A DNA stretch of 64,000 nt, from assembly GCA_910587535.1 (NCBI GenBank), contig CAJUKM010000001.1, positions 17,496-81,495 of the forward strand, given 5' to 3'. A program made the position numbers and the translations under genes. Shown piece after piece: positions 1 through 64,000 of this stretch; position 1 is the stretch's first letter; each line of letters opens with the position of its first letter. The DNA is from an uncultured Bacilli bacterium. GTDB lineage: Bacteria > Bacillota_I > Bacilli_A > RF39 > UBA660. The notes beneath the pieces were generated by a model. That model saw only the letters and a program-made list of their open reading frames with translations. It was not told where the DNA came from and made no database searches.

Positions 1-139
1 CTGCACTAGGTGCTGCAACTGCAACTGCACTAGGATCAATTCCTAATTCTTCTTTCATTATATCGTTAATTTCTTTAAGTTCGAGAATAGTCATTTCTTT
101 AACTGCGTCAACTATATCTCTTGGTGTTATTTTTGCCAT
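1..139 (-). CDS. rplL: 50S ribosomal protein L7/L12, N-terminal part (gene continues beyond window start)
   Basis: Reverse translation from ATG at 137-139 gives MAKITPRDIVDAVKEMTILELKEINDIMKEELGIDPSAVAVAAPSA, a typical L7/L12 N-terminus. Position is downstream of rplJ. Confidence 0.85.
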   Translation of the reverse strand, partial: MAKITPRDIVDAVKEMTILELKEINDIMKEELGIDPSAVAVAAPSA

Positions 140-160
140 TATTAATCAATTCCTTTCCTT

Positions 161-658
161 TTATTTATTTTCTTCTATTTTTTTGGCGTATAGGTCTACT
201 CCTATTGCAAAGTATTTAGCATATTGCATCAAACCACCTGCAAACATAGTGAGTAATCCTTCTCTCGATGGAATAGATGCATAAGCTTTTATTTCATCGA
301 TAGTTAGTATTTTGCCATCAGCGTATCCAGTTCTAATCTGAACGTTTTCTCTATCCTTAGAGAACTTGCTAATAACTTTAATAGGTTCTAGTAAGTCTCC
401 GCCGAATAAGATGGCATTAGGTCCTTCCCAAAATTCTTCGTTTTCGATTTTTAAATCTTGGAAGGCTCTTTTTGCTAAAGTATTCTTATAGACTTTGATT
501 TCACTGTTAGATTTTTTGAGTTCTGTACGAAGCTCTCCGATCTCTGAAACGGTAAGTCCTTGGTATGTGAATACTATTACAGAAGCGCTATTTTTTATCT
601 TGTCAGTTATTTCACTGACGACTTCTTTTTTGAGATTTAAGCTTTTTTCACTTGCCAT
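161..658 (-). CDS. rplJ: 50S ribosomal protein L10
   Basis: ORF 161..697. The MASEKS start at 658 has RBS AAAGGAG 8 nt upstream. The protein has L10 family similarity and lies in the conserved rplKAJL order. Confidence 0.9.
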   Translation of the reverse strand: MASEKSLNLKKEVVSEITDKIKNSASVIVFTYQGLTVSEIGELRTELKKSNSEIKVYKNTLAKRAFQDLKIENEEFWEGPNAILFGGDLLEPIKVISKFSKDRENVQIRTGYADGKILTIDEIKAYASIPSREGLLTMFAGGLMQYAKYFAIGVDLYAKKIEENK

Positions 659-817
659 ATAAAAACTCCTTTCATAAATTCTAAAAAAACTTTCCATAGG
701 GAAAGCTTAAGTTTTTAAGTTTTAAGTTCCCCTCGGCGGGATGATTAAGACATTAAGTCCCCCGCTGTCTATGGATAAACGTTTTTTCATTTCTTCGTTA
801 TTATATAATAAGTATTA
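659..817 (-). promoter_or_regulatory. probable L10 (rplJ) leader / autoregulatory region
   Basis: A 159-nt untranslated gap lies between rplA stop and rplJ start. This is the position of the L10-leader ribosomal-protein autoregulatory RNA in Firmicutes. The structure was not verified. Confidence 0.4.
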
Positions 818-1516
818 TTATTTGTCAAAAGAATTCTTATCTATTTTTATTCCAGGACCCATCGTACTTGATAGAGCGATAGAATTGATGTAGTTACCTT
901 TGACTGTTAAAGGTTTAGCTTTGATAATAGTATCAACTAGGAAGTTGATGTTCTCTTCAAGTTTTTTAGCATCAAAAGACACTTTACCAACTGAAGAATG
1001 AACGATTCCATAACTGTCTGCACGATACTCGATCATACCTTTTTTTATATCTTCTACAGCTTTAGCAGTATTCGTAGTAACTGTCCCTGTTTTAGGATTT
1101 GGCATTAAGCCTTTAGGTCCTAAAATCTTACCTATTTTACCTAAAGCTGGCATCATCTCTGGTGTTGCAACGATAACGTCGAATTCGAACCAGTTTTCTT
1201 TGGCCATCTTATCGATTAGATCATTTTCTCCTACGAACTCAGCTCCAGCCTTCTTAGCTTCTTCAGCTTGAGCACCCTTAGCGAGTACACATACGGTTTT
1301 ACTTTTACCAGTACCGTTAGGTAGAACTATAGATCCTCTCATCTGTTGATCTGCTTTTTTAGTATCGATATTTAAATTGATCGCGATTTCTACTGTGCTA
1401 TCGAATTTAGTAGTCGAAGTTTTTTTTACAAGTTCAACTGCTTCAGCGACAGTGTAGTTTTTATCTTTATCGATCAATTTAGAAGCTTCCACATATTTTT
1501 TTCCAAATTTTTTCAC
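818..1516 (-). CDS. rplA: 50S ribosomal protein L1
   Basis: 232 aa with strong L1 family similarity ([19 protein letters not shown]). Confidence 0.95.
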
Positions 1517-1571
1517 AAGTTTTCCCTCCTATCGTGGTTTATTTTATAGAGCGGATTAATATTTTTATTTA

Positions 1572-2162
1572 TTAGTTTTCTTCTGTTGATTCGTCTGATT
1601 TCTCAGTTATAACTTCGACGTCGACAGAAGTATCTTGAGCACTAGCTTCCATTGCCTCAAGTTCAGCATCACGTTTTGCTTGTTCTGCTTCTTCTTTTGC
1701 TGCTTCTTTTGCTTGTTCCATAAGTTCTGCATCGTTTAATCCTTTAACGGCAATCCCCATGTTACGTGCAGTTCCTTCGATGATCTTCATCGCATCTTCA
1801 ACTGTATATGCATTTAAGTCTGGTAACTTAGTTTCAGCAATAGCACGCAAATCGTCTTTTGTAATAGTTGCGACAACTTCGTTTGCTCCCTTTGCACTTC
1901 CTTTTTGAACTTTTGCATATTTCTTTATTAGGAAAGCAGCTGGTGCAGTTTTTAATATGAAATCATACGATTTGTCAGCATATAGAGTTATCTCTACTGG
2001 AACGATGTCGCCCATCTTATCTTTAGATGCATCGTTAAATTTAGTACAGAACTCTTGTAAATTTATTCCTGCAGGTCCAAGAACAGTTCCAACTGGTGGA
2101 GCTGGTGTAGCCTTTCCAGCAGGTATTTGCAATTTAATTTTCTTTACGATTTCTTTTGCCAC
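1572..2162 (-). CDS. rplK: 50S ribosomal protein L11 with ~55-aa acidic Glu/Ala-rich C-terminal extension
   Basis: KLQIPAGKATPAPPVGTVLGPAGIN is the L11 signature. The likely start is the GTG at 2162 (VAKEIVKK), which has AAAGGA about 10 nt upstream. The ORF call extends to 2171. Confidence 0.9.
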   Translation of the reverse strand: MAKEIVKKIKLQIPAGKATPAPPVGTVLGPAGINLQEFCTKFNDASKDKMGDIVPVEITLYADKSYDFILKTAPAAFLIKKYAKVQKGSAKGANEVVATITKDDLRAIAETKLPDLNAYTVEDAMKIIEGTARNMGIAVKGLNDAELMEQAKEAAKEEAEQAKRDAELEAMEASAQDTSVDVEVITEKSDESTEEN

Positions 2163-2255
2163 GAAAAACACATCCTTTCAAAGTTTTTACGTAGAAGTGG
2201 TATGGGCTAATCCGCTTTCCCTCCCACTACTAGTAGATAAAATCTACCGATTAAG

Positions 2256-2284
2256 ACTATAACATAAGATTGCCTTTTATTCAA
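2256..2284 (-). promoter_or_regulatory. sigma-A type promoter for rplK-rplA (TTGAAT-17-TATAGT) followed by ~80-nt leader (possible L1-binding leader)
   Basis: Minus-strand -35 revcomp lies at 2279-2284 and -10 revcomp at 2256-2261, with a 17-nt spacer. Confidence 0.5.
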
Positions 2285-2312
2285 GTAGATTCTAGATTTT
2301 ATTTTAATCTAT

Positions 2313-2340
2313 TGACAAAATATTTTTTTTATTATAGGAT
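2313..2340 (+). promoter_or_regulatory. candidate promoter for orphan plus-strand gene (TTGACA-16-TAGGAT)
   Basis: TTGACA at 2313-2318 and a weak -10 TAGGAT at 2335-2340. Confidence 0.35.
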
Positions 2341-2364
2341 ATGGCCCAAAAAGGGGGATTTTTA

Positions 2365-2808
2365 ATGGAAAATGAAGAAAAATTAATGCTCAGAGGAGTT
2401 TTAATCGCAAAAGAGATCGAAGTACTCAAAGTAAAAAAGTTAGAACCATATGAAATAGTTCCTTATTTAAAAAGAAAAGGTTTTAATGTTTACGATATGG
2501 AAAGTATCGCTGATGGTTTAAGAATCGATGGATACTTTGATCGATATGACATCGTGATGGAGGCTATAACTAGTTTTAAATGTAATACTATAGTAGCATT
2601 TAAGAGAATCGTTGCCGAAGGGAAAGAACATGAGTTTTTGCAAAATCTATTAGATGAAGATTTAACCGATTTATTGTTGATATTTAGCACTTATAGAAAA
2701 TCTTTAAAGTCTGTAGATATGGAAGTTTATAAAGAATTGATATTTGGAGAAGCTAATAGAAGAGCGATAGAGAGAAGAAATCAAATAATAAAAGATAATA
2801 CATTATAG
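2365..2808 (+). CDS. hypothetical protein (147 aa), orphan opposite-strand gene inserted between nusG and rplK
   Basis: ORF 2341..2808. The ATG at 2365 (MENEEKLML) has RBS GGGGGA 6 nt upstream. There is no recognisable domain. A hairpin terminator lies downstream. Confidence 0.6.
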   Translation: MENEEKLMLRGVLIAKEIEVLKVKKLEPYEIVPYLKRKGFNVYDMESIADGLRIDGYFDRYDIVMEAITSFKCNTIVAFKRIVAEGKEHEFLQNLLDEDLTDLLLIFSTYRKSLKSVDMEVYKELIFGEANRRAIERRNQIIKDNTL

Positions 2809-2810
2809 AA

Positions 2811-2840
2811 AAAAACTGTTCGTTTTGAGCAGTTTTTAAT
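2811..2840. terminator. bidirectional intrinsic terminator shared by orphan gene (+) and nusG (-)
   Basis: AAAACTGTTC-gtttt-GAGCAGTTTTT hairpin flanked by A and T tracts. It overlaps the nusG stop codon. Confidence 0.6.
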
Positions 2841-3375
2841 TTTCGATAGAAACTTGAAACATCTCTACTTCGACAGGTGTTTCTTGACCGAATAGGTCTA
2901 TCAATACGTTTAATCTCGCATTGTCTTTGTCAATTGAATCTACTACACCGATCATTCCATTGAAAGGTCCTTCAATTACTTTTACTTTTGTTCCAACTTC
3001 TAGTTCTTTTTCCGTATCTAATCTAGTCATTCCCATATTGGCAAGAACTTTGTCTATTTCTTGTGGAAGCAATGGAGTCGGTTTAGCACCTTTACCAGAA
3101 GAACCGATAAATCCTGTAACTCCCGGTGTATTTCTTACTATATACCACGCTTCGTCAGTCATTACCATCTCTACTAAAATGTATCCAGGAAACATCTTTT
3201 TCTTTTTTTCTTTTTTTGAACCGTCTTTTAGTGTCTCTACTTCAGTAGTCTCGGGAACGATAACTCTAAAAATATAATCTTGGAATCCCATCGATTCCGC
3301 CCTAGCTTCAAGTTTTTCTTTTACTTTCGATTCATGTCCACTGTAAGTGTTGACTACATACCAAAGTTTTTCCAT
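2836..3375 (-). CDS. nusG: transcription termination/antitermination factor NusG
   Basis: 179 aa with NGN and KOW regions (WYVVNTYSGHE...GTKVKVIEGPFNGMIGVV). Confidence 0.95.
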   Translation of the reverse strand: MEKLWYVVNTYSGHESKVKEKLEARAESMGFQDYIFRVIVPETTEVETLKDGSKKEKKKKMFPGYILVEMVMTDEAWYIVRNTPGVTGFIGSSGKGAKPTPLLPQEIDKVLANMGMTRLDTEKELEVGTKVKVIEGPFNGMIGVVDSIDKDNARLNVLIDLFGQETPVEVEMFQVSIEN

Positions 3376-3376
3376 A

Positions 3377-3697
3377 TTAAGCGATCCATCCTTGTACTAA
3401 GTTGTATAGTAAATCGAATAGTGCGGTTAATCCTATGAAAAATAGAGCCATTAAAACGATCATAGCTATAGTAGCAAACGAATATTTTACGACTGTCTTT
3501 TTAGATGCCCAGGTGACTAATTTCATTTCGCTTCTAACACTTTTTAAGAATCCCTGTTTTTTAGCTGTGTTCTTTTCAGCATTTTTTTCTTTAGCTTTTT
3601 TGTTCTTTTTATCTTTTTTTACATTTTTGATATCATCGTTTTTAACGAGTTTTATTTCTTCTAAACCGTTATCGACTTTTACAGTTTCTTTTGCCAT
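3377..3697 (-). CDS. secE: preprotein translocase subunit SecE with Lys-rich N-terminal extension
   Basis: The C-terminal TM segment and SecE motif (KLVTWASKKTVVKYSFATIAMIVLMALFF) are present. The ATG at 3697 has GGAGGA upstream. The ORF call extends to 3766. Confidence 0.85.
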   Translation of the reverse strand: MAKETVKVDNGLEEIKLVKNDDIKNVKKDKKNKKAKEKNAEKNTAKKQGFLKSVRSEMKLVTWASKKTVVKYSFATIAMIVLMALFFIGLTALFDLLYNLVQGWIA

Positions 3698-3781
3698 GCA
3701 AATTCCTCCAAAATAAAAACACCTTTGTGTCAGGTATAATATAACATAAAGATGTATTATTTGCAATTATTTTTTAGTCTT

Positions 3782-4450
3782 TTATAGTTGCCAGTCAATA
3801 GGCTTAAGTCCATCGCTTTGTAAGAATTCATTAGTTTTAGAAAACGGTTTCGATCCGAAGAAGCCATTCCTTGCACTGAAAGGTGATGGATGAGTTGATT
3901 CTACTACGTGATGAATCGGATTTGTAATATAGAATTTTTTACTTCGAGCGAATGAGCCCCATAATATGAATACTATAGGTGTTTCTTTTTCGTTTAACTT
4001 TTTTATGATACTGTCAGTAAACATCTCCCAACCGAGAGCACTATGACTTCCAGCTTTGTCTTTTTCTACAGTCAAAATCGAGTTTAATAAGAGAACTCCT
4101 TCTTTTGCCCATTTAGTCAGATCTCCACAGTTAGCCGGTTCTTTAATGCCCAAATCACTTTCGATTTCTTTATAGATATTTTGTAGTGATGGAGGTACTC
4201 TAACACCTGGTCGAACTGAAAATGATAATCCATGTGCTTCCCCCGTTCCATGATAGGGATCTTGACCAACTATGACGACTTTTGTGTCTTCATAACTCGT
4301 GAGTTTTAGTGCTTCGAATATGAGTTCTTTTGGTGGAAAAACCGTCTTCGTCGCATATTCTTTTTTAGCTAAAACCATCGTGTTATAAAATTCTTTCGAA
4401 GAAGTGATGCTTTCTAATACTTCATCCCAATCATTATTAAACAATTTCAT
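3782..4450 (-). CDS. ung: uracil-DNA glycosylase (family 1)
   Basis: GQDPYHG and HPSPFS motifs are present, 222 aa. Confidence 0.95.
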   Translation of the reverse strand: MKLFNNDWDEVLESITSSKEFYNTMVLAKKEYATKTVFPPKELIFEALKLTSYEDTKVVIVGQDPYHGTGEAHGLSFSVRPGVRVPPSLQNIYKEIESDLGIKEPANCGDLTKWAKEGVLLLNSILTVEKDKAGSHSALGWEMFTDSIIKKLNEKETPIVFILWGSFARSKKFYITNPIHHVVESTHPSPFSARNGFFGSKPFSKTNEFLQSDGLKPIDWQL

Positions 4451-4459
4451 ACTACTCTC

Positions 4460-4897
4460 CTACTTATGATAACTTTCGTTATTGTTTATTTTAAATGTTC
4501 TATAGATCTGTTCTAAAAGAACTCCTCTAAATAGTCCGTGAGGCATCGTAAATTTAGAGAACGATAACAGTTTATTCGCTCTACTTTTTATGCTTTCATC
4601 GAGTCCTTCCGAACTTCCAATTATAAACACTATTGTTGAATAGGAAATAAAAGTTTTGTCTATTAGATTTGCTAGATCCTCACTTTTCATACTTTCACCT
4701 TTTATATCACAGGCGATTACATAATCTCTATCGTCTAGGTGTTTCAAAATGTCTATACTCTCTTTATTGAGATCGTTTTCATCTTTGAGTTCTATTAAGT
4801 CTATCTTATGATATTTAGATATTCTTTTTTTATAGTCTTCTATAAGCTCTTCTAAATATGTTTCTTTTATTTTTCCTAAGCATATTATTTTTATCAT
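4460..4897 (-). CDS. rlmH: 23S rRNA (pseudouridine1915-N3)-methyltransferase RlmH
   Basis: 145-aa SPOUT-fold protein with RlmH-like sequence (IICLGKIKE...HGLFRGVLLEQIYR). Confidence 0.85.
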   Translation of the reverse strand: MIKIICLGKIKETYLEELIEDYKKRISKYHKIDLIELKDENDLNKESIDILKHLDDRDYVIACDIKGESMKSEDLANLIDKTFISYSTIVFIIGSSEGLDESIKSRANKLLSFSKFTMPHGLFRGVLLEQIYRTFKINNNESYHK

Positions 4898-5658
4898 ACT
4901 ACTATAGTTTCGGTCCTCTCTTTTTGTCTTGCAATAGAAATGTTTTCGAATTCTATATCGTATTCTTTAAGAGTTTTCTTCACTGTTGCAAGTGCAATTT
5001 CTTCATCGTTGTTTTCTTTACTCAGGTGAGCTAACACGACTTTCTTTGTTTTTGGACCGATAAGCTTTGATAGATAGAATCCTGTTGCATTGTTAGATAG
5101 ATGTCCTTGATCGCTCAATATGCGCGATTTCAACCATTTCGGATATGATCCGTTTATCAATTTTTCGACGTCATGATTAGCTTCAATTATATATACATCT
5201 TTGTCATGAAGTTTAGCGAAGTATTTTTGATTTAAATATCCCGTATCGGTCATGTATACGAGCGAGGAATTTTCATCCTCGATCAAATAACCGTGGGCAT
5301 CTACCGCATCGTGGCTCACTTTAAATGGATCGACTGTCGTTTTCCCGACAGTCACTTTTTCGTCAATCTCTATTACATTTTCATAAGATTTTAGAGCTTC
5401 AATCTCTTTTCTAATCGCTTTAGTGACTATCACCGTGGGGCTATTTTTTTTAATAAATACATCTAATGCGCCAGTATGATCTTTATGAGCGTGAGTCATA
5501 AAGATGTAGTCTATTTCTTCTGTTGCAACTCCCAAATCGGCAAGTTTTTCTTTTATATATTTATTGTTCATTCCTATATCTATGAGAATCTTTGCATCAG
5601 ATGTTTCGACATAGGTACAATTTCCTTCGGATCCTGAGGCTAAAACGCTTACTAACAT
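4894..5658 (-). CDS. MBL-fold metallo-hydrolase, YycJ/WalJ-like
   Basis: HAHKDHTG metal motif and collinear similarity to B. subtilis YycJ. Confidence 0.85.
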   Translation of the reverse strand: MLVSVLASGSEGNCTYVETSDAKILIDIGMNNKYIKEKLADLGVATEEIDYIFMTHAHKDHTGALDVFIKKNSPTVIVTKAIRKEIEALKSYENVIEIDEKVTVGKTTVDPFKVSHDAVDAHGYLIEDENSSLVYMTDTGYLNQKYFAKLHDKDVYIIEANHDVEKLINGSYPKWLKSRILSDQGHLSNNATGFYLSKLIGPKTKKVVLAHLSKENNDEEIALATVKKTLKEYDIEFENISIARQKERTETIVV

Positions 5659-7151
5659 GAGAAGGCCACCTTACATGGATTCAACTTATTTCCAGCTGAG
5701 TCTCTAATTTCGAAGTGGAGATGTGTTCCAGTTGAGCTTCCGCTGCTTCCCATGTAACCTATGACTTGGCCTTTAGTTACGGTCTGTCCTACAGAAACCC
5801 TTAAGAGATTTCTCATATGGGCATAGAATACTACAAGTCCAGTATCGGTTTCTATCTCTACATAGTTTCCTAACTGTCCACCACACGGAGAACCATAGTA
5901 TCCTCTATCAGCACAACCTTTGAAGGCTTTAATGACTTTCCCGGATGTTGCCGAATATATAGGTGAACCAAATCCACTACCAGAGATGTCTATCGCGCCA
6001 TGGTGTTTACCCCAACGATAACCATATTTACTCGTTATAACATAAGGGCTTATAGTTGGCCAACTCCAATCTGTTCCGGTTTCAACTGGAGGATTATGAT
6101 TGATACCACTAGATACTTTTGTACCTCTTACCACTATTTTATTTATCGGTGGAGAAATTTCTTTTTTATCACTTACATAAAGGGTTTTAGTTTCTCCATT
6201 TTTTAATAGAACTTTTTCAGTAAGCCTGTTTACGCCGTTTACGCCTTTTTGTTTAGTATATGATTCATTAGAGAATAGTGATGAATCAGTTTGTGTAATC
6301 GTATCGTATGCAACACTAACATCTTCCACTATTTCGGCTTCTTCAACTATAGTGAATAGCGGATCGATCAATCCGATGTTTAAAATTTGCCCTGGGCTTA
6401 TTAATGAATTTATACTAGAGAATGTTGGATTTGCAATGAGTAATTCCCCATTACTAAGTTCGTTGCTTTCTGCAATTTTTTCTAGTGTATCTCCTTCTTT
6501 TACAACGTATTCTTTTTGTTTATCGAGCGTTCCAAAAAGTAGATACTTCGTCAAATCATTTTTGTTTGTAATAATTTTTTCATCGACTGGAATATAACTT
6601 TCTTTTATGGTAATCTTTTCTTCAAAATAGACATTTTCTATCTTTTTACCTGTATCGATTATTTCTACTTGCATATCATCGATATAAGCAGTTAAGTTGT
6701 CGATCGGTATAAAAGCGCTTACCGCCTCTAATAGAGCTGGTTCGAGATCTTCTTTATTCAATATGTTTATGTATATAGGATCTTTTTCTTCTCCTTTAAT
6801 AGTGATAGTATATCCCTTTATCGTAAAAGTACTTTTTTCTGCTACAAGTCTGTATATTTCGTCGGCTGTTTTTAACTTGTTCGTATACGTAGTATATTCG
6901 ACAGCCTCTAGTCCCTCTGGCGGATAAACTTTTTCGACTGTAAATTTATTTTTTATATTTTCCTGTTCATTATCGATGAGACTAAATAGGGTTTCTTTAT
7001 TTTCGATAAGACCTATTTTTTTTCCATCTAAGTATACCATGAAAGCCGTTTTGGCTTCCTGAAATTTAACTCGCGTAAATCCTATCATAAGCACTATAAG
7101 AGTTGTGGCTATGATAAGCAATCCCCCTCCTAAATTAATCTTTTTAGACAT
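5652..7151 (-). CDS. membrane-anchored LysM + M23 family peptidase
   Basis: N-terminal TM segment, a LysM-like segment (YVVKEGDTLEKIA) and a C-terminal M23 domain (HHGAIDI...THLHFEI). The MSKK start at 7151 has RBS GAGAGGAAG. The ORF call extends to 7187. Confidence 0.85.
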   Translation of the reverse strand: MSKKINLGGGLLIIATTLIVLMIGFTRVKFQEAKTAFMVYLDGKKIGLIENKETLFSLIDNEQENIKNKFTVEKVYPPEGLEAVEYTTYTNKLKTADEIYRLVAEKSTFTIKGYTITIKGEEKDPIYINILNKEDLEPALLEAVSAFIPIDNLTAYIDDMQVEIIDTGKKIENVYFEEKITIKESYIPVDEKIITNKNDLTKYLLFGTLDKQKEYVVKEGDTLEKIAESNELSNGELLIANPTFSSINSLISPGQILNIGLIDPLFTIVEEAEIVEDVSVAYDTITQTDSSLFSNESYTKQKGVNGVNRLTEKVLLKNGETKTLYVSDKKEISPPINKIVVRGTKVSSGINHNPPVETGTDWSWPTISPYVITSKYGYRWGKHHGAIDISGSGFGSPIYSATSGKVIKAFKGCADRGYYGSPCGGQLGNYVEIETDTGLVVFYAHMRNLLRVSVGQTVTKGQVIGYMGSSGSSTGTHLHFEIRDSAGNKLNPCKVAFSC

Positions 7152-8502
7152 TAGGTAATTCTTCCTCTCTTTTAACGTAGTCGGCAAAGTTACTCAAATT
7201 TTTTTCGAATAGCAACTCTACGGTTCCCGTATTACCACTACGATGTTTTCCTACGATAAATTCTGTTACCGAAGTATTTCCACTTAAATCGTGTTTGTCT
7301 GGATTGTAGTAGTCGTCTCGATATAAGAACGCTACTATGTCGGCATCTTGTTCGATAGATCCAGATTCACGAAGGTCACTCATTATAGGCCTTTTGTCCT
7401 CTCGAAGTTCTACTGCACGAGAGAGCTGTGCTAATGCTATTACTGGCACTTTTAATTCCAAAGCCATAGTTTTTAGTGAACGTGATATCTCTGACACTTC
7501 TTGTTGTCTGTTTCCAGCATACCTTGCTCCACCCTGTATCAACTGTAAGTAGTCGATGATTACCAAAGCAAGGCCTTTTTCTGAATTAGCAAGGCGTCGG
7601 CATTTTGCTCTGATATCGCCAACTGTAATTCCCGAAGTGTCTTCTATATAGATGTTGGTTTCTCCAAGTTCACTCATCGCTTCGTTTACTTTTTGCCAGT
7701 CTTTATCGGATAGATCTCCTGTTTTAAGCTTTTTTAAATCTATACCCCCGACAGATCCAATCATTCTCTCTGCTAATTGTTCTGCTCCCATTTCCAAGTT
7801 AAAAATCGCTACTGCTTTTGGTGTAGAGAGAGCTGCATTTACAGCTAGGTTTATTGCGAAAGCCGTTTTACCCATCGCGGGTCTCGCCGCAATGATGATG
7901 AGTTCGTTTTCATGAAGTCCACTAGTCATTATGTCTATGTCGGTAAAACCGGTCGGCAAACCGGTGATTGCTGATCCATTTTTGGCGAGAAATTCTATTC
8001 TCGCTTGGGTCGATCTCAAAACTTCGCTGATACTTTTAAACTCTCCGGCTTTTCTCTCTTTAGTGACAGTAAATATCTGCTTTTCAGCATTGTCTACGAC
8101 GTCGTTAGTGTCACTAGCTTCCTCATAAGCTGAAGTAGTAATGTTTGTGGATACTTCGATAAGTCTTCTTCTTAAGTATTTTTCTTGAACTATATTTATA
8201 TAAAAGTCTAAGTTTGCGGCACTTACTATAGCGTCTACTACGTCAGATAAGTATTCTATTCCGCCTATTAGAGCTAATGTGTTGTTCTTTTCTAGTTCGT
8301 TAGTCAAAGTCGTATAGTCTATCGGATGCTTACCTTCGTGTAAATCGAATATCGCCTCAAATATTTTTCTGTTAGCATCACTAAAGAACATATCGGGTAT
8401 TAGGTTTTCACATACTTTATCAGCAGCACTTGGCATCAATAGGCATGCACTTAGAACTGACATTTCAGCTTCTAGATTTTGTGGCATTTTTCTATTAGCC
8501 AT
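7144..8502 (-). CDS. dnaB: replicative DNA helicase (DnaB family; DnaC in B. subtilis nomenclature)
   Basis: 452 aa with a Walker A motif (ARPAMGKT) and DnaB helicase motifs. Confidence 0.95.
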   Translation of the reverse strand: MANRKMPQNLEAEMSVLSACLLMPSAADKVCENLIPDMFFSDANRKIFEAIFDLHEGKHPIDYTTLTNELEKNNTLALIGGIEYLSDVVDAIVSAANLDFYINIVQEKYLRRRLIEVSTNITTSAYEEASDTNDVVDNAEKQIFTVTKERKAGEFKSISEVLRSTQARIEFLAKNGSAITGLPTGFTDIDIMTSGLHENELIIIAARPAMGKTAFAINLAVNAALSTPKAVAIFNLEMGAEQLAERMIGSVGGIDLKKLKTGDLSDKDWQKVNEAMSELGETNIYIEDTSGITVGDIRAKCRRLANSEKGLALVIIDYLQLIQGGARYAGNRQQEVSEISRSLKTMALELKVPVIALAQLSRAVELREDKRPIMSDLRESGSIEQDADIVAFLYRDDYYNPDKHDLSGNTSVTEFIVGKHRSGNTGTVELLFEKNLSNFADYVKREEELPNV

Positions 8503-8513
8503 AAATTACCTCC

Positions 8514-8951
8514 TTAGCAAATATGAACTTTTATTTTTGCGACTACTGTTTTATGAAGATTTAGTTTTATTTCATAAACTCCTAAGCTATCTATTTTATT
8601 AGTTAAATCTATTTGCTTTTTATCTATATCAAATCCATTTTTTTTCAATTCTTCGCTAAGTTGTTTAGTAGAGACAGTTCCAAATAATCTACCATCTTTT
8701 CCAGATTTAAAGGTAAAACTGAAATGTGTTTTTTCGAGTTTATCTTTCATCTCTTTACAACGATTTATGAGTTCTTGTTCATCTTTTGCCTTTTTATCGA
8801 GTTCATTTTCTAGAATGTTTTTACTCGTTTTAGTGTATGGAACTGCCAATCCTGTCTTTATTAAAAAGTTCTGTGCATATCCATCGCTGACGTCTATGAT
8901 ATCATCTTTTTTTCCTTGTTTTTTAACATCTTGTAATAGTATGACCTTCAT
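8514..8951 (-). CDS. rplI: 50S ribosomal protein L9
   Basis: MKVILLQDVKKQGKKDDIIDVSDGYAQNFL. The ATG at 8951 has RBS AAGGAG. The ORF call extends to 9029. Confidence 0.9.
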   Translation of the reverse strand: MKVILLQDVKKQGKKDDIIDVSDGYAQNFLIKTGLAVPYTKTSKNILENELDKKAKDEQELINRCKEMKDKLEKTHFSFTFKSGKDGRLFGTVSTKQLSEELKKNGFDIDKKQIDLTNKIDSLGVYEIKLNLHKTVVAKIKVHIC

Positions 8952-9049
8952 AAAGTCATCTCCTTTTTTTACTAGAAGTATTATAACAGAATATGAAGAA
9001 AAAATAAACTTGTTTAGGTTTTTGCACAATAAAAAAAGACCTTCAAGTC

Positions 9050-9265
9050 TTATTTTACAAAAGATATTAAAGCCATGAAGCGTGCTCTTTTGATTTGTTC
9101 TGCAATGTGTCTTTGATGTCTAGCACATGCTCCGGTTTGTCTTCTAGGCATGATCTTTCCTTTTTCATTTATATATTTAGAAACGATCATCACGTCTTTA
9201 TAGTCTACGCTTTTTCCAGCGCACATTTGACAAATCTTTTTCTTTTTGCGATAAAATTCTGCCAT
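9050..9265 (-). CDS. rpsR: 30S ribosomal protein S18
   Basis: 71 aa with the S18 motif (YKDV...LISFVK). Confidence 0.95.
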   Translation of the reverse strand: MAEFYRKKKKICQMCAGKSVDYKDVMIVSKYINEKGKIMPRRQTGACARHQRHIAEQIKRARFMALISFVK

Positions 9266-9285
9266 AGTATATTTCTCCCTTCTTT

Positions 9286-9795
9286 TTAGAATGGTAGGTC
9301 GTCATCACTAAGTACTACTTCTTCACCGAAGTCTTTGAACGGATCTTCGCTTATATCTGTAGTATTAGGTGTACTAACTTCTTCTCCAGTAGGGAATGGA
9401 ACGTCGTCTTCTAACATCGTACTAGCAGGTGCATCACCCATAGGTTCACTAGGTGTAAACGATGCACTATTGCCACTCGAAGAACGGCTTCCTAGGAATG
9501 TAACGTTATCAGCTATAACTTCAGTTACATATCTTCTCGTACCATCTTGAGCATCATAGCTTCTAGATTGTATTCTTCCTTCTATTCCTACTAATGATCC
9601 CTTTGTACAGAATTTAGCGACATTCTCTGCCTGTCTTCTCCAAACGACTATGTTTATGAAATCTGCTATTCTTTCTCCATTTGCGTTTGGCATTCTGTTT
9701 ACTGCTACCGTAATACGTGTTGTCGCTATTCCATTCGGAGTAGTTCTAAGTTCAGGATCAGCAGTTAGTCTTCCTACTAAAATTGTTCTATTCAT
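9286..9795 (-). CDS. ssb: single-stranded DNA-binding protein
   Basis: OB-fold N-terminus, Gly/Ser-rich linker and an acidic tail ending DDDLPF. Confidence 0.95.
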   Translation of the reverse strand: MNRTILVGRLTADPELRTTPNGIATTRITVAVNRMPNANGERIADFINIVVWRRQAENVAKFCTKGSLVGIEGRIQSRSYDAQDGTRRYVTEVIADNVTFLGSRSSSGNSASFTPSEPMGDAPASTMLEDDVPFPTGEEVSTPNTTDISEDPFKDFGEEVVLSDDDLPF

Positions 9796-9804
9796 AATAA
9801 ACTC

Positions 9805-10095
9805 CTACTCTTCGTCTAATCTAATAATCATATGTCTTAAAATATTTTCATCTAATCCTAAGCGACGATCTAATTCTTTTATAGTTTCAGTTGTCGCATT
9901 AAAATTGATACAATAGTAAAAACCGTTAAGTTGATGTTTAATTTCATAGGCAAGTTTTTTTTGTCCCATGTCTTTGAAATTTGTAACTTCACCGTTTTCG
10001 CTTACGATCATGTTTTTATAATTGTTCGCGATCGATGATGCTGCATCAGCTTCCATTGTAGTCTTAACTATGAACATCAATTCATATTTTCTCAT
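9805..10095 (-). CDS. rpsF: 30S ribosomal protein S6
   Basis: 96-aa S6 family protein, first gene of rpsF-ssb-rpsR. Confidence 0.95.
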   Translation of the reverse strand: MRKYELMFIVKTTMEADAASSIANNYKNMIVSENGEVTNFKDMGQKKLAYEIKHQLNGFYYCINFNATTETIKELDRRLGLDENILRHMIIRLDEE

Positions 10096-10167
10096 AACTA
10101 CACCTCCTTTTGGTCTATGCGGCTTTAGGTTAAACCCAAAGCAAAGAGATTCGGTGATCTCGAAGGT

Positions 10168-10196
10168 ATTATAGCAAATGGGGTATGTTATGTCAA
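10168..10196 (-). promoter_or_regulatory. consensus sigma-A promoter (TTGACA-17-TATAAT) of rpsF-ssb-rpsR, followed by ~65-nt structured leader (possible S6:S18 leader)
   Basis: -35 revcomp at 10191-10196 and -10 revcomp at 10168-10173. Confidence 0.65.
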
Positions 10197-10218
10197 ACAG
10201 TAATATGTCATATTTCGG

Positions 10219-11277
10219 TTAGATTTTTACTTTTAAAAGATGGGCATTATTGATGGTAAGAGTGCTATATAGGAATATGACATCGGCTTTTTTAAAGTCT
10301 ACTAGGGGTTCCATTTTTTCGATGTCGCCATATCTTAAATCTATCAAAGTTATCTTCTTGTAGTAAGGCAATAAGAGAGGCGCCAGACTGCTTGCGAAGG
10401 AGTCTCTAAAAATTATCAATTCTTTTTCAGGTGCATTATGATTTTCTATCGTCAAAAGCGAACTCGGTCCATTTAAGAATACGTCATAAGAGTCGACGCT
10501 TCCAAGTTTTTCTTCATTATAAATTCTATTCGTTTTGTGTTCTAGATGTTCGACTTTTGCGTTTTCGATATTTTTATCTATATAGTAGTTTAGCGTATCT
10601 CGCCTAGAAGGATGAGGTATTTTGGAATAGGAAGACCCACGAAAGTCGGCATAACTCTTTTTTGTATAATTTCTATCTTCGTATTTGAAGTCTAAATACC
10701 GTGATAGATAATTAACTATCTTAAAATAGGATTCTTGTTTTATATGTATATCCGTTTTGAAGTAATCATCTAATTTAAGTTTATCAAAGATATCGATGTA
10801 GTTTATATCTAATTGACCCGTAATTCTTGAAGCCAAAGCTTTATAATCGATAGTCAACACATTTTCATCTAGAAAGTAGGCTTTGTCAGGAATTATAGAA
10901 TAGAAAACGTTGCTTTCTTCGAGATATTCGTTTTTAATCTTTTTTATTTTTTTTATAAAGGCATCGACATTCTTCCAATCGAGCGGATAATTTTTTTCTA
11001 TTATATAATCTTCATATATGTAGGCATCGTTATATTCGCCGTTTAAAAGAAGATTTCTTCGATAAAAACTGTTTAACGCTAGGAAACTATCTCTTTTTAC
11101 GAACTGATCTGTCATATAGTCGTCGACGTTATCTAAGAAATCTTTTTTAAGTTCTTCTTTAGTCGTAAGTTTTCTCCTTTCAAAAAAACTCGTTTCACGA
11201 TTTTCTAGAAACAAAAAACTTATCGATATTGTGCTCAAAGTGGCCAAGAATATTGATGCTAATATTTTATCTTTCAT
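10219..11277 (-). CDS. membrane-anchored SGNH/AlgX-DltD-like acyltransferase partner protein
   Basis: N-terminal signal anchor, 352 aa, immediately downstream of the MBOAT gene (3-nt gap). This is the typical MBOAT plus periplasmic-partner arrangement. Confidence 0.55.
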   Translation of the reverse strand: MKDKILASIFLATLSTISISFLFLENRETSFFERRKLTTKEELKKDFLDNVDDYMTDQFVKRDSFLALNSFYRRNLLLNGEYNDAYIYEDYIIEKNYPLDWKNVDAFIKKIKKIKNEYLEESNVFYSIIPDKAYFLDENVLTIDYKALASRITGQLDINYIDIFDKLKLDDYFKTDIHIKQESYFKIVNYLSRYLDFKYEDRNYTKKSYADFRGSSYSKIPHPSRRDTLNYYIDKNIENAKVEHLEHKTNRIYNEEKLGSVDSYDVFLNGPSSLLTIENHNAPEKELIIFRDSFASSLAPLLLPYYKKITLIDLRYGDIEKMEPLVDFKKADVIFLYSTLTINNAHLLKVKI

Positions 11278-11279
11278 GT

Positions 11280-12656
11280 CTAAAACCTAAAATATATAAA
11301 CGGCTTAAATGAGTCGGAAAGAATAGATGCAATAGATAGGAAGAATATTGACATCAAAAATATGAGTTCTAAAGCGTCTATGCCGTTTTTCAATTTTCCT
11401 TTCTGTAATTTTTTAAGTGTCTCTTTTATGTGTGGACCTATTCCTAGTAAAGAAATTGCGATGATCCCTATCATATTTTTAAGGTAGTAGAGAGTATTAT
11501 GATTTATAAATTTTACTCCGACTCCAAACATTCCTTTTAAACTTGTCGATAGAGTTCGTAGGTCTGTTGTATTAAATATAACAAAGCTTATGAGAATTAT
11601 AAATGGTGTAAAAAAGTTCATAATTTTAGATAGTTTCTTTCTTTTTTTATTCAATAATTTTTCGACAGTTAGAAAGATCGCAAAGTAAACTCCCCATATC
11701 ACAAAATTCCAACTTGCTCCATGCCATAAACCTGTAAGGGTCCAAACGACGAAGATGTTAAATATATTTCTCAATGCCGAACATCTACTTCCTCCTAGAG
11801 GTATATATACGTAGTCTTTGAAAAAGCTTGAAAGTGACATGTGCCATCTTCTCCAGAAGTCCGTTATCGATCTCGCGATTAAAGGGTAATCGAAGTTTTC
11901 TTTAAAGTCGAAGCCTATCATTTTACCCAAACCTATTGCCATGTCTGAGTATCCCGAAAAGTCGTAGTATATTTGTAGTGTAGTGAGTATAGCGACTAAC
12001 CAGTAAGATATGAATGTTTGTTCACTCATCGATATCGCTCTCATAGAACTAAAAAGGACGTCCGCGATTAAAACTTTTTTTGCTAACCCTATTATAAATC
12101 TTCTGACTCCGCTTCCAAATTTCGCAAAGTCTATTTTCTTCGCTTTTAAGTCTTCATCGATATTTTTATATCGGACTATCGGTCCAGCGACTAGTTGTGG
12201 AAATAGCGCTATATAAGTTGCATAGTTTAATAAATTTTTTTCACACGTAACTTGTTTTCTATAAACGTCTATTAAGTAACTCAAATTTTGAAAGGTAAAA
12301 AAACTGATTCCTAAAGGTAGAACGATGTTTGGAATACTGATTTCGGTTTTAAATATATTTTCGACGTTATCTATAAAAAAGTTAGTGTATTTAAAGTAAC
12401 CTAAGCAACCGAGGTTTATCAGTATTCCTATAGTGAGCAAAATTTTTTTGTTTTTGTCATTCATCATTCTCGTTAGGAAATAGTTAAGAGCGCAACTCGC
12501 TAGCAAAAGTAAAACGTATTCTCTTTCTCCAAAGAAGTAGAAAAATAAACTGTATAGTAAGAGTGTGACATTCTTAAACTTTGAGGGCGTTAAAAAGTAG
12601 CACAGAAGAAATATAGGCAAAAAAAAGAAGAGAAAAACTATACTAGAAAATACCAT
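11280..12656 (-). CDS. MBOAT family O-acyltransferase (AlgI/DltB/PatA-like)
   Basis: Multi-TM protein with FWRRWHMSLSSFFKDYVYIPLGG and the conserved His of MBOAT. Confidence 0.85.
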   Translation of the reverse strand: MVFSSIVFLFFFLPIFLLCYFLTPSKFKNVTLLLYSLFFYFFGEREYVLLLLASCALNYFLTRMMNDKNKKILLTIGILINLGCLGYFKYTNFFIDNVENIFKTEISIPNIVLPLGISFFTFQNLSYLIDVYRKQVTCEKNLLNYATYIALFPQLVAGPIVRYKNIDEDLKAKKIDFAKFGSGVRRFIIGLAKKVLIADVLFSSMRAISMSEQTFISYWLVAILTTLQIYYDFSGYSDMAIGLGKMIGFDFKENFDYPLIARSITDFWRRWHMSLSSFFKDYVYIPLGGSRCSALRNIFNIFVVWTLTGLWHGASWNFVIWGVYFAIFLTVEKLLNKKRKKLSKIMNFFTPFIILISFVIFNTTDLRTLSTSLKGMFGVGVKFINHNTLYYLKNMIGIIAISLLGIGPHIKETLKKLQKGKLKNGIDALELIFLMSIFFLSIASILSDSFKPFIYFRF

Positions 12657-12675
12657 AGAAATTCCTCCTTTTTAA

Positions 12676-13125
12676 TCATTCTAAATTTTCAAAGTTTTCT
12701 TTTATCTTTGGAGCTAAGTCGTTAGACATTATCAACACGACTAGATCGCCTTTCGATAAAACGTAAGTATTTTCTGCCTCCACACAGATCCATTTTCTAG
12801 GGTCTGCATTAGCTTCAATATCTTCGACAGCTTTTTCTGCATCTTTAGGATCGTTGAGCCTTATTAAAACTACTGAATGTGCCGTACTGCTCATCGCTTC
12901 ACTAGCGATTGCTTCTTTGTAATCCACATCGGCAAATGCATAGTATTTAAAGTTCTCGTCATTCAGTTCAGTATTGTTCATCATCGCTAATGCTTCACTG
13001 TCGATCCCTTCGTAAAGTTTTTCCATTATGTCTGGAAGACTTCCTTCGATATTCTTCTCCTTGGAACATCCCATTATCGATAACGATAATACTAAGATAC
13101 ATAATAAACAAAAAATCTTTTTCAT
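12676..13125 (-). CDS. lipoprotein (DUF4358-like), 149 aa
   Basis: Signal peptide with lipobox (SIMGC). It lies upstream of and is co-oriented with the MBOAT pair. Confidence 0.5.
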   Translation of the reverse strand: MKKIFCLLCILVLSLSIMGCSKEKNIEGSLPDIMEKLYEGIDSEALAMMNNTELNDENFKYYAFADVDYKEAIASEAMSSTAHSVVLIRLNDPKDAEKAVEDIEANADPRKWICVEAENTYVLSKGDLVVLIMSNDLAPKIKENFENLE

Positions 13126-13164
13126 AATTTTACACTCCTTATGTTAAAGTATATCATTTTTCTG

Positions 13165-13198
13165 AAAAAAAAACTAGCCAATTAGCTAGTCTATTTTT
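13165..13198. terminator. bidirectional intrinsic terminator
   Basis: A8-ACTAGC-caatta-GCTAGT-cTATTTTT forms a perfect 6-bp stem flanked by A and T tracts. Confidence 0.6.
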
Positions 13199-14732
13199 AT
13201 AAAATCGCACTTGTTCCTACACCGAATGGTATGCCTAGAACGTATAATACGATTAGAACAGATATCCACAATATAGCTGTTACTCCAGCATAAGGTGTTA
13301 TGTTTTTAATTGATCCGAGTAAACTTATCGGTTTGTCTCCTTCGCTATATTCGTCTAGAAATGCTAAGTACACAACGAAATAAGCCATGATCGGAGTCAA
13401 TCCATATGCAACACACTCACTTGCACGGAATACCAGCTGTGAAAATTCAGCAGTCATTCCAGCATTCATGAATACAGGTACTAGTACACCGCTCAATATA
13501 GCCCATGCCGATATAGGCGAAGGGAGAACTAGTGTTACAAATATACAGAGTACAAAACTTATCGCAATAAGAGGTATTCCCGTCATATTCGTTCCAGATA
13601 TAAAGTTTCCGATTAGTGCTGTTAAAACTGTTCCTATATTTGTCGCTTTGAATATCGCTATGAACATTGAAGCAAAAAATATCAGAACCAATGTCTTACC
13701 TATTCCATCTAGCGAATGACCTAAGAAGGAACATATATCTTGGTTGTTTTTGATAGTCTTCGCTCCTATTCCGTAGAAAAGTCCACAAAGGAAGAAGAAT
13801 ATCGTCGTTACAAATACAAATCCTTGATTAAAAAATGAATTGTAACCGAAGAGTTTATCGATATATAACGTCTGACTATAGTCTAGTAAGTTTCCTGAAA
13901 AAGGTAGTCCTGGAATTATGTTGTATACGAATATGAGTATGTATATTAATCCTACTGTCAAGCTTAAAGCTAAACCACGTTTTTTCTTTTTGTCCAAGTA
14001 GAACTCTTCCTTTTCTTCTTCTACTTCATATTTCCCTAAACGAGGAATTATTATCTTTTCAGTTATACTCGCTACGGCAAGAGCCATGATGATAGTAAGT
14101 AGTATCATTATAAAGATGAAGGCAAAGTTACTAATGCTGTAACTCGCATCGAGGGATGAGGCTGCCAGCCCTGTATATCCTATCATAGAGGCATCTATAG
14201 AGCTCATAAATATATTTATTCCAGTTCCACAGGTTATTCCTGCAAAAGCCATAATGATGCCCGCTTTCGGATTTCGATGCCCGTATTTAAAACACAGTGC
14301 GCTTATAGGGATCAAGATAATGAAACTCATGTCTCCTATGATACTAGCTAAAACTGCTAAGAAGGACAAGATTATTGTCACCCTGTATTTACTAGCCTTT
14401 TTGGTCACTAGAGTAAAGAAGGCTTCTAAGAATCCACTTTTGTCCATTATTCCGATTCCTATAAGTGTTATTAGCATCATACTTAGTGGTGCAAAAGATA
14501 CGAAATTCGACACTGTTGTTCTAAATATCAATTTGATTCCCGATAGACTAAGTAATGATTTTACCATTACGTTCGTCGTGTCTAAATCTCCTCTTATGGT
14601 ATTTATGGAATTATAATCGGCTGAAAGACCGATAGCACCTAAAATGCCACTTAAAAGAATGGTTATTATAATCAGTATTACAAATGCCATAATTGGATGT
14701 AATACTATTCTTTCCTTTTTTTTACGTACCAC
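13197..14732 (-). CDS. AbgT family transporter (p-aminobenzoyl-glutamate/MtrF-type)
   Basis: 511-aa polytopic membrane protein with AbgT-like sequence features. Confidence 0.6.
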   Translation of the reverse strand: MVRKKKERIVLHPIMAFVILIIITILLSGILGAIGLSADYNSINTIRGDLDTTNVMVKSLLSLSGIKLIFRTTVSNFVSFAPLSMMLITLIGIGIMDKSGFLEAFFTLVTKKASKYRVTIILSFLAVLASIIGDMSFIILIPISALCFKYGHRNPKAGIIMAFAGITCGTGINIFMSSIDASMIGYTGLAASSLDASYSISNFAFIFIMILLTIIMALAVASITEKIIIPRLGKYEVEEEKEEFYLDKKKKRGLALSLTVGLIYILIFVYNIIPGLPFSGNLLDYSQTLYIDKLFGYNSFFNQGFVFVTTIFFFLCGLFYGIGAKTIKNNQDICSFLGHSLDGIGKTLVLIFFASMFIAIFKATNIGTVLTALIGNFISGTNMTGIPLIAISFVLCIFVTLVLPSPISAWAILSGVLVPVFMNAGMTAEFSQLVFRASECVAYGLTPIMAYFVVYLAFLDEYSEGDKPISLLGSIKNITPYAGVTAILWISVLIVLYVLGIPFGVGTSAIL

Positions 14733-14922
14733 TTACGGTCACCTTCTTCTTCATTTTTTTGTTGAATTGTAGTCGATCCATCATTATCTCGTGATTGCAG
14801 CCGGTACATTTGAGTTTTAAATCTACTCCCAATCTCGTTATTTCCCATATTTTACATCCACATGCATGTGGTTTTTTCATTTCGACTAAATCTCCCAAAT
14901 CGATTTTACTTTGATTTTGCAT
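14722..14922 (-). CDS. DUF951 family protein
   Basis: VEMKKPHACGCKIWEITRLGVDLKLKCTGCNHEIMMDR matches the DUF951 consensus. The ATG at 14922 has GGTGGAGG upstream. The ORF call extends to 14970. Confidence 0.75.
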   Translation of the reverse strand: MQNQSKIDLGDLVEMKKPHACGCKIWEITRLGVDLKLKCTGCNHEIMMDRLQFNKKMKKKVTVSGT

Positions 14923-15715
14923 TGTGGACCTCCACCTGATCATACGGAATCTTAATGTCATTTTCGTCATACTTCATTTTTATCAGGCGCAAAATATCTC
15001 TTCTGTATTGCCATACTTTTCCTGGACTACAGTAAATTCTTATGCCGTAATCGACGCTTGAAGAGTTGAGTTCGACAACCCCTATGTATTCAGTTTTTTC
15101 TTTATCCATCGTATCCCATGTACGTATCTCTTCAACTAACTCGCTCAAGATTGCTTCGACTTTCTCGACTTTTTCTTCGTATGCAGTCGGTGCCAATATG
15201 AGATTAGACGCCTTCTTTTGAGATAGATTAATTATTTCTGAGATGTTTCTGTTAGCAACTATTTTGACCTCGCCATCTACACTCATGATCTTAGTCGTCT
15301 TCAAACCGAATTCTATTACTTGTCCTGTAAAGCCTTCATAATTAACGTAATCTCCTATCACAAAGTAATTGTCCATTATGATTACAGATCCGCTGATGAC
15401 ATCTTTTAATGTATCTTGAAATGACAATGCTCCAACTGCAGAAGCGATACCTAGTGAGGCTACAAGAGAGTTGACGTTTATACCGAACATGTCTAAAATG
15501 CAGATCAGCGCTATAGCAAATATCAAAGTCTTCATGATATTTTTTAAAAGTTCTGTCACCGTCTTTTTCTTTTTACGTTCGTAGTCAGTCTTCGCTTTTG
15601 TCAAAGAGTGATCTATTAAAAAATTGACGACTTTATATGCGATGTAAGCAAGAATAATAGTGGCAAGAGTTCCTATGATCTCCTTTTTTAGAATAAACCC
15701 TAAAAATTTTTCCAT
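14906..15715 (-). CDS. mechanosensitive ion channel family protein (MscS-like)
   Basis: 269 aa with N-terminal TM helices and an MscS beta-domain. Confidence 0.8.
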   Translation of the reverse strand: MEKFLGFILKKEIIGTLATIILAYIAYKVVNFLIDHSLTKAKTDYERKKKKTVTELLKNIMKTLIFAIALICILDMFGINVNSLVASLGIASAVGALSFQDTLKDVISGSVIIMDNYFVIGDYVNYEGFTGQVIEFGLKTTKIMSVDGEVKIVANRNISEIINLSQKKASNLILAPTAYEEKVEKVEAILSELVEEIRTWDTMDKEKTEYIGVVELNSSSVDYGIRIYCSPGKVWQYRRDILRLIKMKYDENDIKIPYDQVEVHNAKSK

Positions 15716-15717
15716 TT

Positions 15718-16605
15718 TTATTCACCATCCACGTCGATGTCGATTATCTCTAATATGCGCGCTAAGTCTTCATCGCTATCAAAAGGTATGGTAACTTTTT
15801 TCGAAGATATCGTTACTCTCGTTCCGATTTTTTCTCGCATAGCATTTTCGTATACCGAATAGATCCTATTTAATGGAACTACCCTAGTTACTTTATGTCT
15901 CTTGACAATATCGTCACCCTTGCTTATAGCTTCTAATTCTCGCACACTCAAACCGTTATTTATTACTTTGTATGCTAGGGCAGTGATGTATTCTGGGTCT
16001 TCCATTTTACTCAGTATTTTGGCGTGAGCCATACTCAACTGTCCTCTTGCAACGAGTCTTTTTACCTCTTCAGGTAAGTTTACTAATCCTAAGACATTTG
16101 TAATATAGCTTCTGCTTTTACTAACTCTTTTGGCTAGTTCTTCTTGAGTGCAATAGGTGTTTTTAATAATTTTGTCATAGGCTTCTGCTTCTTCAATCGG
16201 GTTTAAATCTTCCCTTTGGATATTTTCTAGAAGCGCTATTTCCATCATCTCTTGATCGGTGTATTCTTTTACTATTGCTGGAATTTCTGTATACCCTGCC
16301 AATTTTGCAGCTTTAGTTCTTCTCTCACCTGCAACTAATTCATATCCTTTGATACTTTTTTTAACTATGATGGGCTGAAATAATCCGTGTTCTTTAATAG
16401 AATCAGCCAATTCTTGAAGTTTTTCTTCGTCGAAATAAATTCGGGGCTGAAACGGATTGCTTCTAATTTCGGATATGGGAATGTTTTGGATATCTTTTTC
16501 CGTAGCAGACTCTATTATCTCTTTCTCGACTGTATCGAAGTTGATATTTTCGCTGTTAAAAAGTTGTTCTAATCCTTTACCTAAAGCTTTTCTTTTAGTT
16601 TCCAT
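15718..16605 (-). CDS. parB: chromosome partitioning protein ParB/Spo0J
   Basis: GERRTKAAKLAG motif and HTH; overlaps parA by 11 nt. Confidence 0.95.
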   Translation of the reverse strand: METKRKALGKGLEQLFNSENINFDTVEKEIIESATEKDIQNIPISEIRSNPFQPRIYFDEEKLQELADSIKEHGLFQPIIVKKSIKGYELVAGERRTKAAKLAGYTEIPAIVKEYTDQEMMEIALLENIQREDLNPIEEAEAYDKIIKNTYCTQEELAKRVSKSRSYITNVLGLVNLPEEVKRLVARGQLSMAHAKILSKMEDPEYITALAYKVINNGLSVRELEAISKGDDIVKRHKVTRVVPLNRIYSVYENAMREKIGTRVTISSKKVTIPFDSDEDLARILEIIDIDVDGE

Positions 16606-17380
16606 CTCTTTCGATTACCTCCTTCGCCAAATTTAAATATGCTTCAGTCGCTCTACAATTTGGATCGTATTCACAGATAGGTACTCCGTGGCTAGGAGCT
16701 TCTACTAGTCTAATAAGTCTAGGTATTATAGTATTAAACGTCTTATCACCAAAGAATTTCCTTACTTGTTCGACGACTTCTAGACCGAGGTTAGTTCTCG
16801 AATCTAGCATGGTAAGTAATACTCCTTCGATAGTCAGCTCTGTGTTTAGTTTTGTTTGAGTTATTATGATGGTATTTAGTACTTGGGCAACTCCCTCTAA
16901 TGCATAGAATTCACATTGAATCGGAATTAGAACTGAATTACTTGCAACGAGTGCATTCATAGTGTTTAATCCGAGAGATGGAGGACAATCTATTATTACG
17001 TAATCGAATGAAGAAGATACTTCACTAAGCGCATTTTTTAGCTGCGAATTTTTTTTAAACTCCGGATCGTTATATTCCATTTGGACGAGTTCGACGTCGA
17101 GACCTGCTAGATTCATCGTTGCAGGCAAGATAAAGAGTTTTGTAAATTTTGTCTTTATTATGGCGTCTTTTATGTCACATTTATTAGTGAGAACTTCATA
17201 GATACTATTTTTTATCGCTCCTTTATCTATACCGATTCCAGTAGATGCATTTCCCTGTGGATCTAAATCTATAAGCAAAGTCTTTTTGCCCATCTTGCCT
17301 AAAGATGCGGCCAAGTTTATGCTCGTCGTTGTCTTCCCAACTCCACCTTTTTGATTAACTAAAGAAATAACTCTTGCCAC
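16595..17380 (-). CDS. parA: chromosome partitioning ATPase ParA/Soj
   Basis: Deviant Walker A (NQKGGVGKTT). GTG start with an AAGGTG RBS. Confidence 0.95.
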   Translation of the reverse strand: MARVISLVNQKGGVGKTTTSINLAASLGKMGKKTLLIDLDPQGNASTGIGIDKGAIKNSIYEVLTNKCDIKDAIIKTKFTKLFILPATMNLAGLDVELVQMEYNDPEFKKNSQLKNALSEVSSSFDYVIIDCPPSLGLNTMNALVASNSVLIPIQCEFYALEGVAQVLNTIIITQTKLNTELTIEGVLLTMLDSRTNLGLEVVEQVRKFFGDKTFNTIIPRLIRLVEAPSHGVPICEYDPNCRATEAYLNLAKEVIERDGN

Positions 17381-17511
17381 TTATACCACACCTTCACTCT
17401 TGCTTTATTTCTAAACTATTTTAACATAAATGAAGTTTAAAGTAAAATCAAAGTTCGCTAAAATTGAGTAAGAATATGTCGGCTTTAGTTAGAAAGCATT
17501 ATCATATCATT

Positions 17512-17548
17512 TGTACAATAAAAAAGGAATATGGTCTATTCCATATCC
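17512..17548 (-). terminator. intrinsic terminator of ftsH (hairpin overlapping stop codon)
   Basis: Minus-strand GGAUAUGG-AAUAGA-CCAUAUUCC followed by UUUUUUAUU. Confidence 0.5.
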
Positions 17549-19428
17549 TCTTTGATGTCCTCTTCTTTAGAGTTTTCATATTTTGAAAGTTTTCCAGTAG
17601 TTACTAATTCGTCAATCTCTTCTTTAGTGATCGTCTCATGTTCGATTAGAGTTTCACTGATAAGAGTAACTAATTCTTTATTGTCCTTAATTATCTTTGT
17701 TGCATCTTTGTAACATGATTCGACGATTTTTCTAACTTCTGTATCGATTTCTAAGGCAACCTGATCAGAGAAGTTTTTAGCTTTATCGTAGTCTCTTCCT
17801 AGGAATACACTTCCCTGTTTTGATTCTAACTGAACAGGTCCTAAATCGCTCATTCCATATTCCGTTACCATCGCTCTTGCGATTTTTGTAGCACGGCTGA
17901 AGTCGTCTGATGCACCAGTACTTATTTCTCCGAACAATAACTCTTCACTTACTCGGCCACCTAACAATCCAGTTATTTGAGCAAGTAGTTCTTTTTTTGT
18001 TGCTAGATTCATGTGCTCATCTTTAGGAAGCATCATAGTATATCCGCCAGCCATTCCTCTAGGGATGATGGTTATTTTATGAACTTCTTGGGCATCTTTT
18101 AATTTAAGGCCGATTACAGCATGACCTGCTTCGTGTAAACTGACGAGACGTTTTTCTTTATCTGTTATCTTTCTATTAACTTTAGCTGGACCCATGAGTA
18201 CTCTATCCGTTGCTTCATCTATCTCGTCCATCGTAATGGCGTTTTTGTTTCTTCTAACTGTCAAAAGAGCTGCTTCGTTTAAAAGGTTTTCTAAATCTGC
18301 TCCACTAAAACCTGGAGTTCTCTTGGATAGATTTCTTAGGTTAACGGTTTTATCGAATTTTTTGTTCTTAGCATGTACGCCTAGAATTTCTTCTCGCTCA
18401 TCAGCATCTGGGTAGTTTACTGTAACTTGGCGATCGAATCTTCCAGGTCTTAGTAATGCTGGATCCAATACATCAGGTCTGTTCGTAGCAGCGATGATGA
18501 TGATTCCTTCGTTTGCTCCAAATCCGTCCATTTCAGTCAAGAGTTGATTCAAAGTCTGTTCTCTTTCGTCATGCCCTCCGCCTATTCCTGTTCCTCTTTG
18601 GCGTCCCACAGCATCTATTTCATCTATAAATATCAGACATGGAGCATTGTGTTTTGCTTCTTTAAACATATCTCTAACACGGCTTGCACCGACACCGACG
18701 AAAAGTTCTACGAAGTCTGAACCGCTTATATAATAGAAAGGAACGTTAGCTTCACCTGCAACTGCCTTGGCAAGGAGCGTTTTACCTGTTCCTGGAGGTC
18801 CTACTAATAAAACTCCTTTAGGTATTCTTGCACCTAATTTTTGGAACTTTTTAGGATTTTTTAAGAAGTCTATGAGCTCCGCTACTTCCTCTTTTTCTTC
18901 TTTGAGACCCGCTACGTCAGAAAATCTAACTTTTCCTCCGTCAGCATTAAGTTTGGCAGTACTTCTTCCAAAATCCATGGATTTGTTGTTTCCGCTAGTG
19001 ATCTTAGAGAATAAGTAAACTGTTGCAATTACGATAAATGCTAGTGGCAAAACGTTGATTGCAAATGCTAAAAGTGCACTGTTTCCTGGATCTTTAGTAG
19101 TCTCTACTTTAAATTCCATAGAGTCGGCATAAGAAAGTATCTTCTCTAGTACGACTTCAGAGTATGGAACTTCTGCGACGAATTTCTCTGTTTTTTTGTA
19201 ATCCTTAAGTGAACCGTCTATTACGTATATTCCCGATCCTGCTTTAGGAGTTATCTTTATTTCTTCGACTTTTCCATCGGATACTTCTTCGATGAATTTA
19301 TCATATGAAAGTTTATGAACTTCATAGCGCGATACACTGTAATAATATACAGCTCCTATCATCACTAAAAGTAATATTCCATACATCGTCAAAGATTTAA
19401 CTGTATTATTTGAATTATTTTTCTTCAT
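17536..19428 (-). CDS. ftsH: ATP-dependent zinc metalloprotease FtsH
   Basis: AAA+ Walker A and B motifs and the HEAGHA zinc motif, 630 aa. Confidence 0.97.
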
Positions 19429-20762
19429 TCATTTTTTCCTTTCTTTTTCGTGTACTTAAGTATTATATCATACTTTTGGTTTTTTTCATTATCAAATTTG
19501 CTCTTTCGTAAACCTGGAATCCAAACTATTTTTCCTTCTTTATCTACAACTAACGGGTAGGTATCTCGAAGAGATGATGGAATCTTTTCGTCGATAAATA
19601 TCTCTTTTATCTTTTTAGTTCCAGCCATATTTTTAATTGATATTCTATCTCCCTTTTGTCTCGTTCTAATATATAATGGTAAACTTAAGGTTTCGCTATT
19701 CAGCCTAGTCGTAAAATTCGAGTTATCACTAGACTCTTTTATAATTTCTATCGTGTCTCCATTCGGTAGTTTTGTAAGGGTCTCAAGCTCTATGATAAAA
19801 CCACTTTTTTCTTTGTCGATTTCTTTAAAATATAGTTCATCATATTCACGTATTACCTGCAAGTTTTGTGGCAGACTTAACCTAAAGTTCTTTTCTTTAT
19901 CTAGCATCTCTAATATTTTTATGGCGTAATTTTTATTAAAATTATCTATCTCATCTCGGTAAATATTTTTTAAAACGTATTCAAGTTCCTTCTTTTGTAT
20001 TACCCTATTTTCTTGAGAAAAGGCTCGCAGATCGATCTTTCCATTTTTATAATTTCTATCTAGGGCATCATCTACTAATTTACTCAATAAGTTCTCTACT
20101 TCTTCTATTTCCTCACTGAATTCTAAGAAATTTTTATTGACACGAGCGTTTTCTTTTTTTAGAAAAGGCAATATATGATGTCTATATCTATTTCTTGTAT
20201 ATTTATCCTCCATATTAGTTTTATCTAAGACAAAAGGAATTTTATTCTTTTTTAGATAATCTGCAATGTCTTCTTTAGTATAAAAAATTAGAGGTTTAAT
20301 ATATATATATCCATCTTCTTCGTAGTATTTAGAGAATCCTCTATATCCATAAAACGAAGAGCCCCGTGTGAGACGCATCAAGATGGTTTCGACTAAATCG
20401 TCACCGTGGTGAGCTGTAGATATATATCGTGTGTTATATTTTTTTGCTAATTCTTTATAAAAGTCGTATCTTTTATTTCTATAATATGATTCATTAGCTC
20501 GTTTTATCTTTTTAAGTTCAACATATTCAAAAGGAATATCGCGATCATTACAGTAGCTTTGTAAAAATTCTCTCTCGCTTTTACTTTCTTTTCTGATGTT
20601 ATGATCGACATGTGCACATATCACTTTGTATCCGTTTTTAGTGAGTATATATAGAAGGCACATAGAATCTGGTCCACCAGAACAGCCGACTATGATATAG
20701 TCGTTTGAAATATTTAAAGTCGAAATGTAATCTATACTTTCTTTCATACTCTTCCTCTTCAA
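19425..20762 (-). CDS. tilS: tRNA(Ile)-lysidine synthetase
   Basis: SGGPDS PP-loop; overlaps ftsH by 4 nt. There is no hpt between tilS and ftsH. Confidence 0.9.
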   Translation of the reverse strand: MKRKSMKESIDYISTLNISNDYIIVGCSGGPDSMCLLYILTKNGYKVICAHVDHNIRKESKSEREFLQSYCNDRDIPFEYVELKKIKRANESYYRNKRYDFYKELAKKYNTRYISTAHHGDDLVETILMRLTRGSSFYGYRGFSKYYEEDGYIYIKPLIFYTKEDIADYLKKNKIPFVLDKTNMEDKYTRNRYRHHILPFLKKENARVNKNFLEFSEEIEEVENLLSKLVDDALDRNYKNGKIDLRAFSQENRVIQKKELEYVLKNIYRDEIDNFNKNYAIKILEMLDKEKNFRLSLPQNLQVIREYDELYFKEIDKEKSGFIIELETLTKLPNGDTIEIIKESSDNSNFTTRLNSETLSLPLYIRTRQKGDRISIKNMAGTKKIKEIFIDEKIPSSLRDTYPLVVDKEGKIVWIPGLRKSKFDNEKNQKYDIILKYTKKKGKNE

Positions 20763-20834
20763 AGTGTATTCTACTTGATAGAATTATTTTTTTCAACTAA
20801 TATAAAAAAAGAACTAGTTTATAGTCCTTTAAAG

Positions 20835-23468
20835 TTACTTTTTAAATACGTATTTTTTCTTGTCTTTTTCTTCAGACAATGTTCTTGCGACCGAATATTT
20901 TACTTGCTCTATTTCTTTTAAGATATAAATCATTATGCGAGTTTCTTCGTCTAAGTTTTGCCAGTTATTCGGTGTCGGCAAACCGGAGTTTTCTGGAATT
21001 GCACTTAGAGGGTCCTTTTCTTCTAGTGCATTCAACCATTTATTTAGGATGCCTGTAATTACTTGGGCAATTTCAGCGTTTCTTTGATCATGCATGTTAT
21101 TATCTGTTATAATACCACTTATCTCTTTTATACTGACCGCTATAGGATTTAATTCATTATCTTCACTTTCTTCTCCTTTATATATAAGAAGACCATTTTT
21201 AATAAAGTGAACTAATTTTTCTCTTCTAATCTGTCTGAAATCTAACTTGGACATATCGTCTAAGATTTTCATGAGTTTTTTTCTAATCATGAGCTCTTGA
21301 TCTAAGGGTGAAAAATTCGCCGTTAAGTAATCGATACTGTTACTAAGTGCGTCAATTCGAGCTAAAAATCTTTTTTTATTTTTGATGTCGAGAAGAAAAC
21401 TTATTTCATCTTTTATCATGCTTATAAGAACGGATAGCTGACTTAATCTTTTTCCTTCTAAATCTAAAATCAATTCTTCAGTACGTACTGCTCTTATAAA
21501 TAACTCTTCCATTTTTCTTTCAAATTCATTTAAGTAATCTTTCTCTAAAATCTTTCCAGTTTGAGAAAGATCTATTACATTTTCGGATAGCCCTTTTTTA
21601 GCTTCTTGTAATGCATCTATTACGTCATTTTGGAAAAATTTCTTAGTATATTTTTCTGCGATAAAACAGATATACCGAATTTTATCTTCTAAAGTCTCTG
21701 TAGATAAAGGTCGTTCTGAATGATATATGTCTATATTTGGAAGATCAATAAGTTTTTTCATGTCGCTGTTATAATTAATTTTTGTCAAAATAGTTTCAAG
21801 GTTTGCTAGGAGTGCTGCTCTAATTGCCTTAGGATTATCTAAAGCTAGAGACAATTCAATTTCTGGATTCAAGTATCCTAAAAGTGAAACGTTTTTTGTA
21901 TTTAGACTTTTGTTATATTCATCAATCATCGCTGTAACCATATCCCTTATTATTTCAGCTTCCTGAATTGATAGTGCGTTTAAACTTCTATTTATTCTTG
22001 CAATTAATATGTTTATATCTTTGTCATCTATTGATGCAATATCTTTGCCATTTACTGAGATTATTTTTTTATCTTCTTCTGATATACATTCTACTTTTAT
22101 TTTTTTCCTTTCCCATTTTTTTGACGCAAATTCCATTTGCAACCTTTTGCGCCAGCTGATGTCTGCTCCAATAAAAGTTATTTTTCTGAGCCAATAATTT
22201 CTGTGTTCGACAACAAGCTCATATAATTTCATATACTGATTAGTATCGTTTATGATTATTATTTCATATGCCTCAGCCAATAATTCTATTAAGCCTCTTT
22301 TCTCTGAAACGTTGTCAATTATGCTGTCACTTAAAATTAATCTTCCAATAGAGTTGCCTATATCGCCAATGCTAGTTAAAGACTTAGGTATCGATAATTC
22401 TTTCAAACTACACCAATAGATAGCATCATCACCCATTGTTTTTAGGGAGTTTGGTAAATCTAGAACTTTGATTTGATTGTAAGAAAGAGCATCATTTCCT
22501 ATAATTTGTAACGTATTGGGCAGTACAATCTCGCCTATATATTTTTCTTTTAGAGCATATGGAGCTATTTCGATGACTCCATCAGGGATAACTACTACTT
22601 TTTCATGTGTATATTGAATATCGTAATGATATGGAAGATCTTTTACGGGAGTTCTATATTCTTGACCAAAATTTCGTCGACTTCCATATAATACACCTTT
22701 ATAAATTATCCAAGTTTCATCGTTGATTGTTAAAGGATCATCTGATTTTTCATCTTCTTGTTCTTTTCCATTTATTAAAGTTATATCTGGAAATAAGTTC
22801 TTGACTCTATCGAATTCTTCATCAGAGAGTGGAGTTCCTGTTATACGAATTTTCTTTAATAGTGGCAAGCCTAACGTCGAGATATATTCCAAATTTTCGA
22901 TTCCATTTTTTCCGTTACGTCTTAAAGTTAGTTCTGTGATTTCAGTACCATACTTGTTTCTAAAATATTCCACGTGAGAATTTTCATCACTGATACTCAA
23001 CTTAGAAATTGAACACTCTGCAAAAGCATTTTCTCCTATAAAGGCAACACTATCTGGAATCGATAGTTCTTTTAATTCTGGACAACCATAAAAAGCATTA
23101 TTCTCTATTCTTTTTAAACCTTCGGCGAAGATTACTTCTTTAATACGTTCTTGATTTCTAAATACACCTTCATCTATTATTTCTACAGATGGTGGAAATA
23201 TTATTGTCATTTTTGTTGATTCAGAGTTTAACGGACTTATAGATACATATAAATCTGAAATCCTTCTGATTTCATTTGGTATAATAATTATTTGCATTTC
23301 ATTTCTTTTTATGATTTCTACATTATAGACTTCTATATCTACACCGGATATATTTTCATCTGGATCAGGTGTCGGATAGCCATGAATATTAAAAAAATCT
23401 CTTGTCACACTTTGACATTCATTTGGTTCTATAATCTCATCATTTTCATCGTCAGTTTCTACAAACAT
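20835..23468 (-). CDS. cytoplasmic leucine-rich-repeat (BspA/LRR_5-type) domain protein, 877 aa, with acidic N-terminus and long alpha-helical C-terminal region
   Basis: Repeated IP.SV..IG..AF..C motifs and no signal peptide. It has its own consensus promoter and RBS (GGGGAG). Confidence 0.7.
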   Translation of the reverse strand: MFVETDDENDEIIEPNECQSVTRDFFNIHGYPTPDPDENISGVDIEVYNVEIIKRNEMQIIIIPNEIRRISDLYVSISPLNSESTKMTIIFPPSVEIIDEGVFRNQERIKEVIFAEGLKRIENNAFYGCPELKELSIPDSVAFIGENAFAECSISKLSISDENSHVEYFRNKYGTEITELTLRRNGKNGIENLEYISTLGLPLLKKIRITGTPLSDEEFDRVKNLFPDITLINGKEQEDEKSDDPLTINDETWIIYKGVLYGSRRNFGQEYRTPVKDLPYHYDIQYTHEKVVVIPDGVIEIAPYALKEKYIGEIVLPNTLQIIGNDALSYNQIKVLDLPNSLKTMGDDAIYWCSLKELSIPKSLTSIGDIGNSIGRLILSDSIIDNVSEKRGLIELLAEAYEIIIINDTNQYMKLYELVVEHRNYWLRKITFIGADISWRKRLQMEFASKKWERKKIKVECISEEDKKIISVNGKDIASIDDKDINILIARINRSLNALSIQEAEIIRDMVTAMIDEYNKSLNTKNVSLLGYLNPEIELSLALDNPKAIRAALLANLETILTKINYNSDMKKLIDLPNIDIYHSERPLSTETLEDKIRYICFIAEKYTKKFFQNDVIDALQEAKKGLSENVIDLSQTGKILEKDYLNEFERKMEELFIRAVRTEELILDLEGKRLSQLSVLISMIKDEISFLLDIKNKKRFLARIDALSNSIDYLTANFSPLDQELMIRKKLMKILDDMSKLDFRQIRREKLVHFIKNGLLIYKGEESEDNELNPIAVSIKEISGIITDNNMHDQRNAEIAQVITGILNKWLNALEEKDPLSAIPENSGLPTPNNWQNLDEETRIMIYILKEIEQVKYSVARTLSEEKDKKKYVFKK

Positions 23469-23495
23469 ATTTAGTACTCCCCTTTTTTGAGGGTT

Positions 23496-23523
23496 ATTAT
23501 ACTACGTTTGAGAATTTTGTCAA
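23496..23523 (-). promoter_or_regulatory. sigma-A promoter TTGACA-16-TATAAT for LRR gene
   Basis: -35 revcomp at 23518-23523 and -10 revcomp at 23496-23501. Confidence 0.6.
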
Positions 23524-23541
23524 TATTTTATAAGCTGGCAT

Positions 23542-23576
23542 ACAAAAAGTTCGCATTTTGCGAACTTATTTTATCT
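23542..23576. terminator. bidirectional intrinsic terminator (perfect 9-bp stem AAGTTCGCA/TGCGAACTT)
   Basis: Located between the Abi-like gene and the LRR gene promoter, with a T tract on both sides. Confidence 0.7.
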
Positions 23577-23622
23577 ATCTTAATGTATTTGTATTGAGTT
23601 ACTTTAAAAGGTATTTTTTATT

Positions 23623-24801
23623 TTATAAATAAGCAAATATATAGACTTCTTTAAATAGGTTACTCCATAGATTCGAGTTTTTTCCTAATATTTCAGGGTT
23701 TTCTGTTTTTTCATCTAATATTATTGTCGATAGTTTACCCGCTAAAACATCCCATGTTTCAAACGGATCTTTAATCCACTCATACGTCCCATCATCGTTT
23801 ACTTTAATTAGAGCTCGGAAAGACGCGAGTAACGGATAGATTATGCCTTTTGGGACGATATATTTTATATCACTCAAAGTAAACTCAGTTTTTCCAACTA
23901 TATTATCTCCATCATATTTTGCATATTTTCTAGTTCCGTATCTCTTACCATTACTATTCGAAACAGCTGCAAAATCTTTCTCTATTTTATCGTACATCGC
24001 AAAAATGTCTTTTATCAACGGTTTCATGTTATATATCATCTGATTTCTTTCTTCAACAGACATGTTTAAAAACTTTCTTAATGTCGTCTCTTTTCCAGTA
24101 TAACATTGTACTGGTTGAACCTCAGATAGCGTCCCAAATGACGTTTTTAAAGGGTACAAATTTTGGCTGAACATGATTAATACAGATAAGACTTCTCTGA
24201 CATCGATCGGTATTATATTTGGAACATTGTAATGTTCGTTCATCTTATATGCAATTCTGTTAGAAAATTCACAGTCTGCAAATGCCTCTTTTAAAATAGC
24301 AAAATTATTTTCTAACTCTGCTATAGACTTTAAATCGACCTGAACTGATGTGTTTCTCGCTGCAGCTAATTCTACTGGAGATTCTAATCCAGTAAAGAGT
24401 TCAACAAAAACGTATCTTTCATCTTGTAAAACATTGCTAGCTTGTGCATCTAATATCGCTCTTAGTGTATGCCCTCCATCAATATTACCGTGGATTTCAG
24501 GATCTTCCATTTCTATAGTTAAAATCCCATTTGAATTGTCGAAAGAAACTTCCTTAACTGATAGTACAATCCCCCTGTTCAGTTCATGAAAGTTGCTATT
24601 TTCTTTCAGACTATCTTTTATTTTGCTTGCTACATTTGTCGTCATTTTTTGTTCTCTCGGATTTGTAGCCATCCAATCGTCAAATTCTAGTGGGATACTG
24701 TTTGCTTGTACGTAGCAAACATATTTAGTCTTCCCATCTTTCCCCAATACGGGATCTTCCATCTTTTTAAAAGATTTGGCTTTTAATTCGAATTTTTCCA
24801 T
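23623..24801 (-). CDS. hypothetical protein, possible abortive-infection (AIPR-like) / DGQHR-ParB-nuclease-like defense protein
   Basis: 392 aa. The motif NIDGGHTLRAILDA resembles the (I/L)DGQHR core of DndB/DGQHR and AIPR-type proteins. It has its own RBS (AAAGGAGGAAG) and terminator and sits in a variable island. The family assignment is tentative. Confidence 0.35.
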   Translation of the reverse strand: MEKFELKAKSFKKMEDPVLGKDGKTKYVCYVQANSIPLEFDDWMATNPREQKMTTNVASKIKDSLKENSNFHELNRGIVLSVKEVSFDNSNGILTIEMEDPEIHGNIDGGHTLRAILDAQASNVLQDERYVFVELFTGLESPVELAAARNTSVQVDLKSIAELENNFAILKEAFADCEFSNRIAYKMNEHYNVPNIIPIDVREVLSVLIMFSQNLYPLKTSFGTLSEVQPVQCYTGKETTLRKFLNMSVEERNQMIYNMKPLIKDIFAMYDKIEKDFAAVSNSNGKRYGTRKYAKYDGDNIVGKTEFTLSDIKYIVPKGIIYPLLASFRALIKVNDDGTYEWIKDPFETWDVLAGKLSTIILDEKTENPEILGKNSNLWSNLFKEVYIFAYL

Positions 24802-25128
24802 TCATTCTTCCTCCTTTTAATAAAAAAATTCTGAAACCAGAAGGATACAGAATGTTAAAAACTAAAACATAAATCTCATATTATTCTTTAAGTCTTTTAG
24901 TTCCACATCTTAATCGATACTGGATAGTTAAATAGGATACATTACCTACAACTATAAGCGTATTTTATCATCATGATTGCTCTATGTCAATAGTACGAGG
25001 TTTTTTATATCGTCTTTTTAAAACATGTATTTTAAAATATGAAGTGCACAGAAGATGAGCACTAAGATTTGTAAATGATATAATATCTACCAAGCAATTT
25101 ATTTGTCATAAAAAGGGAGGTATTATAA

Positions 25129-25200
25129 ATGGCAAATTATTGTCATCTATCATATGAGGATAGAAAAAATAAAAAAGATATTTATAACTCCCAATTATAA
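25129..25200 (+). CDS. small ORF (23 aa, MANYCHLSYEDRKNKKDIYNSQL) with near-ideal RBS
   Basis: AAAGGGAGG lies 7-8 nt upstream of the ATG. It sits in a 730-bp noncoding stretch. The promoter is unclear; there is a TGATATTAAT-like element at 25075-25086. Confidence 0.25.
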   Translation: MANYCHLSYEDRKNKKDIYNSQL

Positions 25201-25483
25201 ATATCAGTTTTGACAAATAAATTGCCTATTCAATTATAAAATATTCAATGTAGCGATTGTGCACTTAGTTTTAAAGTATGTACGATTTCTACACTTTTTG
25301 TCGTGGAACAGGTTTCCTTTGACACCTAATAATATACCATAGTTTTCATTTTTTTCAATTTTTTCTTAATCTATTCACTACTTTTTCCTTATAAAAAGTG
25401 CATTTCCTTTTAAAAATACACTTTTTTTATCCAACTGCACTTATTTGTGCAATTTAGATTGATTCAACGTCTTTTTAAAACAC

Positions 25484-25518
25484 AAAAAAACTTATAAACG
25501 GTAAGTCTATAAGTTTTG
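25484..25518. terminator. intrinsic terminator downstream of rpsI
   Basis: A7-AACTTATA-aacggtaagtc-TATAAGTT-TTG. Confidence 0.55.
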
Positions 25519-25533
25519 TGATAAAAGTCTTTA

Positions 25534-25950
25534 TTATCTCTTTGAGAATTGTGGAGCTCTACGAGCTTTTTTAAGACCTGGTTTCTTACGTTCTTTAATT
25601 CTAGAATCTCTAGTAGTAAATCCTTCGGTCTTAAGTATTTTACGATAAGAATCTTCTCTAGTTTGGTCAGTTTCTGAATCGTATTTTAATAAGCATCTAG
25701 TAATACCCAATCTGATAGCTCCAGTTTGTCCTGAGAAACCTCCGCCTTTTACGGTAATTTCGATATCAAATGTATTTTCGTTATTTGTAAGTACTAGAGG
25801 TTGTTTTAAATCCATAACTAGAGTAGCAAATGGCATATACTCGTTTACGTCTTTACCGTTTACAACTATTTTACCAGAGCCAGAAGTCATTCTAACTTGT
25901 GCTATAGATCTCTTTCTACGACCTGTTGCTGTTATAACTTTCTTTTCCAT
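25534..25950 (-). CDS. rpsI: 30S ribosomal protein S9
   Basis: The C-terminus ends in RRAPQFSKR, as in S9. Confidence 0.95.
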
Positions 25951-25961
25951 GTATTTCCCTC

Positions 25962-26393
25962 CTAACGTACTTCAATCTTTTCAGGTTTTTGAGCAATCTG
26001 TTCATGTTCGCTTCCTGCGTATACAAAAAGCTTTTTGCCCATTTGGCGTCCCAATCTTCCATGAGGGAGCATACCTTTGACAGCTCTTTCTACCATTTCT
26101 TCTGGGTATTTTTCTACCATCTCTTTTGCAGTTCTTTCCCTTAATCCTCCTGGGAATCCGCTGTGATTGTAATAAATTTTATCATCTAATTTTTTTCCAG
26201 TTAGTTTGATTTTAGAGGCATTTATAACTATTACGTAGTCTCCAGTATCGACATGTGGAGTGTAAGTTACTTTGTGTTTACCTCTCAAAATAGTTGCTGC
26301 TTTTGTGGCAAGACGTCCTAAAGTCTCTCCTTCAGCATCGATAAGATACCATTTGCGTTCGATGGTCTCTTTTTTTTGCATAAATGTTTCCAT
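25962..26393 (-). CDS. rplM: 50S ribosomal protein L13
   Basis: [20 protein letters not shown] with an ATG at 26393 and RBS AAAGGA. The ORF call extends to 26411. Confidence 0.92.
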
Positions 26394-26477
26394 AATCTTT
26401 AATCCTTTCATCGACTAGAATCTGATTAAACTTCCCACATTTAAAAAGTTCTCGTCAAATAAAATGTACCGCTTAAA

Positions 26478-26506
26478 ATTATAAGTAAATTAAGGGGAAA
26501 AGTCAA
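26478..26506 (-). promoter_or_regulatory. consensus sigma-A promoter (TTGACT-17-TATAAT) for rplM-rpsI plus ~75-nt leader (possible L13 leader)
   Basis: -35 revcomp at 26501-26506 and -10 revcomp at 26478-26483. Confidence 0.65.
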
Positions 26507-26521
26507 CAGTTAATTGGCTTT

Positions 26522-28132
26522 TTAAGAGTTTATTTTATTTTGTATAGGTTTTAGTGCTCTTCCCTTTTCTACTCCATCTAATTTCCAACGATAATCTTTA
26601 AATGTTTCTACTTTATCTTTAAAGTCTTTTATGCTATCAAAATTTATATCTGCCTCTCGCATTATATCATTTAGTAGTGGGAATCGATTTTGCAGTTTAA
26701 ATAGGTCTACTGCATCACTACCCGAGGCACTAATAGAAGAGGCGATATCTTTTAAATCCTGTTCTTTTATACTGTAAGCTTCGGATAAGAAGCGATAAAA
26801 TACTCGATCGATTGCATCGACTCCAGATAAAAATGATTCATCATACCAAAAGACGTTTCCGAAACCTTCAAGAGGCGTCAATATCAGACTTCCTGCCTCT
26901 GTAACAGTCATGGATTTAGCTATATTATATAAATATAGACCTTCTTCAACAGTATAAGTTTTGTCTTCATTTATTCTAGTAATTATATCTCCAACTGCCG
27001 TTTTAAAGATACTCAAATAACAGGCATTTCCTATAAATTGGTTGATTTCAGATCTCAACATAGGGATGTATCCCAATTCATCATATACTTTTTTTAGAGC
27101 TTCGTCACTAGATGCTCTTACGTCTAGGGCATATGCTGTTTTATAGAATTCTATTATATCGTTTTCATCTTTTAGTCCGAAAAAGGCATGTAGTTTTTGT
27201 AGATCGGCACTGAAAATACTATTATAGTAGTTATCTAGGTTTCTATCTTCTTTAAAAGCGGCCTTTAATAAAAGCATTCTTTGACTTTCCTTTTTGTCTG
27301 TTGACCACGAATAAAAGTCCGGGATATTTATCTGATTGCCTGCGAGATAATCTTCTACTTGGGTAATACTTGAAATATCTAGAATGTTGGAAAGAGCAAC
27401 GTCTATTTGAACACTAGTTAGTTGTTGCCCTTTTTCTTTTTGACAACTGCATGCTTCCGTTCTAATCTTATTAAACTGAGACGCGATGAGTGCAGCCAAA
27501 TAATCGGATTCTTCACTCCATTCCCTATTGCCATTTTTTAGAGTCTTTGATAGGAATTCTCTTACACATTGAGTGTAATCTATGATAAGAGTAGAAGTAT
27601 TTCTATCGAAGACAATAGCAGAAAAATTACCTGTCGATCCCAAAGCAATTTTGATGTCTTTCAATACACAAATATCATCTTTAGGATTTTCATTTTTTTC
27701 AAATACTATATCTAAAGCTTTCTTTAAAGCTTCTCTAAAAAGTCTGTCTTCGAGATTTTTTTCGCCCGTTATTTTATCAGACGCATGATAGAAGGGACTA
27801 TTTTGTGAATTACCTAAAATGCTATTTTCAATTATGATATCCGATAGACTTCTGTAATCTGTGATTTCGCCATCACATTCTAATAAAGTCAAGTCTGTTT
27901 CCAGTATTTTTCGAAGTTCTTCTTCGTTCAGATAAGTGTTAGCGTTTCTAAAGTCTACCTCTATTTTTTTTAATTCTTCGAGATATAAACTACAGTTATC
28001 GAATCTAGGATTTATCTTTTCAGTTGTTTCAGTTTCTTTAGTGAAATCTTTTTCTTTTGTCTTTGGAGGCATTACTATCAAAGACAAAAGAATAATCATA
28101 AATGATATGCCAGTTTTAATCGATCTTCTCAT
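26522..28132 (-). CDS. secreted/membrane-anchored hypothetical protein (536 aa), paralog B of tandem pair
   Basis: N-terminal signal anchor. It is collinear with 28157..29740 and shares DDICVLKDIKI/EDICRLKDLRI, ACSCQKEKGQ/QCSCRIEKGQ and LLLKAAFKEDR/LMLLQAAFKKDR blocks with it. Confidence 0.7.
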   Translation of the reverse strand: MRRSIKTGISFMIILLSLIVMPPKTKEKDFTKETETTEKINPRFDNCSLYLEELKKIEVDFRNANTYLNEEELRKILETDLTLLECDGEITDYRSLSDIIIENSILGNSQNSPFYHASDKITGEKNLEDRLFREALKKALDIVFEKNENPKDDICVLKDIKIALGSTGNFSAIVFDRNTSTLIIDYTQCVREFLSKTLKNGNREWSEESDYLAALIASQFNKIRTEACSCQKEKGQQLTSVQIDVALSNILDISSITQVEDYLAGNQINIPDFYSWSTDKKESQRMLLLKAAFKEDRNLDNYYNSIFSADLQKLHAFFGLKDENDIIEFYKTAYALDVRASSDEALKKVYDELGYIPMLRSEINQFIGNACYLSIFKTAVGDIITRINEDKTYTVEEGLYLYNIAKSMTVTEAGSLILTPLEGFGNVFWYDESFLSGVDAIDRVFYRFLSEAYSIKEQDLKDIASSISASGSDAVDLFKLQNRFPLLNDIMREADINFDSIKDFKDKVETFKDYRWKLDGVEKGRALKPIQNKINS

Positions 28133-28156
28133 TTTTCCCCTTCCTTCTTAGTTTTT

Positions 28157-36725: not shown

Positions 36726-37502
36726 TTACCCATTTTTTATTATGTCTATAAAAGTTTTCAAATCTATTTCTTCTGCCCTATTCGACAAAGAAAAACCGTT
36801 GTCTTCTAAAACCTTCTGTATTTTTTCTCGATTATATGCTTTTAAATTGTTATTAAGTGTCTTTCGTTTAAATTTAAAGGAATCTTTTAAAAACTGTTTA
36901 AATCTATCGTAATCGATGTCTTGCTCTTCTTTTTTTATGAGCTTTATAACTGTACTATCTACTTTTGGCATCGGTTCAAAGTCTTTTTTAGATACGTCTG
37001 TTATTTTTTTTATGTCGAAGTGGTAGTTTAGCAAAACGGTCATGTATCCATACTCTTTTGTGCCAGGAATTGCTAAAAATCGATCGGCTACTTCCTTTTG
37101 GACCATTATAGTTAAAGATTCTAGAGGTATTCTTGAATCTATTATATGTTCGATTATTGGAGTAGTGATATAGTAAGGAAGATTTCCAATCATATATAGT
37201 TTTTCATATGAATAATCATTCAAAAATTTGTTTAAATCAATTTCTAAAAAGTCTGCGTATTTGATTGAAGTTTTTTCGTCCTCAAGCGGATTAAGTAGCG
37301 GTTTTGTTTCTTCATCTATTTCAATCGCGACTAACCTCGAATCATATTTTTTCAATTTTCTAGTTATCGCTCCACCTCCAGGACCTATTTCGACAATCAG
37401 ATCTTTAGGTGTAGGAGAGATAGAATTAGTTATCTGTTCGATTATATCTTGATTTTTTAAAAAGTTCTGGCCATATCTTTTTTTAAACCTGAAGTTATCC
37501 AT
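36726..37502 (-). CDS. rsmA: 16S rRNA (adenine1518/1519-N6)-dimethyltransferase RsmA/KsgA
   Basis: KKRYGQNFLKNQDII and SAM motif. The ATG at 37502 has GAGGTGA upstream. The ORF call extends to 37511 (GTG). Confidence 0.9.
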   Translation of the reverse strand: MDNFRFKKRYGQNFLKNQDIIEQITNSISPTPKDLIVEIGPGGGAITRKLKKYDSRLVAIEIDEETKPLLNPLEDEKTSIKYADFLEIDLNKFLNDYSYEKLYMIGNLPYYITTPIIEHIIDSRIPLESLTIMVQKEVADRFLAIPGTKEYGYMTVLLNYHFDIKKITDVSKKDFEPMPKVDSTVIKLIKKEEQDIDYDRFKQFLKDSFKFKRKTLNNNLKAYNREKIQKVLEDNGFSLSNRAEEIDLKTFIDIIKNG

Positions 37503-37551
37503 AGTAATCACCTCATTTATGATACCATACTAAGTTAAAAAGAAAAAGGAC

Positions 37552-38100
37552 TCATGATAATTCACGAGTCCATCCAAATCTAAGTATATCGTAATTTATT
37601 TTTTTACTTCCTATCTTTGTAAGCGCTGTCTCCGTCGAGTCAACTAGAAGATCCAATGTCGTTCCTGTAACTCCCCTATCTAAAACTATCGCTGTGATGA
37701 CGCCTGTATTAGATATCGTATTGTTATTAAATCTAACAACAGAGCCACAAGGTAGATTAGGTGATGAGGCGACTATATTTATTTTTCCATATTGAGGATC
37801 GATATATTCTGTCGTTCCATCTAATACATTTTGACCTGTACAACCAAGCTTCCCTGAACAAAGAGGACAGTTTGCTACGTACGCTGTTAAAGTACCGTAG
37901 TAGGTATCTAAGACAGTGTTGATATCAGCTTGTTGAAAATTTTCGATAACTTTAGCCATCGCGTTCAAGTCGACGTTTTTATTAGGATTGTCATTAGTTG
38001 CACGCGAGACGTTGATTATGTTGCTATTTTGAAAGCATAGCACTACACCTATGAGAATAGTGATACATAAAATCTTATAAATAGCTTTTATTTTCTTCAT
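37552..38100 (-). CDS. secreted 3D-domain protein (YabE/YuiC-like)
   Basis: Signal peptide and a C-terminal 3D domain (AIVLDRGVTG...LDLLVDS). The position between tatD and ksgA matches B. subtilis yabE. Confidence 0.7.
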   Translation of the reverse strand: MKKIKAIYKILCITILIGVVLCFQNSNIINVSRATNDNPNKNVDLNAMAKVIENFQQADINTVLDTYYGTLTAYVANCPLCSGKLGCTGQNVLDGTTEYIDPQYGKINIVASSPNLPCGSVVRFNNNTISNTGVITAIVLDRGVTGTTLDLLVDSTETALTKIGSKKINYDILRFGWTRELS

Positions 38101-38139
38101 TATAACTACTCCTCGTATTATAGTTTAGCACAACACAAT

Positions 38140-38901
38140 TTAAATGTCAAAAAGCTCATGGACATTTTTTTCTGTAATTTTACTCAATTCTTCTAACGAG
38201 ATTCCCAATTCTTGCGCGATAAATTCGGCAATGTACAACGTATTTTGGGGTTCATTTTTAGTCCCTCTAACGGGAACTGGCGCTAGGTATGGAGAGTCGG
38301 TCTCTAGAAGAATGGCACTTGATGGTATTATCTTTAGTATATCCTTTATTTTGGCATTTTTGAATGTTACTACTCCTCCAAAACCTAATTTATACCCCAT
38401 ATTAATATATATGTTTGCCGTTTCTAGGCTACCACTAAAACAGTGAATCGATCCTCTGACGGTAGGAAACTTTTTTATGGTATTAATCGTATCTTCAGTG
38501 GCATCTCTAGAATGGACTATGACGGGTTTATCATATTTTTTTGCTAATTGTAATTGTTTTGTAAAAAGATCTATTTGAGCCTCTTTATCAGGATTGCCGT
38601 AATGATAGTCTAATCCAATCTCTCCGATTGCTATTATTTTAGAAATATTGTCTTCAATAAACAGTATATCTTCTGGCGTAACGTTTTCTATGGAATCAGG
38701 GTGAATTCCTATTGCAGGAATGATATCTTTATATTTAGCGGCTAACTCTAGAACTTCTTCATTTGTTTTTCTATTTGAGCCGTTGTTTATCATTCTTTTT
38801 ATTCCGGATTTTTGTGCATTATTCAATAGTGATTCTATGTCGTCGTAATCATTTATAGAGATGTGGCAGTGTGTATCTGTAAAAATCGTTTGTTCTTTCA
38901 T
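38140..38901 (-). CDS. tatD: TatD family deoxyribonuclease/hydrolase
   Basis: DTHCHI metal motif. The ATG at 38901 (MKEQTIFTDTHCHI) is the likely start. The ORF call extends to 38976 (TTG) and overlaps metG. Confidence 0.85.
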   Translation of the reverse strand: MKEQTIFTDTHCHISINDYDDIESLLNNAQKSGIKRMINNGSNRKTNEEVLELAAKYKDIIPAIGIHPDSIENVTPEDILFIEDNISKIIAIGEIGLDYHYGNPDKEAQIDLFTKQLQLAKKYDKPVIVHSRDATEDTINTIKKFPTVRGSIHCFSGSLETANIYINMGYKLGFGGVVTFKNAKIKDILKIIPSSAILLETDSPYLAPVPVRGTKNEPQNTLYIAEFIAQELGISLEELSKITEKNVHELFDI

Positions 38902-38947
38902 TTCATTAATTCTTTCTATGTAATGGCAAAAAATGACCTCGGCTGGG

Positions 38948-40480
38948 TCAATTTTCTTCTTTTTGGATTCTTTCAAATAGTGGCTCTGGTGAATCGGTTA
39001 CTTCATAGATTAAGTCGTCGATGTATATAGCATCTTCGAAAGAAGTTCTTTCTGTTTTTAAATATGTATCTACTTTTTCAGTGCTTTCTGGCATGAACGG
39101 TTTCAAAAGAATATTAGTTATTCTAATAGACTCAAGTAAATTATAGAGCACTGTCTCTAATCTTTCTTTCTTACTTTCGTCTTTAGCTAGTACCCAAGGC
39201 GTAGTATCATCTATATATTTATTACTAGATCTTAGGACATCGAATATTTCTTCGAGCACTTTAGAGATTTGGAGATCGTCTATTTTTTCGTCCGTTTTAT
39301 TCTTTAGGGTTTTTAAACTTTCTATGAATAGCTCGTCGATTGCTTCGCCATTTTTACGATTTCTAATCGTTCCTTCAAAGTATTTATTAGCCATTCCGAT
39401 TGTTCTGTTGACCAGATTTCCCCAAGTGTTAGCGAGGTCGGCATTTATTCTTGCGACAAGTGCTTCTTCGGAGAAATTGCCATCATTTCCGAAAGGAATC
39501 TCTCTTAATGAGAAATATCTGACTGCATCGACCGAATATTTTTCTATGTATTCTCTAGGATCTCTATAATTTCCTAAGCTTTTAGATATTTTGTTGCCCT
39601 CGATTATCAGCCATCCATGACCAAAAACTTGATCTGGTAGCGGTAAATCTAGAGCCATCAGTATGATCGGCCATATTATAGTGTGAAATCTTACTATTTC
39701 TTTTCCTACGATATGGACGTCAGCTGGCCAATATTTTCTAAAGTTTTCGTCGTTATCTGTTCCATATCCGAGTGCAGTTATGTAGTTGCTTAGCGCATCG
39801 ATCCAAACATATACCACGTGGTCTTTGTCGAACGTTACTGGGATTCCCCAATCGAAGCTCGTACGGGATACGCATAGGTCTTCTAATCCAGGTCTGATAA
39901 AGTTGTTCAGCATTTCATTCTTGCGCGATTCTGGGCGAATAAAGTGTGGATGCGATTCGATATGGTCTTCTAGTCTTTTTTGATATTTAGATAGTTTTAA
40001 GAAGTAAGCTTCTTCACTAACTTCATGAACTTCTCTTCCACAATCTGGGCATAGTCCATCTTTTGCTTGTGTTTCCGTCCAAAACGATTCACATGGCGTA
40101 CAGTATAATCCCTTATACTCTCCCTTATATATATCTCCTTGATCATATAGTTTTTCAAATATCTTTTGGACTATCTCTACGTGATCTGCATCAGTAGTTC
40201 TTATAAATCTGTCATATGTTATTCCAAGACTCTTCCAAAGATCTTTTGCGTTTTCAACTATCTCGTCGACATACTCTTGAGGTGTCTTTCCTGCTTCCTC
40301 TGCTTTTTTGGCAATCTTCTGTCCGTGTTCATCGCTTCCCGTTAGGAAATATGTATCATAGCCGTCGAGTCTTTTGTATCTAGCAATCGAATCTGCTATT
40401 ATTGTACTATAACAGTGTCCTATATGAAAATTGGCAGATGGATAGTAGATAGGTGTCGTTATATAAAACTTTTTGTTCAT
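38948..40480 (-). CDS. metG: methionine--tRNA ligase
   Basis: HIGHCYSTI and KISKSLGN class I motifs, 510 aa. Confidence 0.95.
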   Translation of the reverse strand: MNKKFYITTPIYYPSANFHIGHCYSTIIADSIARYKRLDGYDTYFLTGSDEHGQKIAKKAEEAGKTPQEYVDEIVENAKDLWKSLGITYDRFIRTTDADHVEIVQKIFEKLYDQGDIYKGEYKGLYCTPCESFWTETQAKDGLCPDCGREVHEVSEEAYFLKLSKYQKRLEDHIESHPHFIRPESRKNEMLNNFIRPGLEDLCVSRTSFDWGIPVTFDKDHVVYVWIDALSNYITALGYGTDNDENFRKYWPADVHIVGKEIVRFHTIIWPIILMALDLPLPDQVFGHGWLIIEGNKISKSLGNYRDPREYIEKYSVDAVRYFSLREIPFGNDGNFSEEALVARINADLANTWGNLVNRTIGMANKYFEGTIRNRKNGEAIDELFIESLKTLKNKTDEKIDDLQISKVLEEIFDVLRSSNKYIDDTTPWVLAKDESKKERLETVLYNLLESIRITNILLKPFMPESTEKVDTYLKTERTSFEDAIYIDDLIYEVTDSPEPLFERIQKEEN

Positions 40481-40700
40481 GTCTTTTCCTTCTTTCTAAA
40501 TAAAAAAATCATGAAACTTAAGGACGGATTATTTTCCGCGGTACCACCTTAATTCATGATTTACATGCTCTTTCTTCCTTTAACGCAGGACTTTACGGTT
40601 GAACTCCAAAACCATGTTCGGCTTATCTCAATACCATCTTTCAGCGTACGATGGCTCTCTATAATATATGATAAGCTTACTCTTTTCTTCTCAGTTCAAT
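40481..40700 (-). ncRNA. T-box riboswitch leader of metG
   Basis: Minus-strand AAUUAAGGUGGUACCGCGG (plus 40536-40554) matches the T-box consensus. A terminator helix (AUCAUGAAUUAAGG / CCUUAAGUUUCAUGAU) followed by U7 overlaps it. A candidate AUG specifier lies in GAAAGAUGG. The promoter TTGATT-17-TATCAT with TGn is at 40707-40735. Confidence 0.8.
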
Positions 40701-40706
40701 ATGAAC

Positions 40707-40735
40707 ATGATAGCACAGTTTTTTTTTTTAATCAA
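40707..40735 (-). promoter_or_regulatory. sigma-A promoter with extended -10 for metG T-box leader
   Basis: -35 revcomp at 40730-40735 and -10 revcomp at 40707-40712, overlapping the spoVT 3' end. Confidence 0.55.
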
Positions 40736-41244
40736 TAGTTGTTCAGCTGTTTTTCAATCAAATTTTTTATCATTTTTGAGATATCACTTGGGGCTACTTC
40801 TCTTTCATCGTTATACTCCATCAAGAGTCCTGCTCTATCGGCATCGATTATTATCGGCATGATGTTTACATATGCTTCTAGTGTCTCCGAATCGAGTTTT
40901 ATCTCGACTTTTTTTCCTTTTTCTTCCTTGCAGGTAAGAACCTCGTTTTTTAGAAATTTGTCTAGTTCTTTTTCTTTAAAACGATTTTCACTAGAGGCAA
41001 TTATTTTTTCTCTATCTGTAACGATGAATTTGTTATTCGTAATTCGTGAGGCTGTGTCTATTAAATATTCAATATATTCTATGACATCCGGCAAAGAAGA
41101 ATACTTCTTTATATGTATTTCTCCGTTTTCGATGAATATTTCTAGAGGTTCGCCATCACTGATATGAAGTTTTTTTCTTATGTCTTTTGGTATCACAATG
41201 CGTCCTAGATCGTCAATCCTTCTGATGTTACTGTTTTCTGTCAA
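40732..41244 (-). CDS. spoVT: stage V sporulation protein T-like regulator (AbrB-N + GAF-like)
   Basis: IRRIDDLGRIVIPKDIRKKLHISDGEPLEIF AbrB/SpoVT swapped-hairpin domain, about 170 aa, located downstream of mfd as in Bacillus. Confidence 0.75.
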   Translation of the reverse strand: MTENSNIRRIDDLGRIVIPKDIRKKLHISDGEPLEIFIENGEIHIKKYSSLPDVIEYIEYLIDTASRITNNKFIVTDREKIIASSENRFKEKELDKFLKNEVLTCKEEKGKKVEIKLDSETLEAYVNIMPIIIDADRAGLLMEYNDEREVAPSDISKMIKNLIEKQLNNY

Positions 41245-41287
41245 GATATATCACCAACCACTATTAGTTTAAGAAAATAGTTATTAT

Positions 41288-44200
41288 TTATACCTCTTTT
41301 ATTTGTTCTTTTATCAATAATAGTAACTCATAGAAATAGTGAACGTATCCTTTTTGGAGATTAAGCGTATTTAGTGAAATTCTTATCTCACGATTTTTGT
41401 AACTGATTTCGAATTTTGGGTGAATACTATAACTTTGTAGAAATAGTTTTTCGCCATCGATTTGATTAGATATATCGCTATTTAGGACTATAGTGATACG
41501 ATTTTGAAGCTCTATAATATTTGCAATCTTCAATTCTTTTAAGATGCTTTCTACACAGCATTTTTTCATATATTCTTCGAGAGCTTCGTCTATTTTACCA
41601 AATCTATCTTCTAATTCATTTTTTACTTTTTGGAAATCGACTTGATTCTTGATAGAATTTATCAGTTTATGAATCTCAATTTTTATATTTTCATCTTCGA
41701 CGTATTTATCGTCAATATAGCTATTAACATTTAAATGTTTGTTCATATCATCTTCGTTATCAACAGTTTTACCTTCTAAACGCGAAACTTCTTCGTTTAT
41801 CATTTTCGTGTAGAGATCTAGTCCTACGGCATCTATAAACCCTGCTTGTTCGCTCCCTAATAAGTCTCCTGCCCCACGTATTGCTAGATCTCGCATAGCT
41901 ATTTTGTAGCCACTTCCGAGTTCTGTGAATTCTTTTATCGATTCTAATCTTTTTATTGCCGTTTCCGTTAAGATTTTAGCAGGATTATACATCAGATAGG
42001 CATAGGCTATTTTATCGCTTCTTCCCACTCGACCGCGTATTTGATAAAGTTGACTTAGCCCGAATCGATCAGAATCTAGAATTATTATCGTATTGACGTT
42101 TGGAATATCGATTCCCGTTTCGATTATAGTAGTGCATATCAATATGTCGTACTCACAATTTATGAATTTTTCCATTATGGTATTTATCTGTTCGCTGTCC
42201 ATCTGACCGTGGGCTGTCACTATACTGGCTTCTGGTATCAATTTTGAAAGTCTATCTTTAAATGTCTCTAAGGCGTCGATATTATTTATCAGAATAAATA
42301 TTTGTCCTTTTCTTGTCAATTCTTTATATATCGCATCTCTTATTATCAGGTCGTTTTCTTCAATCACATAGGTTTGGATTGGATACCTGTTAATAGGTGG
42401 TGTATCTAAAACCGATAGGCTACGAAGTCCACTCATTGCCATTTTTAGAGTTCTAGGAATAGGAGTGGCTGATAAAGTTAAAACGTTTATATCGCTTTTT
42501 ATTTTTTTTATTTTCTCTTTATGGGAGACTCCAAATCTTTGTTCTTCGTCGATGACTAAAAGCCCCAATTTTTTATATTTAATTTTTTCATTTAAGAGTT
42601 TATGGGTTCCTATTATTATATCAATTTTTCCTTCTTCTAAGTCCTTTAAAATATTTGTAACCTTCTTTTGAGGTACGTGACGATTTAAAAGTTCAATCCT
42701 TATAGGAAAATCTTTAAACCTTTCTATTGCACTTGTGTACTGTTGTTTAGAAAGAATAGTCGTCGGACAAAGATAGGATACTTGAAAATTGTTGATAACA
42801 GTTTTGAACATAGCTCTAAAAGCAACCTCTGTTTTTCCATATCCGACATCCCCACATAATAAGCGATCCATCGGGATGGCACTCTTTAAATCGTAGTCTA
42901 TTTCTTGGATAGTTTTTTCCTGATCCTTGGTTAAATTGAAAGGAAAATCTAGTCCGAATTTGATTTCTTCTTCGTAGTCCTTATAGGCAACTGTCGTTAT
43001 TTTTGATCTATTGGAGTAAAGTTCAAGGAGCTCTTCAGAAATATCTTTAATCCTTTTTCTAGTTTCGCTTTTCTTTTTGGCCCAAGCAGTACTGTTAAGT
43101 TTGTTCAATTTTGGATGAGTTCCTAGATTGGAAGTATATTTATATAGCTTATCTATATTTTCTACTGGAACATATACTTTGTCATTTCCTGCATATTCTA
43201 GTTCTATATAGTCTTTAGTATATTGTCCCTTTTTTAGTGTTTTTAAACCCTTATAAATACCTATACCATGTGTCTCATGAACTATATAGTCTCCATCAGC
43301 AAGGTCAGTGAACGTTTTTACTTTTCTACCTATTTTTATGGTATTTTTGTATCTTATATCTTTTTTAATTTTTTTATCTATGTCGTTTGGAGATATGACT
43401 ACATAGTTTTCGAAGATAAATCCCGAATTTAATGAGCCGAATATGATGTTTATGGCGTCTTTTTCTATATGATTAGTGTCGGTAATGAAAACTTTATCGA
43501 ATAAATCGGATATGATGTTTTTCTGTTTCCGGTTTTGAAGTATGAAAACGATCGTTTTCTTTTCCTTTTGGCAAAAGGATTTTAATTCGTCTAAATTTGA
43601 GTTAAAGTTAACCAGTTCTTTAGATGAATATACTAGCGATTTATCATCGTCATAGGTATTAATCGTCTCTATTAAAAAGGTTTTATTAAGCGTTATGTCC
43701 GAGTAATCGAACATGTATTTATGATCTTGCGAAATACCTTTATGTTCTTTATATTCGTACATCTCTTGTTGTAGATTTTTGTATGCAACATTTATTTGGC
43801 TTTCATCTATTAAAAAAATCGACGGAATATATAAGTAGTCTATTAAAGAACTTTGCAGTTCTCCAGTCGTTTCATTAAATCTCTTTATTTCTACACACTC
43901 TAAATCTCTAATAGTCCTTTGACTATTTTCGTCAAATTCTTTTATACATTCGATGTCTTCATCGAAAAATTCTATTCGAACAGGTTTTTCTCGATGTATA
44001 GGAAATAAATCTATAATGTATCCTCTAACAGCATATTCTCCTGTAGTAGTTACGAGTGAGTCTCTCCTATAACCTAGGCCTTCCAATCTTTCTATAATTA
44101 TTTCCCGGGAAATATTTGAGGGGGAGAGGTTTAACACTAAATCTTGTTCTTCGTCTTTGTGTGGCAAAAATTTTAGATATCCCATTAGGGACGTGACTAT

Positions 44201-44509
44201 TATATATTTAGATCGCGACCTTTTCTTTAAACTTTCTAATGTATCCAATCTTGTCAGTTTTAAATCTGGCGATATCGCAACGGCGACAGATGTCAGAAAG
44301 TCATCCATTGGAAAAAACAGAACATAGTCTGTATATGCCTGTATCAATTTAAAAAAGTTATTTGCTTCGAATAGAGAACTAGTCAAAACTATTACATCTT
44401 CATCATGTGTTTTAAAGTAGTTGACTATATATAAGACATCTAGTTCTTTCGTTAAGCCCATTACTTTGACGTCAGTTTTGTATTTAAAAAATTTGTCGAT
44501 AAATTCCAT
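41288..44509 (-). CDS. mfd: transcription-repair coupling factor Mfd
   Basis: 1073 aa with helicase motifs (DVGYGKTEVA, DEEQRFG). Confidence 0.97.
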   Translation of the reverse strand: MEFIDKFFKYKTDVKVMGLTKELDVLYIVNYFKTHDEDVIVLTSSLFEANNFFKLIQAYTDYVLFFPMDDFLTSVAVAISPDLKLTRLDTLESLKKRSRSKYIIVTSLMGYLKFLPHKDEEQDLVLNLSPSNISREIIIERLEGLGYRRDSLVTTTGEYAVRGYIIDLFPIHREKPVRIEFFDEDIECIKEFDENSQRTIRDLECVEIKRFNETTGELQSSLIDYLYIPSIFLIDESQINVAYKNLQQEMYEYKEHKGISQDHKYMFDYSDITLNKTFLIETINTYDDDKSLVYSSKELVNFNSNLDELKSFCQKEKKTIVFILQNRKQKNIISDLFDKVFITDTNHIEKDAINIIFGSLNSGFIFENYVVISPNDIDKKIKKDIRYKNTIKIGRKVKTFTDLADGDYIVHETHGIGIYKGLKTLKKGQYTKDYIELEYAGNDKVYVPVENIDKLYKYTSNLGTHPKLNKLNSTAWAKKKSETRKRIKDISEELLELYSNRSKITTVAYKDYEEEIKFGLDFPFNLTKDQEKTIQEIDYDLKSAIPMDRLLCGDVGYGKTEVAFRAMFKTVINNFQVSYLCPTTILSKQQYTSAIERFKDFPIRIELLNRHVPQKKVTNILKDLEEGKIDIIIGTHKLLNEKIKYKKLGLLVIDEEQRFGVSHKEKIKKIKSDINVLTLSATPIPRTLKMAMSGLRSLSVLDTPPINRYPIQTYVIEENDLIIRDAIYKELTRKGQIFILINNIDALETFKDRLSKLIPEASIVTAHGQMDSEQINTIMEKFINCEYDILICTTIIETGIDIPNVNTIIILDSDRFGLSQLYQIRGRVGRSDKIAYAYLMYNPAKILTETAIKRLESIKEFTELGSGYKIAMRDLAIRGAGDLLGSEQAGFIDAVGLDLYTKMINEEVSRLEGKTVDNEDDMNKHLNVNSYIDDKYVEDENIKIEIHKLINSIKNQVDFQKVKNELEDRFGKIDEALEEYMKKCCVESILKELKIANIIELQNRITIVLNSDISNQIDGEKLFLQSYSIHPKFEISYKNREIRISLNTLNLQKGYVHYFYELLLLIKEQIKEV

Positions 44510-44511
44510 TT

Positions 44512-45063
44512 TTATTCTCCAAAAGTATAATCCTTCGTTGTAGTGATCTTTCCCTCTATAAAATCGTTTATCACTTCTTTTGTCATATCGAAACCTATTT
44601 TTAGTTTTTCCCGTTCTTCTTTAGAAAATTTCCCCAGTACGTAGTCTTTTGTATCAAAATTTTTATCGTTAGAAATCCCTATTTTAAATTGATAAAACTT
44701 TTGATTTCCTAAGCTATTTATAATGGACTTTATACCATTATCTCCACCTGAGGAGCTGTCGAACTTTATTCTCGCTTTTCCTAATGGCAAATCTAAATCA
44801 TCTCGTATTATTAAAATGTCTGATCCTTCGATTTTGAAGTAATCGATGAACGGTTTTACTACTGTTCCAGAAAGATTCATATAGCTTTGAGGCTTTAAGA
44901 AAAGAACCTTTTCACCATTGATATTCTTCTCTAAGTATAAGCCATTAAACTTTTTGCTGAATTGTTCTTTTAGACAGTAATTATCAATAGTCATAAAACC
45001 TACATTGTGTCTAGTGTTGTCGTATTCCTTACCGGGATTTCCTAATCCGCATATCAATTTCAT
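44512..45063 (-). CDS. pth: peptidyl-tRNA hydrolase
   Basis: GLGNPG...NTRHNVGF motif. Confidence 0.95.
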   Translation of the reverse strand: MKLICGLGNPGKEYDNTRHNVGFMTIDNYCLKEQFSKKFNGLYLEKNINGEKVLFLKPQSYMNLSGTVVKPFIDYFKIEGSDILIIRDDLDLPLGKARIKFDSSSGGDNGIKSIINSLGNQKFYQFKIGISNDKNFDTKDYVLGKFSKEEREKLKIGFDMTKEVINDFIEGKITTTKDYTFGE

Positions 45064-45761
45064 CTATTTACCTCCTCAAATATATTTTTATAAGTGCTCC
45101 TTCCTTCTACGTCGATAGTCCATACTTTTAGATCACTTTTTTTATATTTTGAAGCTTCTATTAAAAAAAATTCTGCATTATTTCCTTTTTTAGTGTTTAC
45201 AAAAACTACTTTCCTTATGCCAAATTTTTCTCTTTCTAGTATATCTATAGTCTCGAGAAAGCGTTCTACTCTGTGAACTAAATAAAGAGATCCTGTCTCT
45301 TTTAAAAATCTTTTGGCATGTGTAATAATCTCTTCTAAGTTTATACTTATTTCATGGCGAGCCATTCTTTTTATGGGATTTTCATTTTTTTGTGAAGTTG
45401 ATGAAACCTTGAAGTATGGAGGATTACACGTTATTACGTCATATTTTGTTTCAGTAGAGTATTCTTTTATATCACAATTTAAAACCTGAATCGAGCTTTC
45501 TAATTTATTTCTGCTAATCGTTTTTTTTGCTAAATTATATATCTGTTCTTGGATTTCAAGAGCATCTATTGTAATCTTTTTTCCTTTGGTCGATAGAATT
45601 AACGGAATGGGTAAATTACCAGTGCAGAAATCTAAAATTTGCATTCCGTTTTTAACTTTTACAAATTCCGCTAATAATATCGAATCGATACTAAATTTAA
45701 AATATTCACTATTTTGGAATATTTTTAATCCGTAATCGAATAAATCGTTACATTCTATCAT
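45060..45761 (-). CDS. tRNA (adenine37-N6)-methyltransferase-like SAM-dependent methyltransferase (YabB/TrmN6-like)
   Basis: NPPY motif (CNPPYF) and SAM-binding region. Confidence 0.7.
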   Translation of the reverse strand: MIECNDLFDYGLKIFQNSEYFKFSIDSILLAEFVKVKNGMQILDFCTGNLPIPLILSTKGKKITIDALEIQEQIYNLAKKTISRNKLESSIQVLNCDIKEYSTETKYDVITCNPPYFKVSSTSQKNENPIKRMARHEISINLEEIITHAKRFLKETGSLYLVHRVERFLETIDILEREKFGIRKVVFVNTKKGNNAEFFLIEASKYKKSDLKVWTIDVEGRSTYKNIFEEVNR

Positions 45762-46521
45762 CTATTTTTACCTTCTCGTAGTTATTATCAGAAGTTTTAA
45801 CTGTATATTCCTTGTTTAAAATATTTATGTCGGTAACAACCGCTTTTTGGCCATTATGATCTATCTTTTCTCCAACCTCTGGAAGAACTTTTCTATTTTC
45901 TTCATAAAGTTCATTTTCATAAGTAAAACAGCATAAGAGTCTACCACAGGCACCATTTATTTTTGTCGGATTTAAGGCTATATTTTGGTTTTTAACCATG
46001 TTTATATTTACTGAATTAACTGTTTTTAAGCAACTATTACAGCATAATTTGCGTCCGCATAGTCCTATGCCACCTATTTCTTTAGCCTTATCTCTAACGC
46101 CTATTTGTCTCAGTTCTATTCTAGTATGATATTTGGCCGCCAGTTCCTTCACTAAGTCTCTAAAATCTACTCTTTCTTCAGAAACGAAGTTGAAAAGGAG
46201 CACTTTTCTATCTAGTGAGTACGTTGTATCAATAAGAGTCATGTTTAAATTAAGCTTTTTTATCAACTTTTTTGTGTCTTGTAGAGCTTTTTCAGCATCT
46301 TTTAAATTTTTTAAATATCTTTGATAGTCTTCTGGAGTTGCTTTACCTTTAATCTCTTTCAAGTTTTTATCAACTGTAAGAGTTTCTATCTCTGCGACTT
46401 CGCCTAATTGAATCCCTCTTTCTGTCTCAACCTTTACTTTATCTCCTTTTTGAAATTCTTCCTCTGTGGAAAAATTATATACTTTTCCACCAGTTTTAAA
46501 TTTTACTCCAACGATTTGCAT
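45748..46521 (-). CDS. ricT: PSP1-domain protein RicT/YaaT
   Basis: GLCGRKLCC...GACGRLLCC cysteine motifs of the PSP1 C-terminal domain. Confidence 0.85.
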   Translation of the reverse strand: MQIVGVKFKTGGKVYNFSTEEEFQKGDKVKVETERGIQLGEVAEIETLTVDKNLKEIKGKATPEDYQRYLKNLKDAEKALQDTKKLIKKLNLNMTLIDTTYSLDRKVLLFNFVSEERVDFRDLVKELAAKYHTRIELRQIGVRDKAKEIGGIGLCGRKLCCNSCLKTVNSVNINMVKNQNIALNPTKINGACGRLLCCFTYENELYEENRKVLPEVGEKIDHNGQKAVVTDINILNKEYTVKTSDNNYEKVKIDDRM

Positions 46522-46523
46522 AT

Positions 46524-47339
46524 TTACTTCACGCCTTTCAGATCGAGAAAAACTTTCTCTAATAAAAGCTCAAAGTTCATATTTCTCGTCAATTTATTAA
46601 ATATCGTATTAAAATATTTGGTTTTTTGTATAAGTGCTTCTGTAGTGTTATTTTTCTTAATCATTTCGATCAAGTTTTCATCTAATTCATATTTAGATTT
46701 AAAATTACAGGCTGTATTATAATAATCTTTTAATAAATTTTCAATATTTCTGGCATTTTCCTTTATATTTTTATCAGAATTCCTAGTAGTAACATATAGA
46801 TGATGATCCTTTTTTTCGAGTCCATTAATAAGTTTCGAGACTATTTCAAAGACATTATCTGGAATTGAGCAATCGCTCAATGATCTATAAATTAAAGATA
46901 CACTTTCACATCGGCTTTTAATCGTTGGTAAGATTAAATCTCTATTAGTAGTAATCAAAAAACCAATTACATTTTTGTTCGGTTCTTCTATAGTCTTCAA
47001 CAATTTATTAGCTGAAATTTCATTTATTCTCTCTGCAGGTAAGATTATATAAATCAAGTAATCACCAAGAACAGGTTTTGTTCTCAATCTAATTTGTAAT
47101 TCCATTATCTCATCTTTTTTGATGTCTTTAGCTTCGGATCTTATCGTTATAAGTTCTAGGTAATTATCTTCGTCGATCTGATTTCTAGTCACGTCGTCTT
47201 TAGCGACTAAGTCTTTTATAATCTCTTTTATGTCTAATAAAGATCTATCTAAATCATCTGTCTCCACTAAAAAAACGTGGGAATTTTTTTTCTCACTGAA
47301 TTCGTTTTTTAGTCTTTGCAATTCTCTTTCTGCTTCCAT
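46524..47339 (-). CDS. holB: DNA polymerase III subunit delta-prime (P-loop-less)
   Basis: LLKTIEEPNKNVIGFLITTNRDLILPTIKSRC. Walker A is absent, which is common for delta-prime. Confidence 0.75.
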   Translation of the reverse strand: MEAERELQRLKNEFSEKKNSHVFLVETDDLDRSLLDIKEIIKDLVAKDDVTRNQIDEDNYLELITIRSEAKDIKKDEIMELQIRLRTKPVLGDYLIYIILPAERINEISANKLLKTIEEPNKNVIGFLITTNRDLILPTIKSRCESVSLIYRSLSDCSIPDNVFEIVSKLINGLEKKDHHLYVTTRNSDKNIKENARNIENLLKDYYNTACNFKSKYELDENLIEMIKKNNTTEALIQKTKYFNTIFNKLTRNMNFELLLEKVFLDLKGVK

Positions 47340-47354
47340 AATACCTCTTATAGT

Positions 47355-47546
47355 TCAAAGTAACAATAATCCAACTAGTGCAAATAACCCAGGGAAGCCT
47401 AAAACGGCAATAGAGGAAATAGTATAGACATTTATTGGAATAAACAGCTTCATACTTTCCATAATTATGTTAAAACTGTAGAGTACTGCGAAAGCAAAGA
47501 CTAATCGTTTAAAAATGTAATAAATGTTTTTCATATCAATTAACAA
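47355..47546 (-). CDS. bofA: sigma-K processing regulatory protein BofA
   Basis: IPINVYTISSIAVLGFPGLFALVGLL matches the B. subtilis BofA C-terminal TM region (VPINLVTTAISGILGIPGIAALV). It is adjacent to recR as in Bacillus. The start is uncertain (TTG at 47546 or ATG at 47534). Confidence 0.7.
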   Translation of the reverse strand: MLIDMKNIYYIFKRLVFAFAVLYSFNIIMESMKLFIPINVYTISSIAVLGFPGLFALVGLLLL

Positions 47547-47565
47547 TATGAAAAAATTTTTTCTT

Positions 47566-48168
47566 TTATGCTACTTCTTTACGATCGTATAAAGCACGCT
47601 CTAAAGTTAAAATATCTAAATAGTCTATTTCAGCTCCCATAGGAATTCCATAAGAAAGTCTTGTTATTTTTATTTTTTCTTTATCCAATATCTTTTTTAG
47701 ATAAAGCGTCGTCGTGTCACCCTCTATAGTTGGTCTCAGTGCGATGATCACTTCGGCTTCAGTTAATTCTTTAGTTCTATTTATGAGTTTTGAAATGTTC
47801 AAATCGTCTGGATTGATACCATCTATAGGCGATATTAGTCCACCTAACACGTGATAAACTCCACTAAATTTGCCCGTCTTTTCAAACATAAATATACTTT
47901 TGTAATCTTCTACTACACATATTAAGTTATGATTTCTAGCGGAGTCTTCACAAATTTTACATATTTTTTGATCTGTTAGATGTCCACATATATCACATTT
48001 TTTAAGCGTACCTTCTATGTTTTCAATGGCAGACGCAAAATCTTTTAAATCGTCTCCTTCAAAATTGATAAGTGAAAGAGCATAACGTTCTGCTGTTTTT
48101 TCTCCTATACCAGGCAATTTCTTAAAGTATTCTATTAATGTCTCAAGAAGCTCTGGATAGATATTCAT
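47566..48168 (-). CDS. recR: recombination protein RecR
   Basis: C4 zinc finger (CDICGH...CKIC) and Toprim domain. Confidence 0.95.
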   Translation of the reverse strand: MNIYPELLETLIEYFKKLPGIGEKTAERYALSLINFEGDDLKDFASAIENIEGTLKKCDICGHLTDQKICKICEDSARNHNLICVVEDYKSIFMFEKTGKFSGVYHVLGGLISPIDGINPDDLNISKLINRTKELTEAEVIIALRPTIEGDTTTLYLKKILDKEKIKITRLSYGIPMGAEIDYLDILTLERALYDRKEVA

Positions 48169-48464
48169 CAGAATAATCCGCCCAACTGTTGACTATATGC
48201 CCCTAATTTCTTTTCTACTTCTTTATCGATGTTTGAAATACAGTCTCTCATTGCGATTGCGATCATATCGGCTAGCATTTCTCTTTCTTCATCTAGGTTT
48301 CCTTCATAAGTTATATCTACTTTTTCGATTTTTTTATTTCCCTTCATGGTAATGCTTACCCATTCTGATTTTCCTACAAAACTTGTATTGTAGATTTCTT
48401 CCTGTTTTTTTGTTATTTCTTTTTGCATTCTTTGTGCTTGTGCAACTAAATTTTGCATGTTCAT
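48168..48464 (-). CDS. ybaB: nucleoid-associated protein YbaB/EbfC
   Basis: 98 aa of the YbaB family, located between dnaX and recR. Confidence 0.9.
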   Translation of the reverse strand: MNMQNLVAQAQRMQKEITKKQEEIYNTSFVGKSEWVSITMKGNKKIEKVDITYEGNLDEEREMLADMIAIAMRDCISNIDKEVEKKLGAYSQQLGGLF

Positions 48465-48476
48465 ATGTATTTCCTC

Positions 48477-50039
48477 CTAAGATATTTCGACGATTTTTTC
48501 TGAAAATAAATCGTTCATTTTTTCTTTAATTTTTTTGCTTTCGTCGCTTTTTTGCGGTTCTTCAATAAGTTTGTATTCTCTTTTATGTTTTAAATTATCT
48601 TTAAATTTTTCTCTCTCTTGAGCCCATTCTTCTACAGTTAATGCGACAACTTTAATATTTTTTTTCTTCTTTTTAATAATCTTTTCAATTTCCTCACATT
48701 TCATATTAAAGAGGTGGGCTAGTGAGCTTTCATCAGTAGTAAATATAGTATATTCATTAGAAGAAGCTACAGGCATATAGTCTTTTGGATCTATAGAGCT
48801 TAGTTTTTTTGAATCTATCTCCTCCCAAATGGTCGTGAGTTCCTTAAGCGATTCTTTATTAACCCCTACAAAGCAATTATTTACTCGTATTTGCTTTATT
48901 GAGGTAACTTCTACATTGGATTGTGTTGAAAATTCTACTTCTTTACTTTCTTCTCGAATTTTTTCCGCTTTGAGTTGACTTTTTTGATCGCTTTTTGGTA
49001 CTTCTTTTGGAATATTTATAAGCTCTAAAAAGCACAGTTTGATAATTGTAAAGACATTTTCATTTATTCTAGCATCTATATAGCATTTATTTAGATTCTC
49101 TATCAAATTTTTAATAGTTTTAAAGTCCATTTCTCTTTCTTTACCGAGCTTAATGTCTATAGCTTTTTTTTCTAAATAGTTTATCATTTTTTTTAGTAAT
49201 TTTTGGGCGTTCATGCTGGAGTCTTCCAGATTTTCTAAGAATGTAATTACTCCCTCTACGTCTCCTGAAAGAGCACATTTTAACAACCCTTTGATAGTTT
49301 CGTTTGAAACGATATTATAACTTGTCAACACTGACTCTAAGGTCAACTTTTTTTCACTTTTAGCGATTTGATCAAGTATGCTTAGCGCATCTCTCAAACA
49401 ACCTTCGCTAAGGCTGTATATTTCATAAAGTGCATCTTTGTCGTAATCTATTTGCTCTTTTTGACATACGTCTTCGAGGTGAGAAACTAGCTCATCTTTG
49501 CTAACCTTTTTAAAATCGTATCTTTGGCATCTAGATAGTATAGTTATTGGTACTTTATATACTTCTGTTGTTGCCAATATAAATATTGCATGATTTGGAG
49601 GCTCTTCTAGGGTTTTTAGTAACGCATTGAAGGCTCCCGGTGAAAGCATATGTACTTCATCTATGATATACACCTTATATTTAGATGCAGCTGGTGCTAA
49701 AGTTATGTTGCTTCTTAGCTCTCTGATCTCATCTACTCCATTATTAGAAGCAGCATCGATCTCTATAATATCCGGTGTCGTAGAAAAGTTTTTGCAGTTA
49801 TCGCATTCTCCACAAGCTTCACCGTCCACTGGGTTCGTGCAGTTTATTGCTTTTGCCAATACTTTCGCAGTAGATGTTTTTCCTGTACCTCTAGGACCTG
49901 TAAAGATGTAGGCATGTGAAAAAGAAACATTTTTTACACACCTTTTTAGATTGTCGATGATTACGTTTTGACCGATAATTTCTTTAAATGTTTTAGGTCT
50001 ATATTTACGGTATAAAACTTTGTAAGCCATAGTAATCAT
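48477..50039 (-). CDS. dnaX: DNA polymerase III subunits gamma/tau
   Basis: GPRGTGKTS Walker A and a zinc module (CGECDNC). Confidence 0.95.
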   Translation of the reverse strand: MITMAYKVLYRKYRPKTFKEIIGQNVIIDNLKRCVKNVSFSHAYIFTGPRGTGKTSTAKVLAKAINCTNPVDGEACGECDNCKNFSTTPDIIEIDAASNNGVDEIRELRSNITLAPAASKYKVYIIDEVHMLSPGAFNALLKTLEEPPNHAIFILATTEVYKVPITILSRCQRYDFKKVSKDELVSHLEDVCQKEQIDYDKDALYEIYSLSEGCLRDALSILDQIAKSEKKLTLESVLTSYNIVSNETIKGLLKCALSGDVEGVITFLENLEDSSMNAQKLLKKMINYLEKKAIDIKLGKEREMDFKTIKNLIENLNKCYIDARINENVFTIIKLCFLELINIPKEVPKSDQKSQLKAEKIREESKEVEFSTQSNVEVTSIKQIRVNNCFVGVNKESLKELTTIWEEIDSKKLSSIDPKDYMPVASSNEYTIFTTDESSLAHLFNMKCEEIEKIIKKKKKNIKVVALTVEEWAQEREKFKDNLKHKREYKLIEEPQKSDESKKIKEKMNDLFSEKIVEIS

Positions 50040-50075
50040 CTCCTATTTAATTATAGCAAATGCGACATATTAAAT

Positions 50076-50495
50076 CTAGCGTTTGTTATCAAAAAAGTGT
50101 GTAATGTCAGAACGATATTTATCGACACGTTCATCTCGTAATTCGAATTGTTCAAAAATTGTACATTTGTATTGTTTTTTGAATTTATATCTAGGAATTA
50201 TATAGAATATTTTTTTAAGCCTAGCCTCTTTTAATACCGCCTTACACATATCGCAAGGTTCTAAAGTTACAACCATACATTTGTTCTCTAAATTCCAATT
50301 TTTCAACTTTTTATTAGCTTTTTCCACAGCTATAATTTCTGCATGATCAGTAGTCTTTTTTGTTCTGTTGCGTTTATTATATCCCGTACTTATTATACCA
50401 TTAGAATCATATATTATTGCACTAACAGGAAACTCGTTTTCCACAAGAGATCTTTTAGCTAACTTAAAAAGAGTTTTCAACATTTTTTCATCCAT
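50076..50495 (-). CDS. tadA: tRNA-specific adenosine deaminase TadA
   Basis: HAEIIA...PCDMC zinc motifs. The ATG at 50495 has GGAGG 7 nt upstream. The ORF call extends to 50600. Confidence 0.88.
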   Translation of the reverse strand: MDEKMLKTLFKLAKRSLVENEFPVSAIIYDSNGIISTGYNKRNRTKKTTDHAEIIAVEKANKKLKNWNLENKCMVVTLEPCDMCKAVLKEARLKKIFYIIPRYKFKKQYKCTIFEQFELRDERVDKYRSDITHFFDNKR

Positions 50496-50505
50496 ATATT
50501 CCTCC

Positions 50506-50584
50506 AAAAAAAAGCACACACGAATATTGATCTTATGGCTGCTATCTTCCGATTCTGACCAGATTCGATAATTGTTCGTTGTGC
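50506..50584 (-). ncRNA. ffs: signal recognition particle RNA (small 4.5S-type), relocated upstream of tadA
   Basis: The minus-strand RNA GUGCACAACGAAC...CUGGUCAGAAUCGGAAGAUAGCAGCCAUAAG...UUCGUGUGUGC-U8 forms a long hairpin. Its apical region matches the SRP domain IV consensus (GGUCAG..CGGAAG..AGCAGCC with a GGAA tetraloop). A TTGCAA-17-TAATAT (TGn) promoter sits at 50591-50619 and a U8 terminator abuts the tadA RBS. Confidence 0.6.
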
Positions 50585-50590
50585 ACATAT

Positions 50591-50619
50591 ATATTATCAT
50601 TTTAGTTGGTGTTTTGCAA
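50591..50619 (-). promoter_or_regulatory. sigma-A promoter (TTGCAA-17-TGaTAATAT) driving ffs
   Basis: -35 at 50614-50619 and -10 revcomp at 50591-50596 with an extended TG. Confidence 0.55.
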
Positions 50620-50645
50620 CTATATAATTATTTCCCGGGAAATAA

Positions 50646-50661
50646 TGTTTCACGTGGAACA
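50646..50661. promoter_or_regulatory. parS site 1
   Basis: TGTTTCACGTGGAACA, 15 of 16 matches to the consensus TGTTNCACGTGAAACA. Confidence 0.8.
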
Positions 50662-50758
50662 TCATTTGCATGAAGAATAGTATTTCCTCATATTTATTAA
50701 TAATATTATGAGAGTTATACTCTTTTTTGTTTTAAATTACTAAAATTATAGTCATCAA

Positions 50759-50774
50759 TGTTTCACGTGGAACA
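50759..50774. promoter_or_regulatory. parS site 2
   Basis: TGTTTCACGTGGAACA. Confidence 0.8.
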
Positions 50775-50953
50775 TTAAATGTGAAAGCGATTAAACTTTT
50801 TAAAGAAATCGCACCTATAAATAATCTATGGTTATCAATTATAACTTAAACTTTAACAATTTTATATACAAGAACATTTTGATTTAATTATCATTATTAT
50901 TACGTGATTACAATTATTTAATTAATACTTTTAAAAATACGCACATCGTACAA

Positions 50954-50969
50954 TGTTTCACGTGAAACA
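50954..50969. promoter_or_regulatory. parS site 3 (perfect palindrome)
   Basis: TGTTTCACGTGAAACA. Confidence 0.85.
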
Positions 50970-51210
50970 TTTATGGTGGAAAAACTATCAATTTTATCAA
51001 ATTAAAGAAGAAGAGCATTTTTTCTGTTTTAAAAAACCACATTATATCAGACAATTAACAATTTATTTATCTTATTCTTTAAATTTCTAGTTATTTATTA
51101 ACAGAAATTATTTTTTTTGTACAATTTATTACGTATTTGTAAGTCTATATATGTTTTTTACCAAGAAGTCCGGTAAGCAATCATTAATTACGTAAAACTG
51201 TTGTAGCGAA

Positions 51211-51226
51211 TGTTCCACGTGAAACA
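51211..51226. promoter_or_regulatory. parS site 4 (exact Bacillus consensus)
   Basis: TGTTCCACGTGAAACA. Confidence 0.85.
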
Positions 51227-51314
51227 TTGTCTGCGAAAAAAATAAACTTTATATTCATAAATTGGTATTACTTTTAAATAGGGTAGGGAATACTTTTTTA
51301 TTATTTTAATTATA

Positions 51315-51330
51315 TGTTTCACGTGGAACA
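51315..51330. promoter_or_regulatory. parS site 5
   Basis: TGTTTCACGTGGAACA. Confidence 0.8.
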
Positions 51331-51340
51331 TTATTTCCCG

Positions 51341-51378
51341 GGAAATAAAAAAAGGCTATTCGGTTGAATTGCCTTTTT
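51341..51378 (-). terminator. intrinsic terminator of gyrA (hairpin overlapping stop codon)
   Basis: Minus-strand GGCAAUUC-AACC-GAAUAGCC followed by UUUUUUUAUUU. Confidence 0.55.
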
Positions 51379-53920
51379 CTTCCACAACTTCTTTATCTGA
51401 GTTTTCCACAGTTTTTTCTTCTATAGTAGAATCATTGTCTTCGATTTTATCTTTTTCCACAATACTTATAGATGAAACTATTTGATTCTCTTTTAAATTG
51501 ATCAATCTTACTCCTTGAGCATTTCTACTCAGCTGTGAGATGTTAGCTGTTTCTAGTCTTATGACCATACCGGAATCCGTGATAATAACTATGTCTTTTT
51601 CATCATCTACTAATTTAAATGATACGATACTTCCGTTTTTGTCAGTTACATTTAGAGCTTTTACTCCCTTGCTTCCACGCTTAGTTTCTCTAAATTCACG
51701 AACAAATGTTCTTTTTCCATATCCTTTTTGAGTTACTATTAATAGGTTTGCTTCAAGATCACATACTTCTGCACATATACACGTTCCATCAGGCATATTT
51801 ATTCCTCTGACTCCTGAGGCTGTTCTTCCCATTATGCGTACTTCGTCTTCATCGAATAATACTGTACGTCCGTTCGTAGATCCTAATAGAACCTTATTAT
51901 TTCCTGTAGTTTTTTTGACTTCGATCAATTCGTCATCATCTTTAAGAGTAATACTTATTTTTCCTGTCTGACGAATATTGGCGAAGTCTTCTATTGCTGT
52001 TCTTTTTACTATTCCTTTTTTAGTAGCGAATAATAAATATTTGTATTCTTCGTCATCATTAGATATTTTTATAATCGAACTAACTGTTTCTTCCTTTTCA
52101 ATGTGTAACAAATTAATAATAGGTAGTCCCTTAGATTGTCTTGCAAATTCTGGAATTTCATATCCTTTAAGTCTATATACCTTGCCTTTATTAGTAAAGA
52201 ACAATATGTAATCATGGGTTGATACGTTTATCATCAGTTTTACGTTATCTTCTTCGTTTGTACTCATTCCTTTGATTCCAACGCCACCACGATTCTGAAT
52301 TTTGTAGGTATTAGCTGCTAATCTTTTAATATAGCCTTTTTCTGTGACGGTAATGATGCTATTTTCTTCTGGTATGAGCGATTCATCTTCTATAAAGTCT
52401 ATAGCTGTCATATCTATCTTTGTTCTTCTCTCATCACCGTATTTTTCTTTAATTTCTGTCATCTCTTTTTTAATTATGTCTAAAACTTTTTGTTCGCTTG
52501 CTAGAATTGATTTTAATTCTTCAATAAGTTTTAACAGATTTGCCAGTTCTTCTTCGATTTTGCTTCTTTCTAATCCAGTCAATCTGCGCAATTTTAATTC
52601 TAGTATACTATCAGCCTGAATTTCAGAGAAGCCAAATCTACTTATCAATCTCTCTTTGGCTATGACATCACTTTCTGCTTCTTTTATAATCTTTATGACT
52701 TCATCGATATTATCTAAGGCTATTTTGTATCCCTCTAAGATATGGACTCTCTTTTCTGCTTTTTCTAATTCAAAGCGAGTTCTTCTTACGATAACTTCCT
52801 TCTGATGATCGATGTATTTGCTGATAATTTCTTTTAAAGTCAGGGTTTTAGGTACACCCATGTCCAACATTATAAACAATATTCCATAAGTAGTTTGAAA
52901 ATCGGTATGTTTGTATAAGTTATTTAGTACTACTTGAGGATTAGCATCTCTTTTTAGAGTTATAGTAATTTTTAGACCATTTTTTAAGTCAGTGTGATAG
53001 TCTGAGATTCCTTCTATCACCTTATTATGAACGAGATCTGCGACTTTTTCTTTTAGTGATAACGTATTAGTACCATAAGGAACTTCATCTATTATTATAT
53101 AATTCCTGCCATGTTTTTCTTCAATGATAGCATTACTTCTTATAGTAATAGATCCACGTCCTGTTTCATAGGCCTTTTTAATACCACTGTTTCCTAATAT
53201 TATTCCACCAGTAGGGAAATCCGGACCTTTTATATACTGCATTAAACCTAAAGTGTCTATTTCTGGATTATCTATGTACGCAATACAACCATCTATTACT
53301 TCTTTTAAATTATGTGGCGGAATATTTGTAGCCATTCCTACGGCAATTCCTGTCGTTCCATTGACTAAAACGTTAGGAAATCTTGATGGTAATACATCTG
53401 GTTCTTTTTCTAATCCATCGAAGTTTGGCGAAAAATTAACAGTATTTTTATTGATATCACGTATCATTTCTAGTGATATCTTAGCCATTCTAGATTCTGT
53501 ATAACGATATGCTGCTGCACTGTCTCCATTTATATTTCCGAAGTTTCCGTGTCCATCTACTAACATGTATCTAAGACTGAAATCTTGGGCCATTCTTACC
53601 ATGGCATCGTAAATAGATGAGTCCCCATGTGGATGGTATTTACCGATAACATCTCCGATAATACGTGCACATTTTTTATGTGGTTTGTCTGGTGTATATC
53701 CCGATTCATACATAGAGTATAGAATTCTTCTATGTACTGGTTTTAGTCCATCTCGAAGATCTGGCAAGGCTCTAGCAGTGATAACACTCAAAGAATATTC
53801 TATGAACGAGTCTTCTATTTCTTTAACTATATCATTATGCTGTACTTTATCTTTTTCTGTCATTTCGACTGTAGTTTCTTCAACTTCTTCAATTTTTTCT
53901 ATTTTTTTATCTTCATCCAT
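51356..53920 (-). CDS. gyrA: DNA gyrase subunit A
   Basis: 854 aa with the active-site region (AAAYRYTE) and a C-terminal beta-pinwheel. Confidence 0.97.
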
Positions 53921-53931
53921 GATTTTACCTC

Positions 53932-55866
53932 CTATCCTATAGTATCTATATTAGTGGCATATGGGGCTTTCTCCTCGATAAATTTTCTTCGAGGTTCAAC
54001 TTCTTCACCCATTATCTTACTAAATGCGGCATCAGCGCTCATCGCGTCATTTACGGTTATTTTTTTCAATATTCTTGTCTCGATGTTCATAGTAGTTTCG
54101 TCTAATTCATGAGGGTCCATTTCTCCGAGACCTTTCATTCTGGTTATTTCCGTTTTTACATTTTCCGGAAGAGATTTTAAATATTCATCTTTTTCTGGCT
54201 CTGTTAAGACATATTTAATTGTTTTCCCGTGTTTTATACAAAAAAGTGGTGGTTGAGCTGCGTAGACATGTCCTGCTTCAACAATAGGCCTAAAGAATCT
54301 ATAGAAAAGTGTTAAAAGCAGTACTCTTATGTGTGCTCCATCGACATCGGCATCGGTCATGATGATTATTTTATCGTATCTCAACTTATTGAGGTCGAAT
54401 TCTTCACCTATACCAGTTCCGAATGCTGTTATGATAGTTCTTATTTCATCATTCGATAGTGCTTTATCCAAACGAGCTTTTTCTACGTTCAATATTTTTC
54501 CCTTTAGTGGAAGTATTGCTTGAGTCATACTATCTCTACATTTTAGAGCTGATCCTCCTGCTGAATCTCCCTCGACTAGGAATATTTCACAGATGCTTGG
54601 GTCTTTTTCTTTACAATCCTGCAATTTTCCACCGAAAGGAACAACGTCTAGATCTCCCTTTCTATGGGCGATTTCTCTCGCCTTTTTAGCGGCAATTCTC
54701 GCTCTAGCAGCCATTAAACATTTATCAATTATCTCTTTAGCATCGCTAGGATTTTCCATTAAGAAACGTTCAAATCCTGAACTGAAGACGTCGTCAGCTA
54801 TTTTTCTTACCTCTGCATTACCCAATTTTGTTTTAGTTTGTCCTTCAAACTGAGGATCTGGATGCTTACAAGAGATTATCATTGTGAGACCTTCTCTTAC
54901 ATCATCACCACTAAGCGGATCGTCACTTTCCTTTAAAAGCTTGTTATTTTTAGCATAATTGTTGATTATACGTGTTAGTGCTCTTTTTACGCCGTCTTCA
55001 TGTGTTCCACCCTCGTAAGTCTTAATGTTATTCGTATAAGAGTAAATTGAAGGACTATAAGAACTGTTATATTGCATGGCTACTTCCAAAGATATATCAT
55101 TTTCTACTCCTTCAAAATAGACGATATCTTCGTGGATAGCCGTTTTATTTTTATTTAATAACCTTACGTATTCGATTATTCCTCCATTATATAGAAATTC
55201 CTCTTTCTTTATTTCAGATCCTCTAGTATCAGAAAGAATAATTCTCAGACCTTTATTTAAGAATGCCAATTCCTGTAATCTTTCATGTAAGATATCATAC
55301 TTATATTCGGTAGTTTCAGTAAAGATAGTCGCGTCTGGTTTAAATTTTACAGTTGTTCCGGTTCGATTTTCATCACATTTGTCGATTACTTTCATCGGTT
55401 CGACAGGTTTTCCACCGTTTTCAAACCTTTGATAATGGACTTCTCCGTGTTGATATACGTATACTTCTAGCCATTCTGATAAAGCATTTACAACACTGGC
55501 ACCGACACCGTGTAATCCTCCAGATACCTTGTATCCTCCGCCTCCAAACTTTCCGCCGGCGTGTAGCACTGTGAATATCGTTTCGATTGTCGACAATCCA
55601 GTCTTTGCATTCATTCCGGTTGGCATTCCACGACCGTCATCCTTGACAGTTATGCTATTATCTTTTTCGACAATGATTTCTATATCGTCACAATAACCTG
55701 CTAAAGCTTCGTCTACGGAGTTGTCCACTATTTCCCATACTAAATGGTGTAATCCTCTTTCGCTAGTCGTTCCTATATACATTCCTGGGCGTTTTCTGAC
55801 GGCTTCAAGACCTTCTAAAACCTGAATATCACTATCAGAATATTCTTGATTATTTTTCTCATTCAT
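53932..55866 (-). CDS. gyrB: DNA gyrase subunit B
   Basis: GHKL ATPase, Toprim and EGDSAGG motifs. Confidence 0.97.
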
Positions 55867-56956
55867 ACTCTCTTTTCACCACTTTCTCATTTTTAACACT
55901 AAAAACTGTGCAATTATTCAGTATTTTGGTGTTTATGTTTTTTAAATCGGTCGTCGTTATAAAAATTTGTAAGTTTTTATTCAATTTCTTTAAGATATTA
56001 TTTATTTTTTTCCCATCTAATTCGCTGAATAAGTCATCTAAGATCAAAATTGGATATATTCCTCTATCTTTGATAAAAAGTTCAATTTCAGCGAGTTTAA
56101 AGCACACTATGGCGTTCTTTTGTTCTCCTTCAGATCCATAATCTTTTAAATTATTTCCTTTTAGAGAAAATATAAAATCGTCATGATGAATTCCGATGTT
56201 AGTTTTTCCTATAACAATATCTTTATCTAAATAAGACTTATATTTTGCCATAAGTTCTTCTTTAGTTTTATTTTTATAGGAACTCACATACAAGACTTTG
56301 AGACCTTTTTTTCTCGTTATATCGACATTAATCTTGTCATAATACTTATTGATGTCGTCGATGAATTTCTGTCTATAGTTAGCTATTTTCATACCGATTT
56401 CGATAAGTTTTTCAGTCAAAATCCAGAGATAATCTGGACTAGCTAGTTTATTAACATACATCAATTTTAAAAAGGCATTTCTCTGTTTTAAAGTTTTATT
56501 ATATTCGTTTAATAAATGAAGATATCCATTTTCCATTTGTGAGATCTCGATGTTTATCATATTTCTTCGACTCATCGGCGAATCTTTTATGACGTTCGTA
56601 TGTTCTGGTGTGAAAAGTACGACATTTATCTTAGAAATATAATTGCTAAGTTTGGCAATTTTGTTGTTGTCTATTTTGACAATTTTTCCATTATCGGAAA
56701 GATCTACTTTGTATTTGTGCTTTATCCTATCTTTAACTGAACCTTCGATACTCATCTCTTTTTTACCATTTTTAATGAGTATTTTATCGAGACTTCCTCT
56801 AAAAGATTTGGTTATTGCTAGGACATATATAGCTTCTACTATGTTCGTCTTTCCCGACCCATTTTCTCCAATTATGATATTCTGCTTTTTAGAAAATTCT
56901 AAAGTTAAGTTTTCATAATTTCTAAAATTGTATAGTTTCAAGTTGCTGATTTTCAT
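55859..56956 (-). CDS. recF: DNA replication/repair protein RecF
   Basis: Walker A (GENGSGKTN) and an SMC-like signature. Confidence 0.93.
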
Positions 56957-56984
56957 AAATTGCCACCTTAAAGCTTGAATAATA

Positions 56985-57030
56985 AATTTACTAGGTATGG
57001 ACGATCCTCTATACCTAGTAATAATTATAC
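56985..57030 (-). terminator. hairpin downstream of comK-like gene (9-bp stem ACTAGGTAT/ATACCTAGT)
   Basis: Perfect 9-bp stem with a 12-nt loop; the U tract is modest. Confidence 0.4.
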
Positions 57031-57078
57031 CATAAAAATGGCCACTTTTAAAAGATTTTTTAAGATTTTAGTCGAAAA

Positions 57079-57528
57079 TTAACGTCTGTTTTTTCTTTTA
57101 TAAATGATCGATTCTAATCTAGTTGCTCTCAACACTTGATTGTTGATAATCTTATTCGATGCGTGTACTTGCAATGTAAGATTATTGTGGAATCTTATGA
57201 TACTTTCGTCATCATATGGAGTATAGCTATCCAAATTGTTAAGCGATACCCATCCACAATCATTGAGACGTGGACTAGATGTCGGGAAAAATATCAAATT
57301 TTCCGAGTCTTCAATTAAAATTGGTGCTTTATGAGTTATTCCAATCAATTCCATCGTTCCTTTTTTTCGACCTTCGTATGAACTTCCGTAATATTCACAA
57401 TTTTCTGCAATTATTTTTCGAGCATTTTTTTCTACAACAAACGCATTTTCATTTTCATAAACTTTAGACCTTTTTTTATTTATAGGCATTATCGCTAAAG
57501 TTTTTGAACTAATCGTATAGTTTTCCAT
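57079..57528 (-). CDS. comK: ComK-family competence transcription factor-like protein
   Basis: CEYYGSSYEGRKKGTMELIGITHKAPILIEDSENLIFFPTSSPRLNDCGWVSLNNL aligns with B. subtilis ComK (CRFFGSSYAGRKAGTYEVTKISHKPPIMVDPSNQIFLFPTLSSTRPQCGWISHVHV). RBS is GGGAGGTG. Confidence 0.8.
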   Translation of the reverse strand: MENYTISSKTLAIMPINKKRSKVYENENAFVVEKNARKIIAENCEYYGSSYEGRKKGTMELIGITHKAPILIEDSENLIFFPTSSPRLNDCGWVSLNNLDSYTPYDDESIIRFHNNLTLQVHASNKIINNQVLRATRLESIIYKRKNRR

Positions 57529-57640
57529 CGTTTCACCTCCCTGCAGGTCCCCTTATACTATAAATCGCTGTCGATATTTGTCGAACTGTGTAAGAATTGC
57601 TAAAAAAATTAACTTTTTTGAAATATTTTGCGATTTAAAT

Positions 57641-57662
57641 AAAAAAAAACGGCATAACCGTC
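57641..57662 (-). terminator. weak intrinsic terminator after dnaN
   Basis: Minus-strand GACGGUUAUGCCGUU followed by U9. Confidence 0.4.
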
Positions 57663-57665
57663 ATT

Positions 57666-58784
57666 TTAATAAGTTTTAATAGGAAGGATAAGTTGTACTA
57701 AAGTTTCGTCTTTAGCAGATTTGATAACTATAGGTTTAATCTCACTGTTAAGTAAGACGACTAGTTCAGTATCGTCGATAGTTTTTAATGCATCCATCAT
57801 GTATTTAGCACTGAAAGATATTCCGACATCATTTCCCTCGTTTTTCTCGATTTCGATCGTCTCTTCTGTTCTACCAATTTCGGAAGCAAAAGAGGAGATC
57901 ACCAATCTATTGGTGTTGGTCTCCATTTTAACGATGTTCTTTTCTTTATTTTGAGTAAGGAGTGAAGCTCTATCGATAGCACTATAGAAATCGTTATAGT
58001 TAGTATTAAATATGATACTAAAATCATCGGGAATCAAATTATTCGTATTAGGGTAAGTACCACTTAACAGATTAGATTGAAGAGTAATATTTTTATATAT
58101 AAATAGAATCTTGTTGGAAAATATATGCATTTCCACAGGTTCGTCATCGTTTATGATTTTATCTAATTCACTTATATTGTTTCCTGGAATAGTGATGTTT
58201 ACTTCCTCTTTAATAAATTCTGACAGTTGGATAGTCTTTTTTGCTAGTCTATAAGAATCAGTTGCTGTTACTTCCATGATATTACCCTGCAATTTGAGAT
58301 TTATTCCCGTCAGAAGAGGTCTAGATTCTTGAGTACTTATAGCAAAGACTGTCTGTTTTATAATAGTTTTAAATAGATTTCCTTTAATAACGATAGGATC
58401 TTTCTGATATTCTAATTTTATCTGTGGATAATCTTCTACTTTTAAACAGTTCAAACTGAATTGACTCGTTTTAGCTTTGATCATCACCTTTAAACCGTCT
58501 ATCACTTCTATATCGATCGTATCGTCCGGTAACTTTCTTATTATTTCATTTATATATTTACTCTGAATTACGATACTTCCTTCTTCAGAGACACTTTTTA
58601 TCTTGTCTCTCTTTATATATGATTTTATCGTTAAATCTGTATCGCTCGCAGTTAAATATAATCCTTCAGAGTTCAATTCGAATTTGATACCGTTTAATAC
58701 AGGTATGACATTTTTAATAGATATGGCTTTTGTTACGTTGTTTAAGCTTTCTAGTAGTGTGCTTTTTTCAATAGTGAATTTCAT
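57666..58784 (-). CDS. dnaN: DNA polymerase III beta sliding clamp
   Basis: 372 aa of the DnaN family, downstream of dnaA. Confidence 0.95.
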   Translation of the reverse strand: MKFTIEKSTLLESLNNVTKAISIKNVIPVLNGIKFELNSEGLYLTASDTDLTIKSYIKRDKIKSVSEEGSIVIQSKYINEIIRKLPDDTIDIEVIDGLKVMIKAKTSQFSLNCLKVEDYPQIKLEYQKDPIVIKGNLFKTIIKQTVFAISTQESRPLLTGINLKLQGNIMEVTATDSYRLAKKTIQLSEFIKEEVNITIPGNNISELDKIINDDEPVEMHIFSNKILFIYKNITLQSNLLSGTYPNTNNLIPDDFSIIFNTNYNDFYSAIDRASLLTQNKEKNIVKMETNTNRLVISSFASEIGRTEETIEIEKNEGNDVGISFSAKYMMDALKTIDDTELVVLLNSEIKPIVIKSAKDETLVQLILPIKTY

Positions 58785-58829
58785 TTTTGTTTCCTTCTTT
58801 CTTATTTTATATTAGTTATTATTGTTATG

Positions 58830-58895
58830 TCCTGTGGATTCTGTGGAAAAGAGATATTTTTCTTTTAAAATATGGATTTCGAGGGTGTTGATAAG
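58830..58895. promoter_or_regulatory. DnaA-box cluster between dnaA and dnaN (oriC downstream half, incC-like)
   Basis: TGTGGATTC 58834-58842, TGTGGAAAA 58843-58851 and TGTTGATAA 58886-58894. These are reverse complements of TTATCCACA-type boxes. Confidence 0.7.
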
Positions 58896-58924
58896 CTGTT
58901 GAAAAGTGTAGTTGTTTCAACAAG

Positions 58925-60346
58925 TTAACCGATATTATTTTTAATCTCTTTAATTATGTCTTTTAATTGATTGTTATTTTTCAAATCTTCTTTTATTTTA
59001 TCACAGGCGTGAATGATTGTCGAATGATCGCGATTACCAAATTCTAATCCTATCTTAGGAAATGACTCGTCCGTATAAGTACGACAAAGATATATTGCCA
59101 CTTGTCTAGGATAGTTTATGTTTGCGGTACGTCGTTTACTTTTTAAATCTTCGACTGTTATTTTATAGTAGTCTGCGACCGCTTTTTGGATTTTTGCAAT
59201 ATTGCTATCCATGTAGACAGAATTTTTTAGATAATCTCTAAGAGCTTCGTTTGCGAATTCCAAATCGATTTTATGAGGTCCCATAATGGCAGCATAGGCG
59301 TATAGCCTCGTTATTGCTCCTTCGATGTGTCTCACGTCGTTTTCACTGTTACTCGCTATATATTCGATGACGTCGTCCATAACTAGTCCTGCAACCGCAT
59401 GTCCTGACATCTTGTTTTTAGCTATCCTTTTCTTCAATTCGATATCTGGAGGATAGATGTTTACGGTAAGTCCCCAACTAAATCTCGTTCTAAGTCGCTC
59501 TTCTAAAAGTTTTAAATCATCCGGACTGCGATCAGAACTTATTATTATCTGTTTGTTCATATCATAGAGACTGTTAAAAGTATGGAAAAATTCTTGCTGA
59601 GTTTTCTCCGCTTTTTCTAGAAATTGGATATCGTCTATCATCAAGACGTCTATGCCTCTATACTTTTCTTTAAATGCTTGAATGTAGGTTCCATCTTTGT
59701 TCATATTTATCGTCGTAAAGTCCGAAATGAACTTATCGCTAGTGACATATAAAACCTTTTTTGCACTGGTATTTTTTATATAATTTCCTATGGCGTGCAT
59801 CAAGTGTGTTTTACCTAAGCCACTTTTTCCATGTATGAAAAAAGGGTTATATAGTTTTCCCGGTTGTTCAGCAACTGACATCGCGGCAGTATGCGCTAGT
59901 CTATTAGAATCTCCGACAATAAAATTATCGAACGTATATTTTTCTATCAGATTGCTCTCTATAGGGTGTTGATAAGTAGTAGTGTTTTCAACAGGTATCG
60001 TTAAAGGATCAGAATTTTCATTCTGAAGAGGTGTAATTGTTCCTACTGGTTTTTCTTTGATCGTTGAAATTTCTTCTTCTAAAACGAATTCGATATTACA
60101 GTGTTTTCCCAAGATGGCTTCCATCAGTTCTTCAATCGTTTCTAAATATCTCTTTATTAATGCTTCCTTTATATAGAGAGAGCTAGTCACTATAGTTACA
60201 ATTTTTATCGATTTGTTATCCTCGACTGCATCGTCGATTTTATATATTTTACAGTATTTAAACCAGGAGTTTATTGAGACGGTAGAAATCCTATTTTTTA
60301 ATAATCCTATAAAATTTTGCCATATTAAATTATTTTCTTCGCTCAT
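58925..60346 (-). CDS. dnaA: chromosomal replication initiator DnaA
   Basis: Walker A (GKSGLGKTHL) and a C-terminal DnaA-box-binding HTH. Confidence 0.97.
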   Translation of the reverse strand: MSEENNLIWQNFIGLLKNRISTVSINSWFKYCKIYKIDDAVEDNKSIKIVTIVTSSLYIKEALIKRYLETIEELMEAILGKHCNIEFVLEEEISTIKEKPVGTITPLQNENSDPLTIPVENTTTYQHPIESNLIEKYTFDNFIVGDSNRLAHTAAMSVAEQPGKLYNPFFIHGKSGLGKTHLMHAIGNYIKNTSAKKVLYVTSDKFISDFTTINMNKDGTYIQAFKEKYRGIDVLMIDDIQFLEKAEKTQQEFFHTFNSLYDMNKQIIISSDRSPDDLKLLEERLRTRFSWGLTVNIYPPDIELKKRIAKNKMSGHAVAGLVMDDVIEYIASNSENDVRHIEGAITRLYAYAAIMGPHKIDLEFANEALRDYLKNSVYMDSNIAKIQKAVADYYKITVEDLKSKRRTANINYPRQVAIYLCRTYTDESFPKIGLEFGNRDHSTIIHACDKIKEDLKNNNQLKDIIKEIKNNIG

Positions 60347-60761
60347 AAACCATCACCCCGGTTTCTTGTTAATTTCATTTTAGCGTAAATCCAAAAAAAG
60401 ATAAAGATGTTTTTGAAAAAATAATTTATGAACATAGTTTATCTACATAAATTGTTGAAAAATGTCGAATTTAAAACCTTTATTTAAAACAAAAACTTCA
60501 TTTATCCACAGTTTCCACAATTTTGGGATATCGACAATGTAGATAAGTTATGCACATATTGTGGAAATAGTGTTGATAAGTGTGTGGAAAAAAATTATTC
60601 ATATTCTATTTGAAAAGATTTGAAATCATCATGCGACTAAAATAAACTTAGCCGTAGGTATTTAATTTGATTAATATATAAAAGAAAGGACTATTAAACT
60701 TGACTTTTTGGCGATCCCTATAATATAATACTCTTGAATTTTAGATTTGGAGGTGCAAACT
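60347..60761. other. oriC upstream region with multiple DnaA boxes and AT-rich unwinding region
   Basis: TTATCTACA 60439-60447. TTATCCACA 60502-60510, perfect. GTTTCCACA 60511-60519. TGTGGAAAT 60560-60568. TGTTGATAA 60571-60579. TGTGGAAAA 60583-60591. Confidence 0.8.
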
Positions 60762-60884
60762 ATGAAAAGAACTTATCAACCAAACAATCGTAAAAAGAGT
60801 AAAAAGCACGGTTTTTTTGCTAGAAAAGAAAGCAATATTTTAAAATCTAGAAGAAAAAAAGGTCGTAAAGTATTATGTAAGTAA
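60762..60884 (+). CDS. rpmH: 50S ribosomal protein L34
   Basis: [40 protein letters not shown] with RBS GGAGG. It is below the ORF-track size cutoff. Confidence 0.9.
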
Positions 60885-60922
60885 ACCACCAAGAGAGTGG
60901 TTTTTATTCTAGAAGGTGAAAT

Positions 60923-61252
60923 ATGAAGAGATGTGAAACGATCAAGGATAAAAAAAGATTTAATAGTATAATCAGATCTGGAACATTCTGTAAAAATAAA
61001 TATTATGTATTATATTATTCTGAGAGTCTCGATAAGAAATTTTCTAAATTTGGAGTAGCGATTAAAAAGAGTTACGGCAAAGCAGTTGAGAGAAACAAAA
61101 TCAAAAGGCAGACGAGGAATATAATCGATAAATATAAAAAAGAGTTCAAAAAAGGTAAGGATTATATTATAATGATAAGGAACGAATGCTTGAATGCCGA
61201 CTTTAAGAAATTAGATGAATCATTAGAGGCATTAGTGAAAGGAATAAAATAG
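60923..61252 (+). CDS. rnpA: ribonuclease P protein component
   Basis: 109 aa basic protein with RnpA motif KIKRQTRN, downstream of rpmH. Confidence 0.9.
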   Translation: MKRCETIKDKKRFNSIIRSGTFCKNKYYVLYYSESLDKKFSKFGVAIKKSYGKAVERNKIKRQTRNIIDKYKKEFKKGKDYIIMIRNECLNADFKKLDESLEALVKGIK

Positions 61253-62245
61253 ATGAAGAAAAACAAAAAGTTAGCAGTTTTGTTGTTAACCTTAATAGTT
61301 TTGAGTACAGGATGTACGAAATATTTATCCGATGGAGATAAGAAGAAGATAATAAATGAAGTCACTGGTCAATCGTTGACATCGAACATATTATGCTTAC
61401 CAGAAGATGAAGATCTTTTAAAGATTTATGAAGAAAACAAAGAGAACATGGATGTCGATTATGAAGGTTTAAATCCTTGTCCGGAATATAAACCGAGCGA
61501 TGTCAAATATAACAACCTTTGGGAAACGTTATTCGTTAAGCCTTTAGCATATATAATCATAAAGTTGGGAGTTTTCGTTAGCAATTATGGATTAGCAGTT
61601 ATCATATTAGGACTATTGATCAGATTGATATTATTTCCTTTTACTAAAAAGACGATGATGCAATCTGAAAACATGAAGAAAGCTCAACCCGAATTACAAG
61701 CTATTCAAAGAAAATATGGAAACGCTAAAGATCAAGCTACGGCGATGCAGATGAGTCAAGAATTGATGATGGTTTACAAAAAATATAACATCAGTCCTGC
61801 TAGTGGATGTTTGGTTCCACTCATCCAACTTCCTATATTGTTAGCATTTTTAGAAGCGATAAATAGAGTTCCTGCGATTTTCGAAGGTAATTTCTTAACC
61901 TTACAACTCGGAACTTCTCCTTTTGTAGGTATCAAAAATGGTAATTATCTCTATATTCTATTGATAATCTTGATAGTAGCTACTACATATTTTTCTTATA
62001 AAAATACTATGAATACTTCTACCGGTAATAAAGAACAAGATAAACAGATGGAGATGACTATGAAATTCATGATAGTGTTCATTTCAGTAGCATCTTTAAG
62101 TTTACCGACCGCTTTAGCTCTTTATTGGATAGTTTCTAACGGATTCATGATATTGCAGACGTTAATTTTAAAAAGAGATAAAGACGAGAATAAAAATAAG
62201 AATACCGGACGAGTAGTAGGCAATTCTAAAAAGAGAGGAAAATAG
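61253..62245 (+). CDS. yidC: membrane protein insertase YidC/SpoIIIJ (lipoprotein type)
   Basis: Lipobox (LSTGC) and the conserved YidC TM core. Confidence 0.92.
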   Translation: MKKNKKLAVLLLTLIVLSTGCTKYLSDGDKKKIINEVTGQSLTSNILCLPEDEDLLKIYEENKENMDVDYEGLNPCPEYKPSDVKYNNLWETLFVKPLAYIIIKLGVFVSNYGLAVIILGLLIRLILFPFTKKTMMQSENMKKAQPELQAIQRKYGNAKDQATAMQMSQELMMVYKKYNISPASGCLVPLIQLPILLAFLEAINRVPAIFEGNFLTLQLGTSPFVGIKNGNYLYILLIILIVATTYFSYKNTMNTSTGNKEQDKQMEMTMKFMIVFISVASLSLPTALALYWIVSNGFMILQTLILKRDKDENKNKNTGRVVGNSKKRGK

Positions 62246-62250
62246 TAGTC

Positions 62251-62862
62251 ATGGAAGTAAATAAGTTTTCTGGTAAAGATTATGATAGCGTTTTAGAGGA
62301 AGCTTTATCTAAGTTAAATTTAAAAGAAGAGGAAGTTATCATATCGAGCGAAGAAAAAAAAGGTGGTCTTTTTAAAGGAAAGTTAGTAGAACTTACTGTT
62401 ACACCTTTAACTGACGTTCTAGAATTTGTTAAAGAATATCTTAGTGAATTACTTATTAAGATGGGAATAGAGGTTTCTTTTGAGACAAAAATCAGAGATA
62501 ATCAACTACAGGTAAAGATGTATTCTAATGATAATCCACTGCTCATAGGTAGAGACGGCAAGAATCTGGCTGCTCTTCAAACTGTAATAAGAAATACAGT
62601 AAAAAACGAATTTGGAAAGTCACCTTATATTTCTCTAGATGTCGAAAATTATAAAGATAAGCAAGTTATGCATTTAGAAAAAACGGCGAAGAGAATTGCT
62701 AGAGAAGTTAGCGAGACAAAAATAGCAGTCGAACTCGACAATATGAACTCATATGAAAGATTGATCGTACACAATGCTGTTGCCAATTTTGAAGATATAT
62801 ATACGGAGAGCGTCGGAGAAGAGCCGAATCGTCACGTAATTATTAAACCTAAAGAAAAATAA
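62251..62862 (+). CDS. jag: Jag/KhpB (KH + R3H) RNA-binding protein
   Basis: Jag_N, KH and R3H regions (GRDGKNLAALQ...YERLIVHN). Confidence 0.88.
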   Translation: MEVNKFSGKDYDSVLEEALSKLNLKEEEVIISSEEKKGGLFKGKLVELTVTPLTDVLEFVKEYLSELLIKMGIEVSFETKIRDNQLQVKMYSNDNPLLIGRDGKNLAALQTVIRNTVKNEFGKSPYISLDVENYKDKQVMHLEKTAKRIAREVSETKIAVELDNMNSYERLIVHNAVANFEDIYTESVGEEPNRHVIIKPKEK

Positions 62863-62886
62863 GAATTTTAAAATAAACTTTTAGAT

Positions 62887-62930
62887 GATAAAGACAATAG
62901 GTTCTTCCTAGCTTTATCATTTTTTTTATT
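62887..62930 (+). terminator. intrinsic terminator after jag
   Basis: GATAAAG-(loop with TAGG/CCTA)-CTTTATC followed by ATTTTTTTTATTTT. Confidence 0.6.
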
Positions 62931-62981
62931 TTTAATAAATGTAACTAATAATCTGTGGTATACTGTTTTTAGGTGATAAAT

Positions 62982-64000
62982 GTGGTCGAAAAGCGTATTT
63001 TGGATTTTACCAAATTAAATGAATGCTTAGATAAACTTGAGACAGTTCATGAAGAGAAACCTTTAGGTAAAACAAGTTTTGGATATCCGATAAGATATTT
63101 TACCTATGGAACAGGTGAACATCATGTAATAATAACAGCTGGCACTCATGCTGTCGAACTTATAAGCAATCATTACGTTATCCATTTTATGGAGTTTATT
63201 GATAAGTCTGGTCTAATAGATAAGGAAAAGTATACTTTACATTTTATTCCTATTTTAAATCCAGAAGGAACGATAGTAGTGACTTCCGCTATTCGCAGTA
63301 AATTAAAAAGTACTTGGACATATGAAGAAGAACAAGATTTTTGTAAAGATTGGTACACCAGATGTAAATATGATGATGAAAATGTCGGAGAAGTGAACAA
63401 AAAACATGAATTATTTAGAGGAATAGGTGTCGATTGTATAGATGATCGTCATAGGGACTTGAAAGAAAATATATCTGACATTTTGAAGGCATTCAATGAT
63501 GGAAGTATAATTCAATGGTCAGCAAATGGCAATGGCGTGAATTTGAACGACAATTCTCCTTTTAATGAATATATAAAAATGAAAGAAAATGGTATTCCTA
63601 GGTACTTGCGAGGCATACCTGATGGTCTAAATATGTCAATACCAAACCCTTTAGGTACAATCTATTCTGGGGAAAGTTTTACTTACGAAAAGGAAAATGA
63701 ATGTTTGCTAGAGTTATATAATCGAATCGGTACAGATGCAAAGTTAATAGGATCTTTAATCTTTCATTCATGTGGTGGTTTAGTACGTTATTTAAAAGGA
63801 ATAGAAGGCAAGCCCAATCCTTGGAAAGGCAATATTCCGAATCAAGAAATTCAATATAACGAGGCAGTAGCGACAGCTTATGCTGAAAAGACCGGATACC
63901 GATTGATAGAAACAAAAGCTTATAATACGATCAGTAGTATGCTCGAATCTATCTATCCTGGTACTCTATTGATAGAACTTGGTCAAATTCGCGGAAACCC
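62982..64000 (+). CDS. M14 family zinc carboxypeptidase (gamma-D-glutamyl-diamino-acid peptidase-like), 5' part; continues past window end
   Basis: No stop before 64000. Zinc motif HxxE (GTHAVELISNH). GTG start at 62982 with AGGTGA 5 nt upstream, preceded by TGgTATACT at 62956-62964. Confidence 0.65.
   Translation, partial: MVEKRILDFTKLNECLDKLETVHEEKPLGKTSFGYPIRYFTYGTGEHHVIITAGTHAVELISNHYVIHFMEFIDKSGLIDKEKYTLHFIPILNPEGTIVVTSAIRSKLKSTWTYEEEQDFCKDWYTRCKYDDENVGEVNKKHELFRGIGVDCIDDRHRDLKENISDILKAFNDGSIIQWSANGNGVNLNDNSPFNEYIKMKENGIPRYLRGIPDGLNMSIPNPLGTIYSGESFTYEKENECLLELYNRIGTDAKLIGSLIFHSCGGLVRYLKGIEGKPNPWKGNIPNQEIQYNEAVATAYAEKTGYRLIETKAYNTISSMLESIYPGTLLIELGQIRGN

Follow-up and report, generated by a model that had tools for sequence, protein, structure and literature searches.

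ParB and Noc constitute the textbook pair in which a duplicated DNA-binding protein has acquired both a different specificity and a different role, and their respective sites have been treated as separate systems in model organisms. Among plasmids, the sopC centromere of F packs many ParB-family binding sites into a short non-coding stretch, and on RK2 the ParB-family CTP clamp KorB is retained by another DNA-binding protein, KorA, at an operator close by. An N-terminal amphipathic helix has been described as "extremely" conserved in all examined Noc homologues and is needed for function in B. subtilis. The Noc-binding site (NBS) has the published consensus TATTTCCCGGGAAATA (PMC7383237) and an origin-proximal bias in both B. 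subtilis and S. aureus, and specificity for it has been traced to Q173 and R201 combined with lysine at either 179 or 184 (Jalal 2020). Chromosomal parS can be numerous, as in Listeria innocua, which like Streptomyces coelicolor carries 20-23 origin-proximal parS according to a review (PMC7333895); given this example, the statement in a sequence-only reading of the present DNA that the parS of Firmicutes are normally dispersed singletons is too strong.

The locus considered here lies in a 64,000-nucleotide stretch of DNA from an uncultured Bacilli bacterium (hereafter the window). A site scan of these 64 kb returned five parS of 16 bp each, forming a block at 50646-51330, and they are listed here with three copies of a second palindrome and with the neighbouring features (palindromic and parS sites are given without strand).

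44099..44114: dispersed third predicted NBS, exact 16-mer TATTTCCCGGGAAATA inside mfd
50076..50495, minus strand: tadA, beyond ffs
50498..50595, minus strand: ffs, small SRP RNA, downstream neighbour of the array (RF00169 match of 49.8 bits, gathering score 40)
50591..50619, minus strand: putative ffs promoter, TTGCAA-17 nt-TAATAT with 8/12 consensus matches, downstream limit of the pocket
50629..50644: predicted NBS-left, 16 bp, identical to the consensus TATTTCCCGGGAAATA; parS1 follows after 1 bp, and the -35 box of the putative ffs promoter is ~9 bp away
50646..50661: parS1, TGTTTCACGTGGAACA (equal to TGTTCCACGTGAAACA on the minus strand)
50759..50774: parS2, TGTTTCACGTGGAACA
50954..50969: parS3, TGTTTCACGTGAAACA, a perfect palindrome
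51211..51226: parS4, TGTTCCACGTGAAACA, the asymmetric variant in opposite orientation
51315..51330: parS5, TGTTTCACGTGGAACA
51332..51347: predicted NBS-right, exact TATTTCCCGGGAAATA, 1 bp from parS5 and directly past the T-run of the gyrA terminator hairpin
51349..51378, minus strand: probable gyrA terminator, a hairpin with 13-bp arms and a 4-nt loop, then a T-run, upstream limit of the pocket
51356..53920, minus strand: gyrA, upstream neighbour of the array

The gap between gyrA and ffs/tadA, where the sequence-only reading had placed the array, measures 720 bp, and both neighbours were confirmed. The terminator hairpin comes from repeat analysis and direct reading and is not listed by the consensus scan; the putative ffs promoter, also read directly, falls below the threshold of that scan and is of low confidence, and it is kept with ffs as one block in relatives. 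The pocket between these two elements is apparently transcription-free. Several ORFs of 22-47 codons occur within the array region. The parS matches, counted per strand, number 10 against 0.08 expected, a count that none of 100 shuffles attained, and all five sites match the consensus TGTTNCACGTGAAACA exactly on one strand; the three that had been credited with a single G substitution are TGTTCCACGTGAAACA on the opposite strand and hence also exact. Spacers of 97, 179, 241 and 88 bp had been measured correctly. The window array is no tandem repeat, the spacers being mutually unrelated and head-to-tail unit copies, the hallmark of a sopC-type tandem-repeat centromere, being absent from it. No further parS-like site with two or fewer mismatches was found in the rest of the 64-kb window, parB (15718-16605) included, which bears out the earlier remark that parB has no parS of its own. 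All parS seen in ~85 kb around oriC fall within a single intergenic pocket of 700 bp. A perfect DnaA box at 60502, a GC-skew switch near 60 kb and the dnaA-rpmH gap mark the origin region, in agreement with the ~9 kb to oriC first estimated.

The palindrome TTTCCCGGGAAA had already been noticed at both ends of the block; it is indeed present there, and a third copy, at 44101 in mfd, had been overlooked. The conserved unit is longer, a 16-mer (TATTTCCCGGGAAATA) with three exact copies in the window, and it is identical at 16/16 positions to the NBS consensus published as TATTTCCC-GGGAAATA (PMC7383237). The end palindromes are, on this identity, predicted Noc-binding sites. An earlier guess that they might be sites for a second protein was therefore sound, as the palindrome has the NBS sequence and the species encodes a Noc-type paralogue. 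NBS also occur outside the array, with one copy in mfd and dispersed copies in related loci.

Two partition genes are encoded in the window:

15718..16605, minus strand: parB, 295 aa, with a GERRTKAA CTP-binding motif, the residues R-V-N-A and an N-terminal LGKGL peptide of ParA-interaction type
16595..17380, minus strand: parA, 261 aa, the partner ATPase of ParB

At the specificity positions, the R-V-N-A of the window ParB corresponds to the parS type (R at 173, a small residue at 201), its closest solved relative is B. subtilis Spo0J, and it is presumed to read the five parS. KorB appears only as a distant PDB match of this protein. With canonical, clustered, origin-proximal parS, a ParA and a parS-type ParB, the ParB nucleation hub proposed by the sequence-only reading is the natural interpretation, SMC loading being added by analogy. 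No second ParB-family gene was detected inside the window by tblastn or by a GERR-motif scan. The Noc-like gene is known from same-species contigs, which are 99.3-99.9% identical to window positions 52252-63063 and from which the window diverges just past jag; extension beyond jag in these contigs leads through mnmE-mnmG-rsmG to a ParB-family gene of 369 aa directly downstream of rsmG (gidB) and near oriC, the position of a Noc gene. In another species, the Noc-like gene and a mixed array are found on one contig.

Several features of the 369-aa protein are of Noc type. Its closest solved relatives are the Noc structures 7NG0, 7NFU and 7OL9, it has a Noc-like C-terminal domain, and a small neighbour-joining tree places it as sister to canonical Noc while grouping the window ParB with Spo0J. 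The four specificity positions read Q-K-N-R (NBS type), a combination present in 112/120 homologues, although position 184 is N and not K. GERRYKAS and ENVQRK indicate, as sequence evidence, a ParB-type CTP-binding N-terminal domain, and the GERRxR and ENxQR CTP motifs are kept in both ParB and the Noc-like protein. The NCBIfam Noc model TIGR04285 gives 294.1 bits against a cut-off of 315, with model positions 1-201 of 255 aligned, and the protein has a long acidic linker in which the short motifs IFGF, NPF and FDMFGD are conserved. An in-frame stop lies five codons upstream of the start; the protein aligns from Noc residue 25-27 and from residue 2 of the engineered NocNΔ26 construct, and its N-terminus is equally short in 120/120 close homologues and 150/150 representatives. 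Since the start coincides with that of the NocNΔ26 truncation, the protein lacks the N-terminal amphipathic membrane-targeting helix. Literature searches found no description of a Noc without the membrane helix, and nothing relevant on mixed NBS/parS arrays, nucleoid occlusion in RF39 or "Noc-like" ParB proteins.

A genome scan placed an NBS within 30 bp of a parS in at least 119 stretches from different species, and among the matches listed all NBS+parS stretches lie in the order gyrA-array-tadA-dnaX; mixed arrays are accordingly noted across this clade, with no claim that they are restricted to it. In ~200 related loci that extend beyond the gyrA end and bear such sites (the matches listed by the NBS-parS scan and a sample chosen regardless of NBS), the gyrA-tadA gap is occupied in every one, and the clade sharing this location spans GyrA identities down to ~60%. 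Within the sample unselected for NBS, parS are present in the gap in 52/62 related loci and NBS as well in 29; about 40% of related arrays hold parS only, and NBS are therefore not obligatory in an array. The two site types are sharply separated, with 726 pure parS, 399 pure NBS and no hybrids in 1.78 Mb examined, and single-position variants number only ~30 for a total of over 1,100 sites. Arrays contain 0.83 NBS per kb versus 0.05 per kb outside (~17-fold enrichment), and the full 16/16 consensus is kept in more than 100 species; a significant link between NBS in the array and NBS elsewhere in the same locus was not obtained (odds ratio 2.4, p = 0.31).

Conservation is confined to the sites. 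In comparisons between species, alignment succeeds for the sites and for the ffs block but fails for the spacers, including those of relatives at 83-89% GyrA identity, and within the species of the window 2/112 site positions differ versus 37/626 spacer positions. Close relatives retain mixed arrays, four of them with NBS at both ends (L206, L209, L210 and L129/L130); other species show strict parS-NBS-parS-NBS alternation or tandem amplification of a parS+NBS unit, as in L064 with 8.8 head-to-tail copies of a 75-bp unit, the amplified unit holding one site of each type. Layouts differ greatly among species whose GyrA are 83-89% identical. NBS at both array ends recur in close relatives and are no general rule across the clade. 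Judged from these comparisons, the mixed parS/NBS array is in all likelihood an old, lineage-wide feature with a layout quick to change, of which the bracket in the window would be one variant.

Against this background, the suggested mobile origin, with the block as a MITE or an acquired centromere cassette whose ends are terminal inverted repeats, is extremely improbable. The block ends do carry an inverted repeat (35-nt arms, 94% complementary), and block GC content is slightly below that of the flanks; low GC is, however, normal for intergenic DNA, and the arms, and with them the supposed terminal repeats, are fully accounted for by two palindromic sites with equal 1-bp spacing. The asymmetric parS is moreover oriented alike in the two arms, which is not the outcome expected of an inverted duplication. 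The block is present in a single copy within the window and in none of the viral contigs, a target-site duplication flanking it was not seen by reading, and the comparison of relatives' gyrA-tadA regions that had been recommended places arrays at the same locus throughout the clade, so that no insertion is indicated; synteny, the lack of other copies and arms made only of binding sites led to rejection of a mobile element. Also very improbable is a palindrome serving as operator of an unrelated factor that controls ffs or gyrA, or a region acting as a structured RNA or encoding small peptides. The left NBS, set ~9 bp ahead of the -35 box of the putative ffs promoter, and the short ORFs of the region would suit such roles, but copies of the same 16-mer are found within mfd and, in relatives, at many positions inside genes; its agreement with the NBS consensus is complete, and the species has a Q-K-N-R paralogue. 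Structured RNAs and small ORFs located in the spacers were rejected in addition because the Rfam match is ffs alone and because spacers and small ORFs are unconserved, the spacers being unalignable to relatives.

The part played by NBS within the array admits further readings. As an insulator, a Noc-like roadblock bound at the NBS of both ends would confine ParB clamps to the 700-bp pocket and prevent their sliding onto gyrA and the ffs promoter, for which the 1-bp gap between NBS and the outermost parS at either end, the same bracket in the four relatives named above and the known blocking of ParB clamps by DNA-bound proteins (PMC7053999) can be cited. Among 27 mixed arrays of the unselected sample, the gyrA-side site is an NBS in 19 versus 8.6 expected and NBS stand at both ends in 7 versus 2.0 expected, although these loci are phylogenetically non-independent; a larger set of 76 mixed arrays shows no gyrA-side excess (27 versus 26.3 expected) and a depletion on the tadA side (11 versus 26.2 expected). 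A general rule that NBS bracket the array is unsupported across data sets, as the 27- and 76-array sets disagree. The alternating or tandem layouts of many species are unlike a boundary, and Noc, being a CTP clamp in its own right, moves off its binding site (PMC8429893) and is hence a poor static barrier, all of which renders the insulator rather unlikely. It is less probable still that the array NBS are roleless by-products of parS arrays that duplicate and mutate fast, new NBS being born and tolerated. NBS differ from parS at just two positions per half-site, layouts change greatly between closely related species, tandem amplification of units does occur and many arrays do without NBS, all as a by-product would predict; on the other side stand the complete lack of hybrid palindromes and the rarity of single-position variants, the undiminished consensus in more than 100 species, the enrichment in arrays and an amplified unit that contains both site types.

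The block is most probably the main chromosomal centromere (NBS, five parS, NBS) of an AT-rich gut member of the Bacilli, situated ~9 kb from oriC; such a centromere is ordinary in kind, and the mixed parS/NBS architecture is new. By extension of the established ParB and Noc mechanisms, ParB dimers would use the five parS as nucleation points, from which they would slide outward as closed CTP clamps, building a partition complex that would be moved by ParA and, by analogy with other bacteria, would load SMC. The two NBS would serve Noc-like dimers in the same manner, placing further clamps on this stretch of a few hundred base pairs, so that the origin-proximal centromere would bear a mixed ParB/Noc-like nucleoprotein domain. 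At a centre-to-centre distance of 17 bp, a protein bound to an NBS would abut the outermost parS and could, speculatively, impede ParB clamps on their way out or act as a competitor in loading. Counting against this account are the parS-only arrays, in which NBS are dispensed with; the location of the Noc-like gene in same-species contigs and not in the window; the lack of a membrane helix that B. subtilis Noc requires for function; and the sub-threshold TIGR04285 score together with N at position 184.

The Noc paralogue of the clade may, as a tentative proposal, be a second centromere-associated CTP clamp, specific for NBS, and not a membrane-tethering nucleoid-occlusion factor, with linker motifs that could recruit partners. 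If so, NBS would be kept interleaved with parS, and two paralogous clamps would share the reading of one composite centromere; the paralogue would represent either an ancestral state of Noc, with specificity switched and the membrane anchor not yet gained, or a secondary re-purposing. The two site types stand side by side in one centromere, free of hybrids, in more than 100 species, and the Noc partner is without the feature that defines its known mechanism. These arrays consequently offer a natural system in which to ask if two paralogous CTP clamps work together, compete or obstruct each other on shared DNA, perhaps a glimpse of how Noc evolved from ParB, and a handle on why parS cluster and what drives the clustering, a question that a review in the field poses as open. 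They also furnish a simple sequence marker by which the origin-proximal centromere can be recognised in poorly known AT-rich gut bacteria.

Compared with the ParABS system of B. subtilis (Spo0J/parS), the locus shares an identical 16-bp consensus, an origin-proximal position, a cognate ParA and a ParB with CTP-binding motifs, as well as several sites close together (PMC7333895); it differs in that the window parS occupy one 700-bp intergenic pocket and do not lie within genes, that the window parB has no parS, and that binding sites of a paralogous protein are mixed in among the parS of the array. The Noc-NBS system of B. subtilis and S. aureus is matched by the exact NBS consensus, by an rsmG-adjacent paralogue with Noc-type residues and a Noc-like C-terminal domain, by an origin-proximal position of NBS and by a dispersed NBS in at least one gene (mfd), whereas NBS are here concentrated in a centromere array beside parS and the protein lacks the N-terminal amphipathic helix and has the long acidic linker with conserved short motifs. 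F sopC resembles the locus in its many sites within a short non-coding stretch, and L064 has a true head-to-tail repeat; the present array, however, is chromosomal, syntenic and ancient, the window version has no tandem repeat, and there are two site types that would be read by two paralogues. Lastly, KorB-KorA likewise sets the loading site of a clamp beside the site of a second DNA-binding protein able to arrest or modulate sliding, but the second protein is here a ParB-family paralogue, presumably clamp-forming itself, and the outcome there is gene silencing, whereas here it would be segregation.

Five 16-bp binding sites for ParB (parS) lie within 50623-51348, starting at 50646, 50759, 50954, 51211 and 51315, and all five are exact one-strand matches to TGTTNCACGTGAAACA; such matches averaged 0.08 in shuffled sequence, and none of the shuffles attained the real count. 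These counts bear out the cluster claimed in the sequence-only reading, which had also rightly described parB as free of an internal parS (with as many as two mismatches allowed, nothing else in the 64-kb window, parB included, resembles a parS), whereas the G substitution that it ascribed to three of the sites is one asymmetric variant lying on the opposite strand. Only the sites are repeated (extended consensus AATGTTNCACGTGNAACATT); the spacers of the window array are unrelated to one another, and Tandem Repeats Finder returned no tandem array there.

The palindrome flanking the array, best defined as the 16-mer TATTTCCCGGGAAATA, is identical to the Noc-binding site (NBS), whose published consensus reads, letter for letter, TATTTCCC-GGGAAATA (Jalal et al., 2020; PMC7383237), and this identity marks it as the predicted site of Noc, a ParB paralogue; within each half-site, NBS and parS differ at positions 1 and 6 only. 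The earlier suggestion that this GC-rich palindrome serves a second protein is upheld at the level of sequence. Exact copies in the window are as follows:

50629-50644: NBS-left, exact TATTTCCCGGGAAATA, 1 bp from the outermost parS
51332-51347: NBS-right, exact TATTTCCCGGGAAATA, 1 bp from the outermost parS
44099-44114: third NBS, exact 16-mer, within the mfd coding sequence

Given the copy inside mfd, NBS are not array-confined in the window. The inverted repeats reported at the array ends are present (35 nt, 94% complementary) but are not the termini of an element, being wholly accounted for by two palindromic sites at equal spacing. The asymmetric parS runs in the same direction in both arms, an arrangement not expected from inverted duplication. 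L001, a contig in the public Logan data with the same sequence as the window, ends inside the array, at window position 51039, as would fit a break of short-read assembly at repeated 19-35-bp sites; if such breaks occur, parS/NBS arrays may be under-represented in metagenome-assembled genomes (MAGs).

The array sits in the minus-strand gene order dnaA, dnaN, ComK-family gene, recF, gyrB, gyrA, array, ffs, tadA, dnaX, ybaB, recR. With the GC-skew switch near 60 kb and a perfect DnaA box at 60502, between dnaA and rpmH, the distance of about 9 kb between array and oriC, as first estimated, is confirmed. The gyrA side is closed by the following feature:

51349-51378, minus strand: gyrA-ending hairpin, 13-bp stem and T-run, leading directly into NBS-right

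At the other end, about 9 bp separate a putative ffs promoter (TTGCAA-17-TAATAT, a weak consensus read directly and below the promoter-scan threshold) from NBS-left upstream of it, and the array thus fills the space enclosed by a probable terminator on one side and a probable promoter on the other. The ComK-family gene (57079-57528, minus), between dnaN and recF, keeps its position in relatives L206-L211. Elsewhere, a T-box leader (40517-40701, minus) upstream of a 510-aa ORF (38948-40480) and an L10 leader (651-792, minus) upstream of rplJ are ordinary. In relatives, genes of the SpoIIR and BofA families are located close to the origin (L205:18070-18585; L208:11555-11740), a hint that sporulation genes persist in the clade even though its genomes are small and AT-rich.

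A scan of one genome per GTDB species for NBS and parS no more than 30 bp apart found at least 119 such composite stretches; all those listed are placed between gyrA and tadA-dnaX, GyrA of their genomes mostly shares 57-77% identity with that of the window, and the genome titles read uncultured gut 'Bacilli', 'Tenericutes', 'Erysipelotrichaceae' or 'Clostridium sp. CAG:710/417/1000'; the clade with mixed arrays is one that we take to be GTDB order RF39. Many scanned arrays alternate strictly between parS and NBS, and one (L064:7095-7754) is truly repeated in tandem (75-bp unit, 8.8 copies, 92% matches), every unit holding a single parS and a single NBS. No composite was found in viral contigs. 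A sample not selected on NBS comprised 80 metagenomic loci reached through GyrA alone, of which 62 extend 600 bp or more past gyrA; parS occurred there in 52 of the 62 (up to 12 sites), with both site types in 29 loci, parS only in 23, NBS only in 4 and neither in 6. NBS density in this sample was 0.83 per kb in arrays versus 0.05 per kb outside. Among 16-mers sharing the backbone TNTTNCNCGNGNAANA in 1.78 Mb of loci, 726 were pure parS and 399 pure NBS, with about 30 single-position variants and no parS/NBS hybrid. Bacilli-type gyrA-array-tadA loci also occur in MAGs titled Muribaculaceae, Bacteroides helcogenes or Ca. Scybalousia, the last placed by NCBI in Bacteroidales (L005, L006, L012, L024, L030, L034, L039, L049, L050, L055, L080); these labels look wrong, or the bins contaminated.

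Layouts of arrays in closer relatives, reached through GyrA homologues (N, NBS; P, parS)
L206, same species: N (1 mismatch) P P P P P (1 mismatch) N
L208, GyrA identity 89%: four P-34 bp-N units and two extra P
L209, GyrA identity 86%: N N (1 mismatch) P P P P N
L210, GyrA identity 85%: N P (1 mismatch) P N P P N (1 mismatch) P P N
L211, GyrA identity 83%: P P N P P P P

Across species, alignment is confined to the sites and the ffs block and does not extend to the spacers; within the species, differences fall at 2 of 112 site positions and 37 of 626 spacer positions. A minority hypothesis holds that NBS at the array ends delimit the array by insulation. The NBS bracket does recur in the window's near relatives, and the gyrA-side site is an NBS in 19 of 27 mixed arrays of the unselected sample against 8.6 expected (loci not independent); however, 76 mixed arrays from the genome scan, likewise not independent, display no gyrA-side excess, and NBS are depleted at their tadA side.

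The genes for ParA and for the two proteins expected to read the two site classes are listed below, the third having been reached via look-up of the window Jag protein in public assemblies:

16595-17380: ParA gene
15718-16605: ParB gene, 295 aa
L121:14944-16053 (same species, outside the window): Noc-like gene, 369 aa

The 64-kb window holds no second ParB-family gene. Four contigs recovered via Jag are 99.3-99.9% identical to window 52252-63063, and beyond jag they carry mnmE, mnmG, rsmG and then the 369-aa ParB_N/HTH_ParB gene, the position after rsmG being the classical place of noc. The gene is thus documented at the level of the species rather than of the individual strain, since the window's own strain departs from these contigs at 63063: just after jag (62981-64000), the window and L001 have a peptidase-M14-like ORF in place of mnmE-mnmG-rsmG-noc-like, so that strains differ here, next to oriC, by an insertion or rearrangement. 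In another genome, a Noc-like gene (P0140) and a mixed array (L005) share one contig. The longest contig listed for ParB, Noc-like and GyrA homologues is in each case 1,027,008 bp, presumably a single contig, on which look-up confirmed the GyrA homologue P0304 only.

Four specificity positions are R173, T179, A184 and G201 in Caulobacter ParB versus Q, K, K and R in Noc, where Q173 and R201 read NBS given a lysine at 179 or 184 (Jalal et al.). Window ParB has R-V-N-A, the parS type, and the Noc-like protein Q-K-N-R; the closest solved relative of the former is B. subtilis Spo0J (207 bits; Noc 163 bits), and the best of the latter are Noc structures (198 bits; Spo0J 174 bits). A small neighbour-joining tree groups window ParB with Spo0J and makes the Noc-like protein sister to the Noc pair from Geobacillus and Bacillus. 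The GERRxR and ENxQR motifs are retained in window ParB and the Noc-like protein alike. Because its residues, synteny and fold are those of Noc, while the N-terminal helix is missing and the NCBIfam cut-off is not reached, the protein is called Noc-like.

The Noc-like gene has an in-frame stop five codons upstream of the start and a good ribosome-binding site before its ATG. Full-length Noc chains align with the Noc-like protein from their residue 25-27 onward, and the engineered NocNΔ26ΔCTD construct from its residue 2; among the first 17 residues of the Noc-like protein, all acidic or polar, none is basic. The N-terminal amphipathic helix was extremely conserved in all Noc homologues examined by Adams et al. 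(2015), whose NocNΔ10 lost membrane binding and function, and Jalal et al. (2021) describe it as a CTP-gated membrane switch; the Noc-like protein lacks this anchor. Its 120 closest homologues (49-100% identity) all have FQPR at residue 18-21, and 112 of them Q-K-N-R. From 1.84 billion proteins searched exhaustively with HMMER, the 150 best representatives were taken (median length 464 aa), all with Q at 173 and R at 201 and 145 with K or R at 179; FQPR was recognisable in 147, with its start no later than residue 33 in any of them and no later than residue 25 in 145. Instead of the N-terminal extension the family carries a long acidic linker, in which the short motifs IFGF..TDLE, NPF and ETFDMFGD are conserved, followed by a Noc-like C-terminal domain; across this large Noc-type (Q-K-x-R) group without the membrane-targeting helix (P0121-P0240, P0361-P0507), the linker varies and total length spans 242-805 aa.

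The site identities, their clustering, the two discrete conserved classes and the two paralogues with matching specificity residues are established from sequence. By the established mechanism, ParB would nucleate on the five parS, close into CTP clamps and spread, building the partition complex used by ParA; by analogy, this complex would load SMC. The Noc-like protein would nucleate at NBS and load onto this stretch of DNA as well. Noc of S. aureus restrains replication initiation and covers 8-10 kb of DNA around the sites where it binds; from a starting point 9 kb away from oriC, a Noc-like domain could therefore, speculatively, extend to the origin. The NBS-parS centre-to-centre spacing in the window, 17 bp, is the tightest seen (typical peaks, 24-27 and 35-36 bp), and binding at the outer pairs may be mutually exclusive or cooperative; strain L206 has one degenerate partner in each tight pair.

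In the literature searched, no description was found of NBS and parS systematically co-located in one syntenic centromere, of tandem units with one site of each type, or of a large Noc-type family naturally without a membrane-targeting helix. Origin-proximal parS clusters are well known, with 1 to >20 sites, Listeria included, and the parS array of the window, taken alone, is of an already-known type.
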